Source: Acidimicrobiales bacterium (GTDB lineage: Bacteria; Actinomycetota; Acidimicrobiia; Acidimicrobiales; SZUA-35). From it: 64,000 nt of DNA. Below are positions 1-64,000 of the stretch, one piece after another; the stretch's first letter is position 1; every line of letters begins with the position of its first letter. The position numbers and the translations under genes were made by a program. The stretch spans positions 383,174-447,173 of the forward strand of contig CBDHHN010000004.1 of assembly GCA_965263455.1 (NCBI GenBank), given 5' to 3'. A model generated the notes under the pieces. That model saw only the letters and a list, made by a program, of their open reading frames with translations. It had not been told where the DNA came from and did not search any database.

Positions 1-1089
1 CAGCGGCTCGACCTGAAGCAGGAGCGCCTCGTCGTCGCTGAGGGACGGAGGCTGGGTGGTGGTGGCCCGCTCGGTCCGGACGAACTCGACCACGACCTGG
101 ACCGCGCCCAACTCCCGCTGCAACTGCTCGGTCAGGGCCCGGTCGTCGGGAGGATCCTCGAACCCCCGGAGCTGGACCACCACCCGCTCGCCCTCGACGT
201 TCACCTGGGGGTCGAGTTTGCGGCCGTCGAGCCAGTCGTCGACCACGGCCCGGGCCGTGACCTCGTCCTGGACCGCCTCCACCGCCTCCGCCGACCGCTC
301 GAACAGGGGTACGGCGATGACCACCACCAGGGCGGCGGCGATGACGGCCGCCACCAGCAGTTGGAGGCCGGTGTTGGACAGGCGACGGGGTGGCACGAAG
401 CCGGTGGCGATGAACACCATCACGCCGGCGAAGATGATGGCGGCGAGGTTGGTGGTGTAGAGCAGGAGGGCGCCCAGGGCCAGGTCCCGGTCCCCGGCCT
501 CCAGGGTGATGCCGACCGCGGCCAACGGCGGAACGAGGGCCACCGCCACCGCCACCCCGGGCAGGGCGGCCGACACGTCTCGACGAACGGTGGCGTAGGA
601 CCCGGCGGCTCCGGCGGCGAGGGCGACGACCAGATCCCGGATGTCGGGGCGGGTCCGGGCCTCCACCTCGGCCGCCAGGGGCCCGTCGGGGAGGATCAGC
701 GACAGGACGTAGGCCAGGCCGATGGCCCAGGCGGTGGCGGCCGCCACCCGGAAGACGGAGATCACGGCGTTGCGCCAGGCCGACATCGACAACGAGGCGG
801 CGGTGGCCAACACCGGCGTCATGAGCGGCGCCAGCAGCATGGCCCCGATGACGACGGCCGGCGAGTTGGCCGACAGACCCATGACCGCCACCACGACCGA
901 CAGGGTCAGCATGACGGTGAAGCGCCAACCCCAGTAGTCGACCCGGGTGAGGGCCAACTCGTCCATCACCCGGCGTCGTTCCTCGGGGTCGAGGTGGCGA
1001 TGCCACCACGCCGGGTCGGTGATGGCCACGAACGGGGCGGTGATGGCCTCCCGGAGCTTCAGATCGTCGCGGTCCCTGGTGGCCGTCAT
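1..1089 (-). CDS. DUF389-type polytopic membrane protein (C-terminus runs off the left edge of the window)
   Basis: Not in the ORF track because there is no stop inside the window. My translation of the minus strand from ATG (CAT at 1087-1089, GGAG-like RBS upstream) gives MTATRDRDDLKLREAITAPFVAITDPAWWHRHLDPEERRRVMDELAL...LSANSPAVVIGAMLLAPLMTPVLATAASL... The frame is open to position 1, has several hydrophobic helices, and fits my memory of the DUF389 family. Confidence 0.65.
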   Translation of the reverse strand, partial: MTATRDRDDLKLREAITAPFVAITDPAWWHRHLDPEERRRVMDELALTRVDYWGWRFTVMLTLSVVVAVMGLSANSPAVVIGAMLLAPLMTPVLATAASLSMSAWRNAVISVFRVAAATAWAIGLAYVLSLILPDGPLAAEVEARTRPDIRDLVVALAAGAAGSYATVRRDVSAALPGVAVAVALVPPLAAVGITLEAGDRDLALGALLLYTTNLAAIIFAGVMVFIATGFVPPRRLSNTGLQLLVAAVIAAALVVVIAVPLFERSAEAVEAVQDEVTARAVVDDWLDGRKLDPQVNVEGERVVVQLRGFEDPPDDRALTEQLQRELGAVQVVVEFVRTERATTTQPPSLSDDEALLLQVEPL

Positions 1090-1184
1090 CGGCTCCGAGT
1101 CTAGGGGGCGGCGCCGGGCGGGCCCGAGTGGCCGGCTGCGGTTGCCGAGGGTCGGGCGATCCACTCCTTGACTACCATTGGCGC

Positions 1185-1844
1185 ATGACCACCAGCACGC
1201 CCGAGGCCCGGCCGTCGCTTCTGGCCCGTGTGGCCCGCACCACCTTCGGGGTGCTGGTCATGTGGCTGATGCTGCTGTGGGCAATCGAGATCGTCGACAC
1301 CGTGGTCCTCGACAGCCGACTCCAGGGCAACGGCATCATGCCGCGTGAGGTCGACGGCCTCGACGGCGTGCTGTGGGCCCCGTTCCTCCACGCCGGGTTC
1401 GGGCACCTGATCTCCAACTCGGTGCCCCTGGTCTTCCTCGGGTTCCTGGTCTCGCTCCAGGGCCGCCGGTACTGGCTGCTGATCACGGCGGCCGCCATCG
1501 TGGTCGGGGGCGGGCTGACGTGGCTCCTCGGCGGCGACGGTAACCACATCGGGGCCAGCGGCGTGGTCTTCGGCTACTTCGGGGCCCTCCTGTCCGCCGC
1601 CTTCTACGACCGCCGGCCCCGGAGTCTGGCCCCGGCCCTCGTCGCCGTGCTCCTCTACAGCGGCCTGGTTGTCGGCGTCATTCCCCAGGCCGGGATCTCA
1701 TGGGAAGGGCATCTGTTCGGCCTGGTCGCCGGGGCCCTGGCGGCCCGGGCCGCCGTGAGGGCCCGTCGTCGTCCCGCCCCGGTGACCGCCGACGACGGCC
1801 CGACCTACCCGTGGGAGTTGGACGAGCCCTGGCTCGACACGTGA
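1185..1844 (+). CDS. rhomboid family intramembrane serine protease
   Basis: ORF 1128..1844, trimmed to the in-frame ATG at 1185 (MTTSTPEARP). Has the rhomboid motifs HLISNSVPL, GASGVVFGYFGA (GxSG) and a later GHLFGLVAGA histidine helix, with multiple TM helices. Confidence 0.85.
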   Translation: MTTSTPEARPSLLARVARTTFGVLVMWLMLLWAIEIVDTVVLDSRLQGNGIMPREVDGLDGVLWAPFLHAGFGHLISNSVPLVFLGFLVSLQGRRYWLLITAAAIVVGGGLTWLLGGDGNHIGASGVVFGYFGALLSAAFYDRRPRSLAPALVAVLLYSGLVVGVIPQAGISWEGHLFGLVAGALAARAAVRARRRPAPVTADDGPTYPWELDEPWLDT

Positions 1845-1864
1845 CCGCGGGCTAGAAACGGGAC

Positions 1865-2974
1865 GTGCTGCACCCTCTCGACGACTTCCCCGTCCACCAG
1901 ACCTCCGAGCCCCTGCTCCACGTCGCCACCAGTTCCCCCAACGCCTACGACCGGTTCTTCTTCAACGGCTTCTCGGCCGACGGCGAGGTGTTCTTCGCCG
2001 TGGCCCTGGGTGTCTACCCCCAGCGCCAGGTCATGGACGGCGCGCTGTCGGTCATCCACGACGGGGTCCAGCACAATGTGCGGGCCTCGGGGCCGGCCCC
2101 GGCCGACCGGACCCGGACCGCGGTCGATCCGCTCACCGTCGAGGTGATCGAGCCCATGCGCCGCCACCGGATCGTGGTCGACGACCGGTTCGGGATCCGG
2201 GCCGAGCTCGACTGGACCTCCATCTCCCCCGCCATCGAGGAGCCGCGATTCACCCGGGTGGTCGAGGGGCGGACCCAGCTCGACTACACCCGCCTCACCC
2301 AGTTCGGCCGGTGGGAGGGCGGCATCGAGATCGACGGCACCACGATCGAGATCGGCGACGGCGTGGTCGGGGTGCGCGACCGCTCCTGGGGTGTGCGGCC
2401 GGTGGGTCCCCGCATCACCGGACCGTCGTCCAGCGCCCCCCAGTTCTACTGGCTCTGGGCCCCCACCGTGTTCGACGACGTGTGCACCCACCTCGCCCTC
2501 AACCACGATGCCGAGGGCCTGCCCTGGCACCAGAGCGGGGCGGTGGCGGCCAGGATCGGGCCCGACGACGAGCCCCTCGACCCCGCCCGGGTCCAGCGGG
2601 CCACCGCGGCGTCGGCCGAACCGGTGTGGGGCCCGGGCACCCGGTGGGCCGAGGCGGTGACCACCAACCTGGAGCGTTGGCGGGACGAGCCGGTGAAGGT
2701 CGAGTACGAGCCGCTGCTCCGGTTCCAGATGAGCGGCATCGGCTACGGCCATCCCGAGTGGGGCCACGGGATGTGGCGGGGCGGGCCCGACGCCATCCGT
2801 GACGCCATCGATCTCGCCGCCGTCGATCCCGAGGACCCGACCATGATCCACATCCAGGCCCTGAGCCGGGCCCGTTGGGGCGAGCGGACCGGGGTCGGGG
2901 TCGTGGAGCAACTCGTGTTCGGGCCCCACCAACCGACCGGCCTCATGGGTCTCTTCGCCGGCGCCGCGGGCTGA
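1865..2974 (+). CDS. conserved hypothetical protein (N-terminal HPLDDFPVHQT...NAYDRFFFNGF motif)
   Basis: 369-aa ORF with a GTG start and non-degenerate, enzyme-like composition. The competing 540-aa minus ORF 1805..3427 is R/G/P junk. The N-terminal motif resembles an uncharacterised actinobacterial family; no function can be assigned by eye. Confidence 0.6.
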   Translation: MLHPLDDFPVHQTSEPLLHVATSSPNAYDRFFFNGFSADGEVFFAVALGVYPQRQVMDGALSVIHDGVQHNVRASGPAPADRTRTAVDPLTVEVIEPMRRHRIVVDDRFGIRAELDWTSISPAIEEPRFTRVVEGRTQLDYTRLTQFGRWEGGIEIDGTTIEIGDGVVGVRDRSWGVRPVGPRITGPSSSAPQFYWLWAPTVFDDVCTHLALNHDAEGLPWHQSGAVAARIGPDDEPLDPARVQRATAASAEPVWGPGTRWAEAVTTNLERWRDEPVKVEYEPLLRFQMSGIGYGHPEWGHGMWRGGPDAIRDAIDLAAVDPEDPTMIHIQALSRARWGERTGVGVVEQLVFGPHQPTGLMGLFAGAAG

Positions 2975-3027
2975 GTCGACCCGCCGGTTCCGGCGCTGCG
3001 GCGCCGGGGCGGCGGCCGGGTGGCCCG

Positions 3028-3546
3028 TCAGGACAGGGTGCGGGCCAGGCGGGCCATCTCGACCGCGGCCACCGCCGCCTCCTGGCCGACGTTGTGGCCC
3101 CCGCCCGGCATGCTCCGGGCCAGGGCCTGCTCGGTGTTCTCCACCGTCACCAGCCCGAACAGGACCGGGACGCCGGTGTCGAGTTGGGCCCGCTGGACCC
3201 CGAAGGCGCACGTCTCGGACACCAACTCGTAGTGGGTGGTCTCCCCCCGGATCACGGCCCCGATGCAGACCACGGCGTGGACCCGGCCCGAGCCGGCCAT
3301 CAGTTTGGCCGCAAGCGGGATCTCGAACGCCCCGGGTACCGAGTGCTCGACCACTCGGCGGACGCCCAGGCCCGACAGACCCCGATCGACCCCGTGGGCC
3401 AGGCGGTCGACGATCTCGGCATTCCAACGGGAACGGATGACGCCGATCCGCAGACCGGCTCCGCTCAGTCCGTCGGGTACGTCGGCACGGTGATCTCCGG
3501 AGGCCACGGGTGCGAGGGTAGCGGCGGCGACTAGGTTGACGGGCAT
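3028..3546 (-). CDS. ribH: 6,7-dimethyl-8-ribityllumazine synthase
   Basis: ORF 3028..3624 trimmed to the internal ATG (residue 27, MPVNLV). Shows RIGVIRSRWNAEIVDRL, VPGAFEIPLAAKLMA, VVCIGAVIRGETTHYELV and GVPVLFGLVTVEN, which are typical RibH motifs. Confidence 0.9.
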   Translation of the reverse strand: MPVNLVAAATLAPVASGDHRADVPDGLSGAGLRIGVIRSRWNAEIVDRLAHGVDRGLSGLGVRRVVEHSVPGAFEIPLAAKLMAGSGRVHAVVCIGAVIRGETTHYELVSETCAFGVQRAQLDTGVPVLFGLVTVENTEQALARSMPGGGHNVGQEAAVAAVEMARLARTLS

Positions 3547-3787
3547 GGGTCTGCTGAGACGGCTGCTGTTCCCCCGGTCGGGGCGCCTGGGCGCCCTGTC
3601 CGACCTCGCCGTGGTGGGCACCACGGCCGCCCGCCTGGCCCGCGGCCGGAGCTCCGCCGCCGGCGGCCGGTCCGGGGCGTCGGTACCGCCCGGCCAGCTG
3701 CTGCTGGCGGGGGCCGCCGTCCTGCGGCTGCTGGCCCGGTTCCGTCGGCGCCGCCGGGACCGACGGGCCCTGGTCGAGACCGACTGA
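3536..3787 (+). CDS. possible small basic membrane-associated protein (uncertain)
   Basis: 83-aa ORF (TTG at 3536; in-frame ATG at 3545) filling the ribH/Nudix divergent gap. Third positions are strongly G/C as in real genes here, but there is no recognisable motif and the sequence is Arg-rich. Confidence 0.3.
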   Translation: MTGMGLLRRLLFPRSGRLGALSDLAVVGTTAARLARGRSSAAGGRSGASVPPGQLLLAGAAVLRLLARFRRRRRDRRALVETD

Positions 3788-3800
3788 TCGGCCCTCGCCC

Positions 3801-4556
3801 GTGTCGACCCCCGGTCCGGGGCCCCGGACCCCGCTCCCCTACGACGAGGCCCTGCGTCACCTGTTGGCCGCCAACCTGGACCGGTTCGAGGTCCGTGAGC
3901 ACGCGCTCGACGGTCGCCGCCACGCCGCGGTGGCCGTGATCGTGCTCGACTCCGATGCCGAGCTGCACGGACATGACCCGACCGAGGGGGAACGGGCCGA
4001 GCTGTTGAGCGGAGTTCCCGGCAGCCACGGACCCGACGTCACGGGCCGGGTCGACGGGACGGCGGGCGGGGCGGCCGTGCTCCTGACCCGCCGCGGCTCA
4101 CACCTGGACGCCCACGCCCGCCAGTGGGCGTTCCCCGGCGGGCGGCTCGACGCCGGCGAGTCGGCCCTGGAGGCGGCCCTGCGCGAGACCGAGGAGGAGG
4201 TGGGCCTGCGGTTGGGCCCCGATCACCTGCTGGGCCGCCTCGACGACTACCCGACACGCTCGGGCTACGTCATCTCCCCCTTCGTGTTCTGGGCCGGAGC
4301 GGCGGCCGAGCCCGAGGCCAATCCTGATGAGGTGGCCTCGCTTCATCGCATCTCGTTGGCCGAGGTGGGCCGGCCCGACTCCCCCCGGTTCGTGACCATC
4401 CCCGAGAGCGATCGGCCGGTGATCCAGGTCCCGATCGGGGGCGACCTGATCCACGCCCCGACCGGCGCCGTGCTGCACCAGTTCCGGGCCGTCGCCCTCG
4501 ACGGTGGCCGCGAACGGGTCGACGGCTACGAGCAGCCGACCTTCGCCTGGCGCTGA
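3801..4556 (+). CDS. NUDIX hydrolase (CoA pyrophosphatase-like)
   Basis: Nudix box WAFPGGRLDAGESALEAALRETEEEVGL; 251-aa ORF with a GTG start. Confidence 0.85.
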   Translation: MSTPGPGPRTPLPYDEALRHLLAANLDRFEVREHALDGRRHAAVAVIVLDSDAELHGHDPTEGERAELLSGVPGSHGPDVTGRVDGTAGGAAVLLTRRGSHLDAHARQWAFPGGRLDAGESALEAALRETEEEVGLRLGPDHLLGRLDDYPTRSGYVISPFVFWAGAAAEPEANPDEVASLHRISLAEVGRPDSPRFVTIPESDRPVIQVPIGGDLIHAPTGAVLHQFRAVALDGGRERVDGYEQPTFAWR

Positions 4557-4624
4557 CCGCCGGCCCGGCCGCACCCCCCTCAGGTGACGTCATCGGACCC
4601 CTGCACCCCCTCGAAAGCAAAGAG

Positions 4625-4642
4625 TTGTGGCATATGCCAAAA
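4625..4642. promoter_or_regulatory. 18-bp near-perfect palindrome TTGTGGCAT|ATGCCAAAA overlapping a promoter-like TTGTGG-17nt-TACTAG
   Basis: Read directly from the sequence. The core TGGCATATGCCA (4628-4639) is perfectly symmetric. It lies in an AT-richer gap about 40 bp upstream of the AGGGGAG RBS and ATG 4684 of an operon that ends in a MarR gene. Confidence 0.35.
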
Positions 4643-4683
4643 TTCTTTACTAGGTTGCCCTCAGCACGCACAAGGGGAGCACC

Positions 4684-5349
4684 ATGACGACCACCCAGCC
4701 CGAGTCCGTCGAGACCACATCGACGCCGACCTCGACCTCAACCTCGACCTCGACCTCGCAATCGACCTCGACCTCGCAATCGACCTCGACTTCGACCTCG
4801 ACCTCGACCCGGTCCACCCGGACACCGAGCGGATCGGGCCTCGGTCGCCGCTTCGGCGTCGTGGCCCTTCTGGTGGCCCTCGCCCTCGTCCTCGCCGCCT
4901 GCGGTGACGACGAGGAGGAAGCCGATGCCACCGACACGACCGACACGACCGCCAGTGCCGAGGAGGCGACCGGGGACGAGGGTTCCGAGGAGGCCGCGGC
5001 CCCGGGAGCCATCGCCGTCGACCTGGGCGAGTTCTTCATCGACATGCCCACCTCGCTCGACGCCGGCTCCCTGACCTTCGCCTCCACCAACAGTGGCGAG
5101 TTCCCCCACGCCCTGGCCGTGGCCCGGGGGACCGCCTACGAGGACCTCCCCCAGACCGAGAACGGCGCCGTCGACACCGACGCCCTGGGCGCCGACTACC
5201 TGGGCACGACCGAGAACATCGAACCCGGAGCCGACGGCACCATCACGTTCGACCTGGAGGCCGGCGACTACGTCTTCTTCTGCCCCATCGAGTTCGGCCC
5301 CAACTCCCACGCCGGCAACGGCCAGGTGCTGAGCGTCTCGGTCGGCTGA
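4684..5349 (+). CDS. cupredoxin-like (single blue-copper-type domain) exported or membrane-anchored protein with an N-terminal poly(Ser-Thr) tract
   Basis: Good RBS (AGGGGAG) before the ATG. Residues about 55-75, GRRFGVVALLVALALVLAACG, look like a signal peptide with a lipobox. The C-terminus has FPHALAV ... GDYVFFCPIEFGPNSHAGNGQVLSVSVG, a His/Cys/His ligand pattern of cupredoxin_1-like domains. Confidence 0.7.
   Translation: MTTTQPESVETTSTPTSTSTSTSTSQSTSTSQSTSTSTSTSTRSTRTPSGSGLGRRFGVVALLVALALVLAACGDDEEEADATDTTDTTASAEEATGDEGSEEAAAPGAIAVDLGEFFIDMPTSLDAGSLTFASTNSGEFPHALAVARGTAYEDLPQTENGAVDTDALGADYLGTTENIEPGADGTITFDLEAGDYVFFCPIEFGPNSHAGNGQVLSVSVG
4720..4809 (+). repeat. TCGACC-type hexamer microsatellite (with two 18-bp TCGACCTCGACCTCGCAA super-units) encoding (ST)n
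   Basis: Direct reading: tcgacgccgacctcgacctcaacctcgacctcgacctcgcaatcgacctcgacctcgcaatcgacctcgacttcgacctcgacctcgaccc. Confidence 0.9.
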
Positions 5350-5359
5350 GCACACGTCG

Positions 5360-5845
5360 ATGGAGTCGATCAACGGGCTGCCGACCCACGTCCTGGCCGT
5401 TCACGCCCCTGTCGTCCTGACCCCACTCCTGCTGCTGCTGGCCCTGGTGCTGGCGGTCAAGGCGGACTGGCGACAGCGATCGGGGTTCCTGCTGGCGGGG
5501 GCGGCCCTGGCCACCGTGGTGGCCGCCGCCCTCGCCGTGCTCTCGGGTCGGGCGTTCGACCGGGTCGTGGGCGATCGGGTCGACACCACCGACCACGAGC
5601 GACTGGCCTACACCGCGTTGGCCCTGCTGACGGCTGCGCTGGTGGCCGCCGTGGCGCTCGCCGTGCTCGACCGACGGGCCGCGGCCGATGGACCGGCGGT
5701 CGGGCCCGGCCCGATGACCAACCGGATCCTGTCCGGGCTGGTGGTGGTCCTGACCGGGGCCGCCACCTGGTGGATGGTGCTGACCGGGGACGAGGGGGCC
5801 CGATTGGTGTGGAAGGGCGTCGTGGGCGCCATCATGCCCGGGTGA
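5360..5845 (+). CDS. DUF2231-like integral membrane protein
   Basis: 161 aa with four hydrophobic helices. The N-terminal LPTHVLAVHAPVVLTPL resembles the DUF2231 signature. It lies 10 nt after the cupredoxin stop. Confidence 0.6.
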   Translation: MESINGLPTHVLAVHAPVVLTPLLLLLALVLAVKADWRQRSGFLLAGAALATVVAAALAVLSGRAFDRVVGDRVDTTDHERLAYTALALLTAALVAAVALAVLDRRAAADGPAVGPGPMTNRILSGLVVVLTGAATWWMVLTGDEGARLVWKGVVGAIMPG

Positions 5846-6375
5846 GCGATGACTACGATCCGGAGGCCCTGGCCGGGACCGGCCGCCACCTGACCAAGAC
5901 CGAGCTGCGGGCCTGGACCCGGTTCCTCGACACCGGCCGCCTCCTGGAGGAGGTCCTGGCCCGCCACGTGAGCCGCGAGCACAACATGACCCACTCCGAC
6001 TACGAGGTCCTCGTGCGCCTCGACGGAGCCGGCGGGTCGATGCGGATGGCGATGCTGGCGGAACAGGTCGTGTCGTCGGTCCAGAAGCTGACCCACACCG
6101 CCAACCGGCTGGAGGAGCGGGGCTGGATCCAGCGGGTGCCGGTCGAGGGCGACGGTCGGGGTCTGCTCGCCGTCCTCCTCCCGCCCGGGCGGCAGGCGCT
6201 GGCCGCCGCGGCCGGGGAGCACGCCGCCCTCATCAAGAGATTCCTGCTCGACGACCTGACCGAGGCCGAGCAGATCCACCTCGGCGACACCATGGACCGC
6301 CTGTCCGCCCACCTGCGGGTCCACCGTCGGGGTGAGCCCTGCCCCCGGTGCGGCGACGACACCGGGTCGCCCTGA
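5842..6375 (+). CDS. MarR family transcriptional regulator
   Basis: ORF 5770..6375 trimmed to the GTG at 5842, which overlaps the preceding stop (GTGA). Winged-HTH region: HSDYEVLVRLDGAGGSMRMAMLAEQVVSSVQKLTHTANRLEERGWIQRVPVEGDGRG. Confidence 0.85.
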   Translation: MSDDYDPEALAGTGRHLTKTELRAWTRFLDTGRLLEEVLARHVSREHNMTHSDYEVLVRLDGAGGSMRMAMLAEQVVSSVQKLTHTANRLEERGWIQRVPVEGDGRGLLAVLLPPGRQALAAAAGEHAALIKRFLLDDLTEAEQIHLGDTMDRLSAHLRVHRRGEPCPRCGDDTGSP

Positions 6376-6455
6376 CCCTCCCCCCCCCCGCCCCTCGGGC
6401 GCAACCACGGTGGGCGGTCTGGCCCGGGAGTGGACGGGTGCACCAGGATGCGGGC

Positions 6456-7754
6456 ATGGACTTCGCCATCGACCCCGACTTCCAGGCCGAGCTCGACTGG
6501 ATCGACTCCTTCGTCCGAGAGGAGATCGAGCCCCTCGATTTCATCATCGCCTCGCCCTACGACCTCGAGGATCCGATCCGGGCCGAGATCATTCCGCCCC
6601 TCCAGAAGATCGTCCAGGACCGGAAGCTCTGGGCCTGCCATCTCGGCCCCGACCTCGGTGGCCCCGGCTACGGCCAGCTCAAGCTGGCTCTGATGAACGA
6701 GATCCTGGGTCGGGCCCGCTGCGCCTCCACCGTGTTCGGCACCCAGGCCCCCGACACCGGCAACTCGGAGATCCTGGCCCACTTCGGCACCGACGAGCAG
6801 AAGGAGCGATTCCTGGCCCCGTTGCTCCGCAACGAGATCGTGTCGTGCTACTCGATGACCGAGCCCCAGGGCGGGGCCGACCCGGCCGTGTTCCAGACCA
6901 CGGCGGTCCAGGACGGCGACGAGTGGGTCATCAACGGCGAGAAGTGGTTCTCCTCCAACGCCCGCTACGCCGCCTTCCTGATCACCATGGTGGTGACCGA
7001 CCCCGAGAACGAACTGGTCAAGAGCCAGTCGATGTTCCTCATCCCAACCGACACGCCCGGCGTCGAGATCGTGCGCAACGTCGGCTTGGGCTACGAGTCG
7101 GAGTCCGACGACCACGGCAGCCACGCCTACATCCGCTACACCGACGTGCGGGTCCCGGCCGAGAACCTGCTCGGCCCGCGTGGCGGGGGCTTCGCCGTGG
7201 CCCAGACCCGCCTCGGTGGGGGCCGGATCCACCACGCCATGCGGACCTGCGGCCGGGTGCGGCGCATGTTCGACGCCATGTGCGAGCGGGCCCTGTCCCG
7301 CACGACCAAGGGCGAACTGCTGAGCCAGAAGCAGATGGTGCAGGAGATGATCGCCGACTCCTGGATCGAGATGGAGATGTTCCGGCTCCTGGTCCTGCGC
7401 ACGGCGTGGCGGATCGACGAGCTGCAGGACTATCGCAAGGTCCGCAAGGACATCTCGGCCGTGAAGGCGGCCATGCCCGGCGTGTACCGCAACATCGCCT
7501 CCCGGGCCCTCCAGCTCCACGGCTCGCTCGGGGCCTCGTGGGAGATGCCGTTCGCCAAGGAGGTCATCGAATCGTTCCACATGGGCCTGGCCGACGGCCC
7601 GACCGAGGTGCACAAGGTCCAGGTGGCCCGCCAGGTCCTCCGCGACTACGCCCCGACCGACGACCTGTTCCCCTCGACCCACCTGCCTCGCCTCCGGGCC
7701 GCGGCCGAGGCCAAGTACGCCGACGTGCTGGAGCGCCACCTGGAGACGCTGTAG
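6456..7754 (+). CDS. acyl-CoA dehydrogenase
   Basis: ORF 6348..7754 trimmed to MDFAIDPDFQAELDWIDSFVREEIEPLD. Shows CYSMTEPQGGADPA, WVINGEKWFSSNA and a C-terminal LQLHGSLGASWEMPFAKE, an ACAD-type pattern. Confidence 0.9.
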   Translation: MDFAIDPDFQAELDWIDSFVREEIEPLDFIIASPYDLEDPIRAEIIPPLQKIVQDRKLWACHLGPDLGGPGYGQLKLALMNEILGRARCASTVFGTQAPDTGNSEILAHFGTDEQKERFLAPLLRNEIVSCYSMTEPQGGADPAVFQTTAVQDGDEWVINGEKWFSSNARYAAFLITMVVTDPENELVKSQSMFLIPTDTPGVEIVRNVGLGYESESDDHGSHAYIRYTDVRVPAENLLGPRGGGFAVAQTRLGGGRIHHAMRTCGRVRRMFDAMCERALSRTTKGELLSQKQMVQEMIADSWIEMEMFRLLVLRTAWRIDELQDYRKVRKDISAVKAAMPGVYRNIASRALQLHGSLGASWEMPFAKEVIESFHMGLADGPTEVHKVQVARQVLRDYAPTDDLFPSTHLPRLRAAAEAKYADVLERHLETL

Positions 7755-7808
7755 CGGCCGGCCGAAGGTCGTGGAGCCCGGCGTGCCGGTCGGCGTCGGC
7801 CCTGCCCG

Positions 7809-8972
7809 CTAACCGTCGGAGCCGGCGCCGGGTCCGAGGGGATCGCCGTCGCCGGGCTCTCCCCCGCCGTCGTCCGCGGCGGCGGCCTCGGCCACCCAGG
7901 GCCCCCACCGGTCGGGGTGGGCTGCGATCCAGTCGGCTGCGGCCTCGTCGATGGTCAGACCCCCGGCCTCCACCGCCACCAGCAACGCCATCTGATCCTC
8001 GGTGGTGAGGGCGAACTGCTGGAGGAAGGCGAGAACCCCGGGCGCCTTGGCCGGCAGGGCGATGGACGAGGCCTTGAACAGCTGGTTGACCGGATAGTCG
8101 CAGTCGACGCCCCGCCCCCCGGCGTCGGCGGCCTCGGCGCACGCATCGGTGCGGGGCGGCAGACCCACCCCGACCAGGTCGTAGCGGGCGACCGCCGCCG
8201 TCGGGGTCCACCAGTACACCAGGATGGGCTCCTCGGCTTCGACGGCGGCGGCCAGGGCCGCCTCGGTGGCCTGCTCCGAGCCGGAGAACTCGACGTCGAA
8301 CGGGAGACCGAGGTTGGCGATGATCTCCGCGTCGTACTGCTCGTAGTCGGGATTGGTCCCCAGGAACCGACCTCGGGGGCGGGTGGCGGGGGTGGCGAAG
8401 CGCTCGGCCACCCCCGGATCGACATAGCCCTCCCAGGTGGCGAGCGCGGGGTCGGCATCGACCACGTAACGGGGGACGAACCACCCGACCTTGCCCACCG
8501 AACCCAGCGGCCCGAGATCGAGGACCTGCTCCCGCTCGAAGAAGCGGCGGTGCTCGTCGGTCATGGCCGAGGGCCAGATCTCGAGGGCGGCGTCGAGGGA
8601 ACCGTCGGCCAAGCCGTCGTACATCTCGTCGGCGTCGTCGAGCCGGACCGGTACCACCGGATGACCCAGATGGCGTTCGATCAGTTGCTCGGCCACCGCC
8701 ACGTTGAGGGCCGACGCCGTCCAGTCGTTGACCACGAGGTTGACGGTCGGTCGGTCGACGAAGCCGGGGCCGGCCACGGTTGCCCCCTCACCGTCCGACC
8801 CGACGTCGTCGCCCCCCTGCTCGGTCGTCGCCCCCGAACAGGCGGCGAAGGCAAGTGCGGCCAGGATCAGCACCAGCGGACCCACGATGGCGGGAGACGC
8901 CGTCCACCGCCCCCAACGGGGGTCGGGGCGGCCGTCGGCGCCGGTACCGAGCTCGTCACCTCCCGTCGACAT
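7809..8972 (-). CDS. glycine betaine/proline betaine-type (OpuAC family) solute-binding lipoprotein, no transporter partner nearby
   Basis: ORF 7809..9158 trimmed to ATG 8972 (MSTGGDEL...). Signal peptide plus lipobox LAALAFAACSG. Shows NDWTASALNVAVAEQLIERHLGHPVVPV...GSLDAALEIWPS and ILVYWWTPTA. Confidence 0.8.
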   Translation of the reverse strand: MSTGGDELGTGADGRPDPRWGRWTASPAIVGPLVLILAALAFAACSGATTEQGGDDVGSDGEGATVAGPGFVDRPTVNLVVNDWTASALNVAVAEQLIERHLGHPVVPVRLDDADEMYDGLADGSLDAALEIWPSAMTDEHRRFFEREQVLDLGPLGSVGKVGWFVPRYVVDADPALATWEGYVDPGVAERFATPATRPRGRFLGTNPDYEQYDAEIIANLGLPFDVEFSGSEQATEAALAAAVEAEEPILVYWWTPTAAVARYDLVGVGLPPRTDACAEAADAGGRGVDCDYPVNQLFKASSIALPAKAPGVLAFLQQFALTTEDQMALLVAVEAGGLTIDEAAADWIAAHPDRWGPWVAEAAAADDGGGEPGDGDPLGPGAGSDG

Positions 8973-8996
8973 CGCCCGCCACGCTAGCGTGGCCGG

Positions 8997-9695
8997 GTGG
9001 ACGGCATTCACGATCTGGGCGGAGTCGAGGGGTACGGGCCGGTGCCCTATGTACCCGAGGAGCGGGCTCGGGTCGGCCAACGGTGGGAAGGGGTGGCGGG
9101 GGCGGCCCTGTTCGCCCTGCTCCGTTCGGGCAAGACCAACCTCGACGCCCACCGGCACCGCATCGAGCGGCTCGATCCCGAACGGTATCTACCCATCACC
9201 TACTGGGGCCGATGGCTGGCCGCGGTCGAGGTGGCGGCGGTGGAGCAACGCATCCTCGAACCGGTCGCCGTCGACGAGCGACTGCGGACCCTGGGCCACC
9301 GACCCGATCACTCCGCCGCCCCACCCCGGCTCCATCCGGTGGCGGCGTTGGAGTCGACGACCAACGAGCCCGGCTTCATCCGGTCGGTCGACGATCCGCC
9401 CCGCTTCGCCGTCGGCGACGCGGTCAGGACCCTCGACCATCCGCCACTGCGGGGCCACACCCGCCTCCCGCGCTACGCACGCGGTCGCCGGGGTCGGATC
9501 GCCCGGGTCTACCCCGCCTTCACCTTCCCCGACACGACGGCCCACGGTCGAGGCGAGGACCCGTGCTACGTCTACGCCGTGGCCTTCGACGCCACCGAGT
9601 TGTGGGGCCCCGACGCCGACCCGGGCCAGCGCTGCCATCTGGACGTGTTCGAGCCCTACCTGCTCCCCACCGCCGCCGAGGAGGCCATCGGATGA
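8997..9695 (+). CDS. nthB: nitrile hydratase beta subunit
   Basis: Starts MDGIHDLGGVEGYGPVPY, the hallmark NHase-beta N-terminus. 232 aa; the stop overlaps the alpha-subunit start (ATGA). Confidence 0.9.
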   Translation: MDGIHDLGGVEGYGPVPYVPEERARVGQRWEGVAGAALFALLRSGKTNLDAHRHRIERLDPERYLPITYWGRWLAAVEVAAVEQRILEPVAVDERLRTLGHRPDHSAAPPRLHPVAALESTTNEPGFIRSVDDPPRFAVGDAVRTLDHPPLRGHTRLPRYARGRRGRIARVYPAFTFPDTTAHGRGEDPCYVYAVAFDATELWGPDADPGQRCHLDVFEPYLLPTAAEEAIG

Positions 9696-10330
9696 CCACT
9701 CCGACCGACGACACCCCGCACGGACACGAACTCCATGGCGAGGACCTGGCCCGGGCCCAGGCGCTTCGGGCCGAGGCACTGGAGATGCTCCTGGTGGAGC
9801 AGGGCATCCTCACCGACACCGAGGTCGACCACTACATCGAGACCTGGAATCACCGGATCGGCCCCATGGAAGGGGCCAGGGTGGTGGCCCGGGCCTGGAC
9901 CGACCCCGACTTCCGGGAACGCCTGGCCCGCGACGCCACCACCGCCGTCACCGAGGTCGGGGTCAACCCGGGTCGCCTGGAGCGGTTGGAGGTGGTGCTG
10001 AACGAGCCCGGCGTGCACAACGTGGTGTGCTGCACCCTATGCTCGTGCTACCCGTGGACCCTGCTCGGCCTGCCCCCGGCCTGGTACAAGTCGCCGGAGT
10101 ACCGCTCGCGGGTCGTCCGGGAACCCCGACGGGTGCTGGCCGAGATGGGCCTCGACCTTCCCGACGGGACCGAGATCAACGTGTGGGACTCCAGCTCCGA
10201 GGTTCGATACCTGGTGGTGCCGGAGCGGCCTGAGGGGACCGACGGCCTCGCGGAGGATGAACTCGTCGCCCTGGTGACCCGGGACGCCATGATCGGGGTC
10301 GCCGTGATCGAGGGTCCGGCGGACCGGTGA
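9692..10330 (+). CDS. nthA: nitrile hydratase alpha subunit, cobalt type
   Basis: In-frame ATG at 9692 inside ORF 8780..10330. Metal-binding claw VVCCTLCSCYPWTLLGLPPAWYKSPEYRSRVVREPR; CTLCSC with Thr indicates the Co type, whereas the Fe type has CSLCSC. Confidence 0.93.
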   Translation: MTTPTDDTPHGHELHGEDLARAQALRAEALEMLLVEQGILTDTEVDHYIETWNHRIGPMEGARVVARAWTDPDFRERLARDATTAVTEVGVNPGRLERLEVVLNEPGVHNVVCCTLCSCYPWTLLGLPPAWYKSPEYRSRVVREPRRVLAEMGLDLPDGTEINVWDSSSEVRYLVVPERPEGTDGLAEDELVALVTRDAMIGVAVIEGPADR

Positions 10331-10800
10331 CTGCGGCCGAGGGCCCGATGCCCTTGCCCGATCCCGACGCCCCGGAGGATCCGACCGGCCTGGCCGGCAC
10401 GGCCGCGCCGCCCCGGGCCAACGGCGAACTCGTCTTCACCGCCCCCTGGCAGTCCCGGCTCTTCGCCACCACCATGGCCCTGCGCGAACGCGACGTCATC
10501 GACGGTGAGCGGTTCCGCCGACGACTGATCCACGAGATCGAGGTCCACACCGCGGCCCTCGCCTCCACCGCCGACTACGACTACTGGGGGTGCTGGCAAC
10601 GGGCCCTGGAGACCGTCCTGGCCACGACCGAGGTCGTGGCGGCGGGCGACGTCGAGCGCCGGACGGCCGATCTCGCGGCCCGGCCGCCCGACCACGACCA
10701 CCACCACGACCACGGCGACCACCACGACCACGGCGACCACCACGACCACCACCACGACCACGGCGACCACCACGGCCACGGCGACCACCACGACCGGTAG
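10327..10800 (+). CDS. nitrile hydratase accessory (activator/metallochaperone) protein with a His/Asp-rich C-terminal tail
   Basis: The GTG start overlaps the alpha-subunit stop (GTGA). ANGELVFTAPWQSRLFATTMALRE...FRRRLIHEI matches the small NHase accessory family. The C-terminus is DHDHHHDHGDHHDHGDHHDHHHDHGDHHGHGDHHDR. Confidence 0.8.
   Translation: MTAAEGPMPLPDPDAPEDPTGLAGTAAPPRANGELVFTAPWQSRLFATTMALRERDVIDGERFRRRLIHEIEVHTAALASTADYDYWGCWQRALETVLATTEVVAAGDVERRTADLAARPPDHDHHHDHGDHHDHGDHHDHHHDHGDHHGHGDHHDR
10691..10794 (+). repeat. imperfect tandem repeat (about 18-bp GACCACCACGACCACGGC units) encoding the His/Asp tail
   Basis: Direct reading. Its reverse complement creates the spurious poly-Val ORF 10048..10791(-). 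Confidence 0.9.
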
Positions 10801-10808
10801 CCGCCGAC

Positions 10809-12041
10809 TCAGGACCGTCCGGCGGTCCGGAGCACGGCGCCGAGCAGCACATCGGCTCCCCGCCCCGCCTGCTCCGGGGTGATGCGCTCGGCCTCATTGT
10901 GACTCAGGCCGTTCTCGCAGGGCACGAAGATCATCGACGTCGGCACGTGCTGGGCCAGGTAGCAGGCGTCGTGCCCCGCCCCCGAGACGATGTCGGCCGA
11001 GGCGAAGCCGAGGTCCCGGACCGCGTCGGTCACCGCGGCCACACAGTCGGGGTCGAAGGTGACCGGTGGCGAGTCGTTCTCGCGCCGCACCGTGGCGCCG
11101 ACCCCGGTCCGCTCGGCCACCTCGGCCACGGTGGCCCGCATCGTGGCCTCCAGCCCATCGAGTACGGCGAGGTCCGGGTGGCGCAGATCGAGGGTGCAGG
11201 CCAGCTCGGCGGGCACGGTGTTGGGCGACACGGGCTGGGAGGCGAACTGGGCGAAGGTGGCCCGGGCCCAGGGTCCGTTGGCCTCGACCGCCCGGTACAC
11301 GCCGTCGATGATGGCGGCGATGGCCCGGGCCGGGTCCCGACGGACCGTCATCGGCGTCGGACCGGCATGGGCCGGAAAGCCGGTGAGCTCCAGGGTGTAC
11401 CAGCGCAGTCCCTGGACTCCGGTGACGACCCCGATGTCGAGGTTCTCCTGTTCGAGGATGGGCCCCTGTTCGATGTGGAGCTCGAACCCGGCGCGGTAGG
11501 GACGGGGCCGGGCCGGACGAGCGCCCCGCCATCCGAGCCGGTCGAGTTCGTGGGCCACCGAGATCCCGTTCAGGTCGGTGAGCGCCAGTGCCTCGTCGAG
11601 GGCCAGGCGCCCGGCCCACACGGCCGAGCCCATCATGGAGTGCTGGAATCGGGAGCCCTCCTCGTTGGTCCAGACCACGAGCTCGATCGGCCGTTCGGTG
11701 CCGATGCCATGGTCGTTCAGGGTCTCGATGACCTCGAGTCCCCCGAGCACGCCGTACACCCCGTCGAATCGGCCGCCGGTTGGTTGGGTATCGAGGTGGC
11801 TCCCGACCACGACGGGATCGAGGTCGGGGTCGGATCCGGGCCGCCGGACGAACAGGTTGCCGATCTCATCGGTCTCGGCCGTGCAGCCCGCGGCCTCAGC
11901 CCAGGCCAGGAACCGGGCCCGCCCGGCGGCGTCGTCGTCGCTGAGGGCCTGACGGTTGCTGCCCCCGGCGGCGGTGGCCCCGACCTCGGCCATCGACAAC
12001 AGCCGGCGCCACAATCGTTCAGGATCGATTCGGGTCTCCAT
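10809..12041 (-). CDS. M20 Zn-dependent amidohydrolase (allantoate amidohydrolase / N-carbamoyl-L-amino-acid hydrolase family)
   Basis: 410 aa. Shows RLWRRLLSMAEVGAT, SNRQALSDDDAAGRARFLAWAEAAG, IGNLFVRRPG and VVVGSHLDTQPTGGRFDGVYGVLGGLEV, typical of the hydantoinase/carbamoylase-type amidase family. Confidence 0.85.
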   Translation of the reverse strand: METRIDPERLWRRLLSMAEVGATAAGGSNRQALSDDDAAGRARFLAWAEAAGCTAETDEIGNLFVRRPGSDPDLDPVVVGSHLDTQPTGGRFDGVYGVLGGLEVIETLNDHGIGTERPIELVVWTNEEGSRFQHSMMGSAVWAGRLALDEALALTDLNGISVAHELDRLGWRGARPARPRPYRAGFELHIEQGPILEQENLDIGVVTGVQGLRWYTLELTGFPAHAGPTPMTVRRDPARAIAAIIDGVYRAVEANGPWARATFAQFASQPVSPNTVPAELACTLDLRHPDLAVLDGLEATMRATVAEVAERTGVGATVRRENDSPPVTFDPDCVAAVTDAVRDLGFASADIVSGAGHDACYLAQHVPTSMIFVPCENGLSHNEAERITPEQAGRGADVLLGAVLRTAGRS

Positions 12042-12146
12042 CGGCGCAGACTACGACACGGCGTCCGACGGTACCGCCGCCGAGGGCCGAGCTCCGGATG
12101 CGGCCGCCGCGCCGCACGTGGCGTGCGGCCGCCGGGCAAGCCGGGC

Positions 12147-13796
12147 TCAGCCGGCCGGCGCGTCGGGGTCGAAGCGCAGACCCCAACACTGGTCGGGGAT
12201 CGACAGCCCGGTCGCGGTGCAGTAGGCCTCGGCCTCGTCCCTCGAGTCGAACCCGTCGACGAAGAGGTTCCAATAGCCGGGAGCGAGGCTGGGGAACCAG
12301 TCGCTCGGCATCAGCTCGAGCTCGGGGTGATTCACCGCGAACTCGTCGAACCGGCGAATGGCCTCGGCCCAACCCTCGGTCTGGATGTCGACCGACGACA
12401 GGTTGGCCCGGTAGGTGACCCCCGAGACCTCGCCTACGGCGTACACGACCACCGGGTCGGTGCTCACGTCGCCGGCGGGGCCGGTGATGGCGACCTCCAG
12501 AAGATGGCGACCGGGCTCGAACACCGTGGGCGGCAGCTCGGCCGCCGGCTCGGCCTGGGGGGCACCGTCGACCAGGAGCTGGTAGAGGGCACCCTCGGGC
12601 CCGCCGTTCACCCCGATCTGGTACTCGGTGCCGGCGGCGATCGGGCCTCCGGCCGCCTCGTCGAACGTGACCGAGGGCGGCTGGGTCGTCACGGGGGCCG
12701 CCACCGTGTCGACCGTGGTGTCGGTGGGCACGGAGGTGGTCACGTCGATCGGGGTCTCGACCTCGGAGCCGGTCGCCTCCTCGTCGCCCCTGGTCAGGAA
12801 GTAGGCGGCGGCGATGCCGGCCAGGATCACCAGACCCAGCCCGAGGCCCAGGAGGACGGCCGACGGCTCCTTGGGCTTACGGCGGCCGCCCGAACGTGGA
12901 CGCTCACCGGGTCGGCCCGGCGGCTTGGGCCCACCGGCCGGTCGAGGGCTGCGAGCCGAGGGGCGCCGCCCGGCGGCCCGAGGGGCGGGGCCGAGGGCGT
13001 CGTCGAGAGGCTCGGCCCGGGCCGCCAGACGGGCGGCCGACGGCTCCTGGCCCGGCCCGCTCAGAGGGGCGAAGGCGGTCTGGGCGTCGAAGGTCGCCGG
13101 GTCGTCGACCAGGGCGACGTCGTCGAAGGCGGCGGGACCGGCTCCCGGACCACGGAGCCCCGCGCCTCCACCGGCTGCCGGGGCGTCGCCGAAGAACATG
13201 GTGCCGTCGTCGTCGACGGGAGCCCGGGTGGCGGCGGCGGCCGCTGCGCTCATGGCCGGGGACAGCGAGGGGGACGGCGGCTGACCACCGGGACCGGCAG
13301 GTCGGCCCGGCATCCCGGGCCCACCGCGGCGTTGTTGGGCGCCCGGGGCGGGACGGCGGCCGCGCTCGGGGCGACGGCCACCGGGGGCCGGTGACGCCAT
13401 CGGCTCCCCTTCGGGGCGCCGACCGGCCGGCGGACGACGTTCGGCGGCCGGTGATTCACCGGTCCGGCGAGGCGGACCGCCCGGACGACGGCCTCGACCC
13501 CGGCCAGGCTCGGCCTGCGGGGCCGACGGCGCCGGAGCGCCGGGACCGGGCGACGGACGATCGCGACGAGGTCGGGCTCCGGTCCGGGCCGGACGATCCT
13601 CGCCCCGGCCCTCTCCCCGACGAGGGGGTTGACCAGGGGGCCGACCGGAGCGGGCCGGGCCCTGCGGGTCGGATCCTTGACGACCCCGGGAGGTCGAGGC
13701 TTGCCCCGGACCCGGGGCATCGGCTGATGGCCTCTGTTCACGCTTCAACGGGACAATCCCCTCTACCAGCTCCGCCAGCTGGTTCGCGGCCCTCAC
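12147..13796 (-). CDS. bitopic membrane protein: long Arg/Gly/Pro-rich disordered cytoplasmic region, one TM helix, extracytoplasmic domain ending in a SPOR-like module
   Basis: GTG start preceded by AGGAG. TM segment AVLLGLGLGLVILAGIAAAYFL. C-terminal YRANLSSV...AEAIRRFDEF...PGYWNLFVDGFDSRDEAEAYCTATGL resembles the SPOR beta-alpha-beta-beta pattern. The competing + strand ORF 10590..13394 is junk. Confidence 0.6.
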   Translation of the reverse strand: MRAANQLAELVEGIVPLKREQRPSADAPGPGQASTSRGRQGSDPQGPARSGRPPGQPPRRGEGRGEDRPARTGARPRRDRPSPGPGAPAPSAPQAEPGRGRGRRPGGPPRRTGESPAAERRPPAGRRPEGEPMASPAPGGRRPERGRRPAPGAQQRRGGPGMPGRPAGPGGQPPSPSLSPAMSAAAAAATRAPVDDDGTMFFGDAPAAGGGAGLRGPGAGPAAFDDVALVDDPATFDAQTAFAPLSGPGQEPSAARLAARAEPLDDALGPAPRAAGRRPSARSPRPAGGPKPPGRPGERPRSGGRRKPKEPSAVLLGLGLGLVILAGIAAAYFLTRGDEEATGSEVETPIDVTTSVPTDTTVDTVAAPVTTQPPSVTFDEAAGGPIAAGTEYQIGVNGGPEGALYQLLVDGAPQAEPAAELPPTVFEPGRHLLEVAITGPAGDVSTDPVVVYAVGEVSGVTYRANLSSVDIQTEGWAEAIRRFDEFAVNHPELELMPSDWFPSLAPGYWNLFVDGFDSRDEAEAYCTATGLSIPDQCWGLRFDPDAPAG

Positions 13797-13956
13797 CAGC
13801 TCCTAGTTTTAGCCGCATTCGCCGCCCGACCCAAGAGTAACATTGCAAAACCGTGACCGACACCTGACGGCGCGGCTACGGGGTGGGCGGCTCCGAGCCA
13901 CCGACCAGGATAGTCCGAGCCTCCTCACGACGCGGCCGAGGGCCGGCGGCCGGTCG

Positions 13957-15051
13957 ATGATCGCCCTGCTCAGCAGCCTCCTGCTGGTCCTCTCGGCCTG
14001 CTCCCGCACGGGTGATCCCACCCAGGGGGCCGCGCCTCCGGCGGCCACGGCGGCCACCTCGACCACGCCCCCCGACCCGTCCCGCCCGGCAGTCGGCGAC
14101 ACCTCGACCGCTTCCACCGAGGACCCGGACCCGACGAGCGCCACGACTGCGGCCGACCCCGATCCCGGCGCGCCGACCGATCACTGCCGGGGACTGGTGG
14201 CGGCCGCCGTCGGCGTCGTGTCGACCGCGGAGTTGACCGAGGTCTCCGGCCTGGCCGCGTCTCAGGCCCATCCCGGCGTGATCTGGGCCCACAACGATTC
14301 CGGTCATGACACCGCCCTCCACGCCCTGGCTCGGGACGGCTCCCCGCAGGGGCGGGTCGCCGTCACCGGAGAGCCGGCCACCGACCCCGAGGACCTGGAC
14401 CTGGTCGGTGGCATGATCCACTTGGCCGACATCGGCGACAACAACGGCAACCGACCCCACGTGGCCGTGCTCCGTTTCCCCGAGCCCGACCCGGGTGCCG
14501 ACCGGACCGAGGCCGTCGACCGCATCGAGTTGCGCTACCCGGACGGGCCCCGCGACGCCGAGGCCCTGGCCGTCGACCCGCTCACGGGCCAGGTCGTGAT
14601 CGTGGCCAAGACGTTGGCCGTCGATCTGGGGGCCGAGAGCCTGGTCGGACCGGGCCCCGCCGGCATCTACGTGGCCGATCTCCCCGTCGGCTCGGGCTCG
14701 GTGGACCTGGTCCGAGCCGGGGAGGTCGCCCTGGACCGACTCGACGAGCTGGACACCGGCGTCGACCCCGAGGGCGTCATCGCCCGTTTCGGGGTGGGTG
14801 GGGTGGCGACCGCCCTCGACATCAGCGCCGACGGTCGGGTGGTGGCGCTGCGGACCTACCGGACGGTGTGGCTGTTCGACCGTCCGCCCGGCCGAACGGT
14901 GGCCGAGGCCCTGGCCGGCGAACCGTGCGAGGCCCCGACCAGGGCCGAGGCCCAGGGCGAGTCGGTTGCCTTCCTCGACGACGGCACCGCCGGGTTCGTC
15001 ACCGTGTCGGAGGGGGCGGGCGCGGCCGTGAACCTGACCTCAGCCGGCTGA
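13957..15051 (+). CDS. secreted lipoprotein, probable beta-propeller-like fold, unknown function
   Basis: ORF 13843..15051 trimmed to MIALLSSLLLVLSACS (lipobox). Conserved-looking motifs LTEVSGLAAS, HPGVIWAHNDSG and IHLADIGDNNGNRPHVAVLRFPEPD. Confidence 0.65.
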   Translation: MIALLSSLLLVLSACSRTGDPTQGAAPPAATAATSTTPPDPSRPAVGDTSTASTEDPDPTSATTAADPDPGAPTDHCRGLVAAAVGVVSTAELTEVSGLAASQAHPGVIWAHNDSGHDTALHALARDGSPQGRVAVTGEPATDPEDLDLVGGMIHLADIGDNNGNRPHVAVLRFPEPDPGADRTEAVDRIELRYPDGPRDAEALAVDPLTGQVVIVAKTLAVDLGAESLVGPGPAGIYVADLPVGSGSVDLVRAGEVALDRLDELDTGVDPEGVIARFGVGGVATALDISADGRVVALRTYRTVWLFDRPPGRTVAEALAGEPCEAPTRAEAQGESVAFLDDGTAGFVTVSEGAGAAVNLTSAG

Positions 15052-15810
15052 GCCGACGGGATCGGCCGCCACCACCGTCACCACCACCTCTCGCCCCATG
15101 CCGGGATGGCGTCGGGTCAGGGACCAGCCCCGGACCGGCCAGTTCACGGCGGCCAGGGCCGGCAGGTCGGTCGCCGGGTCCAGCCGCCACCGGCCGGGCG
15201 CCCCTGCTTCGACCTCGGGACCATCGGCGGCCCCCGTCGACGGGGCGGGCCCGCCGGGCCCGATCTCCACGTCGTGGAAGCCGACCCACGCCCCGGTGAG
15301 GGGGAACTGGGCCTTGTAGTAGCACTCCTTCAGGCCGAACAGGGCGGTGGCGACCTCGCCCTCGACGGCCTGATCGGCCCCGAACCGCTCGGCCAGCCAC
15401 CGCTGCTCGCCCGAGGTGAACAGCCGCCGGTACAGATCCGGCCGGACCCGGCCCGGTTGTTCGGCGTCGACGCCCGGCGACGGCGAACCCGACCGCTCGG
15501 CCACCACCGCCACCGCGTAGTCCTCGGTGTGGGACAAGGAGCCCCTGACATCGGGCGGCCAATCGGGGGACCGCCCATCGGCTCGACGCCCCAGCGGTCG
15601 CGGCGTCCGCCCGAGGGCGGCCAGGGCGGCGGCGGCGCAATGGCGACCGGCGGCGAACTGGGCCCGCCGGCCGGGGACGGCGTCGACCACGAGGGCCCGC
15701 TCACCCGGGCTCAGCGCCTCGGGGTCGCCGGGGCCCCACCACTCGACGGCGGCCACGGCCCCCGGACGACCGAACAGTCCCTCGATTTCGGGCACTCGCC
15801 GGGCGGTCAC
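15040..15810 (-). CDS. 4'-phosphopantetheinyl transferase (EntD/PptT-like)
   Basis: C-terminal part of ORF 15040..16761. Shows FAAGRHCAAAAL, DVRGSLSHTEDYAVAVVA, GVDAEQ and FGLKECYYKAQFPL. The GTG at 15810 overlaps the stop of the upstream methyltransferase (GTGA); an alternative GTG at 15795 is possible. Confidence 0.75.
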   Translation of the reverse strand: MTARRVPEIEGLFGRPGAVAAVEWWGPGDPEALSPGERALVVDAVPGRRAQFAAGRHCAAAALAALGRTPRPLGRRADGRSPDWPPDVRGSLSHTEDYAVAVVAERSGSPSPGVDAEQPGRVRPDLYRRLFTSGEQRWLAERFGADQAVEGEVATALFGLKECYYKAQFPLTGAWVGFHDVEIGPGGPAPSTGAADGPEVEAGAPGRWRLDPATDLPALAAVNWPVRGWSLTRRHPGMGREVVVTVVAADPVGSAG

Positions 15811-16994
15811 GGGCGGTCGAAGACGGCCACCGTCTCGACGTGCGAGGTCTGGCCGAACAGGTCGACGACGGTCACCGGCCCGAGGCTGAAGCCGTGACCG
15901 GCCAGCAGGCCGGCGTCGCGGGCCAGCGATGCCGGGTCGCAACTGACCAGGACCAACCGCCGGGCCCCGGTGGCGGCCAGGCGGTCGACCCCGGCCCGAC
16001 CGAGCCCGGCCCGGGCCGGGTCGGCCACCACCGCCGCCACCGGTCGCACCCGCCACCGCTCCACCCGGGCCCGAACGACCTCGGCCCCGGTCGGGTAGTT
16101 GTGCACGGCGTCGGCGGCCGACCACGGGGAGGACTCGATGCCGATCAGCTCCCGATCTCGACCCAGGAGGGCGCCGAACAGGCCGACACCGGCGTAGGCG
16201 TCGAGCAGGGGCCCGTCGCCGGGGTCCTCGCCGAGAGCCCGGTCCACCAGGTCGATCAACACCTCGGCCCCGTCGGGTCGGCACTGGAAGAACGACCGGG
16301 CCGAGATCCGCAGCGTTCGGTCGCCGATCCGCTCGTGGTGGTGGGCCTGCCGGCCGGCGTCCACCTCGTCGGCCCCCACCACGATCACGTCGTCGGGCAG
16401 GCGGACACCCTCCGCCGTCGGCGTGATCAGGGCCAGGCGCTCCCCGGTCCGGGCCCCGGCCCGCAGCACGACCTCGGTGGCGTCGACCCCGAACCGGCCA
16501 TCGACCAGCAATTCCTCGACCAGGGGATGGGCCACCAGGCAGTCGTCGGGATGGACGACGTCGTGGGAGCGGCGGTGCCGGTAGCCGGCCCGCCCTCCGA
16601 CCACGGCGGCCCGCACCGTCGTCCGGTAGTCGACCCCGTCCAGCATCGGGCCCGGCAGCACCCGGGGGTCCTCGATCCGGGCCAGGCGGCGGAGGCAGTC
16701 GACCACGATGTCGAGCCGCAACTCCCGCTGACGATCCTCGGTCGCGTGCTGCCAGTCGCAACCGCCGCAGCCCTCGGCCACGGCGGGGCAGGGGGCGGGG
16801 CGGCGGCCCGGACCCGGGCTCAGGACCTCGGTGACCTCGGCCTCCAGGTGTCGCTTGGCCTCGGCCGTGACCCGAACGCGGACCCGGTCGCCGGGCAGGG
16901 CGCCGGTGGCCAGCACCACCCGCCCGTCCGGTCCCCGGCCCAGGGCGGCGCCCCCGGTGGCCACCCGATCGGGTTGCAGGTCCAGGTCTGGCAT
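15807..16994 (-). CDS. TRAM-domain class I SAM-dependent RNA (uracil-5-) methyltransferase (RlmD/RumA-like)
   Basis: ORF 15807..17639 trimmed to MPDLDLQPDRVATGGAALGR (ATG 16994). The TRAM-like N-terminus is followed by the Fe-S cysteines CPAVAEGCGGCDWQH, and the C-terminus has a SAM-MTase fold (LLDAYAGVGLFG, VVADPARAG, VLVSCDPASLARD). Confidence 0.85.
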   Translation of the reverse strand: MPDLDLQPDRVATGGAALGRGPDGRVVLATGALPGDRVRVRVTAEAKRHLEAEVTEVLSPGPGRRPAPCPAVAEGCGGCDWQHATEDRQRELRLDIVVDCLRRLARIEDPRVLPGPMLDGVDYRTTVRAAVVGGRAGYRHRRSHDVVHPDDCLVAHPLVEELLVDGRFGVDATEVVLRAGARTGERLALITPTAEGVRLPDDVIVVGADEVDAGRQAHHHERIGDRTLRISARSFFQCRPDGAEVLIDLVDRALGEDPGDGPLLDAYAGVGLFGALLGRDRELIGIESSPWSAADAVHNYPTGAEVVRARVERWRVRPVAAVVADPARAGLGRAGVDRLAATGARRLVLVSCDPASLARDAGLLAGHGFSLGPVTVVDLFGQTSHVETVAVFDRP

Positions 16995-17006
16995 GATGAG
17001 CAGGGT

Positions 17007-17711
17007 ATGGCCCAACCGGACTCCCCCACCGCCCCCACCCTGATCGTGCCGTCCGTGCTCCCGGCCGACTTCGCCCGTCTGGGCGAGGAGTGCCAGCAGC
17101 TGGAGAAGGCCGGCGTCGACCGCATCCAGTTCGATGTGATGGACGGCCGGTTCGTCCCGAACCTCACCTTCGGACCCGATGTGATCGCCGCGGTGAGGGA
17201 ATCGGTCTCGGTCCCGTTCGAGGCCCATCTGATGATGGTCGAGCCCGACACCATGATCGACCGGTTCGTCGACGCCGGGTGCTCCACCGTGATCGTCCAC
17301 GCCGAGGCCTGCCCCCACCTCCACCGGACCCTGGCCGGGATCCGGGATCTCGGGGCGTCGGCCGCGGTGGCCCTCAACCCCCACACGCCGATCGAGGTGG
17401 TGGCCCACGTCCTCGACCTGATCGACATGGTCCTGGTGATGACGGTCAACCCCGGCTTCGGGGGCCAGGCCTACATCGCCACCATGGAACCCAAGATCGC
17501 GGCCACCCGGGCCCTGCTCGACACCGCCGACCGGTGGATCCACCTCGAGGTCGACGGCGGAATCAGTGCCACCACCATCGAAGGGGCGGCGGCGGCCGGC
17601 GCCAACGTGTTCATCTCGGGATCGGGCCTCTACCGCCACCCGGAGGGGCTGGCCGCCGCCACGACCGAACTGCGGCGGCTGGCCGACGGGGTCCGGGGCT
17701 CCGACGGCTGA
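17007..17711 (+). CDS. rpe: ribulose-phosphate 3-epimerase
   Basis: In-frame ATG 17007 inside ORF 15840..17711. Shows VPSVLPADFARLGEE, IQFDVMDGRFVPNLTFGP, HLMMVEP, MTVNPGFGGQAYI and EVDGGI. Confidence 0.92.
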   Translation: MAQPDSPTAPTLIVPSVLPADFARLGEECQQLEKAGVDRIQFDVMDGRFVPNLTFGPDVIAAVRESVSVPFEAHLMMVEPDTMIDRFVDAGCSTVIVHAEACPHLHRTLAGIRDLGASAAVALNPHTPIEVVAHVLDLIDMVLVMTVNPGFGGQAYIATMEPKIAATRALLDTADRWIHLEVDGGISATTIEGAAAAGANVFISGSGLYRHPEGLAAATTELRRLADGVRGSDG

Positions 17712-17730
17712 ACGCCGGAGCCCCCGCCCA

Positions 17731-18330
17731 TCAACCCTGGTTCAGCTCGCCGGCCCGGCTGATGACGTGGTCGAGCAGGCCGTACTCCTGGGCCTCGGTG
17801 GCCGAGAACCAGCGGTCGCGATCGGAGTCCTCCTCGATCTGCTCCGCCGTCCGGCCCGAGTGCTCGGCGATCAACTCGGCCATCTCCTTCTTGATCTTGA
17901 TCAGGTTCTCGGCCTGGATGGCGATGTCCGAGGCCTGACCCTGCACACCGGCGCTGGGCTGGTGCATGAGAATGCGAGAGTGCGGGAGGGCGTAGCGCTT
18001 GCCCGGAGCCCCCGCCGTGAGCAGGAACTGGCCCATCGAGGCACCGAGGCCGAGGCAGACGGTGGCGATGTCGGGCTTGACGAACTGCATGGTGTCGTAG
18101 ATGGCCATCCCCGCCGTGACCGAGCCCCCGGGCGAGTTGATGTACAACCAGATGTCCTCGTCGGGATCCTGACCAGCCAGGTAGAGCATCTGGGCGCACA
18201 GGGCGTTGGCGATCTTGTCGTCGACCTGCTGGCCGAGAAACACGATCCGTCCCTTGAGCAGTTCTTGGTAGATGTCGAAGCCGAAACCGGAACCGGCGAT
18301 CTCGGCCTGCGGGAGTCCAGGGGTGGTCAT
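17731..18330 (-). CDS. clpP: ATP-dependent Clp protease proteolytic subunit
   Basis: Shows [44 protein letters not shown] (catalytic Ser) and ILMHQP (His). Confidence 0.93.
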
Positions 18331-18430
18331 GGGCCTAGGTTACCGTCGGTCGCTGGGCTACGGTGGACGGGGCCAACCCCCCCGGACCCGCCCCGTCGAC
18401 CACCGGACAACGGCCGGGTCCGCCTCGCTT

Positions 18431-18517
18431 GCGGACGTGGCGGAACTGGCAGACGCACCAGGTTTAGGTCCTGGCGCCCGAGAGGGTGTGGGGGTTCGAA
18501 TCCCCCCGTCCGCACCA
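18431..18517 (+). tRNA. tRNA-Leu (anticodon TAG), CCA encoded
   Basis: Folded by hand. Acceptor stem GCGGACG/CGTCCGC; anticodon stem CCAGG/CCTGG with loop TTTAGGT (anticodon TAG); long variable arm (type II); T-arm GGGGGTTCGAATCCCCC; discriminator A followed by CCA. Confidence 0.9.
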
Positions 18518-18528
18518 CAGACGGCCTG

Positions 18529-19134
18529 TCAGACCCCGAGCGCCGCCACCAGGGCCTGGATGGCCCGGCCCCGATGGCTGATGGCGTTCTTCTCGTCGGC
18601 CGACATCTGGGCGAAGGTCCGCCCGTCACCCTCGACCGGGGCGAACACCGGGTCGTAGCCGAAGCCGGATCCACCCTGGGGCTCGGTCGTGATGTGACCG
18701 TCGACCCGACCGTCGACCACGAGGCGACGCCCGTCGGGCCACACGGCCGCGATCACGGTGGCGAAATGGGCTCGGCGCGCCGCTCGCCCCACCCCGGCCA
18801 GCTCGTCCAGGAGCTTGGCCACGTTCTGCTCGGTGGTGGCGCCCGGCCCGGCGAACCGGGCGGTGTGGACCCCGGGAGCCCCGCCCAGGCCGACCACGAA
18901 CAGCCCGGTGTCATCGGCCAGCGCCAGGGTGCCGGTGTGCTCGGCCACCTCGGTCCCCTTCTTCAGCGCGTTGGCGGCCAGCGTGTCGCCGTCCTCCACC
19001 GTCTCGGCCAGGTCGGTGGGCCGGGGAGCGATTCGGTATCGACGGCCGAGCAGCCGGCGGAGCTCGGCCACCTTGCCCTCGTTGGCGGTGGCCAGGGTGA
19101 TCGACTCGGCGTCGCCCGGACCCCCGTCGCTCAC
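18529..19134 (-). CDS. rdgB: non-canonical purine NTP pyrophosphatase (RdgB/HAM1 family)
   Basis: ORF 18529..19362 trimmed to GTG 19134, which overlaps the rph stop (GTGA). Shows [52 protein letters not shown] and [10 protein letters not shown]. Confidence 0.88.
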
Positions 19135-19859
19135 CGGTCGGCCCGTGGTTGGGGCGGGTCGGCCAGCACGTCGCGCTGGGCCTTGACGATCTCGGTGATG
19201 CCCCCGGCGGCGAGGTCGAGGAGCGTGTTGAGCTCGTCCCGCTGGAACACCGCGCCCTCGGCCGTGCCCTGGACCTCGACGAACCCGCCGGAGCCGGTCA
19301 TCACCACGTTCATGTCGACCTCGGCCCCGGAGTCCTCGATGTAGGGCAGGTCGAGGCGGCACTCACCGTCGATGATGCCGACGCTGATGGCCGCGCACTC
19401 GTCGACCAGGGGATGGGAGGTGATGTTGTCGACCCGGCCCATGAGCCGGGTGATGGCGTCGTGAAGGGCCACGTAACCGCCGCAGATCGAGGCGGTCCGG
19501 GTGCCCCCGTCGGCCTGGAGCACATCGCAGTCGACGGTGATGCTCCGCTCCCCCAGGGCCTCGAGGTCGCACACGCCTCGAAGGCTTCGACCGATCAACC
19601 GCTGGATCTCCTGGTCCCGTCCCGAGGTCCGGCGGCGGATCCGCTCGGGGCTGGAGCCCGGCAGCATGTTGTACTCGGCCGTGACCCAGCCCTTGCCGCT
19701 GTCGCGCATCCACCGGGGCACGTCGTCGTCGATCGATGCCGTGCACAGCACCCGGGTCCGGCCGAACGACACGAGCACGGCCCCGTCGGCCATGTCGGTG
19801 AAGTCGCGGATGAAGGACAGGGGCCGCATCTCGTCATTGGCGCGTCCATCAGGTCGCAT
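19131..19859 (-). CDS. rph: ribonuclease PH
   Basis: Shows [44 protein letters not shown] and [23 protein letters not shown]. Confidence 0.93.
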
Positions 19860-20709
19860 GGTCAGCTCCTCGCGTGTTGCCGTTCCCGGACGGAGCGGAC
19901 CGTCCGGCGGGGGACCAACGTTCGGCGTCGACCAGCTCCGGTCCCAGGAGCCGACTGCCGAGAGTCACAAAGGCACGTATATCGCCGGACGAGACGAACT
20001 GCTGTCGTCCGGCCCGGCCCGGGTCGGGATTGGTCAGCCCGCAACGGTCGAGCAGGCGGGCCAGGGCGAACGCGGTCTCGTCGGCCGACGAGACCAGGAC
20101 GACGTCGCGGCCGACGGCGTCGGAGATCACCCGGGCCAGGTACGGGTAGTGGGTGCAGCCGAGGAGCAGGGCGTCGACCTCGGCCGCGACCACGGGGGCC
20201 AGGAGGCGATCGGCCAGGAGGCGGGCCTCGTCCCCGACCGTGACCCCCCGCTCGACGAACTCGACGAAGCCGGGGCAGGCGCAACTGAACAGCTCGACTT
20301 CGGGGGCGACGGCGGCCATGGCCCGCTGATAGGCCCCCGAGCCGATGGTGCCCACGGTGCCGATGACGGCCACCCGGCCGGTGCCGGTTGCCTGCACCAG
20401 GGCCCGCACACCGGGGTCGATGACACCCAGCACGGGAATGCCGAGTTCGGCCCGGAGGTCGGGCAGAGCAGCGGCGGTCGCCGTGTTGCAGGCCACGACC
20501 AGCAGCTTGATCCCGTACCGGTCGATCAGGTGGTCGGCGATCTCGAGCGAGTAGGCCCTGACCTGATCGAGGGAACGAGGACCGTAGGGATAGCGGGCGG
20601 TGTCACCGAGGTAGACGAGGTCCTCGGCCGGGAGCAGGTCGATGACGGCTCGGGCCACGGTGAGACCGCCGAATCCGCTGTCGAACATGCCGATGGGCCG
20701 GTGGCGCAC
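19849..20709 (-). CDS. murI: glutamate racemase
   Basis: Shows [44 protein letters not shown] and LLGCTHYP. Confidence 0.92.
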
Positions 20710-20833
20710 CGAACCAGGCTAGAAGGCCCATAGGGCTGAGCCGTTGCTCCCGGACCGGCGACAGCGCCGCACCCACCACCTACGGTTGGCTCATCCGATG
20801 AGGCGTCGGAGCACATGTTCGTGGGTGATGGTC

Positions 20834-20874
20834 GGCCGGGGGCCGGGACCGCAGGGTTCCGGCCCCCGGCCTTT
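20834..20874 (+). terminator. very stable 17-bp hairpin (GGCCGGGGGCCGGGACC-GCAG-GGTTCCGGCCCCCGGCC) followed by TTT; no annotated gene upstream on either strand
   Basis: Read directly. As + strand RNA the single imperfect position is a G-U wobble and a short U run follows. As minus-strand RNA that position is an A-C mismatch and no U run follows. Confidence 0.4.
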
Positions 20875-21030
20875 CACTGCCCCTGCCTTACGCGTCACCC
20901 ACCTCGCCCTTCCCCTGTCGATTCGTGTTGCATCTTCGCCATTGTTTGGTGACGAAGGGGGGGCATAGGTGTGAATGTTCGGGTCACTTGATCCACACCC
21001 ATTGATGGACAGCAGGTCACGAAATGTCAG

Positions 21031-21045
21031 TTCGACGACGTCGAA
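21031..21045. promoter_or_regulatory. perfect 15-bp palindrome TTCGACG-A-CGTCGAA upstream of the HTH/coiled-coil gene (second one GAAATC-TAG-GATTTC at 21073-21087)
   Basis: Read directly. Both palindromes lie in the AT-richer 384-bp gap between murI and gene 21094. Confidence 0.3.
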
Positions 21046-21093
21046 GGACGGTCGTTGTACGGTTCATCAGCGGAAATCTAGGATTTCATTCTC

Positions 21094-21885
21094 ATGGGTT
21101 TCGCGGACGTCCTCACCATCGCCCACGCCGCCGAGGTGTTCGGCGTGCCCCGGGACGCCCTCCTGGGTCGACTCGATCGCGGTGGCCTGCCCGAAGCCGT
21201 GCACCACGAGGGCGACTGGTGCGTCCCGGCCGACGCCCTGGCCTCCATCGCCGCCCGCGAGGGTTGGCCCCTGGATCTCGACGCCAGGGCGGCGGTGACC
21301 ACGGCCGAGCTGCCCACCGTCGAGCCCGGCCCGAGCCGCGCCGCTACGACGGCGCCGGCCCCCGCCATCCCCTCCACCAGGCCCGACGGCCGCCGCCGCA
21401 GCGGCAGGCGCCTGATCGACGACGAGGCCCTGGAACTGGTCACGGGCCCCGAGGGCCAGGACACCGACACGGTCGCGGCCCACGCCGCCGTCGTCCTGGC
21501 CAAGACCCAGGCCGCCGCGGCCCGGGCCGAGGCCTCGGACCTGGGCCGTCGGGTCCGCCGCCTGCGCGCCGATCTGGAGACCGAGCGGGAACGCAGGGCC
21601 CAGCTCGAGGCCCAGTTGGCCGCCGCCTCCCGGGCCCAGGCCATCCTGGAACGGGACCGGGCCGTGGCCGAGGCCCGAGCCGACGAACTGCGCCGCCAAG
21701 TCGAACAGGAACGCCTGGAGCGTTCGATGCTGGCCGATCGACTGGGTGCATTGGAGGCCGACCGCGAAGAGGCCATCACCTCAATGGACCGTTGGTCGCG
21801 TCGCCGCTACGAGAGACGCCAACAGCTCTCGAAGGCATCCCGGCCACCAAAATGGATCCAGAACCTGACCGACAATCAGCGGTGA
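21094..21885 (+). CDS. excisionase-type HTH domain protein with a long Arg/Glu/Ala coiled-coil C-terminal half
   Basis: The N-terminus VLTIAHAAEVFGVPRDALLGRLDRGGLPEAV...WCVPADAL resembles HTH_17/MerR-like excisionase folds. Residues about 130-230 have heptad-like composition (LRADLETERERRAQLEAQLAAASRAQAILERDRAVAEARADELRRQVEQERLE). There is no obvious RBS. Confidence 0.6.
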   Translation: MGFADVLTIAHAAEVFGVPRDALLGRLDRGGLPEAVHHEGDWCVPADALASIAAREGWPLDLDARAAVTTAELPTVEPGPSRAATTAPAPAIPSTRPDGRRRSGRRLIDDEALELVTGPEGQDTDTVAAHAAVVLAKTQAAAARAEASDLGRRVRRLRADLETERERRAQLEAQLAAASRAQAILERDRAVAEARADELRRQVEQERLERSMLADRLGALEADREEAITSMDRWSRRRYERRQQLSKASRPPKWIQNLTDNQR

Positions 21886-21888
21886 GTG

Positions 21889-22839
21889 TCAGAAGTAGAT
21901 GACGTCGTCGAGACGGGCGGCCTTCTCCTCGAGGTCGCCGGTGTAGACGCCGGTCGACAGGTACTTCCACCCTCCGTCACAGACGATGAACAGGATCACG
22001 CCGTCCTCGATCCGCTCGGCCGTCGCCGCCGCCCCGCACAGGGCTGCACCAGTGCTGGGCCCGGCGAAGATGCCGGTCTCGGCCACCAGGCGTCGGGTCC
22101 AGTGGAGGGAGTCCACGGGCCGGACGATCCGCTTCCCGTCGAGAAGGTCGAAACCGTCCCACTGCTCGAACACGGGCGGAATGTAGCCGTCGTCCAGACT
22201 GCGAAGGCCTTCGACCCGCTCCCCCGCCGGGGGCTCGACCGCGATGACCTTGACCTCGGGCCGGTGCTCCTTCAGGTACGTGCCCACCCCCATCAGGGTG
22301 CCGCTCGTCCCCAGACCGGCCACGAAGTGGGTGATGTCCGGCACGTCGGCCAGGATCTCCGGTCCGGTCGTCCGGTAGTGGGCCCGGGGGTTGGCCTCGT
22401 TGCCGTACTGGTAGAGGAAGACCCAGTCGGGGTTGTCCTCGGCCAACTGCTGTGCCAGTCGCACCGCGCCGTTCGAGCCCTCGGCCGCCGGGGAATCGAT
22501 GATCTCGGCCCCGAACGCCTCCAGGGCGGCCCGGCGCTCCATGGTGACGTTCTTGGGCAGGACGATCTTGAGGGTGTACCCCCGGAGTCGGGCCATCATG
22601 GCGAGCCCGATCCCGGTGTTGCCCGACGATGGTTCGAGCAGGACCGAGCCCGGCCGCAGCCGACCCGTCTCCTCCGCCTCGGCCATCATGGAGCGGGCGA
22701 TGCGGTCCTTGACCGAACCGCCCGGGTTCTGGAACTCGAGCTTGGCCAGGAGCCGGACGTTCGGGTTCGGGCTGAGTCCGGAGACGTCGACAACCGGGGT
22801 GTGGCCGACGAGGTCGGCGACCGAGGCGTGGACGGGCAC
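21889..22839 (-). CDS. cysM: CysO-thiocarboxylate-dependent cysteine synthase (CysM type, PLP enzyme)
   Basis: Shows NPGGSVKDR (PLP Lys), EPSSGNTGIGLA, LYQYGNEANPRAHY, ITHFVAGLGTSGTLMG and CDGGWKYLSTG. Closely parallels my memory of M. tuberculosis CysM. Confidence 0.88.
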   Translation of the reverse strand: MPVHASVADLVGHTPVVDVSGLSPNPNVRLLAKLEFQNPGGSVKDRIARSMMAEAEETGRLRPGSVLLEPSSGNTGIGLAMMARLRGYTLKIVLPKNVTMERRAALEAFGAEIIDSPAAEGSNGAVRLAQQLAEDNPDWVFLYQYGNEANPRAHYRTTGPEILADVPDITHFVAGLGTSGTLMGVGTYLKEHRPEVKVIAVEPPAGERVEGLRSLDDGYIPPVFEQWDGFDLLDGKRIVRPVDSLHWTRRLVAETGIFAGPSTGAALCGAAATAERIEDGVILFIVCDGGWKYLSTGVYTGDLEEKAARLDDVIYF

Positions 22840-22841
22840 GG

Positions 22842-23120
22842 TCAGCCGCCGGCCACGGCGGGCAGGATGGTGACGTCGTCACCCTCCCCCACGGTGGTGT
22901 CCAGCTTGTCCAGGAAGCGGATGTCCTCGTCGTTGACGTAGACGTTCACGAACTTGCGCAGCCCGCCCTCGTCGTCGAGCAGGTTGGCCTCCAGCCCGGG
23001 GTAGTCGGCTACCAGGCCATGGACGACCTCGCCCACGGTGGAGCCGCCGACGGACACCGTCGACTGGCCGTTGGCGGCGGGCCGCAGGACGGTGGGGAGA
23101 CGGACGCTGATGGTGGACAC
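22842..23120 (-). CDS. cysO: sulfur-carrier protein CysO (MoaD/ThiS fold, C-terminal GG)
   Basis: ORF 22842..23171 trimmed to GTG 23120, preceded by GGAGG. Ends FVNVYVNDEDIRF...GDDVTILPAVAGG, as in mycobacterial CysO. Confidence 0.8.
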   Translation of the reverse strand: MSTISVRLPTVLRPAANGQSTVSVGGSTVGEVVHGLVADYPGLEANLLDDEGGLRKFVNVYVNDEDIRFLDKLDTTVGEGDDVTILPAVAGG

Positions 23121-23190
23121 GGGGAACCTCCGCAGGGTCGATCGGCAGGACCGGGAGCCCAATGCCGACATTGTTGACCTGATTCGTTAG

Positions 23191-23607
23191 CTATTGTGTC
23201 AACTCGACGGGCTCCTCCGCTATTCCGCCGTCGAGGATTCGGAAACTGCGGAGTTCGGGCTCGCCTCCCATCAGGGAAACGATGACCCAATGCCAGCTGG
23301 GAGGGATGAGTGGCTTGTCGGCCTCGGCCACGTCGGTGGGTGAGGGGTAGGCCACGGTGTGGGTGTGGGAGTGCATCACCCCGATGATGTCGAGCCCGTC
23401 CCGATCGGCGGCCAAGGCGGCCCGGGCATAGCGGGCACCGTCGAGACGGTAGATGCGGGCCGAGGCCGCTTCGTTGGGTATCGGCTCGAACCGCGCCACC
23501 CGGTCACCCTGGGGCGAGCCGAGCAGCAGGCCGCAGCCCTCGAGCGGGTAGGCGTCCCAGGCCGTCGCCACCATCTCCAGCCACGATCGGGGGGTCAGCT
23601 GCAGCAT
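23191..23607 (-). CDS. mec: JAMM/MPN+ metalloprotease Mec (CysO-processing)
   Basis: Shows EGCGLLLG and the JAMM motif GVMHSHTHTVAYPSPTD. 138 aa, located directly upstream of cysO-cysM. Confidence 0.8.
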   Translation of the reverse strand: MLQLTPRSWLEMVATAWDAYPLEGCGLLLGSPQGDRVARFEPIPNEAASARIYRLDGARYARAALAADRDGLDIIGVMHSHTHTVAYPSPTDVAEADKPLIPPSWHWVIVSLMGGEPELRSFRILDGGIAEEPVELTQ

Positions 23608-23708
23608 GGGTGCCGACGGTAGCCGCTCACCCCCGACGTCGGTCGGTCGGAGGCTCGCTCGCCGGCCGACGGAGGGGCTCGCCGGGCCGGACGGCCTAGG
23701 GTGGACCG

Positions 23709-24170
23709 ATGGCCGTCAAGATGATCGCCACCAACAAGCAGGCCCGACGCAACTTCGAGATCCTGGAGACCCACGAGGCCGGCATCGAGTTGCGGGGCAG
23801 CGAGGTCAAGTCACTGCGAGAGGCGAACGTGACGATCGGCGACGCCTACGCACGCTTCGAGGACGGCGAGTTGTGGCTGGTTGCGTTGCACATCACGCCC
23901 TACTCCCGGGCCTCGACCCATGTGGCCAGCGACTCCTCCCGCAAGCGAAAGCTGTTGATGCACCGCTACGAGCTGGACCGCCTGCGGTCCAGGACCGATC
24001 AGGAACACCTGAGCCTGGTGCCGATGGCTCTGTATTTCAAGGACGGTCGGGCCAAACTCGAGCTCGGAGTGGGACGAGGTCTCAAGACCGTGGACAAACG
24101 CCAGCTGATCGCCAAACGTGACGCCGACCGTGAGGCCCGCCGGGAGTTGGCGGCCCGATCCAAGCGCTGA
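23709..24170 (+). CDS. smpB: SsrA-binding protein
   Basis: Shows IATNKQARRNFEILETHEAGIELRGSEVKSLR, WLVALHITPY and KLLMHRYEL. Confidence 0.93.
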   Translation: MAVKMIATNKQARRNFEILETHEAGIELRGSEVKSLREANVTIGDAYARFEDGELWLVALHITPYSRASTHVASDSSRKRKLLMHRYELDRLRSRTDQEHLSLVPMALYFKDGRAKLELGVGRGLKTVDKRQLIAKRDADREARRELAARSKR

Positions 24171-24284
24171 GCGGCCGGCCCCCGATCCGCGGGGCGCACG
24201 GGGTCGGGATCGGGGTAGGATGGAAGGTCCCCCTTTGGGGGTGCTACTTGACAGAGGATCATGTCATGCACACGACCTCGACCC

Positions 24285-24671
24285 GGGGCTGATCGGTTTC
24301 GACGTCGAGACGATGAGTCGTGGGCGCGACCCGAGTTGCTCAGACTCGTAAAACGGGGCATTCACAGAAGCGGCGAAAAGACCGACTTCGCTCTCGCTGC
24401 CTGATCACTCGGGTAGTTAGAGGAACATCGCGAGCCGTGAGGCCACGCGGGGCCTGATCATTGCAGCCCGGCAACAGAAGCAGTGGTGGACGGCGGGAGA
24501 GACCGCTGACCGCAGGGAAAGACCGCTGACAGTCGGGAAAGACCGAACGGTTGGAACCTCGGTTCCCCGTGACCCGGCACGAGGGCAGCCGTACAAGCCC
24601 GCATCTCGGGAACGGTCGTAGCGAACGCGATGACTCCTCGACGGACGGGGGTTCGATTCCCCCCAGCTCCA
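24285..24671 (+). ncRNA. ssrA: tmRNA (SsrA)
   Basis: 5' end GGGGCTGATCGGTTTCGACG; 3' tRNA-like end GGACGGGGGTTCGATTCCCCCCAGCTCCA, with acceptor pairing GGGGCTG/CAGCTCC and CCA not encoded. Internal tag frame ...AGC GGC GAA AAG ACC GAC TTC GCT CTC GCT GCC TGA gives ...SGEKTDFALAA*, with the stop at 24402-24404. Located just after smpB. Confidence 0.88.
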
Positions 24672-24691
24672 CTCACTCCCCCACTGTCCCT

Positions 24692-24718
24692 CCGGGACCG
24701 GCGCCCGCCCGGTCCCGG
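24692..24718. terminator. 10-bp GC hairpin CCGGGACCGG-CGCCCGC-CCGGTCCCGG between the convergent ssrA 3' end and the stop of the solute-binding protein gene
   Basis: Read directly. No U tract on either side, so it would act as a hairpin-only or bidirectional stop, if it is functional. Confidence 0.35.
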
Positions 24719-24726
24719 GCGAGGGT

Positions 24727-26073
24727 TCAGCCCCCGACGGTGGCGGCCAACGACGGCTCGCCGTCGACGACCCGATGAATGTAGATCTCCTTGGTCGGCG
24801 TCCCCCGACCCATGTAGGAGAGCACGCCGGTGACCCCCTGCACCCCGTTGGCATCGGCGATGGCCGGTCCCAGCACGGCGGGGTCGGTGGAGCGGGTCCG
24901 CAGGTAGGCATCGGCGATCACGGCCATGGCGTCTCCGGCCAGCGCCACCATCGACGGCGCCTCCGACGGCACCCCCTCGGACGCGGCCAGGCTGGCGTTG
25001 AGGACCGAGATCCGGCTGCCGTCGGCGGGGAAGGCGTGGGTCACGTGGTAGATGCCCTCGGTCCCGGCCAGGCCGTAACCGCCGGTGGCCTCGAACGCGT
25101 CGCTCTGCAGGTACTCGACCTCGACCCCGGCCGCTTCGAGCTGTTGGCGCAGGGCAACCAACTGGAAGGCGAACATGGGGGTGTAGATCACGTCCGGTGG
25201 GTCGGCGGCGATGGCGGCCACGAACTCGCTGAAATCGTCGGTCTCGAACGGTACGAACGGGTAGTCGCCGATGACCTCGCCGCCGTTCTCGGCGAAGACG
25301 GAGCTGAAGACCAGGGTGTTGTACCCGAAGTACGGTCCCTCGGCCGAGAAGGTGACGGCCCGGGACCAACCGGAGCTGAGGGCGAACTGGGCCGCCACCG
25401 TCGCCCCCTGGGTGTCGTTGAAGGCCACCAGGTAGGACAGGGCCGTCTTGTCGCCCAAGGCCGGCTCGGTCGAGCCGGTGAAGATGACGGGGACTTCGCC
25501 CCGGGTGACCTGCAACACCCGGAAACCGGGATCGGGGAACGGCGGACCGAGTAGGACCGACACGTCCTGTTCGAGGAGGCCGTTCATGGCACTCCGGGTT
25601 TCGATCGGCTGGCCCGAGACGTCGGTGACCACCACCTCGACCGGGGTGCCGTCGAACCCGCCCGAGCAGTTGATGAGCTTGGCCAGGTGGGCCGCGGCCT
25701 GGCTCCCGGGGCCATCGGCCGGTCCCCCGATCGGGGACAGGTCGGCGGCATACCCGATCCGAAGGGGCTGACCCTCCACCGGGACGGGGCAGTTGGGGTC
25801 GGCCGCCAGCGCGGCGTCGATGTCCCAGCCGCCGGCGGCGACCGGAGCCTCGCCCTCGGTGTCGGTGTCGGTCTCGGTCTCGGTCTGCTGCCCGGCGTCG
25901 TCGGGTTGGGTCACACCCGTGAGCGTGGGCTGTGTCGTCTGGTCGTCGTCGCCCGATGAGCAGGCGGCGGCGACCAGACCGACGGCGGCGACCGCCGCCA
26001 CCAAGGCCCGGGCCGCGGGCCGACTCCCCGCCGCTGTGCTCCGCCCCCGGTCCGCCATGTCCTCCACCTGCAT
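24727..26073 (-). CDS. type I (Leu/Ile/Val-binding, LivK-like) periplasmic-binding-fold lipoprotein, orphan
   Basis: Signal peptide plus lipobox VGLVAAACSSG, an acidic linker, then PLRIGYAADLSPIGG, VLLGPPF, TALSYLVAFNDT and VIYTPMFAFQ, typical of ABC branched-chain amino-acid-type SBPs. No permease or ATPase gene adjoins it. Confidence 0.8.
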   Translation of the reverse strand: MQVEDMADRGRSTAAGSRPAARALVAAVAAVGLVAAACSSGDDDQTTQPTLTGVTQPDDAGQQTETETDTDTEGEAPVAAGGWDIDAALAADPNCPVPVEGQPLRIGYAADLSPIGGPADGPGSQAAAHLAKLINCSGGFDGTPVEVVVTDVSGQPIETRSAMNGLLEQDVSVLLGPPFPDPGFRVLQVTRGEVPVIFTGSTEPALGDKTALSYLVAFNDTQGATVAAQFALSSGWSRAVTFSAEGPYFGYNTLVFSSVFAENGGEVIGDYPFVPFETDDFSEFVAAIAADPPDVIYTPMFAFQLVALRQQLEAAGVEVEYLQSDAFEATGGYGLAGTEGIYHVTHAFPADGSRISVLNASLAASEGVPSEAPSMVALAGDAMAVIADAYLRTRSTDPAVLGPAIADANGVQGVTGVLSYMGRGTPTKEIYIHRVVDGEPSLAATVGG

Positions 26074-26924
26074 CAGCCGAACTCTCCAGGGGCCACGAGG
26101 AAATTCTTGAACTGCAGCTCGATACGCCGGTTGAACCGTCGACCCTCTTCGGTCTCGTTGGACGCCACGGGCGCATCCTCACCGGCGGCGGCCACCACCA
26201 ACTGGCCGGGCGAGGCGCCGGCACCGATGAGGTAGTCGACCACGGCGCCGGCCCGCGACGAGGCGACCTGGGCGTTCAAGTCGGGGTCGCCGGAGTCGTC
26301 GGTGTGGCCGATCACGACGACGAACAGGCTGGGGCGGCTCTGGAGCAGCCCGGCGACGAAGTCCAGGGTGGGAAGCGAGTCGGCCTCGATCTCGGAGCTT
26401 CCGAGACCGAAGTTGGCGGCCTGTTCGATCAACACCTGCCCGGACTGCACCTCTTCGGCCGCGTCCGGGTGCCAGGTGAGTTGGTTCTCCACCGCCGACG
26501 GCTCGACGCCGAGGTTGGAGGCCACGTAGTCCGTGACCAGGAGGGCCGTGGCCCAGTTGGGGGCCGAGCCGGTCACGACGGCGCTACCGGCAGGATCCAG
26601 GTCGATCCGCCGGGCCTCCGGTGGCCCATCGGGCACCGGCCCCCGGCCGCCGGGCCAGTCGTCGACCTCGGGCGACTCGACCGACTCCGGATCCGGGACC
26701 GTCATGGCCTCGGTGGTGCTGGTGGTGTCGGCCGTGGTCTCGGTCGGCACGGACGTGGTCGACGAGTCGGGCGTCACGGTCTCGGTCCCGTCGGCGGAGG
26801 AGCCGAAGGTGACCAGGTCGCGGCGTTCCAGGTTGGCGCCGAGGAGGCCCAGGTTCGTCAGGGCCAGGACGATCAGGGCCGGTAGGCGCCAGCGTCCACG
26901 ACCCGCAGGAGCTGGGCCCGTCAT
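26073..26924 (-). CDS. OmpA/MotB C-terminal-domain (peptidoglycan-binding) protein with an N-terminal TM anchor
   Basis: N-terminal helix LPALIVLALTNLGLLGANL. C-terminal FVVVIGHTDDSGDPDLNAQVASSRAGAVVDYLIGAGASPGQLVVAAAGEDAPVASNETEEGRRFNRRIELQF is the OmpA_C signature. The stop overlaps the start of the next gene (TGATG). Confidence 0.8.
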   Translation of the reverse strand: MTGPAPAGRGRWRLPALIVLALTNLGLLGANLERRDLVTFGSSADGTETVTPDSSTTSVPTETTADTTSTTEAMTVPDPESVESPEVDDWPGGRGPVPDGPPEARRIDLDPAGSAVVTGSAPNWATALLVTDYVASNLGVEPSAVENQLTWHPDAAEEVQSGQVLIEQAANFGLGSSEIEADSLPTLDFVAGLLQSRPSLFVVVIGHTDDSGDPDLNAQVASSRAGAVVDYLIGAGASPGQLVVAAAGEDAPVASNETEEGRRFNRRIELQFKNFLVAPGEFG

Positions 26925-28102
26925 GCGATCACCAGGAGAAGGACGAGGACGACGGCGAGCACGGCCAGGGCTCCGAGGGCCACGTCCATTCCGTCGAGCG
27001 TCCGTTGTTGCTGGGACTCGTCGAAGGCGAAGTCCTCGATGTTGCGGAAGTCGTTGCCGCCGGTGTCGGCGGGGCGATCGAACGAGTCGTGCCCGGTGTG
27101 GGTCGGGCGGTCGAACGAGCCGCGCGGGTCGGGCCCGGTGTGGATCGGGCCCTGGTTCGGGATTCGCTGCAACTGGTGGGTGTTGGCCACCGGGCCGGGG
27201 CGCGACCAGTCGGGTTCGGCAGGCGCTCGGAGCGATGCGTGGTCGTGGTGGCCCGCCGACTCACGGGAGAAGCTGGTGGCAGCCGACGGCGTGGCCCAAC
27301 GGCCGGACGCCGTGGTCACCGGCGCCGCTCCGTGGAGGGTGTGGCCCGCCAACAGGTTGGTGGGGGACGCCGACAGCACACCGAGGGCGACGCCGGTGGC
27401 CGGAGCGAGGGCGGCCGGGGTCACACCCCGGTTGCGACACAGCGACTCGTCGACGATCACCCCGTCGAGATAGGCGGGTGAGGTCGGGCCCGTGCCGGGG
27501 CCGGCGACCAGGAGTTCGTGGTCGAACGGGGCGTCGGCGGCCTCGAACGCCTCGAGCACCTGGTCGTCGAGCACCCGGGCCGTCCAGGCGATGCCCGACC
27601 CGAGGGAGATGGCGCCGTTGGCCACCCGGCCCAGGATCCGGGCCGCCGCCACCGGGGCCAGTTCGACCCGGTCGAGCATGAGTCCGGAATCCTCGAAGAC
27701 GCGGTGCACCAGCTCGACACAGCGGGCCGGGGCGTAGGACACCCCCGTGTCCCCCACCAGGACGAAACGCTCATCCAGCTCCATGCTGAGCGACTCGAGC
27801 CAACCCCGCAGCGCCGGCCCGCTGCCGACACCGCAGTTCGGGAAGCCGATGGTGGCGGCGGCCACGTGCCCGCTCGGATCGGTGATGCCGACCCGATCGA
27901 GGGCGGCGACGAGGGCGGCCCTGGTCGCCGCCTCGGAGTCCATCGGGTTGCGAGGGCCGCCGGCCCTGGCGATCGGTCGTTCGCTCACGTCGACGACCTC
28001 GCGCCCGGAGGGGTCCAGCATCACCAGCCGGACCTTGCTGCGGCCGATCTCCACGCCCAACGGACCGGCCCCCGAGCGTTGCGTGAAACCTGGGTTCGTC
28101 AT
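26921..28102 (-). CDS. PilM/FtsA-like (actin-fold-like) N-terminal domain protein with a disordered repeat region and a C-terminal TM tail anchor
   Basis: LGVEIGRSKVRLVMLDPSG and LDRVELAPVAAARILG resemble PilM-type motifs (judged by eye only). The C-terminal part has repeated FDRP..TG units, then DVALGALAVLAVVLVLLLVIA*. The stop overlaps the OmpA-like start (ATGA). Confidence 0.5.
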   Translation of the reverse strand: MTNPGFTQRSGAGPLGVEIGRSKVRLVMLDPSGREVVDVSERPIARAGGPRNPMDSEAATRAALVAALDRVGITDPSGHVAAATIGFPNCGVGSGPALRGWLESLSMELDERFVLVGDTGVSYAPARCVELVHRVFEDSGLMLDRVELAPVAAARILGRVANGAISLGSGIAWTARVLDDQVLEAFEAADAPFDHELLVAGPGTGPTSPAYLDGVIVDESLCRNRGVTPAALAPATGVALGVLSASPTNLLAGHTLHGAAPVTTASGRWATPSAATSFSRESAGHHDHASLRAPAEPDWSRPGPVANTHQLQRIPNQGPIHTGPDPRGSFDRPTHTGHDSFDRPADTGGNDFRNIEDFAFDESQQQRTLDGMDVALGALAVLAVVLVLLLVIA

Positions 28103-28340
28103 CTTGCCGGCCCGTCGTCAGTTCGGAGGATCACAAGACGGGGACCACCACGGGCCGTAGTGAGTAGCACGGCTTATGGACAGGGTCTCCGCCAGACGTC
28201 TGTCTCGGTCGGAACCATAGCCCGAATCTCCAACCATGTTGAAGAACGCCGTGAAATCTTGGACCGGATGCCGATATACCGCCTGGCTCAGCGACATTCG
28301 GGCTCTCGCCGGTCCCGGCTCACGACATCGGGACCGCGGC

Positions 28341-29198
28341 TCAGGAGAACTCGGGATCCTCCCAGAACGGGAAGGCGTCGGGGGTGTCGACGGAGGGTCG
28401 CAGGGTCCAGTTCGGCTCCCGCTTCTCCAGGAAACTCGACACCCCTTCCCGGGCGTCGGCCAGGGCCCCCAGACCCTGGATGGCCCGGGAGTCGGCCCGA
28501 TGGCTCAACATGGGGTGCTCGAAGGTCAGGCCTCGCCACAGGAGTTGCCGGGTCAGCGCCACCGAGACCGGCGCCGCGTTGACGGCGATGTCGAGAGCGA
28601 TCTCGCGGGCCCGTGGGAGCAGTTGGTCGTCGTCGACCAATTCGACGAGACCGCCGTCGGCGGCCTCGCTGGCCGGGAAGACACGACCGGAGTAACACCA
28701 CTGGGCGGCCTGCGAGATCCCGACGACCCGGGGCAGGAACCATGACGAGCAGGCCTCGGGCACGATGCCCCGGCGGGCGAACACGAACCCGACCTTGGCC
28801 GACCGGGCGGCGAGGCGGACGTCCATGGGCAGGGTCATGGTGATGCCGACCCCGACGGCGGCGCCGTTGATGGCGGCGATGATGGGCTTGGTCAGCTCGA
28901 AGATGCGGAGGCTGACGGTGCCGCCACCGTCCCGGTTGGCCTGCTCCGGGTCACGACCCCGGGCCGCGGCGTCGAAGGTCTCGCCGCCGCGCTCCAGGTC
29001 GGCGCCGGCACAGAACCCGCGACCGGCGCCGGTCATGATCACCACCCGGACCGCGTCGTCGGCGTCGATCTGGTCGAACAGGTCCAACAACTCCCGACGC
29101 ATCAGGTCGTTGAAGGCGTTGAGTCGGTCGGGCCGGTTCAGGGTGATGGTGGCGATGCCGTGATCGTCCACCTCGTAGAGGAGGGTCTCGAAGCTCAT
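28341..29198 (-). CDS. enoyl-CoA hydratase/isomerase (crotonase) family protein
   Basis: Shows IATITLNRPDRLNAF, VVIMTGAGRGFCAGADL, KPIIAAINGAAVGVG and a C-terminal FLEKREP. Confidence 0.9.
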   Translation of the reverse strand: MSFETLLYEVDDHGIATITLNRPDRLNAFNDLMRRELLDLFDQIDADDAVRVVIMTGAGRGFCAGADLERGGETFDAAARGRDPEQANRDGGGTVSLRIFELTKPIIAAINGAAVGVGITMTLPMDVRLAARSAKVGFVFARRGIVPEACSSWFLPRVVGISQAAQWCYSGRVFPASEAADGGLVELVDDDQLLPRAREIALDIAVNAAPVSVALTRQLLWRGLTFEHPMLSHRADSRAIQGLGALADAREGVSSFLEKREPNWTLRPSVDTPDAFPFWEDPEFS

Positions 29199-29286
29199 CG
29201 GAGGTCACAGTCACAGATCCAGACCCGGGTGACAAGTCCGGGGCCCGGTCCGGCCGCCGGCAGGGGCCACGCCGGCCCGGCGGTGG

Positions 29287-30795
29287 TCAGACCATCAGCT
29301 CGCTCAGTCCGTCGAGACGGTCCCCGGCCGACGCCCGCCATTCGGGCCGGTAGGAGAAATGGTCGTAGAGCGGCTGGAGTTGCGAGCCCTCGACCAGCAA
29401 CTCGATCAGATCACCCCCGACCTGGGCCGGGTGGGCATGGCCGCAGGCGTGGGCCAACTGCAGCATGCCCTTGCGCAGGCCGATCAGGTAGTTCGCGGCC
29501 CGCGCCGACTTGTCGGTCGGATCGAGGCCCCGCATCAGCCACTTGCTCTGGGTGGCCACGCCGGTGGGACAGTGGCCGGTGTGGCACTCCTGGGCCTGGA
29601 TGCAACCGATCGACAGCATCGGCTCCCGGGCCACGTTGATCATGTCGACGCCGAGGGCCATGGCCAACAGGGCCTCCCCCGGGAACCCGAGCTTGCCGGC
29701 GCCGCCCCACACCACCTTCTCGTGCATGCCCTGCTGGGCGAAGATCCGGTAGACCTCGGCGAAGGCCAGGCGGAAGGGAAGGGCCACGTTGTCGGCGAAG
29801 ACGAGGGGGGCGGCACCGGTGCCGCCCTCGCCCCCGTCGATCGAGATGAAGTCCGGACCCCGCCCGGTACGGGCCATGGTCTCGGCCAGCTCGTGCCAGA
29901 ACGCCTGCTGGCCCACGGCCGACTTGATCCCCACCGGAAGGCCGGTGGCGTCGGCGATCCGCTCCACGAAGTCGATGAGACCGGGTACCGAGTTGAACTC
30001 GACGTGGCTGGCCGGACTGGCCACCGTGACCCCGACCTCGACCCCCCGGGCGGCGGCGATCTCCGGGGTGACCTTGGCCCCGGGGAGCAGTCCGCCCAGT
30101 CCCGGCTTGGCCCCCTGGCTGAGCTTGACCTCGACCGCCTTGACCGGGTCGGTACCGACGAGGTCGACCAGCTTGGCCAGGTCGAAGCGACCCTCGGGGG
30201 TCCTGGCCCCGAAGTACCCGGTGCCGAGTTGGAGCAGCAGATCGCCGCCGTGGCGGTGGTGGTCGCTCACCCCGCCCTCTCCGGTGTTGTGGAGGCAACC
30301 GGCCACCGCCGCCCCCCGGTTGAGGGACTCGACGGCGGCGGCCGAGAGCGAGCCGAAGCTCATGGCCGAGATGTTGACCACCGATCGAGGCCGAAAGGCC
30401 AGCGGACGGTCACGCCATTCGCCCAGGACCTTGGCCACCGGGACCGGGTACGTGTCGTCGTGCTGGGTCGGGTTGTGGGGGAAGGGGGCGTGCCGGATGA
30501 GTAGGTACTCGGGCACGTCCTCCATCTTGTTGTCGGTCCCGAACCCGAAATACTGGTTGTCCTGCTTGGCCGTGGCGTAGACCCACCGGCGTTGATCGCG
30601 GCTGAAGGGCCGCTCCTCGTCGTTGTCGGTGACGATGTACTGGCGGAGCTCGGGCCCTAACCGTTCCAGCAGGTACCGGAGTCGGCCGAGGAGTGGGTAG
30701 TTGCGCCGGATGGCGTGCTTGGTCTGGAAGATGTCGATGACGGCCAGGACGATCAGGGTCGCCACGATGGCCGCCACGATCAGGAGAAGAACCAT
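29287..30795 (-). CDS. FMN-binding glutamate synthase family protein (GltB domain-2-like), N-terminal TM helix
   Basis: Shows IRRNYPLLGRLRYLLE, ISAMSFGSLS, KLSQGAKPGLGGLLPG, IDGGEGGTGAAP and GCIQAQECHTGHCPTGVATQ. Confidence 0.88.
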   Translation of the reverse strand: MVLLLIVAAIVATLIVLAVIDIFQTKHAIRRNYPLLGRLRYLLERLGPELRQYIVTDNDEERPFSRDQRRWVYATAKQDNQYFGFGTDNKMEDVPEYLLIRHAPFPHNPTQHDDTYPVPVAKVLGEWRDRPLAFRPRSVVNISAMSFGSLSAAAVESLNRGAAVAGCLHNTGEGGVSDHHRHGGDLLLQLGTGYFGARTPEGRFDLAKLVDLVGTDPVKAVEVKLSQGAKPGLGGLLPGAKVTPEIAAARGVEVGVTVASPASHVEFNSVPGLIDFVERIADATGLPVGIKSAVGQQAFWHELAETMARTGRGPDFISIDGGEGGTGAAPLVFADNVALPFRLAFAEVYRIFAQQGMHEKVVWGGAGKLGFPGEALLAMALGVDMINVAREPMLSIGCIQAQECHTGHCPTGVATQSKWLMRGLDPTDKSARAANYLIGLRKGMLQLAHACGHAHPAQVGGDLIELLVEGSQLQPLYDHFSYRPEWRASAGDRLDGLSELMV

Positions 30796-30858
30796 GGCCG
30801 GCAGGCTAGTCGTCGGAACCGGCGCGCTCGGGGTCCCGCGGCGGTGTTGGGCGGGGGG

Positions 30859-31755
30859 TCAGGCGTCGAGGTATCGGGTGACGGCGACACCGGCGCCGAA
30901 GGCTCCGAGCGCGGCCCCGGCGATGAGCAGAATGATGGCGACCGAGGCCACCTCGCCCCCGGTCAGGGCGAAGCTCTCGAACAGGCGAAGGTTCTCATCC
31001 CCCGTGACCGAGGTCTCGATCAGCTTGTTCAATCCGAACACACCGACGGTGGCGAAGACGGCGCCGATGAGCCCCTGGAGCAGGCCCTCCATCATGAACG
31101 GCACCCGGATGAACCAGTTGGTGGCGCCGACCAGGCGCATCACCTCGATCTCTCTTCGACGGGCGAAGAGACCGGTCCGGATGGTGTTGTACATCAGGAG
31201 GGCCGAGGCCAGGGCGGCCAGCAGGGCGGCGGCGAACATCACCCGGGAGGCGGTGTTGGTGATGTCGTTGAGCTGGCGGATGTACTCCTCGGCGTAGTCG
31301 ACGCCGCTGACCCCGGGCAGCGTCTCGATCTCAGCCCCCAGCGATCGGATCAGGGCCAGGTCGGCGATGGCGGGTACCACCCGGAACGAGGTCGGCAGCT
31401 GCTCGGGCTCCACCAGGTCGAGCACCTCGGGTTGCTCCGAGTAGTACTGCTGGAACTCGACGAAGGTGTTCTCCTGGTTCACGTAGGTGGCCTGGCGAAC
31501 CGTGGGCGACGTGTCGAGGAAGTTGCGGACCGACTCGACGTTCTCGGGAACGGCGTCGGGGCTCATCCAGACGATGAACTCCACGTCGTTCTTGAACCGG
31601 GTGTTGAACCCCTCGACCCCCCGCTGCACGAGCAGAGCGGCCCCCAGCAACGAGAGTGAGATGGCGACGGTGAGGACCGTGGCCACGGTCAGGCTCGGGT
31701 TGCGGACCAGGTTGTTGGCCGTCTCCTTGGCCAGGTAGTCGACGCGGACTGCCAT
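30859..31755 (-). CDS. ftsX: cell-division ABC transporter permease FtsX
   Basis: ORF 30859..32526 trimmed to MAVRVDYLAKETANNLVRNPSLTVATVLTVAISL. The C-terminal region has REIEVMRLVGATNWFIRVPFMMEGLLQG. Confidence 0.88.
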   Translation of the reverse strand: MAVRVDYLAKETANNLVRNPSLTVATVLTVAISLSLLGAALLVQRGVEGFNTRFKNDVEFIVWMSPDAVPENVESVRNFLDTSPTVRQATYVNQENTFVEFQQYYSEQPEVLDLVEPEQLPTSFRVVPAIADLALIRSLGAEIETLPGVSGVDYAEEYIRQLNDITNTASRVMFAAALLAALASALLMYNTIRTGLFARRREIEVMRLVGATNWFIRVPFMMEGLLQGLIGAVFATVGVFGLNKLIETSVTGDENLRLFESFALTGGEVASVAIILLIAGAALGAFGAGVAVTRYLDA

Positions 31756-31769
31756 GTCCCAGGCCCTCC

Positions 31770-32450
31770 CTACTCGTAGACGCCGCGGGCTTCGTCCCGG
31801 ACGATCTCGCCGTGGGACAACTCGACCACCCGGCGGCGCATGGTGTCGACGATGCCGCGGTCGTGGCTGGCCATGACGACGGTCGTCCCGGTCTTGTTGA
31901 TGCGGTCGAGGAGCCGCATGATCCCGATCGAGGTCTGGGGGTCGAGGTTGCCGGTGGGCTCGTCGGCCAGAAGGATCAGGGGCCGGTTGACGAAGGCCCG
32001 GGCGATCGACACCCGCTGCTGCTCGCCGCCCGACAACTGGTTGGGGTACTTGGCCATCTTGTCGCCGAGTCCGACCAGCTCGCAGATGGCGGGAACCTGG
32101 GTCCGGATGACCCCACGGGGTCGGCCGATCACCTCGAGGGCGAAGGCCACGTTCTCGGCAACCGTCTTGGACGGGAGCAGCTTGAAGTCCTGGAAGATGG
32201 CGCCGATGTTGCGGCGCAGCATCGGGACCTTCCAGCTCGACATCTGACCGATGTCCTTGCCGGCGACGAAAATGCGGCCGGCATCGGGCTCCTCCTGCTT
32301 GTTGAGCAGGCGCAGGAACGTCGACTTGCCCGAGCCCGAAGGCCCGACCAGGAAGACGAACTCCCCCTTGCCGATGTCGATGTCGGCGTCGATCAAGGCT
32401 GCATCCGAATGCCCCGGATACACCTTCGTCACGTTCTCCAGCTTGATCAT
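31770..32450 (-). CDS. ftsE: cell-division ATP-binding protein FtsE
   Basis: Trimmed to [11 protein letters not shown] (GAGG RBS upstream). Walker [10 protein letters not shown], signature [14 protein letters not shown], Walker [14 protein letters not shown]. Confidence 0.92.
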
Positions 32451-32642
32451 TGCGACCTCGTCCGTCGGCTCCGCCGTGCGTTCCGGGCCGTGCGAATCGG
32501 CCTCGGCCATCGTAGTTGCCCCCCATGGGGGCACCGGGTCACCCTCGTCCGAGGGCCGCTGACGGCCTGGGTCAGCCTACCCAGTGGCAGGGGAAGGTTG
32601 TCGGTTCTTGGATCCGAGGCCGGGTCGCCGGGACCGACCGGA

Positions 32643-33755
32643 TCAGGCGCCGACGGCCGAGGCCCGACGCCAGCGAAGCCACGCCTCCATGAAGGGGCCG
32701 ACGTCGCCGTTGAGCACGCCCTCGGGATTGCCCGACACCTCGCCGCTGCGCTCGTCCTTCACCTGCTGATAGGGCTGGAGCACATAGGAGCGGATCTGGC
32801 TGCCCCACTCGACCTTCTTGGTCTCGCCGGCCTCGCCGGCCAGCAGCTCCTCGCGCTTCTGACGCTCCAACTCCACGAGCTTCATGGCCAACATGGCCAT
32901 GGCCCGCTCCTTGTTCTGGTGCTGGCTGCGCTCGTTCTGGCACGACACCACCAACCCGGTGGGCAGGTGGGTGATGCGCACGGCCGAGTCGGTGGTGTTG
33001 ACGTGCTGGCCGCCGGCGCCCGACGAACGGTAGACGTCGACCCGCAGGTCCTTGTCGTCGATGTCGACCTGGTCGGTGGCGTCCTCGATGTAGGGGACGA
33101 CCCCGAACGAGGCGAAGGCGGTGTGGCGACGAGCCTGGGAATCGAAGGGCGAGATACGGACGAGCCGATGCACCCCACGTTCGGCCTGGAGCCAGCCGTA
33201 GGCGTACCGACCGCGGATGATGAACTCGGTCGTGGTGATGCCGGCCTCCTGGCCCTGCTGGACATCGGTGACCTCGATGTCGAAGTCCCGACTCTGAGCC
33301 CACTTCCGGTACATGAAGAACAGCATCTCGGCCCAGTCCTGGGAGTCGGTGCCACCGGCCCCGGAGTGGATCTCGCACACGGCGTCGCCCTCGTCGTACT
33401 GGCCGGTGAACAAGGCCCGTAGTTCGAGTTCGGCGAACTGCTCCCGCAGGCTCCCGATCAACTCGACGGCCTCGACCTCGAGCGACTCATCGCCCTCGTC
33501 GCGGCCCAGCTCCCACAGGGTCTCGACGTCGTCGATGCCGGTTTCGAGGCGCTCGAACAAGTGGATGTCGTCGCGGACCGCCGTGAACTCGGTCTGCACC
33601 GCCCGGGCCCGTTCGGCGTCGTCCCACAGATCGGGACGGCCCATCTCGGTCTCGAGCTGGGGCAGCCGGCTCCGGATGTGGTCGATCCGGAGGTACTCGC
33701 TCGCTTCGTCCAACTCGACCCGGAGGGCCTTGATGTCTTCGGTGAGATCAGCCAT
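32643..33755 (-). CDS. prfB: peptide chain release factor 2 (single uninterrupted ORF)
   Basis: Shows RISPFDS (SPF), [25 protein letters not shown] (GGQ) and an N-terminal DLWDD region. No internal in-frame stop or frameshift site is needed. Confidence 0.93.
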
Positions 33756-33996
33756 CGGTCGCCGTCACCCGTGACACTGCTTGAACTTCTTGCCACTCCC
33801 GCAGGGGCAGGGAGCGTTGCGCGGGGTCTTGTCCCAGTCGTCCTTGACCACCGTCCGGCTGGCCTTGGGCTGCTCCTCGGCCTCGGGCCCGGCCGAGGCC
33901 GAGGGATCGGTCTTGGAGGTCGTGAGGTCCTCGCTGCGGACGGTGGGGTTCACCAGTCGTCCGGTGGTCGAGACCGGAGCCGGCGCGGTGGCCGCC

Positions 33997-36593
<2,597 letters not shown>

Positions 36594-36597
<4 letters not shown>

Positions 36598-37292
36598 GGG
36601 ACTTCCAGTCTACGGGAACGCCCCGGCGTGCAGGCTCCGCCGGCCCGAACCCCGGCGTCCACCACCGCCAGGGCGGCGGCGTCGACCCGGACCGCACCCG
36701 CCCGGCGCAGGGCAACCGAGGCCGCCGCCATCGAGGCGCCAGTGGTCACCACGTCGTCGACGAGCAGGCAGTGCGAGGGGGGTCTCGACCGGGCCCGGAG
36801 TCGAGGACCGGCCAGTCGTGCGGCCCGGCCCCGGTCCGCCCCTCCCCCGCCGTCGGCTCGGACCAGCAGCGGCCGGGCCGGGACCCCCAACCTCGCCGCC
36901 ACGGCCCGCGCCAGCAGCCGCCCCTGGTCATAGCCTCGCCGGCGACGGCCCCGACCGCTGGCCGGAACCCAGATCACCATCTCGGGCCGGGAGAGCCCGT
37001 CCCCGGATGCGAGCGGGGGCCGCGATCGACCGCCGGGGACGAACTGCGCCGTGAGCTGGTGGGCCAGGTCGGGGGCGAGGTCGCCCCGGGCCCCGTTCTT
37101 CAGGGCCAGGATCACCGATCGGGCCTCCGGCCCGTAGGCCCACAGGGCCCGCAACCGGTCGACGCCGCAGTCCACCCGCAGCCCGCGCAGCCGGGCCGGG
37201 GCGGGACGCTTGGCGACCAGCTCGGCCGCACAGGTCGGGCAGACGGCCCGGTCGACCCGGCCACAAACGGGACACCGACGCGGGAAGAACAT
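36594..37292 (-). CDS. ComF family phosphoribosyltransferase-domain protein
   Basis: ORF 36594..37322 trimmed to MFFPRRCPVCGRVDRAVCPTCAAEL (double CxxC). PRTase motif CLLVDDVVTTGASM. The stop overlaps the secA start (ATGA). Confidence 0.8.
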
Positions 37293-37373
37293 GGTTCCGA
37301 ACCTAGACAGGCCCGGTGACACCGGACCCGGGCCCCGGCGGGGGCGCAGGGGCCCGGCCCCGGTCGGCGCGGC

Positions 37374-38846
37374 TCAGTACCGGTAATGGTCGGGCTTGTA
37401 CGGCCCGTCCACGGGAACACCGATGTAGTCGGCCTGCTCCTGGCTGAGGGTGGTGAGCCGGACCCCGAGGGCGTCGAGGTGGAGCCGGGCCACCTTCTCG
37501 TCCAGGACCTTGGGCAGGGTGACCACGTCCAGCCCGTAGGCCTCGGCGTTGGCGTGGAGCTCGATCTGGGCCAGGACCTGGTTGGTGAAGCTGGCCGACA
37601 TGACGAAGCTGGGGTGGCCGGTGGCGTTGCCCAGGTTCAACAGCCGACCCTCGCTCAACACGATGATGGAGTGGCCGTCCGGGAACCGGAACTCGTCGAC
37701 CTGGGGCTTGATGTTGATGCGCTGGATGTCGCTCTGGCGCTGCAGGCCGGCCATGTCGATCTCGTTGTCGAAGTGACCGATGTTGCCGACGATGGCGCCC
37801 TGCTTCATCCGCTCCATCATCTCGGCCGAGAGGATGTCCTTGTTGCCGGTGGCGGTGATGAAGATGTCGGCGGTGCCGAGGACGCGCTCGATGGTCGTGA
37901 CCTCGTAGCCGTCCATGGCGGCCTGGAGGGCGCAGATGGGGTCGATCTCGGTGATGACGACCCGGGCGCCTTGCCCCCGGAGGGCCTCGGCGCAGCCCTT
38001 GCCCACGTCGCCGTAGCCGAACACGACGCAGGTCTTGCCCCCGATCATGACGTCGGTACCACGGTTGATGCCGTCGAGCAGGCTGTGTCGCGTGCCGTAC
38101 TTGTTGTCGAACTTGGACTTGGTGACGGCGTCGTTGACGTTGATGGCCGGGAACTTGAGGGTCCCGTCATCCTTCATCTCATAGAGGCGGTGGACGCCGG
38201 TCGTCGTCTCCTCCGAGACGCCGCGGATCTTGTCGGCCATTCGCGTGAACAGGCCGTTGTCCTCGGTGTGGAGCTTCTTCAGCAGGTCGATGATGACCTG
38301 CCACTCGTCGGGGTCGTCGTCGGTGGCGTCGGGCACGACCCCGGCCGCCTCGTACTCGGCGCCCTTGTGGACCAGGAGGGTGGCGTCACCCCCGTCGTCG
38401 AGGATGAGGTTCGGCCCCTCCTCGCTGTCGGGCCAACGCAGGACCTGCTCGGTGCACCACCAGTACTCCTCGAGCGTCTCGCCCTTCCAGGCGTAGACGG
38501 GCACACCTTCGGGGTGCTCGGTGGTCCCGTTGGGGCCGACCACGACGGCGGCCGCCGCCTCGTCCTGAGTGGAGAAGATGTTGCAGCTGGCCCACCGGAC
38601 CTGGGCCCCGAGGGCGGTCAGGGTCTCGATCAGCACCGCGGTCTGGACCGTCATGTGGAGGCTGCCGGTGATGCGGGCGCCGGCCAAGGGCTGGCTGTCG
38701 TAGAACTCGGCCCGCAGGGCCATGAGACCGGGCATCTCGTGCTCGGCCAACTCGATCTGCTTGCGACCCATGCCGGCCAGGGCCAGGTCGGCGACCTTGA
38801 AGTCGCCGTCGGCCAGGGTGCGGGGACGGTTCTCGGTGACGGTCAT
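37374..38846 (-). CDS. ahcY: adenosylhomocysteinase
   Basis: Shows [62 protein letters not shown] and a C-terminal KPDHYRY. GGGAG RBS. Confidence 0.95.
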
Positions 38847-39003
38847 GGCTTGCTCCCTACGTGTCGCGTGATGTTGGGAGGGCTGAGGCCACCTGGCCCG
38901 GATCAGAACAGCCCGACTGGTCGATGCGGGCCAACCCTACCGGCCCCGGCCCGACCCCGGGCGGAGCCGAGGCGGCGGTTCAGGCCGGCGCTCGGCCGGA
39001 GGT

Positions 39004-39243
39004 TCAGCCGGCCTCGAACGTGGGACCGATGCCGGACGACTCGGCCAGGGCCATCAGGCGATCGTGCTCCTCGTCGGAGACCTGCTCGGCCTCGTCGATG
39101 AGCATGACGGGGATGTCGTCCTCGATGCGGTATCGCCGGTGCAACCGGTCGTTGTAGAGGGCGTCCTCGGCCTCGAAGTAGTACAGCGGCCCCTTGTCCT
39201 CGGGGCAGGCCAGGATCTCAAGCAGTTTGGGGTCGAGGGCCAC
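39004..39243 (-). CDS. Trm112 family small zinc-ribbon-like protein
   Basis: MALDPKLLEILACPEDKGPL...YRIEDDIPVMLIDEA is the Trm112/YbaR pattern. Confidence 0.8.
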   Translation of the reverse strand: MALDPKLLEILACPEDKGPLYYFEAEDALYNDRLHRRYRIEDDIPVMLIDEAEQVSDEEHDRLMALAESSGIGPTFEAG

Positions 39244-39296
39244 GACGATCTCCTCCGTACCGGCCGACGTTCAGGGTGACGAGGCTACCGTCACCG

Positions 39297-40529
39297 TCAG
39301 CCTCCGGTACTCGGAGGGCGTGGGCCCACCCCGGCCCGCCAGGCGGTGGCCCCGGCCTCCACCGTGAGCCGGTAGGCCCCGTCGGCGGCCGAGGCCAGAC
39401 CGGCCCGCCCCTGAGCCACCTCCAGGCGTTTCGAGCCGTCGATGGCCTCCATCACGGCCCGGCCCTCGGTCACCAGCACGATCTCGGGGCCCTCGGGCTC
39501 GACCACGGTCTCCTGCGCTTCGACCCGGGCCTGGTGGCGGTGGAGGGCGAACTCGGGCACGGGGGCAGAGAACCGGTGAACGCCGGGCCCGGCGGTCTCG
39601 ATCGGCGGGGGTCCGGGGGCGGTGTCGACCACGGTCAGCAGTTCGTCCACATCGATGTGCTTGACGGTGAGGCCGCCCCGGATGACGTTGTCGCTGTTGG
39701 CCATCAACTCGACACCGGCTCCCCGCAGATAGGCGTGGAGATTCCCCGCGGGCAGGAACATGGCCTGGCCCGGGGCCAGGGACACGTGGTTGAGCAGGAG
39801 CGACACCGCCACCCCGATGTCGCCGGGGTGGAAGTGGTCGAGGTCGGCCAGCCATGCCACCTCGCCCCCACCGACCGCCGGGGTGGACCTGGCCGCCGGC
39901 ACCAGGGTCGCCACCAGCTGTCGGGCCCGATCGGGATCCAGCCCGAGCAACCAGGCCAGGGTTCGGCGGAGCCGTATCGCCTCGTCGGCGATGGCGGGGT
40001 CGGTCAGCAGGTCGACCCAGTGGTCGAGGTCGGCCCGGCCCGGCCCGGAATCCGGGGTCAGGCTCCGGACGACGGTGGCCGTGGCCTCCGGGGCCCGGAA
40101 TCCGCACTTGGCCTCGAACGGGGTGAGGGCCACGATCAGTTCCGGCTTGTGGTTGTCGTCCCGATAGGTCCGGCGTGGGTCGTCTCGGACCGGACCGTCC
40201 CGTTCCTCCCGGGCGAACCCGGCGCGGGCCTGGTCCCGGCTGGGATGGGCCTGGATCGAGAGCGGCTCGGCCGCGGCCAGGACCTTGAGCAGGTAGGGGA
40301 ACCGACCGAACCGCTCGGCCACCGCCGGGCCCAGGACGGCGGCCGGGTCCTGGGCCACGACCTCGTCGAGCGACCGCCCGCCGGTGGCCAACCGGGACGG
40401 GGCGACCGGGTGGGCCCCGAACCACAACTCGGCCTCGGGCCCGCCGTCCGCCACCCGTCCCTGGAGGTCGGCGATGACGTCGGTCGCCCCCCAGGCGTAG
40501 CGCTGGACGGCACCGTCGAGTAGGTCCAT
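39297..40529 (-). CDS. manA: mannose-6-phosphate isomerase, class I
   Basis: Shows VQRYAWGA, ELWFGAHP, FPYLLKVLAAAEPLSIQAHP, YRDDNHKPE and PGQAMFLPAGNLHAY. Confidence 0.88.
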   Translation of the reverse strand: MDLLDGAVQRYAWGATDVIADLQGRVADGGPEAELWFGAHPVAPSRLATGGRSLDEVVAQDPAAVLGPAVAERFGRFPYLLKVLAAAEPLSIQAHPSRDQARAGFAREERDGPVRDDPRRTYRDDNHKPELIVALTPFEAKCGFRAPEATATVVRSLTPDSGPGRADLDHWVDLLTDPAIADEAIRLRRTLAWLLGLDPDRARQLVATLVPAARSTPAVGGGEVAWLADLDHFHPGDIGVAVSLLLNHVSLAPGQAMFLPAGNLHAYLRGAGVELMANSDNVIRGGLTVKHIDVDELLTVVDTAPGPPPIETAGPGVHRFSAPVPEFALHRHQARVEAQETVVEPEGPEIVLVTEGRAVMEAIDGSKRLEVAQGRAGLASAADGAYRLTVEAGATAWRAGVGPRPPSTGG

Positions 40530-40573
40530 TCGGGTGCCTCCGCAACCGATCGGCGGGATGGGTTGGGTCTACC

Positions 40574-41776
40574 CTAGCCGTCGGCCCCGAGCGGGCCGGG
40601 ACCCTCGTCGGCCGGAGCGGCCACCGCGTGGAGGATCCGAGCCTGCTCCGGCGTGGGGCGGTAGCGACCGGCGCCCGCCCACCGCCGGATTCGGAACAGG
40701 TCGGTGATGACGTCGACGCTGTCGCCGACGAGGCGGACCGACGAGCCGGCCCGGTTGGTGACGGCCACCGGCACCTCGATGAGGGAGAGCCGGTCCTGTT
40801 CGGCCATGAGGAAGATCTCGACGTCGAAGGCGAACCCGTCGATGCGGGTGCGCTCGAACAGCACCTTGCCCACATCGCCCCGAAAGCCCTTGAGACCGCA
40901 CTGGGTGTCGTGGAACTGGCCGAGCAGGACGACGTGGGTCAACAGGTTGATCACCCGCCCGCCCAGTTCGCGGATGCGGCGGGCGCGGACGAGGGTGTTC
41001 GTGTCGTCGTGGCGGCGACTGCCGACCACCACGTCCCACCCCTCCTCGACCCGCTCCATGACGTCGAGGACGAGGCTTGGGGCGTAGGCCAGGTCGGCGT
41101 CGGTGAAGACGACGGTCCGGCCCTGGGCCGCGAGCACCCCGGCCCGGACGGCGGCCCCTTTGCCCCGGTTCCGGTCCTGGACGACGACCCGGGCCCCGGC
41201 CTCGGCCGCCCGGGCCGCGGTGTCGTCGGGTGAGCCGTCGTCGACCACCACGATCTCGTGGTCGTGGCCCAGCGCCGCTTCCAGCGCGGCCCGCAGCGAG
41301 GAGACGGTGTCGCCGATCAGGTCCTGCTCGGCGTAGGCCGGCACCACCACGGTGAGGCGGAGGGGCTCGGAGGGGGCCGGGCGCTCGCGCCGTTGGGCCA
41401 ACTCCCGCCGCACCTGGTTGAAGAGAATCCGCCGGTAGGCCATCCACCGGAGGGTGGCCGCGGCCAACACCGCCACCAGCTTGGCCACCACCACCGGGAG
41501 GCCGAGCCCGTCGAGGAGGACGAGCACGGCCACGTCGACCGCCCCCGCGACCACCGCCGTCGCCGCGAACCACAGCGGTCGACGGACCCACCGGGCCTCG
41601 GGGTCGGACCGGAACGTCAGGTTCCGGTTGGCCAGGTAGGCGACCCCCGCCGCCACCGACAGGGCCAGGATGTCGGCCGCCACCAGGTTCAGGCCCTGCA
41701 ACGCCAACAGGATGCCGACGTCGACGGCCGTCGCCGCCAGACCGACGAGGACGAAGAGCCGGAGCCGGCGCCTCAC
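40574..41776 (-). CDS. GtrA-like membrane domain fused to a GT2 polyprenyl-phosphate sugar synthase-like glycosyltransferase
   Basis: N-terminal helices with FVLVGLAATAVDVGILLAL...AYLANRNLTFR (GtrA-like). Then LTVVVPAYAEQD, IVVVDDGSPDDT, NRGKGAAVRAG and FTDADLAY (Dpm1/PpgS-like GT2). The GTG start overlaps the upstream stop (GTGA). Confidence 0.85.
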   Translation of the reverse strand: MRRRLRLFVLVGLAATAVDVGILLALQGLNLVAADILALSVAAGVAYLANRNLTFRSDPEARWVRRPLWFAATAVVAGAVDVAVLVLLDGLGLPVVVAKLVAVLAAATLRWMAYRRILFNQVRRELAQRRERPAPSEPLRLTVVVPAYAEQDLIGDTVSSLRAALEAALGHDHEIVVVDDGSPDDTAARAAEAGARVVVQDRNRGKGAAVRAGVLAAQGRTVVFTDADLAYAPSLVLDVMERVEEGWDVVVGSRRHDDTNTLVRARRIRELGGRVINLLTHVVLLGQFHDTQCGLKGFRGDVGKVLFERTRIDGFAFDVEIFLMAEQDRLSLIEVPVAVTNRAGSSVRLVGDSVDVITDLFRIRRWAGAGRYRPTPEQARILHAVAAPADEGPGPLGADG

Positions 41777-44700
41777 CGCGTCGGATCGGGGTGGCCTGAA
41801 GGTTCGGGGTCGCCCGCCTCCCGCCGTCCGCCGTCGTCCGTGTCGGGCTCGAACATCACGAACATGGGGTCGTCTTCGCCCCCGTCGCCGTGCTCGGCCT
41901 CGACTTCGCCGTCATCCCCGCCATCCAACTCGCCCCCGGGCCCGGGTTTCAACTCGTCATCGGGGTCGTGACCGACGTCGGACCCGGGATCGGCGTCGAC
42001 GCCGAGGTCGGCCGGGGCGACGCCGGTCGCCGTCGCCGCGTCGAGGACGGCCGGATCGTCGAGGTGCAGGTCGTCGGATGCGAGGGTGTCGGCGGCGAGG
42101 GTGTCGCGGGCGAGAGTGTCGACGGCGGGGGTGTCGAGAGCGGGTTCGGAGGCCCGGATCGGTGCCGGCACCGGCACGTCATCGGCGGCCGCCGTCACCT
42201 CGTCGGGTCGGGCGTCGGCGTCGACCGCCTCCTCGGCCAGCCAACCGCTCAGCTCGCCGTCGTCGAAGCCGGCGACCGAGGCCAACTCTCCGTCGGCCAC
42301 CGGATCGAGGGATCGGCGACGGGCGAGGAGGGTGCCCCCGGTCCGGTCCAGGGCGCCGAGCCCTACGAGGCCGGCCAGGCCGACGGCGGTGACGAGGATG
42401 CCCAGCCAGTCGACACCGGTCCGGCCGTAGGTCAGTTCCACCTCGTTGGCCGTGGGCACCACGACCATCAGGTTGGGGCCGGCCCGGTAGGGCCCGTCGG
42501 CACCCGACGCCTGCCAGTTGGGGAAGAACGAGGTCTTGACCAGGACCGGGGCCCCGACCTCGTCCACCCGGAACGAGATCGACGAGGTGTCGGCCACCAC
42601 GTCGGAGACCGTGACCGGAGCCAGCGCCTGCTCCCCGTCGGGCGGGAGGTCGACCTGTCGGGGCCACTCCCCGGGACCATCCTCGGCCGGGAGGGCGTCG
42701 AAGGCGGCCGGATCGTTGTAGTAGTCGACGGCCTGACTCAACCAGCCGATGTCGAACCGGTTGGCCTCGGGGCCGGCCTGGAGTTCGTCCCGCCCGCTGA
42801 CCACGACGGGGGCGTAGGGCAGGGCCTCGACCAATTGGGACCCGGCCACCTCGAACACCACGAACGGCTGAGCCTCGGCCACCTCGGTCAGGTCGGGGTT
42901 CAGCCGGGCGGCGGCGATCGACTCGTCGGTCTGGGCCATGTAGTAACGGACCCCCATGACCTGGAGCTGCGCAACCCCGCGTTCGATGTCGTAGCCGAGG
43001 TAGGGCAGATCACGCTGGGCCCGGGACGGCGCCTGGGACAACACGCTCTGGTTGAGGAAATGGAACGGGGTGGTGGACGAGGACTCGAAGTAGAGGCCCT
43101 CCATCGACCCGATGCACCCGTCGGTCCAGTGGGGCAACAACATCAGGGCCATCGGCGTGCCGTAGCGGTCGAGATCGGAGCTGTACTCCCACATGGCCCG
43201 CCCGCAGCCCACGTCGTCGCCGACCTCGGTCATCGACATGACCACGCTGCGGTACTCCCGGTAGGAGTCCTTGCGCTCGTAGCCCGAGTAGTTCCAGGCC
43301 GTCCAGCTGGGGATGAAGCTCCGGGCCTGGTTGGTGAAGGCCAGCCACTGGTAGCTCCCGTCGGCCTGGGTCTGCCCGAAGGGCAGGACCCGCAGCGGCA
43401 TGCCCACCGCCACCAGACCGGCCATCAGGCCGACCAGGGCGGCGCCGGCGGTGACCCGCTGGTCGGGCCGGTCGAAGTCCTCGGAGATGGCGATGGCGGC
43501 GAAACGGATCACCAGTGCCGCTCCCACCGCCGCCACCAGATACACCGAGAGGTAGTAGAACGGGAGCAGCCGGGCGTTCCACAGCGCCGACTCGGGGAGG
43601 TTGGCCACGGCGGCGGCGAACACCAGGCCGCAGATGGCGAAGAGCTGGCCGATCCGTTCCCGCTGGGCCATCGACAACACGAAGCCGACGGCGGCCACCG
43701 GGAGGGCCACCGTCATCGGCACCGTGAGCAGGGCGGGGCCGACCTCATCGAGCCGTTCCCATCCCATGTCGTTGAAGTAGGGCTCACGGAGGTAGAAGGG
43801 CAACAGCCAGAACGCCGACAGCAGGGCGGCCACCGGGCCGGTGACGGCCAGCCACCAGAATCGACTCCGGACCGCCGGTTCGGCCACCACCACTGCGCCC
43901 AGGGTGATGACGGCCGCGGCCACGGCCAGTGCGGTGACCCCGAAGTCGGTGCCCTCGGCCAGCGCCACCGGGATGAGGATGAGGGCCACCCCGAACGCCG
44001 GCGGCCACAGCCGAGGGGTCGACGGGGACAGCACGATGAGCACGAACAGGGCGGTGACGGCGAAGAACACCGGGATCACGTGGGTCAGGGCGACGAGGGC
44101 GATGATCAGGGCCGCCAACACCCGACCCCGGCCACCGTCCATGCCCCGGACGGCAACACCCAGGGCCAGCAGGGTCAAGCTGAGCGAGATGGAGAAGGCG
44201 AACTCACCGGCCAGGGTGCTGGCGATGTTGCCGCCGTAGATCGAGAAGTTGGTGTCGAACAGGAAGAACAGCGAGGCGACGGCCAGAAACGGCGGCACCG
44301 GCTCGGGGGCCCGGGCCAGTCGGCCCATGCCCCACGCGGCCAGGGGGAAGCCGATCAGACCGCTGACGCTCACCAGCTTGAAGGCGATGCCGTAGGGCAC
44401 CGGCACGATCAGCACCGCGACCAGCGCCGCCGCCGCCACCCACCAGCCGGTCCGCCCCCACCGGAGCCCGGCGGCCACGGCCGCTCCCAGCGCCAGGGCC
44501 GCCACCGGTACGGCGACGACGAGGGAGGGCAGGCCGGCGTTCAGCCCGACGATGGCCAGGGAGGGCACCACCATGTAGAAGTGGAAGGCGGGGAACCCGG
44601 CGTACCAGTCGGGCGTCCAGCCCGAGAGCCGACCGGCCGGGAGCAGGTGGTCCCGCAGAAATGCAGGAGCCCAGACGTGGGCGCCCATGTCGCCGCCGGA

Positions 44701-44886
44701 AGGCGTGGTGTCGGCGAACAACAGGTCGGGTCGCAGCTGGATGAACACGAAGATGCCGCAGGCCAGGGCAACGACCAAGCCGATCACGGTCGACAGGTCC
44801 CAGCCCGAAGCGTCCTGCGCGGGTTCCTCGGGGTCGGGCACGGTCGCCGCCGCGACGTCATCGAGCCGGTGCGTCTGCGTGCTCAC
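41773..44886 (-). CDS. 1037-aa polytopic membrane protein with a large extracytoplasmic domain and an acidic repeat tail; candidate glycosyltransferase-C-like enzyme
   Basis: The N-terminal roughly half is a chain of hydrophobic helices with an early motif TPSGGDMGAHVWAPAFLRDHLL...GWTPDWYAGFP. A soluble region follows, then one more helix (WLGILVTAVGLAGLVGLGAL) and a tail DTPAVDTLARDTLAADTLASDDLHLDD...GGDDGEVEAEHGDGGEDD. Confidence 0.7.
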   Translation of the reverse strand: MSTQTHRLDDVAAATVPDPEEPAQDASGWDLSTVIGLVVALACGIFVFIQLRPDLLFADTTPSGGDMGAHVWAPAFLRDHLLPAGRLSGWTPDWYAGFPAFHFYMVVPSLAIVGLNAGLPSLVVAVPVAALALGAAVAAGLRWGRTGWWVAAAALVAVLIVPVPYGIAFKLVSVSGLIGFPLAAWGMGRLARAPEPVPPFLAVASLFFLFDTNFSIYGGNIASTLAGEFAFSISLSLTLLALGVAVRGMDGGRGRVLAALIIALVALTHVIPVFFAVTALFVLIVLSPSTPRLWPPAFGVALILIPVALAEGTDFGVTALAVAAAVITLGAVVVAEPAVRSRFWWLAVTGPVAALLSAFWLLPFYLREPYFNDMGWERLDEVGPALLTVPMTVALPVAAVGFVLSMAQRERIGQLFAICGLVFAAAVANLPESALWNARLLPFYYLSVYLVAAVGAALVIRFAAIAISEDFDRPDQRVTAGAALVGLMAGLVAVGMPLRVLPFGQTQADGSYQWLAFTNQARSFIPSWTAWNYSGYERKDSYREYRSVVMSMTEVGDDVGCGRAMWEYSSDLDRYGTPMALMLLPHWTDGCIGSMEGLYFESSSTTPFHFLNQSVLSQAPSRAQRDLPYLGYDIERGVAQLQVMGVRYYMAQTDESIAAARLNPDLTEVAEAQPFVVFEVAGSQLVEALPYAPVVVSGRDELQAGPEANRFDIGWLSQAVDYYNDPAAFDALPAEDGPGEWPRQVDLPPDGEQALAPVTVSDVVADTSSISFRVDEVGAPVLVKTSFFPNWQASGADGPYRAGPNLMVVVPTANEVELTYGRTGVDWLGILVTAVGLAGLVGLGALDRTGGTLLARRRSLDPVADGELASVAGFDDGELSGWLAEEAVDADARPDEVTAAADDVPVPAPIRASEPALDTPAVDTLARDTLAADTLASDDLHLDDPAVLDAATATGVAPADLGVDADPGSDVGHDPDDELKPGPGGELDGGDDGEVEAEHGDGGEDDPMFVMFEPDTDDGGRREAGDPEPSGHPDPTR

Positions 44887-44914
44887 CGGCTTCAGACTAT
44901 TGACTCAGCGCCCT

Positions 44915-45151
44915 TCAGCGGCGTCGGCCGGCGTGTTCCCCCACTTCGGCCAGGGCCTGCTCCAGGTCGATGCGCTTCCCGGCGAGGTGCCAACGACGGG
45001 TGTCGCACTTCTGGCACGACTCCATGACCAGATCGCTTCGGTCCACCGTCATCCTGATGGTGACCAGTTCGATGTTGCACCGTTCGCAGCGCGACGGTGT
45101 CTCGGGCTGCGACGGTGTCGCCCCCGAATCCGACTGCTTGTTTTCCGCCAT
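44915..45151 (-). CDS. small zinc-ribbon protein (CxxC ... CxxC)
   Basis: 78 aa with CERCNIELV...SCQKCDTRRWHL. Heads the operon containing the 1037-aa membrane protein. The composition is not junk-like. Confidence 0.55.
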   Translation of the reverse strand: MAENKQSDSGATPSQPETPSRCERCNIELVTIRMTVDRSDLVMESCQKCDTRRWHLAGKRIDLEQALAEVGEHAGRRR

Positions 45152-45273
45152 GGTCCTCGCCTTGTCACCGGGGGACCGGGAGCCGCATCCGTACGGCCGA
45201 TCACACCCGCTGACGTGTCAATCGGCGCCGACGGGACGTTCGTGAGCATCTGACCCGAAAACGTGCGCCGAGG

Positions 45274-45346
45274 CCTCGTCCCAGTTCCTCGTCCCAGGTC
45301 CTCGCCCCAGGTCCTCGCTCCGGGGCATCGGTCCGGGGCATCGGCC
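45274..45346. repeat. intergenic tandem repeats: about 3.5 x 13-mer CCTCG(T/C)CCCAG(G/T)T, then 2 x GGGGCATCGG(T)CC
   Basis: Direct reading of cctcgtcccagttcctcgtcccaggtcctcgccccaggtcctcgctccggggcatcggtccggggcatcggcc. Confidence 0.85.
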
Positions 45347-45374
45347 GGCAGGCCGGGCCGTGCCCGGGCCGCGG

Positions 45375-46100
45375 TCAGAACAACGCCAGGGCGATGAGCG
45401 TGGTGCCGTTGAAGGCCATGTGCATGACGACCGAGGTCCCCAGGCGGCCGGTCCACAGAACCAGGCCCCCGGCCACCAGGGCGAACACGAAGATGCCGGG
45501 AACCACGATCCACCCGCTGGTGGCGTGGAACAGGGCGAACACGACCGAGGAGACCGCCAGCGCCGGCCACGGACCCAGGCGTCGTTGCAGAGACCGGAGG
45601 AACAGCCCCCGGTAGGCGTACTCCTCCACCACGGGGACCAGGCCGGCCACGGCGACGGCGAACAGCAGCCACGGCCCGAGGCCGTCGACGGCGTCGACCT
45701 GGGACCGAGCCGGGGCCTCGGGGTCGGTGTCCCAGACGAGGCCGATCCCGGCGTAGAGCACGGGGAGCAGCGCCAGGTTGGTGATCAGGGCGGCACCGAC
45801 CCCGAGGGGCACGTCGATCGGGGCCAACCCGACGCCGTAGTCGCCGATCGGGCTTCGACCCTTGGCCCGGGCCACCAGGACCGGCCCCAACACGAACCCG
45901 GCCCACAGTCCGAGACCGGCCACGACCAACTGCTCGGGCGGGTACGGGGCCTGCTCGGCGGTGACCACCCCTGCCGCCACCAGCATCGAGGCCCAGACCA
46001 CGGCCAGCAGATGGGCGCCCAGGATGACCAGGACGCCGTCGGCGATCCCCCACCGCACCTCGTGGTCGGGCACGACCGGAAGCGGGTGCAGCGTCCTCAT
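45375..46100 (-). CDS. CPBP family intramembrane glutamic endopeptidase (CAAX protease-like)
   Basis: Motifs PVVEEYAYRGLFLRSL and VVFALFH, later MHMAFN; multiple TM helices. Confidence 0.85.
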   Translation of the reverse strand: MRTLHPLPVVPDHEVRWGIADGVLVILGAHLLAVVWASMLVAAGVVTAEQAPYPPEQLVVAGLGLWAGFVLGPVLVARAKGRSPIGDYGVGLAPIDVPLGVGAALITNLALLPVLYAGIGLVWDTDPEAPARSQVDAVDGLGPWLLFAVAVAGLVPVVEEYAYRGLFLRSLQRRLGPWPALAVSSVVFALFHATSGWIVVPGIFVFALVAGGLVLWTGRLGTSVVMHMAFNGTTLIALALF

Positions 46101-46248
46101 CGGGGGCCAACGTACCGTATGGGGACGCGCTCACCTCGGGCCCGGGGCCGCCGACGGGACCGCCACGCCGACGGCGGCCGTCCGGTGATGGATGTCACCC
46201 TCGGTCGCCATCGCACCTGGAACAACGCCCTCACCGACCGGGTTGAAT

Positions 46249-46262
46249 GTTGACAAGTCAAC
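46249..46262. promoter_or_regulatory. perfect palindrome GTTGAC-AA-GTCAAC (contains TTGACA) about 90 bp upstream of ftsH
   Basis: Read directly. It lies in an AT-richer stretch, preceded by a GTTGA direct half-repeat. Confidence 0.25.
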
Positions 46263-46350
46263 TGTCGGGCCCGGTGAGGCGGGCCCGCCCGGGGACGGAG
46301 CCACACCGCCCGACCTCGGTACACCTCCCTCACGTAAGTAGGCTGGATAC

Positions 46351-48294
46351 ATGAGCAAGCAAGGGTCAACCCCGCCCGAGACCCCCCAGAAGAACAACCA
46401 ACGACTGCCTGGGCGGTCGGATGGGGGATGGCCGCGCTGGTCGGCCTGGGTGGTGGTCGGCATCCTGATCGCCCTGTTGGCCATGGCCAACGTGCTGAGT
46501 GACACCCCTGGCGACGACATCGCCTATTCCCAGTTCCTGGCCGAGGTGGCCGACGATCAGATCGAGACCATCACCTACGACAACACCACGGCCCGCATCG
46601 AGGGCACCCGGAAGAACGGCGAGACCTTCACCACCACCGGGTTCTCACCGTTCCCCGACGACGATCGAGCCCTCCTCCAGGAGAACAACGTCGAGGTCGT
46701 CCCCGACACGCCGACCAGCAACTTCTTCCTGAGTCTGCTGCCGCTGTTCCTGCCGTTCCTGCTGATCATCGGGTTCTTCTGGTGGATGGCCCGACGGCAG
46801 CAGTCCCAGATGGGCGGGATCATGTCCATCGGCCGCAGCCGGGCCAAGACCTATTCCTCCGAGCGCCCGGGCACGAGCTTCAACGACGTCGCCGGCTACG
46901 GCAACGTCAAGAAGGAGATCACCGAGGTGGTCGACTTCCTGAAGGAGCCGGGCAAGTTCGCCGAGATCGGGGCCCGCATCCCCAAGGGCGTCCTCCTGGT
47001 CGGCCCTCCCGGTACGGGTAAGACCCTGATCGCCCGGGCCGTCGCCGGCGAGGCCGGCGTGCCCTTCCTGTCGGTCACCGGTTCGGACTTCATGGAGATG
47101 TTCGTCGGCGTGGGCGCCAGCCGGGTCCGCGACCTGTTCAACGAGGCCCGCAAGATGGGCCGGGCCATCATCTTCATCGACGAGATCGACTCCATCGGCC
47201 GAAAGCGGGGCGCCGGCCTCGGCGGCGGGCACGACGAGCGGGAGCAGACCCTCAACCAGATGCTGTCGGAGATGGACGGCTTCGAGGCCACCGAGGGCAT
47301 CGTGATGATGGCGGCCACCAACCGACCCGACATCCTCGACCCGGCCCTGCTCCGCCCGGGCCGGTTCGACCGCCAGGTCGTGGTGCCGCTGCCGGAACTG
47401 GACGACCGCAAGGAGATCCTGGGCGTCCACATCAAGCACAAGCGGATGGCCGAGGACGTCGACGTCGACGTGATCGCCCGCGGCACCCCGGGCATGAGCG
47501 GTGCCGATCTGGCCAACCTGGTCAACGAGGCCGCCCTGTTCGCCGTACGCGAAGGCGAATCCCGGGTCTTCGCCCGCCACTTCGACATGGCCCGGGACCG
47601 GGTCATCATGGGCGTCAAGCGCGACTCGCTGGTCATGTCGGAGGAGGAGCGGGAGATGACGGCCTATCACGAGGCCGGTCACGCCCTGTGCGCCGCCCTC
47701 CTGCCCGACTACGACCCGCTGCACAAGGTCACCATCATCCCGACCGGGATGGCCCTGGGCGTGACCATGACCCTCCCCGAGGAGGACCGGCACTCGCTGC
47801 GCAAGAAGCACGCCGAGAACATGATCATCATGATGCTGGGCGGCCGCAACGCCGAGCAGCTGGTGTTCGGCGTGGTGTCCTCCGGAGCCGGCGACGATCT
47901 GCAGAAGGCCACCGGGCTGGCCCGGCGCATGGTCCGGGAGTGGGGTATGTCCCCCGAGATCGGGCCCATGGCCTTCGGCGGTGGCGCCCCGGTCTTCCTG
48001 GGTGACGACATGATGCAGTCCAAGGAGTACTCCGACGAGCTCGCCCACCTGATCGACACCGAGACCCAACGGATCCTGGTCGAGCAGGAGAACCGGTGCC
48101 GGCAGCTGCTGATCGACAATCGGAAGGCCCTCAACCTGGTGGCCCGCGGCCTCCTGGAGCACGAGACGCTGAGCGGTGACGAGGTCAACCGGCTGATCCG
48201 GGTGGCCAACGGCGAGGACGGCCCCGCCGCTCCCCTGGCCGCCGGCTCGCCCCCGGCCGGCGGTGCCGTCGGCGTGACCGACACCCACGTCTGA
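46351..48294 (+). CDS. ftsH: ATP-dependent zinc metalloprotease FtsH
   Basis: Shows [57 protein letters not shown] and [10 protein letters not shown] (HEXXH). Confidence 0.95.
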
Positions 48295-48310
48295 GGCCCA
48301 TCGGCCGGAC

Positions 48311-48380
48311 GGGCCCCACCCACCGGGGCCCACCTACAAGCGACGAGCAGTACCATCGGGCCCCGCCATACCGGGGCCCG
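48311..48380. terminator. two GC hairpins (GGGCCCC-ACCCACC-GGGGCCC; CGGGCCCCG-CCATAC-CGGGGCCCG) between convergent genes
   Basis: Read directly between the ftsH stop (48294) and the stop of the thioredoxin-like gene (48388). There are no U tracts. Confidence 0.35.
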
Positions 48381-48387
48381 ATGCGCG

Positions 48388-48876
48388 TCAGGGGCCGTCG
48401 ACCGCCGTACCGCCGGAACGGTCCCCGTCCAGATCCTCGCCACCTTCCGGGGCGGCGCCGCCTGCGGCCAACAGGGCCTCGGTGAGCTGTTCGTCACCGA
48501 CGGGACCGAAGAAGGCCTGGAGCACGACCCCGTCGGGCCCGGCCACGATCGTGGTCGGCACGCCGTCGATCCGGTAGCGCTGATGCAGATCGGGGTCGTC
48601 CTGGACGTCGATGCGTTGGATCGCCACGTGCTGACCGACGCCCGACGCCACCCGCTGGACGGCGGCCCAGGCCCGGGGACAGGTGTCGCAGGTGACCGAG
48701 GCGAACACCGCCAACAGGAACGGGGCCTCGGGGCGTTCGAAGTCGTCCCGGTCGAGTTGCGACGGCGCCCGGTAGCTGGGAGCCGAAGGCGGGTCGGGGC
48801 GACGGCGCTGGAGGAGCACGGCGATGCCGACGGCCAGGGCCGTCAGCGCCACGAGGACGACGAGTCGGAGGATCAC
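48388..48876 (-). CDS. membrane-anchored thioredoxin-like protein (CxxC = CDTC)
   Basis: ORF 48388..49161 trimmed to GTG 48876, overlapping the upstream stop (GTGA). TM helix LRLVVLVALTALAVGIAVLL, then FLLAVFASVTCDTCPRAW...YRIDGVPTTIV (thioredoxin fold with cis-Pro). Confidence 0.7.
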   Translation of the reverse strand: MILRLVVLVALTALAVGIAVLLQRRRPDPPSAPSYRAPSQLDRDDFERPEAPFLLAVFASVTCDTCPRAWAAVQRVASGVGQHVAIQRIDVQDDPDLHQRYRIDGVPTTIVAGPDGVVLQAFFGPVGDEQLTEALLAAGGAAPEGGEDLDGDRSGGTAVDGP

Positions 48877-50576
48877 TGATCCACCGTGGGCAGGCCCGGT
48901 ACCACGGCCATCCGCTCGCCCGGGACCACCAGATGGGCCTCGACCGACACCGGTCCGTCGGCCTCCACCAGCACCGGTGCACCGACGGCGGCGATATCGA
49001 GCGGGACGACGGCCCGACCGAACGGGGCCACCGACGCCAGGAACGGCCCCTCCAGAACCCCGTTGACCAGGGCCCGGATCTCGACCGAGGCCCCCTGGGT
49101 CGAGGTGACCACGATGGCGGCCGACCCGTCGGCCGGGGTCGGCACCCAGGGCACGATCCATCGGTCGGAGAGCACCTCGCTGCCCCGCGACGTGGCGATA
49201 CCGACATCGGCCGTCGGCTGACCCGACGTGTCGATGTCGCCCACGATCCCGGGCACGTCCAGCTCGCCGGGTTCGGCCCCGTCGGTCGCCGGGTCGGTGC
49301 CCTCACCGGTCTCGTCCTCGGCCGTCGGATCGGCCCCGTCGGTGCCGTCGACCGGATCGTCGCCGGGCGCGGGGTCGGTGTCCTCGGTCCCGTCGGCCGA
49401 ATCGCCCTCGGCGTCCGGATCCTCGTCGTCGAGCTGGGGCGCGACCTCGGTGCCACCGGCGCCGATGAGGTTGGTGTCGACGGCCTGGGCGAACTGCCAC
49501 CGTTCGACCACCACCGGCATCCCGTTGGTGGCGGTCACGCTGACCCCGAGCTCATAGGGCAACTCGATGCCGAAGCGGTCGGCCTCGGCGTTGAGGTCCA
49601 CCACCTCGAAGCGCCCGGGCGGAAGTTCCCGCGGGATCGGGCCGAGCCCGTACAGCGACCGATCGGTGGGGTTGACCGGCCACAGCTCGACGTCGACCTG
49701 GGCCGACTCGGTGGCGCTGGGGTTGAACACGACGACCCGATCGTCGCCCCCCTCATGGATCCGTCCCGCCGGGAGCATCCAGCTGACCGCCGGCGCAACC
49801 ACACCGAGTTGGAGCGCCGCCCCCGACGGTCCGAGGACACCGTCGAGCACCTGGAGGCGCTCGACGACAAGGCGGCCCCGGATGGTGGTGACCGACGCGG
49901 CCACGGCCTCCTCCCGGGCGATGTAGCTCTCGACCTCGATGATCTGGACCGAGCTGGGGGGGATCACGCCCCCCTGGAGATCGTTGGGTCGGCGGGGGCG
50001 ACCGGCCGACCGGTAGAACTCCACGTTGTAGACGGCGCCCTCGGGGAACGGGTTCATGAGGGCCAGGTACTGCTTGGAGTCCCGGGTGGTGCGCCCACTG
50101 GCGAAGAACCAGCTGCTGGCCACGTGGGTTGCGCAGGGCCCCTCGGCTGTTCCCTCCGCCGTCGACACCCGGTGCGCCACCACGCCGGTACCGCCCACGA
50201 TCTCGACCACGGCCCCCGCCACGTCGGCCTGGGACAGGCTGGACAACGCCACCGCCCGGGTCGACTGGGGCGTCATCTCGATCCGCAACGACGGGCCCTT
50301 GCCCTCCCCGGTGAGAATGGTGAGGTTGGCCACTGCGGTGTCGTCGCTGAGGTTGACGATCTCGACCTCGTGGTCGGCGAACCCGCCGGGGGTGCTCGAA
50401 CCCAGGGCGCAGTACCAGGCGCCGTCGAGCCGCGCCGGATCGCTGACCGAGGGGGTGACGATCGGAGGATCGGTGGCCTCCACCGCCGCCTCGACCGGTC
50501 CCTCGAGGCGGTCGTAGAGCAGGGCCGAGGCGATGAGGCCGAGCACGACGAACACGCCGGCGGCACGGGTGATCAC
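48873..50576 (-). CDS. N-terminally anchored extracytoplasmic protein, DUF5719-like (partner of large actinobacterial GT2 proteins)
   Basis: TM helix AAGVFVVLGLIASALLY, then LDGAWYCALGSSTPGG, repeated beta-rich segments and an acidic Asp/Gly/Thr linker. It is overlap-coupled to the GT2 gene. The family assignment is from memory only. Confidence 0.55.
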   Translation of the reverse strand: MITRAAGVFVVLGLIASALLYDRLEGPVEAAVEATDPPIVTPSVSDPARLDGAWYCALGSSTPGGFADHEVEIVNLSDDTAVANLTILTGEGKGPSLRIEMTPQSTRAVALSSLSQADVAGAVVEIVGGTGVVAHRVSTAEGTAEGPCATHVASSWFFASGRTTRDSKQYLALMNPFPEGAVYNVEFYRSAGRPRRPNDLQGGVIPPSSVQIIEVESYIAREEAVAASVTTIRGRLVVERLQVLDGVLGPSGAALQLGVVAPAVSWMLPAGRIHEGGDDRVVVFNPSATESAQVDVELWPVNPTDRSLYGLGPIPRELPPGRFEVVDLNAEADRFGIELPYELGVSVTATNGMPVVVERWQFAQAVDTNLIGAGGTEVAPQLDDEDPDAEGDSADGTEDTDPAPGDDPVDGTDGADPTAEDETGEGTDPATDGAEPGELDVPGIVGDIDTSGQPTADVGIATSRGSEVLSDRWIVPWVPTPADGSAAIVVTSTQGASVEIRALVNGVLEGPFLASVAPFGRAVVPLDIAAVGAPVLVEADGPVSVEAHLVVPGERMAVVPGLPTVDQ

Positions 50577-53500
50577 AGCTGCATCTCCCGTCGGGTCTGG
50601 GCCAGCACGGCGCCCACCACCACCAGCGCGACCTGGGCCAGCAGGGCCAGCCGCCGGATCAGGGGTGTCGGGTAGCCGATGTCGAGCTCGCCGCTCAGCG
50701 CTGCGGGGATGACGGCGAGGCGGTCGAACCCGCTGATCAACTCGCCGCTCTCACCGTTGACGGTGAGCCCGCTGTTGGGTACCGCCAGGTGGACCGAGGC
50801 GTCGCCGGGGGCGGTGACCAGCCACCGGCCCGGGCCCCGCACCTCCAGGGGCACCGGCGGTCCGTCGCCGAGGTTGATGTCGAGCTGATCGGCCGAGGTC
50901 ACCGCCTGGGCCGCCTCGGCGGTGGGGAGTTGGGCCGCAACCCCGTCGGACGATGCGTTGCGGAACACGATCAGGTTGGGCACGCCGGGTACGCGTTCCA
51001 GGTCGAGCTGCTGGCCCAGGGAGCGGGTCACGCCGGGGCCGGGGTCGATCGTGGGGCCCTCGTAGGGGGCCGGGGCGAGCTGATCGACGACGACCACGGT
51101 CGAGATGCCGTAGGGGGCCAGCAGGCGCCCCAGGCGTACGGTCTCACCCCGTCGGGCCAGGTCGAGCTGCTCCCCCACCCCGGCGGTGCGGCCTACCGGC
51201 CCGGCCGACCAGCGACCCCAGACCTCCGGCTCCCCGCCGTCGGTGATGGCGTAGTTGATGCCCGAGGGGCTGACGGCGACGTCGACCGGGACCACGCTGG
51301 CATCGCCGATCCACAGGACCCGGGACGGGCCGTCGTCGGCGTTGACCAGGATCCCGGCGGTGAAGGTGGCGTAGTTCTGGGTCGGCGCCCCCCAGCCCCC
51401 GTCGAACGAGGCCCGGACGCCGCCCAGGGCGGCGAAGAGAACGGCCAACGACACGGTCCCGGTCACCAGCCTGTTGGCCAGGGTCCGGTTGGTGGTCGCC
51501 CACTCCTCGAGGGCCCGGACCCCGGTGGCGACGGCGAGCACCAACCCGGCCAGGGCCGGGGCCAGCATCGACTCGGCGGCGGGCAGGGCGAAGGGGATCC
51601 ACCCCCGGCCCGAGGCCCAGAGCAGGAAGAACATGCCGAGGGCGATCCCCCAGCCTTGCACGGCGAAGGGCAGGTGGTTGCGGGAGGCGGCGGCCAGCCC
51701 GATGGCAGCGGCCACCGGCAATCCGATGCTCAACAACGACGGTTCGACACCGCCGGGTGCGAACCAGATCAGGTCGAGCATGCGGAGGTCGCCCTGTTCG
51801 GGCGACGGAGGTCCGACCAGCCAGCGCCACGACAGCGACTGCATGATGTCGTAGCTCCAGGGCAGGTGCAGGGCGGCGGGCCCGATCACGGCGACCAGCG
51901 CCGCCAGCCCGTACTGGGTGACCCGGATCGAGGCCTGGGCGGCCGAGGCTGCGACCCCGGCCACGACGACCAGGATCACTGCGACGACCACGATCGACGG
52001 CACCAGCGAGGCGACGACGGCGACCAGGATCCCGAAGCGGATGACCAGGACCGGCAGGCTGCGGGAGGCGATGCGGGTCCCGACGACCCCGTTCCGGTGG
52101 CCGAAGGGGGCCAGGCCGTCGAGGCGGAGCAGTGATGACAGCAGGTAGGGGGCGGCGGCATAGACCACCAGCGACTCCCACCGACCGGCCGAGAACGAGG
52201 TGGTGACGAGCGGGCTGACGGCGTAGAAGATGGCGGCGATGGTGGCCGAGCGGGCGCTGCCGAGGGGCCGGGTCATGCGGAAGGCACCGAGGATGCCGAT
52301 GGCCAGCGGCAACAGGACGAGGGCCTTGTCGAACAGACTGGAGGCCCAGAAGAAGGCGGCGCGGCCGATGGCCAGCAACAGGAGGCCGGTGGGAGGGTTC
52401 CCCGGTCCCCCGGTTCCCGTCGAGCGCCAGCCGCCGAGGAACTCACGGAGGAGGGTCGAGGCATCGGGGACGATGGGGATCTGTCCGACCGGCACGATCC
52501 CCCGGGTGAGCAGGTGCCGGCTCCCGAAGGCCATCAGCAGGATGATGAGGGACACCAGAACGGTGGCGTCCCGCAGACTGCCCGAGTCCTCGCCCTGGAA
52601 CGACGAGCGGACCGATCCCAGAAAGCCGGAGAACCGGTCCTGGCCGGCCGTGAACTGACCCCGGGAGAAGCTGGCCACGGCGGCCGACCCGCCGGCCTGG
52701 AGGGCCCGGACCTCCCGCTCGCTCACCCGACGGATCTGGCGCAGGGCCCGACGGCGACGCCGGATGTCACCGGTGCGGGCCAGGTTCCAGGCGATGGCCG
52801 ACAGCGTGTCGCGTGCCTGACCCCGGCGGCCCGACAGCAGGTAGTAGGTGGCCTCGAGGAGCGCCAGCAGTATGGCCAGGGGCACGGTGGTGAACCGACC
52901 GCGGCCGGTGGCGGTGACCATGACCGTGCGGAGCCGGTGGCGGGTGGCCAGCTTGCGCTTCTCCCGGAGGGGCAGGCGCTCGTCCATCGACTCCTGATGG
53001 CGGGCCATGGCCCCCGACACGGCGAGGACCCGGGCGCCCACGGCATGGGCCCGCCAACACAGGTCGACGTCCTCGCCCATCAGCGTGATCGAGGGATCGA
53101 AGCCACCCAGGGCCACGAAGAGGTCGGCCCGGACCAACTGCACCCCGCCCGGCGCCACGAACACGTCGCGGACGGCCTCGTACTGCTCCTGGTCGAACTC
53201 GCCCCGCTCCACCTGATCGACCGGGACCCCGAATCGGTCGGTGCTCATGCCCAGCTGGAGCATCTTGCGGTCGTCGTCCCACTCGACCAGCTTGGGGCCG
53301 GCCACACCGGCGTTCTCCCGGTAGAGCGCGCTCATGAGAGCCGAGACGCAGTTCGGGGCGAGGGCGACGTCGTCGTGGCAGAACAGCAGGAACGGTGAGC
53401 CGGTGACCAGCTCGATCGACTGGTTGGCGGCCACGCTCCAGCCCGGGTCGCCCGTGAGCCGGTGGAGGTAGGCCTCGGGGAGCACCTCGGCCACCCGGTC

Positions 53501-53728
53501 GGCGATGGGCTCGTCGCTACCGGCGTCGATGACCAGTACCGACAGATTCTCGTAGTCCTGCTCGCCCAGCGAGGACAACATGTCGGCGAACTGGGGCCCC
53601 GGGTTGGCGGCGACCACGACGGCGACCACCGGCGGGGCGTCGCTGGCCGGGGTCGCTCCACCGTCCGCGGTGGCGGGGGTGGTGGAGGGTGCTGCCGCAG
53701 TGGCCTCGGCTGCCGACTGAGCGCTCAC
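50573..53728 (-). CDS. 1051-aa fusion of a GT2 glycosyltransferase domain and a large polytopic membrane domain
   Basis: N-terminal VVAVVVAANPGPQF...YENLSVLVIDAGSDE, LLFCHDDVAL and GEDVDLCWRAHAVGARVL (rhamnosyltransferase-like GT2). A long chain of TM helices and a C-terminal soluble part follow. GTG start. Confidence 0.8.
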   Translation of the reverse strand: MSAQSAAEATAAAPSTTPATADGGATPASDAPPVVAVVVAANPGPQFADMLSSLGEQDYENLSVLVIDAGSDEPIADRVAEVLPEAYLHRLTGDPGWSVAANQSIELVTGSPFLLFCHDDVALAPNCVSALMSALYRENAGVAGPKLVEWDDDRKMLQLGMSTDRFGVPVDQVERGEFDQEQYEAVRDVFVAPGGVQLVRADLFVALGGFDPSITLMGEDVDLCWRAHAVGARVLAVSGAMARHQESMDERLPLREKRKLATRHRLRTVMVTATGRGRFTTVPLAILLALLEATYYLLSGRRGQARDTLSAIAWNLARTGDIRRRRRALRQIRRVSEREVRALQAGGSAAVASFSRGQFTAGQDRFSGFLGSVRSSFQGEDSGSLRDATVLVSLIILLMAFGSRHLLTRGIVPVGQIPIVPDASTLLREFLGGWRSTGTGGPGNPPTGLLLLAIGRAAFFWASSLFDKALVLLPLAIGILGAFRMTRPLGSARSATIAAIFYAVSPLVTTSFSAGRWESLVVYAAAPYLLSSLLRLDGLAPFGHRNGVVGTRIASRSLPVLVIRFGILVAVVASLVPSIVVVAVILVVVAGVAASAAQASIRVTQYGLAALVAVIGPAALHLPWSYDIMQSLSWRWLVGPPSPEQGDLRMLDLIWFAPGGVEPSLLSIGLPVAAAIGLAAASRNHLPFAVQGWGIALGMFFLLWASGRGWIPFALPAAESMLAPALAGLVLAVATGVRALEEWATTNRTLANRLVTGTVSLAVLFAALGGVRASFDGGWGAPTQNYATFTAGILVNADDGPSRVLWIGDASVVPVDVAVSPSGINYAITDGGEPEVWGRWSAGPVGRTAGVGEQLDLARRGETVRLGRLLAPYGISTVVVVDQLAPAPYEGPTIDPGPGVTRSLGQQLDLERVPGVPNLIVFRNASSDGVAAQLPTAEAAQAVTSADQLDINLGDGPPVPLEVRGPGRWLVTAPGDASVHLAVPNSGLTVNGESGELISGFDRLAVIPAALSGELDIGYPTPLIRRLALLAQVALVVVGAVLAQTRREMQL

Positions 53729-53911
53729 GATCAGGAGAGCTTAGTCAGGCGCCGTCGGCGTGCGGCTGCACTCACCGACATCGAACCGCGGCCACGGCCC
53801 CGGGGACGACCGACCGGGCGACGGTCCCCGGTGCTCCCGGTGGGTGACGTCGGGGCCGGTATCATCGGCCTCCGTGCCTCGGTCGTCCCCCTCCGCCCGG
53901 AACCAGGTCCG

Positions 53912-55838
<1,927 letters not shown>

Positions 55839-55869
55839 CGGTGACGGTGATGGCGGATCGGGGGCCCCG

Positions 55870-56820
55870 GTGAGCGTGGTCGTGCTGTGCGGCGGGGTCG
55901 GCGCCGCCCGGCTGCTCAACGGGTTGCAGCGGGTCACCGACCCGACCCGGCTCGTGGCCGTGGGCAATGTGGGCGACGACGTGGTGCTCCACGGCCTGCA
56001 CGTCTCGCCCGACCTCGACACCATCACCTACACGACCGCCGGCGCCGTCAGCGCCGAGCGGGGATGGGGCCTGGAAGGCGAGACGTGGCAGGCCATGGAG
56101 TCGCTGGGCCGCTACGGCGACGGCGACCTGGCCTGGTTCAGCCTGGGCGACCGGGACCTCGGCACCCACCTGTACCGGACCCACCGGCTGGCCCAGGGGG
56201 CACCGTTGAGCGAGGTGACGGCGGAGATCACCGCGGCCTGGGGTCTGGGGTTCCGGTTGCTGCCGGTCACCGACGACCCGGTCCGAACCCTGGTCACCAC
56301 GGTGGACGAGGGCGAGATCAGCTTCCAGGAGTACTTCGTGCGTCGCCGCCACGACGTGGCCGTGACCGCGGTCCGGTTCGAGGGGGCCGAGGCGGCCCGG
56401 CCCGCCCCCGGCGTCCTGGAGGCGCTGACCGAGGCCGAGCGCATCATCGTGGCCCCGTCCAACCCGGTCGTGTCCATCGACCCCCTGCTGGTGGTGCCCG
56501 GGATCCGGGAGGCCGTGGCCGCCCGCCGGGACGACGTGGTGGCGGTGTCGCCCATCATCGGGGGCCGGGCCCTCAAGGGTCCGGCCGATCGACTGCTGGT
56601 GGAGTTGGGGCGTCAGGCCTCGGTCACCGGGGTGGCCGAGTGGTACCGGGACCTCGTCGGGACCCTGGTGATCGACACCGTCGACGCCGACGATGCGCCG
56701 GCCATCGAAGCCCTCGGGGTCGAGGCCGTGGTGACCGAGACCATCATGGCCAACCCCGAGGTCACCGACGCCCTGGCCCGGCTCCTGCTCGGCTCGACTG
56801 ACTCGACTGACCTCGACTGA
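55870..56820 (+). CDS. cofD: 2-phospho-L-lactate (EPPG) transferase, F420 biosynthesis
   Basis: Shows VVVLCGGVGAARLLNGL, VGNVGDDVVLHGLHVSPDLDTITYT, ERGWGLEGETW and PSNPVVSIDPLL. GTG start. Confidence 0.9.
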   Translation: MSVVVLCGGVGAARLLNGLQRVTDPTRLVAVGNVGDDVVLHGLHVSPDLDTITYTTAGAVSAERGWGLEGETWQAMESLGRYGDGDLAWFSLGDRDLGTHLYRTHRLAQGAPLSEVTAEITAAWGLGFRLLPVTDDPVRTLVTTVDEGEISFQEYFVRRRHDVAVTAVRFEGAEAARPAPGVLEALTEAERIIVAPSNPVVSIDPLLVVPGIREAVAARRDDVVAVSPIIGGRALKGPADRLLVELGRQASVTGVAEWYRDLVGTLVIDTVDADDAPAIEALGVEAVVTETIMANPEVTDALARLLLGSTDSTDLD

Positions 56821-56856
56821 GCTCAGTGGGGGTGGGGGCGGTTGGCCGCCGCAGGG

Positions 56857-57513
56857 CTAGTTGCGACCACCGTTGGTCTGCTCGAGCAACAGCAGCCGCT
56901 CGGGCGGAGGCATGGGGATCTCGGCCCCCTCCGGGAGGAGGGCCAGGGTCAGGGCACCGCCGGACTGGTTGTCGAACCGGAAGTCGGCCAGATTCTCGGT
57001 GATGATCTCCGGCTCCTCGGTGGTCCAGGCGTTCTCCCAGTAGGCCAGCTGAAGGACGGCGTCCTCACCGTCGCAGCCCTCCGACTCGAGCAACGAGGTC
57101 TGAACCTCGCCCGGGCCCGGGACGTACCCGTCGTCGGTCAGCTCGGCGCCCATCGCCTCGAAGAACACGCCGAGTTCGGCGTTGGGCCCGGCGGCCTGGG
57201 GGTTGGCCGGGTGGATGTGGATCAGGCCGGCGCCGTGGGTGTGGATCCCGTCGGGGCCGTCGGTGTTGGTCGAGGCCGGCAAGTCGGTGCCGCAGGCGTG
57301 AATCAGGTAGGCGTCGTGCCAGTGGTCGATCCCGGCCTCCGGGGCGATGCCGATGACGCTCTCCCGCTGGGAGGCGAAAATGGCCACGACTGCGCCCCCG
57401 GCCAGCATGATCAGGACCACCACGGCGATGAACCAGGTGTTGCCGCTCTGATCGGGGGGAGCGATCAGGTCGTCACGGTTCCGCCGATTCTCTCTCCGGG
57501 ATTCCTTCGACAC
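56857..57513 (-). CDS. bitopic membrane protein with an extracytoplasmic His-rich motif domain, unknown function
   Basis: Basic N-terminus and TM helix WFIAVVVLIMLAGGAVVAIFA, then IDHWHDAYLIHACG...PDGIHTHGAGLIHIHP. 218 aa, on the strand opposite cofD and cofE. Confidence 0.6.
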   Translation of the reverse strand: MSKESRRENRRNRDDLIAPPDQSGNTWFIAVVVLIMLAGGAVVAIFASQRESVIGIAPEAGIDHWHDAYLIHACGTDLPASTNTDGPDGIHTHGAGLIHIHPANPQAAGPNAELGVFFEAMGAELTDDGYVPGPGEVQTSLLESEGCDGEDAVLQLAYWENAWTTEEPEIITENLADFRFDNQSGGALTLALLPEGAEIPMPPPERLLLLEQTNGGRN

Positions 57514-57612
57514 GGCGGATAAGTGTAGGGACCGGGTTGGGGCATGGGGCGGCGGGTCACAGGGGTGTCACAGCCCGGTCATCGGGGCCGGGGCCTCCTA
57601 GGATGACGAGCC

Positions 57613-58356
57613 ATGGCCCAACGCTTGTCCATCATCGCCGTTCCCGGGGTCCCCGAGGTCCGTCCCGGCGACGACCTGGCGGGCCAGATCATCGACGCCT
57701 GCCTGGGCCGGTCGGCCGAGGGCGCCGTCGACCCCGACGCCCCGGGCCTGGAGCACCATGACGTGTTGGTGGTGTCGCAGAAGGTGGTGTCCAAGGCCGA
57801 GGGCCAGCTGGTGCACGTCGACCCCGACGACCCCCAGTCCCACAAGCCGCTGGTGGTGGCCGAATCGGTGCGCGTCGTCCGCCGCCGGGGGGACCTCATC
57901 ATCAGCGAGACCAAGCACGGGTTCGTCTGCGCCTCGGCCGGCATCGACCGCTCCAACGTCGAGCCCGACATCGCCGCCCTTCTCCCCGAGGACTCCGACC
58001 GCTCGGCCCGACGCATCCGCGACGCCATCGCCGGCCGGCAGGGGGTCGACGTCGGGGTGATCGTGGCCGACACCTTCGGCCGCCCCTGGCGTCGGGGGCT
58101 GACCGATGTGGCCATCGGGACCGCCGGCATCCGCCCCGTCCTCGACCTGCGGGGCACCGAGGACGCCGTGGGCCGGGAGCTGCAGGTCACCGAGGTGTGC
58201 ATCGCCGACGAACTGGCCGGTGCGGCCGAGCTGGTGCGGGGCAAGTCGACCGGCATCGCCGTCGCCATCGTCCGGGGCGTCGACGACGCCTGGTTCGGCG
58301 AAGGCTCGGTGGCCACCGACATCGTGCGCCATCCCAGTGAGGACCTGTTTCGGTAG
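57613..58356 (+). CDS. cofE: coenzyme F420-0:L-glutamate ligase (CofE-only, short form)
   Basis: Shows IIAVPGVPEVRPGDDLA, VLVVSQKVVSKAEG, GFVCASAGIDRSNV, VIVADTFGRPWRRG and VADELAGAAELV. 247 aa, so there is no room for the FbiB-type C-terminal domain. Confidence 0.88.
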   Translation: MAQRLSIIAVPGVPEVRPGDDLAGQIIDACLGRSAEGAVDPDAPGLEHHDVLVVSQKVVSKAEGQLVHVDPDDPQSHKPLVVAESVRVVRRRGDLIISETKHGFVCASAGIDRSNVEPDIAALLPEDSDRSARRIRDAIAGRQGVDVGVIVADTFGRPWRRGLTDVAIGTAGIRPVLDLRGTEDAVGRELQVTEVCIADELAGAAELVRGKSTGIAVAIVRGVDDAWFGEGSVATDIVRHPSEDLFR

Positions 58357-60920
58357 TGGCTGCGACCGACCTCCCGCCCCTGGTCGCCCACCTGCCGCCG
58401 GCCCCCGACCCCGACGCCCTGATCGACGGGTTCGTCGACTTCGTCGCCGATCAGGGGATCTCGCTCTACGACGCCCAGGAGGAGGCGATCCTCGAGTTGC
58501 TGGCGGGCAGCAACGTCATCCTCAACACCCCCACCGGCTCGGGCAAGTCGCTGGTGGCGGCGGCCGCCCACTACGCCGCCCTGGCCGACGACCGCCGCAG
58601 CTTCTACACCGCGCCGATCAAGGCCCTGGTGTCGGAGAAGTTCTTCGACCTGTGCCGCGATTTCGGAGCCGAGCGGGTGGGCATGGTCACCGGCGACGCC
58701 GCCGTCAACGCCGACGCCCCGATCATCTGCTGCACGGCCGAGATCCTGGCCAACCGGGCCCTGCGGGACGGCCCCGACACCGACGTGGACGTCGTCATCA
58801 TGGACGAGTTCCACTACTACGCCGACCCTCAACGAGGTTGGGCCTGGCAGGTGCCGCTGCTGGAACTCCCCCACTGCCAGTTCCTGCTGCTGTCGGCCAC
58901 GCTGGGGCCCACGGCCTTCTTCGAGGAGGAACTGACCCGCCGCACCGGCCGTCCGACGGCCCTGGTGGCGTCGGCCCAACGGCCGGTGCCGCTCGAGTTC
59001 GAGTACCGGCGCACGACGCTGCACGAGTCGATCTCGGAGCTGCTGTCCACCGACCGGGCCCCCATCTACCTCGTCCACTTCACCCAGCGGGAGGCGACCG
59101 AGGCGGCCCAGGGCTACCTGTCGCTCGATCCACTGTCGAAGGCCGAGAAGGAGCAGGTCAAGGAGGCCATCGGCGGGTTCCGGTTCGACTCCCCCATCGG
59201 CAAGGACCTGCGCCGCTACCTTCTGGGCGGGGTCGGGGTGCACCACGCCGGACTCCTGCCCAAGTATCGGCTGCTGGTCGAGAAGCTGGCCCAGGACGGC
59301 CTGCTGAAGATCATCTGCGGTACCGACACCCTCGGCGTCGGGGTCAACGTCCCCATCCGGTCGGTGCTGTTCACCCAGCTCTGCAAGTACGACGGCACGT
59401 CGACCCGGATCCTGCGCAACCGGGAGTTCGCCCAGATCGCCGGTCGGGCCGGGCGCCGCGGCTACGACTCGGTGGGCCACGTGTGGGTCCAGGAGCCGGC
59501 CCACGTGGTGGAGAACCTGGTGGCCCAGACCAAGGCGGCCAACGACCCGAAGCGCAAGAAGAAGCCGGTGAGGAAGAAGGCCCCGGAGCGGGGCTACGCC
59601 CACTGGAACGAGGACACCTACAACCGGATCGTCAACGGCGCCCCGGAACCGCTGTCGTCCTCGTTCCGGGTCAACCACCAGATGATCATGACCCTGCTCG
59701 ACCGGCCCGGCGACGGCTGCGGGGCCGTCCGCAGCCTGCTCACCGGCAACCACGAGACCCGCAAGCGCCGCCGCAACCACATCCGTCGCTCCATCGCCAT
59801 CTACCGGTCGCTCGTCGAGGCCGAGCTGCTGGAGATGCTGGACGAGCCCGATGATCAGGGGCGCCTGGTGCGGGTCACCCTCGACCTGCAGGACGACTTC
59901 GCCCTCCACCAGCCCCTGTCGCTGTGGGCCATCGAAGCCATCGAGCAGCTCGACGAGGCCTGGTCGGAGGGGGGCGAGCCGGCCTTCGGGATGGACGACG
60001 ACGAGTCGCAGTACGCCCTGGCCGTGCTGACCGTGATCGAATCGGTGGTGGAGAACCCGGGCGTGATCATCGCCGCCCAGCTCGACGAGGCCAAGCGCGA
60101 CCTGTTGGCCGAGATGAAGTCGAACGGGATCGAGTACGAGGAGCGGATGGAGCGCCTGGCCGAGGTGGAGCCGCCCCGGCCCAACAAGGAGTGGCTGTAC
60201 CGCTCGTTCGACGCCTTCCGGGTCCGCCACCCCTGGGTCGGGGGCGACAACGTGGCGCCGAAGTCGATCGTGCGCGATCTCTACGAGCGGGCCATGACCT
60301 TCGGCGAGTTCGTCCAGCACTACGGGCTGAAGCGGTCGGAAGGGGTGGTGCTCCGGTATCTGTCGGACGTGTACAAGGCGCTGGTCCAGAACATCCCCGA
60401 GGAGGCCAAGGACGACGACGTCGTCGACCTGACCGAGTGGCTGGGCGAAGTCGTCCGGCAGGTGGACTCCAGCCTCCTCGACGAGTGGGAGCAGCTCCAG
60501 AACCCGTCCGAAGAGGGTGACGAGCATGCACCGGTCCGCCCACCCGAGGCCGAGCACGACGTCACCACCAACCACCGGGCCTTCGGGGTGATGGTCCGGC
60601 GGGAGGTGTTCCGTTGGGTGGAGCACCTGGCCCGCCGCCGCTACGACGACCTACCGCTCGATGCCGACCAGCTCGACGACCTGCGGGACGCCATGGGCGA
60701 GTACTGGGACGAGTTCGACGAGATCCTGCTCGACGGCGACGCCCGGGGCCCGCATCGGTTCATCCACGACCGGTCGGCCAACGAGGTGATCCAGATCCTC
60801 CATGACCCGGACGGCGTCGACGAGTGGCGCATCCGGGCCACCGTCGACCTGGCGGCCTCGGCCGAAGCGGGCCGTGCCGTGCTTCGCTGGAACGGGCTGG
60901 TCCGGGCCGGCGAAGGCTGA
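58356..60920 (+). CDS. Ski2-like DEAD/DEAH-box helicase with a long C-terminal extension (DUF3516-like)
   Basis: The GTG shares one base with the cofE stop (TAGTG). Shows LNTPTGSGKSLVA (motif I), MDEFHYY (DEFH box), LLSATL and GVHHAGLLP...TDTLGVGVNVP. Confidence 0.88.
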   Translation: MAATDLPPLVAHLPPAPDPDALIDGFVDFVADQGISLYDAQEEAILELLAGSNVILNTPTGSGKSLVAAAAHYAALADDRRSFYTAPIKALVSEKFFDLCRDFGAERVGMVTGDAAVNADAPIICCTAEILANRALRDGPDTDVDVVIMDEFHYYADPQRGWAWQVPLLELPHCQFLLLSATLGPTAFFEEELTRRTGRPTALVASAQRPVPLEFEYRRTTLHESISELLSTDRAPIYLVHFTQREATEAAQGYLSLDPLSKAEKEQVKEAIGGFRFDSPIGKDLRRYLLGGVGVHHAGLLPKYRLLVEKLAQDGLLKIICGTDTLGVGVNVPIRSVLFTQLCKYDGTSTRILRNREFAQIAGRAGRRGYDSVGHVWVQEPAHVVENLVAQTKAANDPKRKKKPVRKKAPERGYAHWNEDTYNRIVNGAPEPLSSSFRVNHQMIMTLLDRPGDGCGAVRSLLTGNHETRKRRRNHIRRSIAIYRSLVEAELLEMLDEPDDQGRLVRVTLDLQDDFALHQPLSLWAIEAIEQLDEAWSEGGEPAFGMDDDESQYALAVLTVIESVVENPGVIIAAQLDEAKRDLLAEMKSNGIEYEERMERLAEVEPPRPNKEWLYRSFDAFRVRHPWVGGDNVAPKSIVRDLYERAMTFGEFVQHYGLKRSEGVVLRYLSDVYKALVQNIPEEAKDDDVVDLTEWLGEVVRQVDSSLLDEWEQLQNPSEEGDEHAPVRPPEAEHDVTTNHRAFGVMVRREVFRWVEHLARRRYDDLPLDADQLDDLRDAMGEYWDEFDEILLDGDARGPHRFIHDRSANEVIQILHDPDGVDEWRIRATVDLAASAEAGRAVLRWNGLVRAGEG

Positions 60921-60970
60921 GCCGGTATCGGCCCGGGCCGCGCCGCGCCCGTCCGGTGCCGACCGATGCG

Positions 60971-61447
60971 TCAGGAGTTCTCGCTGGGGAGGGCCGAGGC
61001 CTCGGTCTCGATGCCGAGGGCCATGTTGATCCGGGTCGAGGAGTCGGCCTTGTCGTCGCCGCCCACGCCGAAGGCCATCTCGATCCCGTGCTCTTCGCAC
61101 ACTGCGGTCTCGGGCACGAAGTCGGGCTTGCGGTCGCCACCGTTGGCGAAGATCAGGCGATGATCGCCGCCGTACTTCTGGGCCGCCAGCTCCAACGAGG
61201 CCGACACGGTGCGGTCCTCGTCGACGGCGATGAAGGCGTCGTCGACGACCCGCAAGGCCTTGACGATGCGCAGGCGGGACTGCTCGTCCATGATGACCTT
61301 GCCCTTCTTGGCCACCTGCTGCGTGTTGTTGTTGACGATGACGATCAGCCGGTCGCCAAGGGCGGCGGCGGCCTCGATCATGTCGAGGTGGCCGTCGTGC
61401 AGGGGGCTGAAGAAGCCACTGACGATCACGGCGGTCGGTCGTTGCAT
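60971..61447 (-). CDS. cytidylyltransferase-family nucleotidyltransferase (HxGH type)
   Basis: VIVSGFFSPLHDGHLDMIEAA is the (T/H)xGH motif. 158 aa; the C-terminal region has ADSSTRI. The substrate cannot be told by eye. Confidence 0.75.
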   Translation of the reverse strand: MQRPTAVIVSGFFSPLHDGHLDMIEAAAALGDRLIVIVNNNTQQVAKKGKVIMDEQSRLRIVKALRVVDDAFIAVDEDRTVSASLELAAQKYGGDHRLIFANGGDRKPDFVPETAVCEEHGIEMAFGVGGDDKADSSTRINMALGIETEASALPSENS

Positions 61448-61499
61448 GCCTCACTCCACATTGAGTCGGGGACGTTTCGTACTGTAGCGGAGGCCCTTC

Positions 61500-62762
61500 T
61501 CAGGCCCGGGCCCGCCGGTCGTCGACGAGTTCGGCGACCAGCTGCTCGTAACGTTCGGCCTGGTGGGAGGGGGTGAGCCACCGCTCGACGTGGGCTCGTC
61601 CCCGCGCCCCCATGGCGGCCAGACCGCCCCGGTCGGCCAGGAGCGTGCCGAGGGCATCGACAAAGGCGCCCGGATCCTCGGGCTCGACCACCAGGCCGGC
61701 CCCGGCCTCGGCCACCACCGTCGCCACCTCACTCCCGGCGTCGATCGAGGCCAGAATGGGCCGCCCGGCGGCCAGGTTGGCGTAGAGCTTCGACGGGGTG
61801 CTGGAGCGGGCCAGGCCCCGGCGGAGCAGGATCAGCTGGACGTCGGCCGCCCCCAGCACCTCGCTCACCTGTTCCCGAGGGGCGAAGTCGGCCACGGTGA
61901 CGTTGGCCAGGCCCGCCGCCCACCGGTCGACGTCGGGTCGGGCCGCCCCCTCCCCGTTGATGACGAAGTGGACCTCGGGCCGGTCCCGCCAGTGCTCGGC
62001 GGCGTGGCGGATGAGCTCGAACGGCTGCGAAAGCCCGACGTTGCCCGAATACATCACGACCAGCTTGTCGACCAGACCGTGGCGGCGTCGGTAGTCGTTG
62101 TCCCGCTCGACGAGGCGGACCCGATCGAGATCGACGAAGTTGGGGATGATGTGGACCTTGCCGCCCTGGTCGAGGGGAAGCTTGCCGGCCACGTTGTCGG
62201 CCTGATCCTGTGACAGCACGGTGACGGCGTCGGCCCGCCGGTAGACGGTGCGCTCGTGGCGACGGGCCAGGTCGATGACCCGGCGGTTGGTGAGGGCGCC
62301 GAGGTCGACGGCGATGTCGGGGAAGATGTCCTGGGTGTTGAACACCAGGGGCACCCGCCACCGGCGGGCGGCGACCCAACCGGCGTCGGCCAGGAAGATG
62401 GGGGGCGACATGGCGATCACGGCGTCCGGTCGGCGCCCGGCGACGGCCGCCATCGTCGCCAGGCCGGTGAACCCCCCGAACCCGAGGGCCCGGGCCGGGA
62501 TGTTGGTCTTGTCGGTCGGGAACGGCCACACCCGGACGATCCGGCCCCAGTCGGTCACCTCGGTTCGCCACGGGCGACCCCGCCACGTGGCCTCCACGGC
62601 GTGGCTCCGGTACCAGGGCAGGGCGGTCACGACGTCGATGCGGTGCCCCCGCTCGGCCAGGGCGTGGACCAGGCGGGTCATGACCTCGCCGGTGGCGGCG
62701 TGGAGGTCCGGCTCGAAGTGGGGGCACAGGACCAGGAGCCGCAAGGGAGGCACCACCGTCAT
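61500..62762 (-). CDS. GT4 family glycosyltransferase (WcaI-like)
   Basis: ORF 61500..63860 trimmed to MTVVPPLRLLVLCPHFEPD... (ATG 62762, overlapping the upstream stop). The C-terminal half has MYSGNVGLSQ, SSTPSKLYANLAAGRPILA (E/S-x7-E-like GT-B region). Confidence 0.85.
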   Translation of the reverse strand: MTVVPPLRLLVLCPHFEPDLHAATGEVMTRLVHALAERGHRIDVVTALPWYRSHAVEATWRGRPWRTEVTDWGRIVRVWPFPTDKTNIPARALGFGGFTGLATMAAVAGRRPDAVIAMSPPIFLADAGWVAARRWRVPLVFNTQDIFPDIAVDLGALTNRRVIDLARRHERTVYRRADAVTVLSQDQADNVAGKLPLDQGGKVHIIPNFVDLDRVRLVERDNDYRRRHGLVDKLVVMYSGNVGLSQPFELIRHAAEHWRDRPEVHFVINGEGAARPDVDRWAAGLANVTVADFAPREQVSEVLGAADVQLILLRRGLARSSTPSKLYANLAAGRPILASIDAGSEVATVVAEAGAGLVVEPEDPGAFVDALGTLLADRGGLAAMGARGRAHVERWLTPSHQAERYEQLVAELVDDRRARA

Positions 62763-63892
62763 GACCACGCCTCCAAGGCCCGCCGGTAGGCGTCGGCCAG
62801 GCGCCGGCCGGCGGCCCCGTCGTGGTAGTGGGCGGCTCGGGGAGGCCCCGCCGCGGTCAGGCGCCGGCGGGTCTCGGGCTCGGTCAGGACCCGGTCGACG
62901 GCCGCGGCCAGATCGTCGACGGCACCGACCGGAGCCGTAAGCGTCGCCCCGGCGCCGATCTCGCGCAGGGGCGGGATGTCGGAGGTGACGGTGGGGACAC
63001 CGCGGGCGAGCGCCTCGAGGACGGGGTTGCCGAAGCCCTCGTAGGCCGATGGGAACACCACGGCCTCCGCCGACCGGTACAGGGCGTCGAGGTCGGCCTC
63101 GTCGACCCGGCCCAGGCGATGGACCCGACGATCGAGCCCGAGCGAGGCGGTCAGCGCCCCCAGGGCTCCGGTCTCGGGACCGGGGCCGCCGGTGAACACC
63201 ACGGCCAGATCCGGGTGACGATCCCGGAGCCGGTCGAGGACGCCGATCAGGTCGGCGTGGCGCTTGTGGGCGTAGGCGATGGCGGGGAGCAGCAGGTACC
63301 GGCCGTAGCGATCCCGCAGCCGTCGATCGGTCTCCGGGTCGACCACCCCGGACTGGACCGGGGCCAGACCCTGGCTGACCACGGCCAACCGACGTTCGTC
63401 CAGCCCGAACCGCTCGACCAGGCGGTCGGCCGTGAACCGGCTGGGGGTCAGCACCAGCCGGGCCGAGCGTACGGCGTGGGGGATCATGGCCCCCAACCAT
63501 CGCCGCTTCACCAGGCCGAAGTTGGCCGGATGGTCGAGGGGCTGGACGTCGTGGACGGTGACCACCGCCGGTGAGGATCGCACCAGGGGAACGACGCCGC
63601 CGGCGTGGTGGACGACGGCGTCGCCTCGACCGGCGGCGGCCAGCCAACTGTGCTCGAGGGCGACCCGCCCGCCCTTGGCCCGCCCCGGATCGGGGGCCGT
63701 GACCACCTCGAACCGCTGGGCCAGGTCGGGGTGGCGCACGGTCAGCGCCGGGTTGGCGTAGAGGCGGAGGCGGATGTCGGGTCGTTCGGTGTCGGAGAGG
63801 GCCCGGAGCAGGCGCAGGGTGTACTCCTCGGAGCCGCCGACGACCCCGGGCACGAGCCACAGGAGGTTGACCCCGACCGTTGCCGTGCTCAC
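62759..63892 (-). CDS. GT4 family glycosyltransferase
   Basis: The GTG at 63892 overlaps the stop of the upstream partial gene (GTGA); an ATG at 63940 is an alternative. Shows VGVNLLWLVPGVVGGSEEY, AVVFPSAYEGFGNPVLEALARGVPTVTSD (GT-B EX7E region). Confidence 0.85.
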   Translation of the reverse strand: MSTATVGVNLLWLVPGVVGGSEEYTLRLLRALSDTERPDIRLRLYANPALTVRHPDLAQRFEVVTAPDPGRAKGGRVALEHSWLAAAGRGDAVVHHAGGVVPLVRSSPAVVTVHDVQPLDHPANFGLVKRRWLGAMIPHAVRSARLVLTPSRFTADRLVERFGLDERRLAVVSQGLAPVQSGVVDPETDRRLRDRYGRYLLLPAIAYAHKRHADLIGVLDRLRDRHPDLAVVFTGGPGPETGALGALTASLGLDRRVHRLGRVDEADLDALYRSAEAVVFPSAYEGFGNPVLEALARGVPTVTSDIPPLREIGAGATLTAPVGAVDDLAAAVDRVLTEPETRRRLTAAGPPRAAHYHDGAAGRRLADAYRRALEAWS

Positions 63893-64000
63893 AGGACGGC
63901 CCGGAACGACTCGACGTATCCGTCGGCGGTTGCGGCCCATGAGAGCTCGTGGGCCCGCTGACGGCCGCGGGCCACGAGCCGGGCCGTCTCGTCCCCGCCG
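63889..64000 (-). CDS. C-terminal end of a further glycosyltransferase (5' part beyond the window)
   Basis: My translation gives ...GGDETARLVARGRQRAHELSWAATADGYVESFRAVL*, with the stop at 63889-63891. This is the typical GT4 C-terminal FSW...TA...Y pattern. Confidence 0.5.
   Translation of the reverse strand, partial: GGDETARLVARGRQRAHELSWAATADGYVESFRAVL

Follow-up and report, generated by a model that had tools for sequence, protein, structure and literature searches.

We found that three minus-strand genes of an Acidimicrobiales bacterium, here termed g1, g2 and g3, form a genuine conserved operon, found in Acidimicrobiia only, which looks like an undescribed envelope-spanning module whose function we infer. 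We give about an even chance to its being an envelope-spanning tether or sensor. A literature search found no described system of this composition, in line with the first-pass annotation, which had not recognised the combination either.

The window, that is the whole stretch of 64,000 nucleotides (64 kb) that was analysed, belongs to a 3.6-Mb contig. The three genes, g1 (26921..28102, 393 aa), g2 (26073..26924, 283 aa) and g3 (24727..26073, 448 aa), were located on its minus strand, to which all feature coordinates below refer unless indicated. As had been read before, they are chained by two stop/start overlaps, ATGA (26921..26924) for g1/g2 and TGATG (26071..26075) for g2/g3, and lie between the tmRNA gene ssrA (24285-24672, plus strand) and ftsX (~30859-31800), with ftsE at 31770-32534. 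The GC3 of each gene, 0.89-0.92, is of the coding type. The long ATG start of g1 is backed by an N-terminus conserved among homologs, the deposited version (P0001) starting 14 aa later, and the start of g3 is ambiguous between the ATG at 26073, which overlaps the g2 stop, and the ATG at 26058 directly after GGAGG. The 238 bp separating the ECH stop from the g1 start (28103..28340) constitute the presumed promoter region, in which a scan with the sigma-70 consensus found no promoter. Downstream of g3, before the convergent end of ssrA, a GC stem-loop with a 10-bp stem and no U-tract (24692..24718; MFE -29.6 kcal/mol, z = -1.38 versus shuffles) was not called by the terminator scan and is a possible, weak terminator candidate.

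The g1 product is a tail-anchored protein, the founding member of an unannotated family restricted to Acidimicrobiia. An actin-like (ASKHA) fold of its N-terminal ~245 residues is supported by the AlphaFold model, in which a minimal cytoplasmic domain (aa 10-256, 27335..28075) is predicted with a pLDDT >90. In Foldseek searches, this domain matched the PilM structures 5eou (E=2e-7, the top structural match) and 2ych (E up to 5e-6), FtsA 7q6d (E=5e-6), the EpsL/GspL-cyto structures 1yf5 and 4pht (E ~1.5e-5, TMt 0.46-0.47), which gave the best target-normalised TM at a similar size, and EutJ 3h1q. The PilM/FtsA-type fold proposed in the first-pass annotation thus stands on structural comparison, but not on sequence profiles: g1 had no match in Pfam, NCBIfam or PDB sequences, none of its 52 homologs carries a Pfam domain, and the family profiles did not reach any ASKHA family significantly, with no profile link to PilM_2, T2SSL or PF06864. 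The peptides quoted in its favour are present and fall within the family's most conserved motifs, among which GFPNCGVGSGP, ELAPVAAxR and LGSGxAWxAR are invariant in the alignment. The label "ATPase-like" is doubtful, as judged from the alignment, since the ATP-binding motifs are degenerate: 48 of the 52 family members have Leu in place of the phosphate-2 Asp, and the Thr residues (TT) are lost.

The remainder of g1 is as had been described, a disordered segment followed by a C-terminal membrane helix. The linker (aa 257-367, 27002..27334, pLDDT 40-50) contains two semi-conserved motifs, T[YH]xLRRxP (aa 308-315) and IExFAxP (aa 355-361), and varies among homologs from a few dozen residues to ~650 aa (P0146). 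The reported FDRP..TG repeats do occur in it, but in just two copies (aa 330 and 341) that are private to this genome, the homologs being gapped there. The transmembrane (TM) helix (aa 371-392, 26927..26992, pLDDT >90) leaves 1 residue outside and is conserved at D373 (46/52), G377 (47/52) and L379 (48/52). We recognised no kinase, cyclase or DNA-binding output domain in g1.

For g2, the expected bitopic OmpA-like architecture was recovered. A cytoplasmic stub of 12 residues, belonging to an N-terminus that is not conserved in the 38-sequence family, precedes a TM helix (aa 13-36, 26817..26888) in which two Asn, N24 (35/38) and N31 (31/38), are conserved at a spacing of seven residues. The family-specific ectodomain (aa 87-160, 26445..26666, pLDDT >94) combines a VDDWPGGxGPVPxGPP motif with a beta-beta-alpha-beta unit; its residues W90, G93 and P98 are each found in 37 of 38 sequences and P91 in all of them. 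The C-terminal OmpA_C peptidoglycan-binding domain (aa 163-283, 26076..26438) was matched by PF00691 (59.5 bits, cut-off 27.2; E=4e-16) and superposed on the C-domains of Pal, OmpA and OprF with a TMt of 0.8-0.92 and an rmsd of 1.4-2.0; Foldseek gave no top match outside this part of the model (mean pLDDT 84.8). In the alignment, its peptidoglycan-contact residues are intact: the GHTD..G motif (G206 37/38, H207 36/38, T208 29/38, D209 36/38, G212 38/38) is accompanied by N217 (36/38) and R224 (38/38). About 38 orthologs were retrieved, beyond which the scores fell steeply to those of generic OmpA proteins.

The third gene encodes a HAAT/LivJ-type solute-binding lipoprotein. Its signal peptide with lipobox (25960..26073, …LVAAAC38), behind which comes a low-complexity tether, conforms to a lipobox-type pattern seen in 37 of the 43 homologs checked, and its type-I periplasmic-binding-protein domain (aa 103-438, 24760..25767, Pfam envelope) was matched by Peripla_BP_6 (93.4 bits, cut-off 31.7; E=3e-26). 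The nearest solved relatives are the branched-chain amino-acid SBPs 4gnr and 3td9 (E ~7e-12). The first-pass annotation had described a LivK-type lipoprotein with no ABC genes nearby. This holds for importer genes, the 64 kb containing no BPD_transp_2 permease and no Walker-A ATPase except FtsEX and FtsH, but an ABC pair, FtsEX, which is not an importer, lies ~4.7 kb from the trio.

Comparison with other genomes showed that g1, g2 and g3 recur in the same order at ~11 distinct sites (L002/L022, L009, L012/L024, L013, L014, L015, L019, L026 and L027, together with the fused form of L028) and in at least three flanking contexts: ftsEX-GluS-ECH, DoxX/LigB…nitroreductase and OsmC/FAD…acyl-CoA dehydrogenase. 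The junctions in these relatives overlap by 1-4 bp or nearly abut, equivalents of the g1/g2 overlap (4 bp or 1 bp) being present in L002, L024, L026 and L027, and no trio locus in other genomes contained an importer permease or ATPase. In two proteins, P0125 (658 aa) and P0146 (1146 aa), the g1-type domain is joined through a linker and exactly one TM helix to a g2-type OmpA_C ectodomain, all in a single chain, and P0125 carries also the g2 ectodomain motif VDDWPGGRGPVP. In L028, a g3-like Peripla_BP_6 gene comes next after the fusion and overlaps it; the ABC genes upstream are unrelated (ABC2_membrane_2 and an exporter-type ABC_membrane+ABC_tran), with no BPD_transp_2 permease. The co-occurrence of the three families, by which the grouping was to be judged, is therefore borne out across genomes.

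The g1 family comprises 73 representatives among 1.84 billion proteins, and all taxonomically labelled members and loci are from Acidimicrobiia/Actinomycetota. Partial forms are also found: g1-g2 without g3 (L003, L029), g1-g3 without g2 (L021) and g1 alone (L001/L020, on a 6.3-Mb chromosome, L004, L007, L008, L010, L016, L017, L018 and L025). The complex is not obligate, because g1 frequently stands without g2 or g3. The contigs with a solitary g1 contributed no g2 ortholog to the listing, which suggests a function of g1 needing neither partner. In a neighbour-joining tree, the fusion and g3-linked forms were placed basally.

These observations are consistent with a model in which g1 and g2 would be the two-chain version of one single-pass membrane protein. 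On the cytoplasmic side, a minimal PilM/GspL-like actin-fold domain would be carried on a long disordered linker ending in the tail-anchor helix; on the outer side, the g2 TM helix would lead through a linker to the family-specific ectodomain and to the OmpA_C domain gripping peptidoglycan. We infer contact between the two TM helices within the membrane, where the conserved Asn residues of g2 may provide a polar face; a physical link from the wall to a cytoplasmic scaffold would result. The actin-fold domain would most likely be a protein-binding platform like GspL-cyto and not an ATPase, because key ATP-binding residues are lost. The g3 lipoprotein, probably recruited from the ABC-importer SBP clade, might dock on the conserved ectodomain of g2 and report or deliver a small-molecule ligand, which would make the module a ligand-modulated tether or sensor, not a transporter. 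Such a sensing or tethering complex had been proposed already; the co-occurrence of the genes and the g1-g2 fusions speak for this putative complex, the importer kin of g3 against it.

This kinship bears on the most serious alternative, which we consider unlikely, namely that g3 is an ordinary ABC-importer SBP serving a HAAT transporter encoded elsewhere, g1-g2 being an independent module and the operon link reflecting co-expression only. The relatives of g3 at 53-56% identity belong to canonical SBP-ATPase-permease operons, directly adjoined by ABC_tran and BPD_transp_2 genes, and include an actinobacterial-type lipoprotein paralog (P0230); g3 may for this reason still be a transport SBP, and from sequence comparison its feeding a cognate transporter encoded elsewhere in the genome is a live possibility. 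The score gap between trio-linked and transporter-linked SBPs is not sharp, the g1-g2 pairs and solitary g1 genes would fit an independent module, and it is common for orphan SBPs to share a transporter (PMC8050422). However, g3 keeps its place after g1-g2 in unrelated contexts and after the fusion, follows g1 directly even where g2 is missing (L021), and no second close paralog from the contig of the window was present among the best 120 of 159 matches.

That g1 is instead an FtsA-like anchor or scaffold for division or wall growth, kept near ftsEX and linked to the wall by g2, appears improbable. FtsA structures are among its top fold matches, the order of actin fold, flexible linker and C-terminal membrane-targeting element parallels FtsA, the short linker motifs could bind partners, and the commonest location of g1 is secA-prfB-ftsE-ftsX-GluS-ECH-g1. 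Yet two metabolic genes lie between g1 and ftsX, the trio occurs also in contexts unrelated to ftsEX, and there are no ftsZ or dcw genes nearby. The g1 protein, degenerate in its nucleotide motifs, has no sequence similarity to FtsA and ends in a true TM helix, not an amphipathic one; its predicted fold of ~245 aa, against ~380 aa in FtsA, lacks an insertion at the site of subdomain 1C and has a truncated second lobe.

It is very improbable that g1, with g2, is an assembly-platform part (PilM/PilN, GspL or PilO2/BfpC type) of a type-4-filament machine encoded elsewhere, although PilM and GspL-cyto are the best fold matches and the known bitopic minimal actin-like proteins (GspL, PilO2Bp, BfpC) all belong to such machines. 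The gene tables of the examined loci contained no T2SSE/PilB-type ATPase, PilC/GspF, prepilin peptidase or PilN/O, and the Walker-A and multi-TM ORFs of the window included no type-4-filament genes; moreover, the variable N-terminus of g2 offers no PilN-like motif, its ectodomain is OmpA_C and not ferredoxin-like, and g1 is unconnected to these families at the profile level. A chance arrangement of unrelated genes, for which nothing speaks beyond the existence of partial forms, is refuted because the order and the overlapping junctions recur at so many distinct sites, in multiple flanking contexts, and the gene fusions recur as well.

The module proposed here, an envelope-spanning tether or sensor, has precedents in the bitopic actin-like platform proteins GspL/EpsL (T2SS) and PilO2Bp and BfpC (type IVb pili), in which a minimal actin-like domain of ~190-240 aa, cytoplasmic and probably non-catalytic, is combined with a single TM and an extracytoplasmic domain (PMC6233222, PMC3984277). 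This is exactly the single-pass topology of the fused relatives P0125 and P0146, whereas g1 is not a member of these sequence families, the window protein is split into two chains with an SBP gene attached, a disordered linker of roughly 100-650 aa precedes the TM helix, the extracytoplasmic part is a wall-binding OmpA_C domain, and secretion or pilus genes are not found nearby. PilM-PilN, of the type IVa pilus alignment subcomplex, likewise pairs an actin-fold protein with a bitopic partner encoded immediately downstream, but g1 is anchored by a TM helix of its own, shows no 1C-type insertion in the model and has degenerate ATP motifs, and g2 has no conserved cytoplasmic N-terminal peptide and no pilNOPQ context.

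On the wall side, the long form of TssL/DotU-OmpA and MotB/PomB are also bitopic: their N-terminal part lies in the cytoplasm, one TM follows, and an OmpA-like domain at the C-terminus anchors them to peptidoglycan; profile models of TssL-OmpA, MotB and MotD as well as MotB structures matched the g2 C-domain. They differ in their cytoplasmic part, which is here an actin fold (fusions) or the short stub of g2, and in their MotA/ExbB or T6SS partners, which are missing here. ArfA of Mycobacterium tuberculosis (Rv0899/OmpATb) is likewise actinobacterial and shares with g2 the order of an N-terminal TM, an alpha/beta module in the middle and OmpA_C, and the g2 family profile aligned to it (2l26) over positions 125-282; some distant relatives of g2 carry a BON domain, for which g2 itself gave no match in the Pfam profile search. 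The partners differ, arfBC encoding small membrane proteins and the g2 partners being an actin-fold protein and an SBP. By analogy only, the trio resembles the tripartite envelope system YfiB-YfiR-YfiN, where a soluble protein of the periplasm is captured by a peptidoglycan-binding, OmpA-like one so as to control a membrane or cytoplasmic output. The profile model and structures of YfiB matched the g2 C-domain, but this protein is a lipoprotein of the Gram-negative outer membrane, its partner YfiR does not belong to the SBPs, and the system acts through a diguanylate cyclase. GlnH-GlnX-PknG and BasB-BasT resemble the trio in that the operon encodes an SBP lipoprotein, with no transporter next to it, together with partners in the membrane and in the cytoplasm, although the membrane partner is here a wall-binding OmpA protein instead of a four-helix-bundle sensor and the cytoplasmic part is a predicted actin-fold scaffold without known output activity. 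In these systems SBPs drive signalling without transport, BasB being a known case from the Peripla_BP_6 family (PMC8050422).

The three genes lie on the minus strand and overlap one another: g1 (26921-28102; 393 aa) codes for a predicted tail-anchored actin-fold protein, g2 (26073-26924; 283 aa) for a protein with a TM helix and an OmpA_C domain, and g3 (24727-26073; 448 aa) for a Peripla_BP_6 binding lipoprotein. The g1 stop and the g2 start share ATGA at 26921-26924, and the g2 stop and the ATG of g3 share TGATG at 26071-26075; an alternative g3 start, an ATG at 26058, is preceded by GGAGG. The G+C content of the window is ~70%, and each of the three genes has a coding-type GC3 of 0.89-0.92. 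The block is bordered on one side by the tmRNA gene (24285-24672, plus strand), with smpB just past it, and on the other by genes for an enoyl-CoA hydratase (ECH) and a Glu_synthase-domain protein, followed by ftsX, ftsE, prfB and secA. Since the ORFs, both overlaps and the flanking genes were confirmed, the description of the sequence in the first-pass annotation is correct. Promoter and terminator scans at the trio gave no match, and a GC hairpin after g3 did not stand out from shuffled controls (z = -1.38).

P0001, the deposited version of g1, has 379 aa; its start is 14 codons further in than the ATG at 28102 (28060 against 28102, minus strand) and is presumably the TTG encoding Leu15. The comparison with homologs favours the longer ORF, because an N-terminus MT/SxG…LLGVEIGR is conserved in them. 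The tag peptide of the tmRNA (24285-24672, plus strand) was predicted by ARAGORN as AAKRPTSLSLPDHSGS*, the end of which is not hydrophobic and ...LAA-like. Bacterial tmRNA tags usually end in hydrophobic residues, e.g. ...LAA, and the odd end may reflect a mis-set resume codon or a peculiarity of the lineage. Adjoining smpB, at 21889-23607 (minus strand), are three genes coding for Prok-JAB, ThiS and PALP (cysteine-synthase-like) proteins, also found near smpB in one other genome (L002), which look like a sulfur-carrier-protein cysteine biosynthesis cluster. A dense cell-envelope gene cluster occupies 40574-53728 of the window. It includes a GT2+GtrA fusion (40574-41776), a PTPS_related-domain protein of 1037 aa with ~13 TM helices (41773-44886), genes for an Rce1-like protease and for FtsH, an ORF of 567 aa for which Pfam gave no match (48873-50576), and a membrane GT2 of 1051 aa (50573-53728).

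Neither g1 nor any of its 52 homologs had a Pfam match, the best NCBIfam match of g1 was EutJ with a non-significant E value of 0.12, and PDB sequence and profile searches (phmmer, hmmsearch) returned nothing significant; the family profiles of PilM (PF11104, PilM_2) and FtsA (SHS2_FTSA, FtsA) had no significant match in g1 either. An exhaustive hmmsearch among 1.84 billion cluster representatives recovered 73 proteins at E ≤ 1e-3 and stayed inside the g1 family, with Actinomycetota or Acidimicrobiia as the taxon wherever the source name or record title gave one. The AlphaFold2 model, built with the family alignment, is confident for residues 10-256 (pLDDT > 90), disordered for residues 260-366 and ends in a C-terminal helix (371-392). 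Foldseek comparison of this model with the PDB gave 41 matches at E ≤ 1e-3, all of them ASKHA proteins (PilM, FtsA, GspL, EutJ, PPX/GppA and ROK kinases), led by PilM (5eou, E = 2e-7, and 2ych) and FtsA (7q6d, E = 5e-6). The cytoplasmic domain of the T2SS protein EpsL/GspL (1yf5, 4pht) was matched at E ~1.5e-5 and, being of similar size, had the top target-normalised TM-score (0.46-0.47). Judged by two RNase-H-like lobes, an interdomain E-P-x-A-A connect helix and likeness to solved members, the N-terminal part of g1 is predicted to have an actin-like (ASKHA) fold. The PilM/FtsA-type actin fold that had been read from the sequence is thus borne out by the predicted structure but not by sequence profiles, and the FDRP..TG repeats noted in the same reading are not a family feature, the FDRP duplication being private to this genome.

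The register of the g1 nucleotide motifs was taken from the weak EutJ alignments (E = 0.12 and E = 1.7), which were useful only because they show it; the connect motif ELAPVAAxR, nearly invariant in the g1 family, falls in register with EPVAAAR of EutJ. Column counts over the 52 members revealed no intact phosphate-1 (DxGxT/S) or phosphate-2 (DxGGGTT) motif. The phosphate-1 segment reads G-V-E-I-G-R, with Glu in all 48 members having a residue at that column and R21 replacing the T/S in 44 of them, and the phosphate-2 segment reads (T/S)-L-G-S-G-(V/I)-A-W, where the catalytic-site Asp has become Leu in 48/52 members and is never Asp, and both Thr are gone. The model has no insertion at the PilM/FtsA subdomain 1C site and a shortened second lobe. 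The degenerate motifs, the missing 1C insertion and the short second lobe lead us to regard g1 as a minimal scaffold with an actin fold, of the same type as GspL-cyto and probably not catalytic, and from its sequence we infer that it would not hydrolyse ATP, which makes the earlier designation "ATPase-like" doubtful. The linker of g1 varies in length, up to ~650 aa in one relative, yet T[YH]xLRRxP and IExFAxP recur in it as short, semi-conserved motifs.

In the model of g2 a disordered linker connects the TM helix (13-36) with a family-specific module (aa 87-160), which opens with a nearly invariant VDDWPGGxGPVPxGPP and is followed by OmpA_C; residues 1-12 are unconserved. The OmpA_C profile (PF00691) scored 59.5 bits against a gathering score of 27.2, and Foldseek, which matched the OmpA_C part only, superposed it on Pal/OmpA C-domains with an rmsd of 1.4-2.0 and a TMt of up to 0.92, including the peptidoglycan-peptide complex 3td5. 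The GHTD…G…N…R signature is kept in the family (D209 in 36/38 and R224 in 38/38 members). In the A. baumannii OmpA C-domain this conserved Asp/Arg pair reportedly contacts the peptide stem. Profile, fold and Asp/Arg pair all indicate that the C-terminal domain of g2 is an OmpA_C-like, putatively peptidoglycan-binding domain, and the wall anchor proposed for g2 holds on each count. A BON domain was considered for g2 and rejected, as it appears only in distant matches and in a fused relative, P0146 (E = 0.0014, below the cut-off). In the family alignment (A2), the TM helix of g2 (26817-26888, minus strand) has two conserved Asn residues seven apart, N24 (35/38) and N31 (31/38). Such a pair is a hallmark of TM helices that associate through polar contacts and suggests a polar helix-helix interface that could mediate dimerisation of g2 or its pairing with g1.

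A scan of species-representative genomes with the g1 family gave 21 loci, the neighbours of which were scored by local tblastn. The order g1-g2-g3 recurs at L002/L022, L009, L012/L024, L013, L014, L015, L019, L026 and L027, with junctions that overlap by 4 bp or 1 bp in the called-gene tables. At least three unrelated sets of neighbours were found for the three-gene form, which follows ftsEX-GluS-ECH (the setting of the window), lies between DoxX/LigB and nitroreductase, or is flanked by OsmC/FAD-oxidoreductase and acyl-CoA dehydrogenase. The co-occurrence on which the first-pass annotation had made its proposal depend is thereby confirmed. Partial forms were also found. Solo g1 genes are always at the ftsEX-GluS-ECH site (L001/L020, L004, L007, L008, L010, L016, L017, L018, L025), and no g2 ortholog was among the matches listed for their contigs, including a 6.3-Mb chromosome; g1-g2 without g3 occurs at L003 and L029, and g1-g3 without g2 at L021. 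Two g1 paralogs are present in each of four MAGs (L007+L013, L008+L014, L017+L012/L024 and L006+L011), three of which have a solo g1 at ftsEX-GluS-ECH, with ECH inverted, and a trio elsewhere; the fourth pair lies on short contigs. A solo and a trio copy in the same MAG suggest duplication and sub-functionalisation.

Two distant members of the g1 family, P0125 (658 aa) and P0146 (1146 aa), are natural fusions in which a single TM helix, preceded by a g1-type domain and a linker, leads into an ectodomain of g2 type with OmpA_C at its end. The VDDWPGGRGPVP motif is present in P0125, and the BON match of P0146 is below threshold. An origin by readthrough or frameshift was rejected, because the fusions have one TM helix, not two, lack the N-terminal segment of g2 and come from independent assemblies. 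At L028 a Peripla_BP_6 gene comes after the fusion gene and overlaps it. Fusions and gene order give strong genomic evidence for a joint action of g1 and g2 as a single transmembrane unit and for g3 as part of the same system. In a rough NJ tree the fusion and g3-linked forms are basal, which suggests a g1-g2-g3 linkage that is ancestral and was lost repeatedly; trios and solos are interleaved in the ftsEX-site clade, which shows that g1 can function without a neighbouring g2 or g3.

The first-pass annotation was largely correct about a module that is real and conserved, and the gene fusions add evidence that was out of its reach. The reading that we prefer, and to which we give about an even chance, is a wall-to-platform tether of g1 and g2, to which g3 confers ligand response and which recruits partners. 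In this model g1 and g2 would be the two-chain equivalent of a single-pass protein, linking the peptidoglycan wall (through OmpA_C) with a cytoplasmic actin-fold platform via paired TM helices and long flexible linkers; g3 would dock on the conserved g2 ectodomain, so that the module could respond to a small-molecule ligand, and the linker motifs and actin-fold domain of g1 would recruit cytoplasmic partners. The analysis shows folds, topology elements, conservation, synteny and fusion, and from these the contacts between the proteins, the absence of ATPase activity and the biological output are inferred.

The best-surviving alternative, which we consider rather unlikely, is that g3 is an ordinary transport solute-binding protein (SBP), merely co-expressed. 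By profile (Peripla_BP_6, 93.4 bits against a cut-off of 31.7) and export signal (a lipobox-type signal in 37/43 homologs checked), g3 is assigned to the HAAT family (LivJ/LivK type), and its closest solved relatives are branched-chain amino-acid SBPs (E ~7e-12). The g3 family is far broader than those of g1 and g2: the matches listed include proteins of marine Proteobacteria, SAR324 and Marinimicrobia with 51-56% identity, as well as a paralogous lipoprotein whose lipobox is of actinobacterial type. The two relatives checked, P0260 and P0230, share 53-56% identity with g3 and are encoded in importer operons of the canonical SBP/ABC_tran/BPD_transp_2 make-up. On this basis g3 would have been recruited from a real transport SBP clade or still belong to one, and a non-transporter role of g3 is putative. 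Around the trio itself, the Walker-A ORFs of the 64-kb window are FtsE and FtsH only, its multi-TM ORFs (glycosyltransferases, Rce1-like, rhomboid, DUF2231, FtsX) include no BPD_transp_2 permease, and no importer permease or ATPase gene was found ~8-10 kb either side of the trio in the other genomes examined. The lipoprotein is thus locally an orphan, as had been stated. SBPs that share 53-56% identity with g3 abound in marine Gammaproteobacteria, SAR324 and Marinimicrobia; one such sequence is listed in 407 blocks of the assembly collection, and these proteins are unusually well conserved from phylum to phylum. At L030-L032 (8001-12619) and L033/L034 (8001-12357) they stand at the head of HAAT ABC operons. 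The L030-L032 operons adjoin Glu_synthase-domain, aldehyde:ferredoxin oxidoreductase and ThiS genes, and a Glu_synthase-domain gene is near the trio in the window as well.

A bolder form of the preferred model, in which g1 is an unrecognised membrane-tethered actin-fold protein of Acidimicrobiia that together with g2 mechanically couples the wall to a cytoplasmic scaffold or polymer, as a monoderm analogue of FtsA or of the PilM/GspL platform, gated from outside by the solute-binding lipoprotein in a trans-envelope device of a new type, for signalling or morphogenesis, appears improbable. That g1 is an FtsA-like division or wall-growth anchor has in its favour the structural match to FtsA and against it the degenerate nucleotide motifs and the missing 1C insertion, and we regard it as quite improbable. 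The structural likeness to PilM and GspL would fit a role as platform in a type-4-filament machine whose genes lie elsewhere; pilus and secretion genes (pilNOPQ, pilB, pilC) were absent from the loci examined and from the Walker-A and multi-TM ORFs of the window, and such a role is very improbable. A chance arrangement of adjacent genes is refuted by the comparative data and has next to no probability.

If the tether model is true, the g1 family is a new branch of the actin-fold superfamily, invisible to sequence profiles, and a Gram-positive lineage has re-used, together with a wall anchor and a ligand-binding protein, an architecture (actin-like cytoplasmic domain, single TM helix, outer domain) of which the examples known so far are secretion and pilus platforms. 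The module would be the second case, after GlnH-GlnX-PknG, of an actinobacterial transporter-type binding protein in a non-transport membrane complex, and a testable entry into the envelope biology of Acidimicrobiia, which are widespread in sea and soil and poorly cultured. Should g3 be just a transport SBP, a smaller finding remains, namely a conserved two-gene tether.

In architecture the module is closest to GspL, PilO2Bp and BfpC, which are bitopic actin-like platform proteins (PMC6233222, PMC3984277), and also to PilM-PilN. The layout of the former, a minimal actin-like domain, one TM helix and an outer domain, is literally that of the fusions P0125 and P0146, whereas in the window it arises only as the sum of g1 and g2. 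GspL, PilO2 and BfpC belong to a type-4-filament machine, in which they bind a GspE/PilB-type ATPase, and no genes of such a machine are in any trio or g1 neighbourhood examined; their extracytoplasmic domain is ferredoxin-like, in contrast to OmpA_C here. In PilM-PilN, PilM binds a conserved cytoplasmic N-terminal peptide of its partner, whereas g2 residues 1-12 have no such conservation. The wall-anchor half is closest to TssL-OmpA, MotB and mycobacterial ArfA; the association of FtsZl1 with OmpA (PMC2875224) is a loose analogy only. In its logic the module is closest to the SBP-driven, transporter-independent GlnH-GlnX-PknG and BasB-BasT, and by analogy to YfiBNR. SBP-dependent signalling is recognised by an SBP gene beside a membrane receptor gene and not a transporter (PMC8050422), and the conserved g2-g3 adjacency without transporter genes has this feature of the GlnH/GlnX/PknG, BasB/BasT and LuxP/LuxQ type; Pfam and NCBIfam detected no signalling output domain (kinase, MCP, GGDEF/EAL) in g1 or g2. 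Each named system has a defining feature that the module lacks: profile matches are missing, as are partners of the pilus, secretion or flagellar kind and a recognised signalling output. Full-text literature searches gave no description of a PilM-like/OmpA/SBP combination, in agreement with the earlier remark that the combination was not recognised as a described system. The module works like parts of the named systems and is a member of none: we rate it as a new ASKHA family within a three-part arrangement that is also new.
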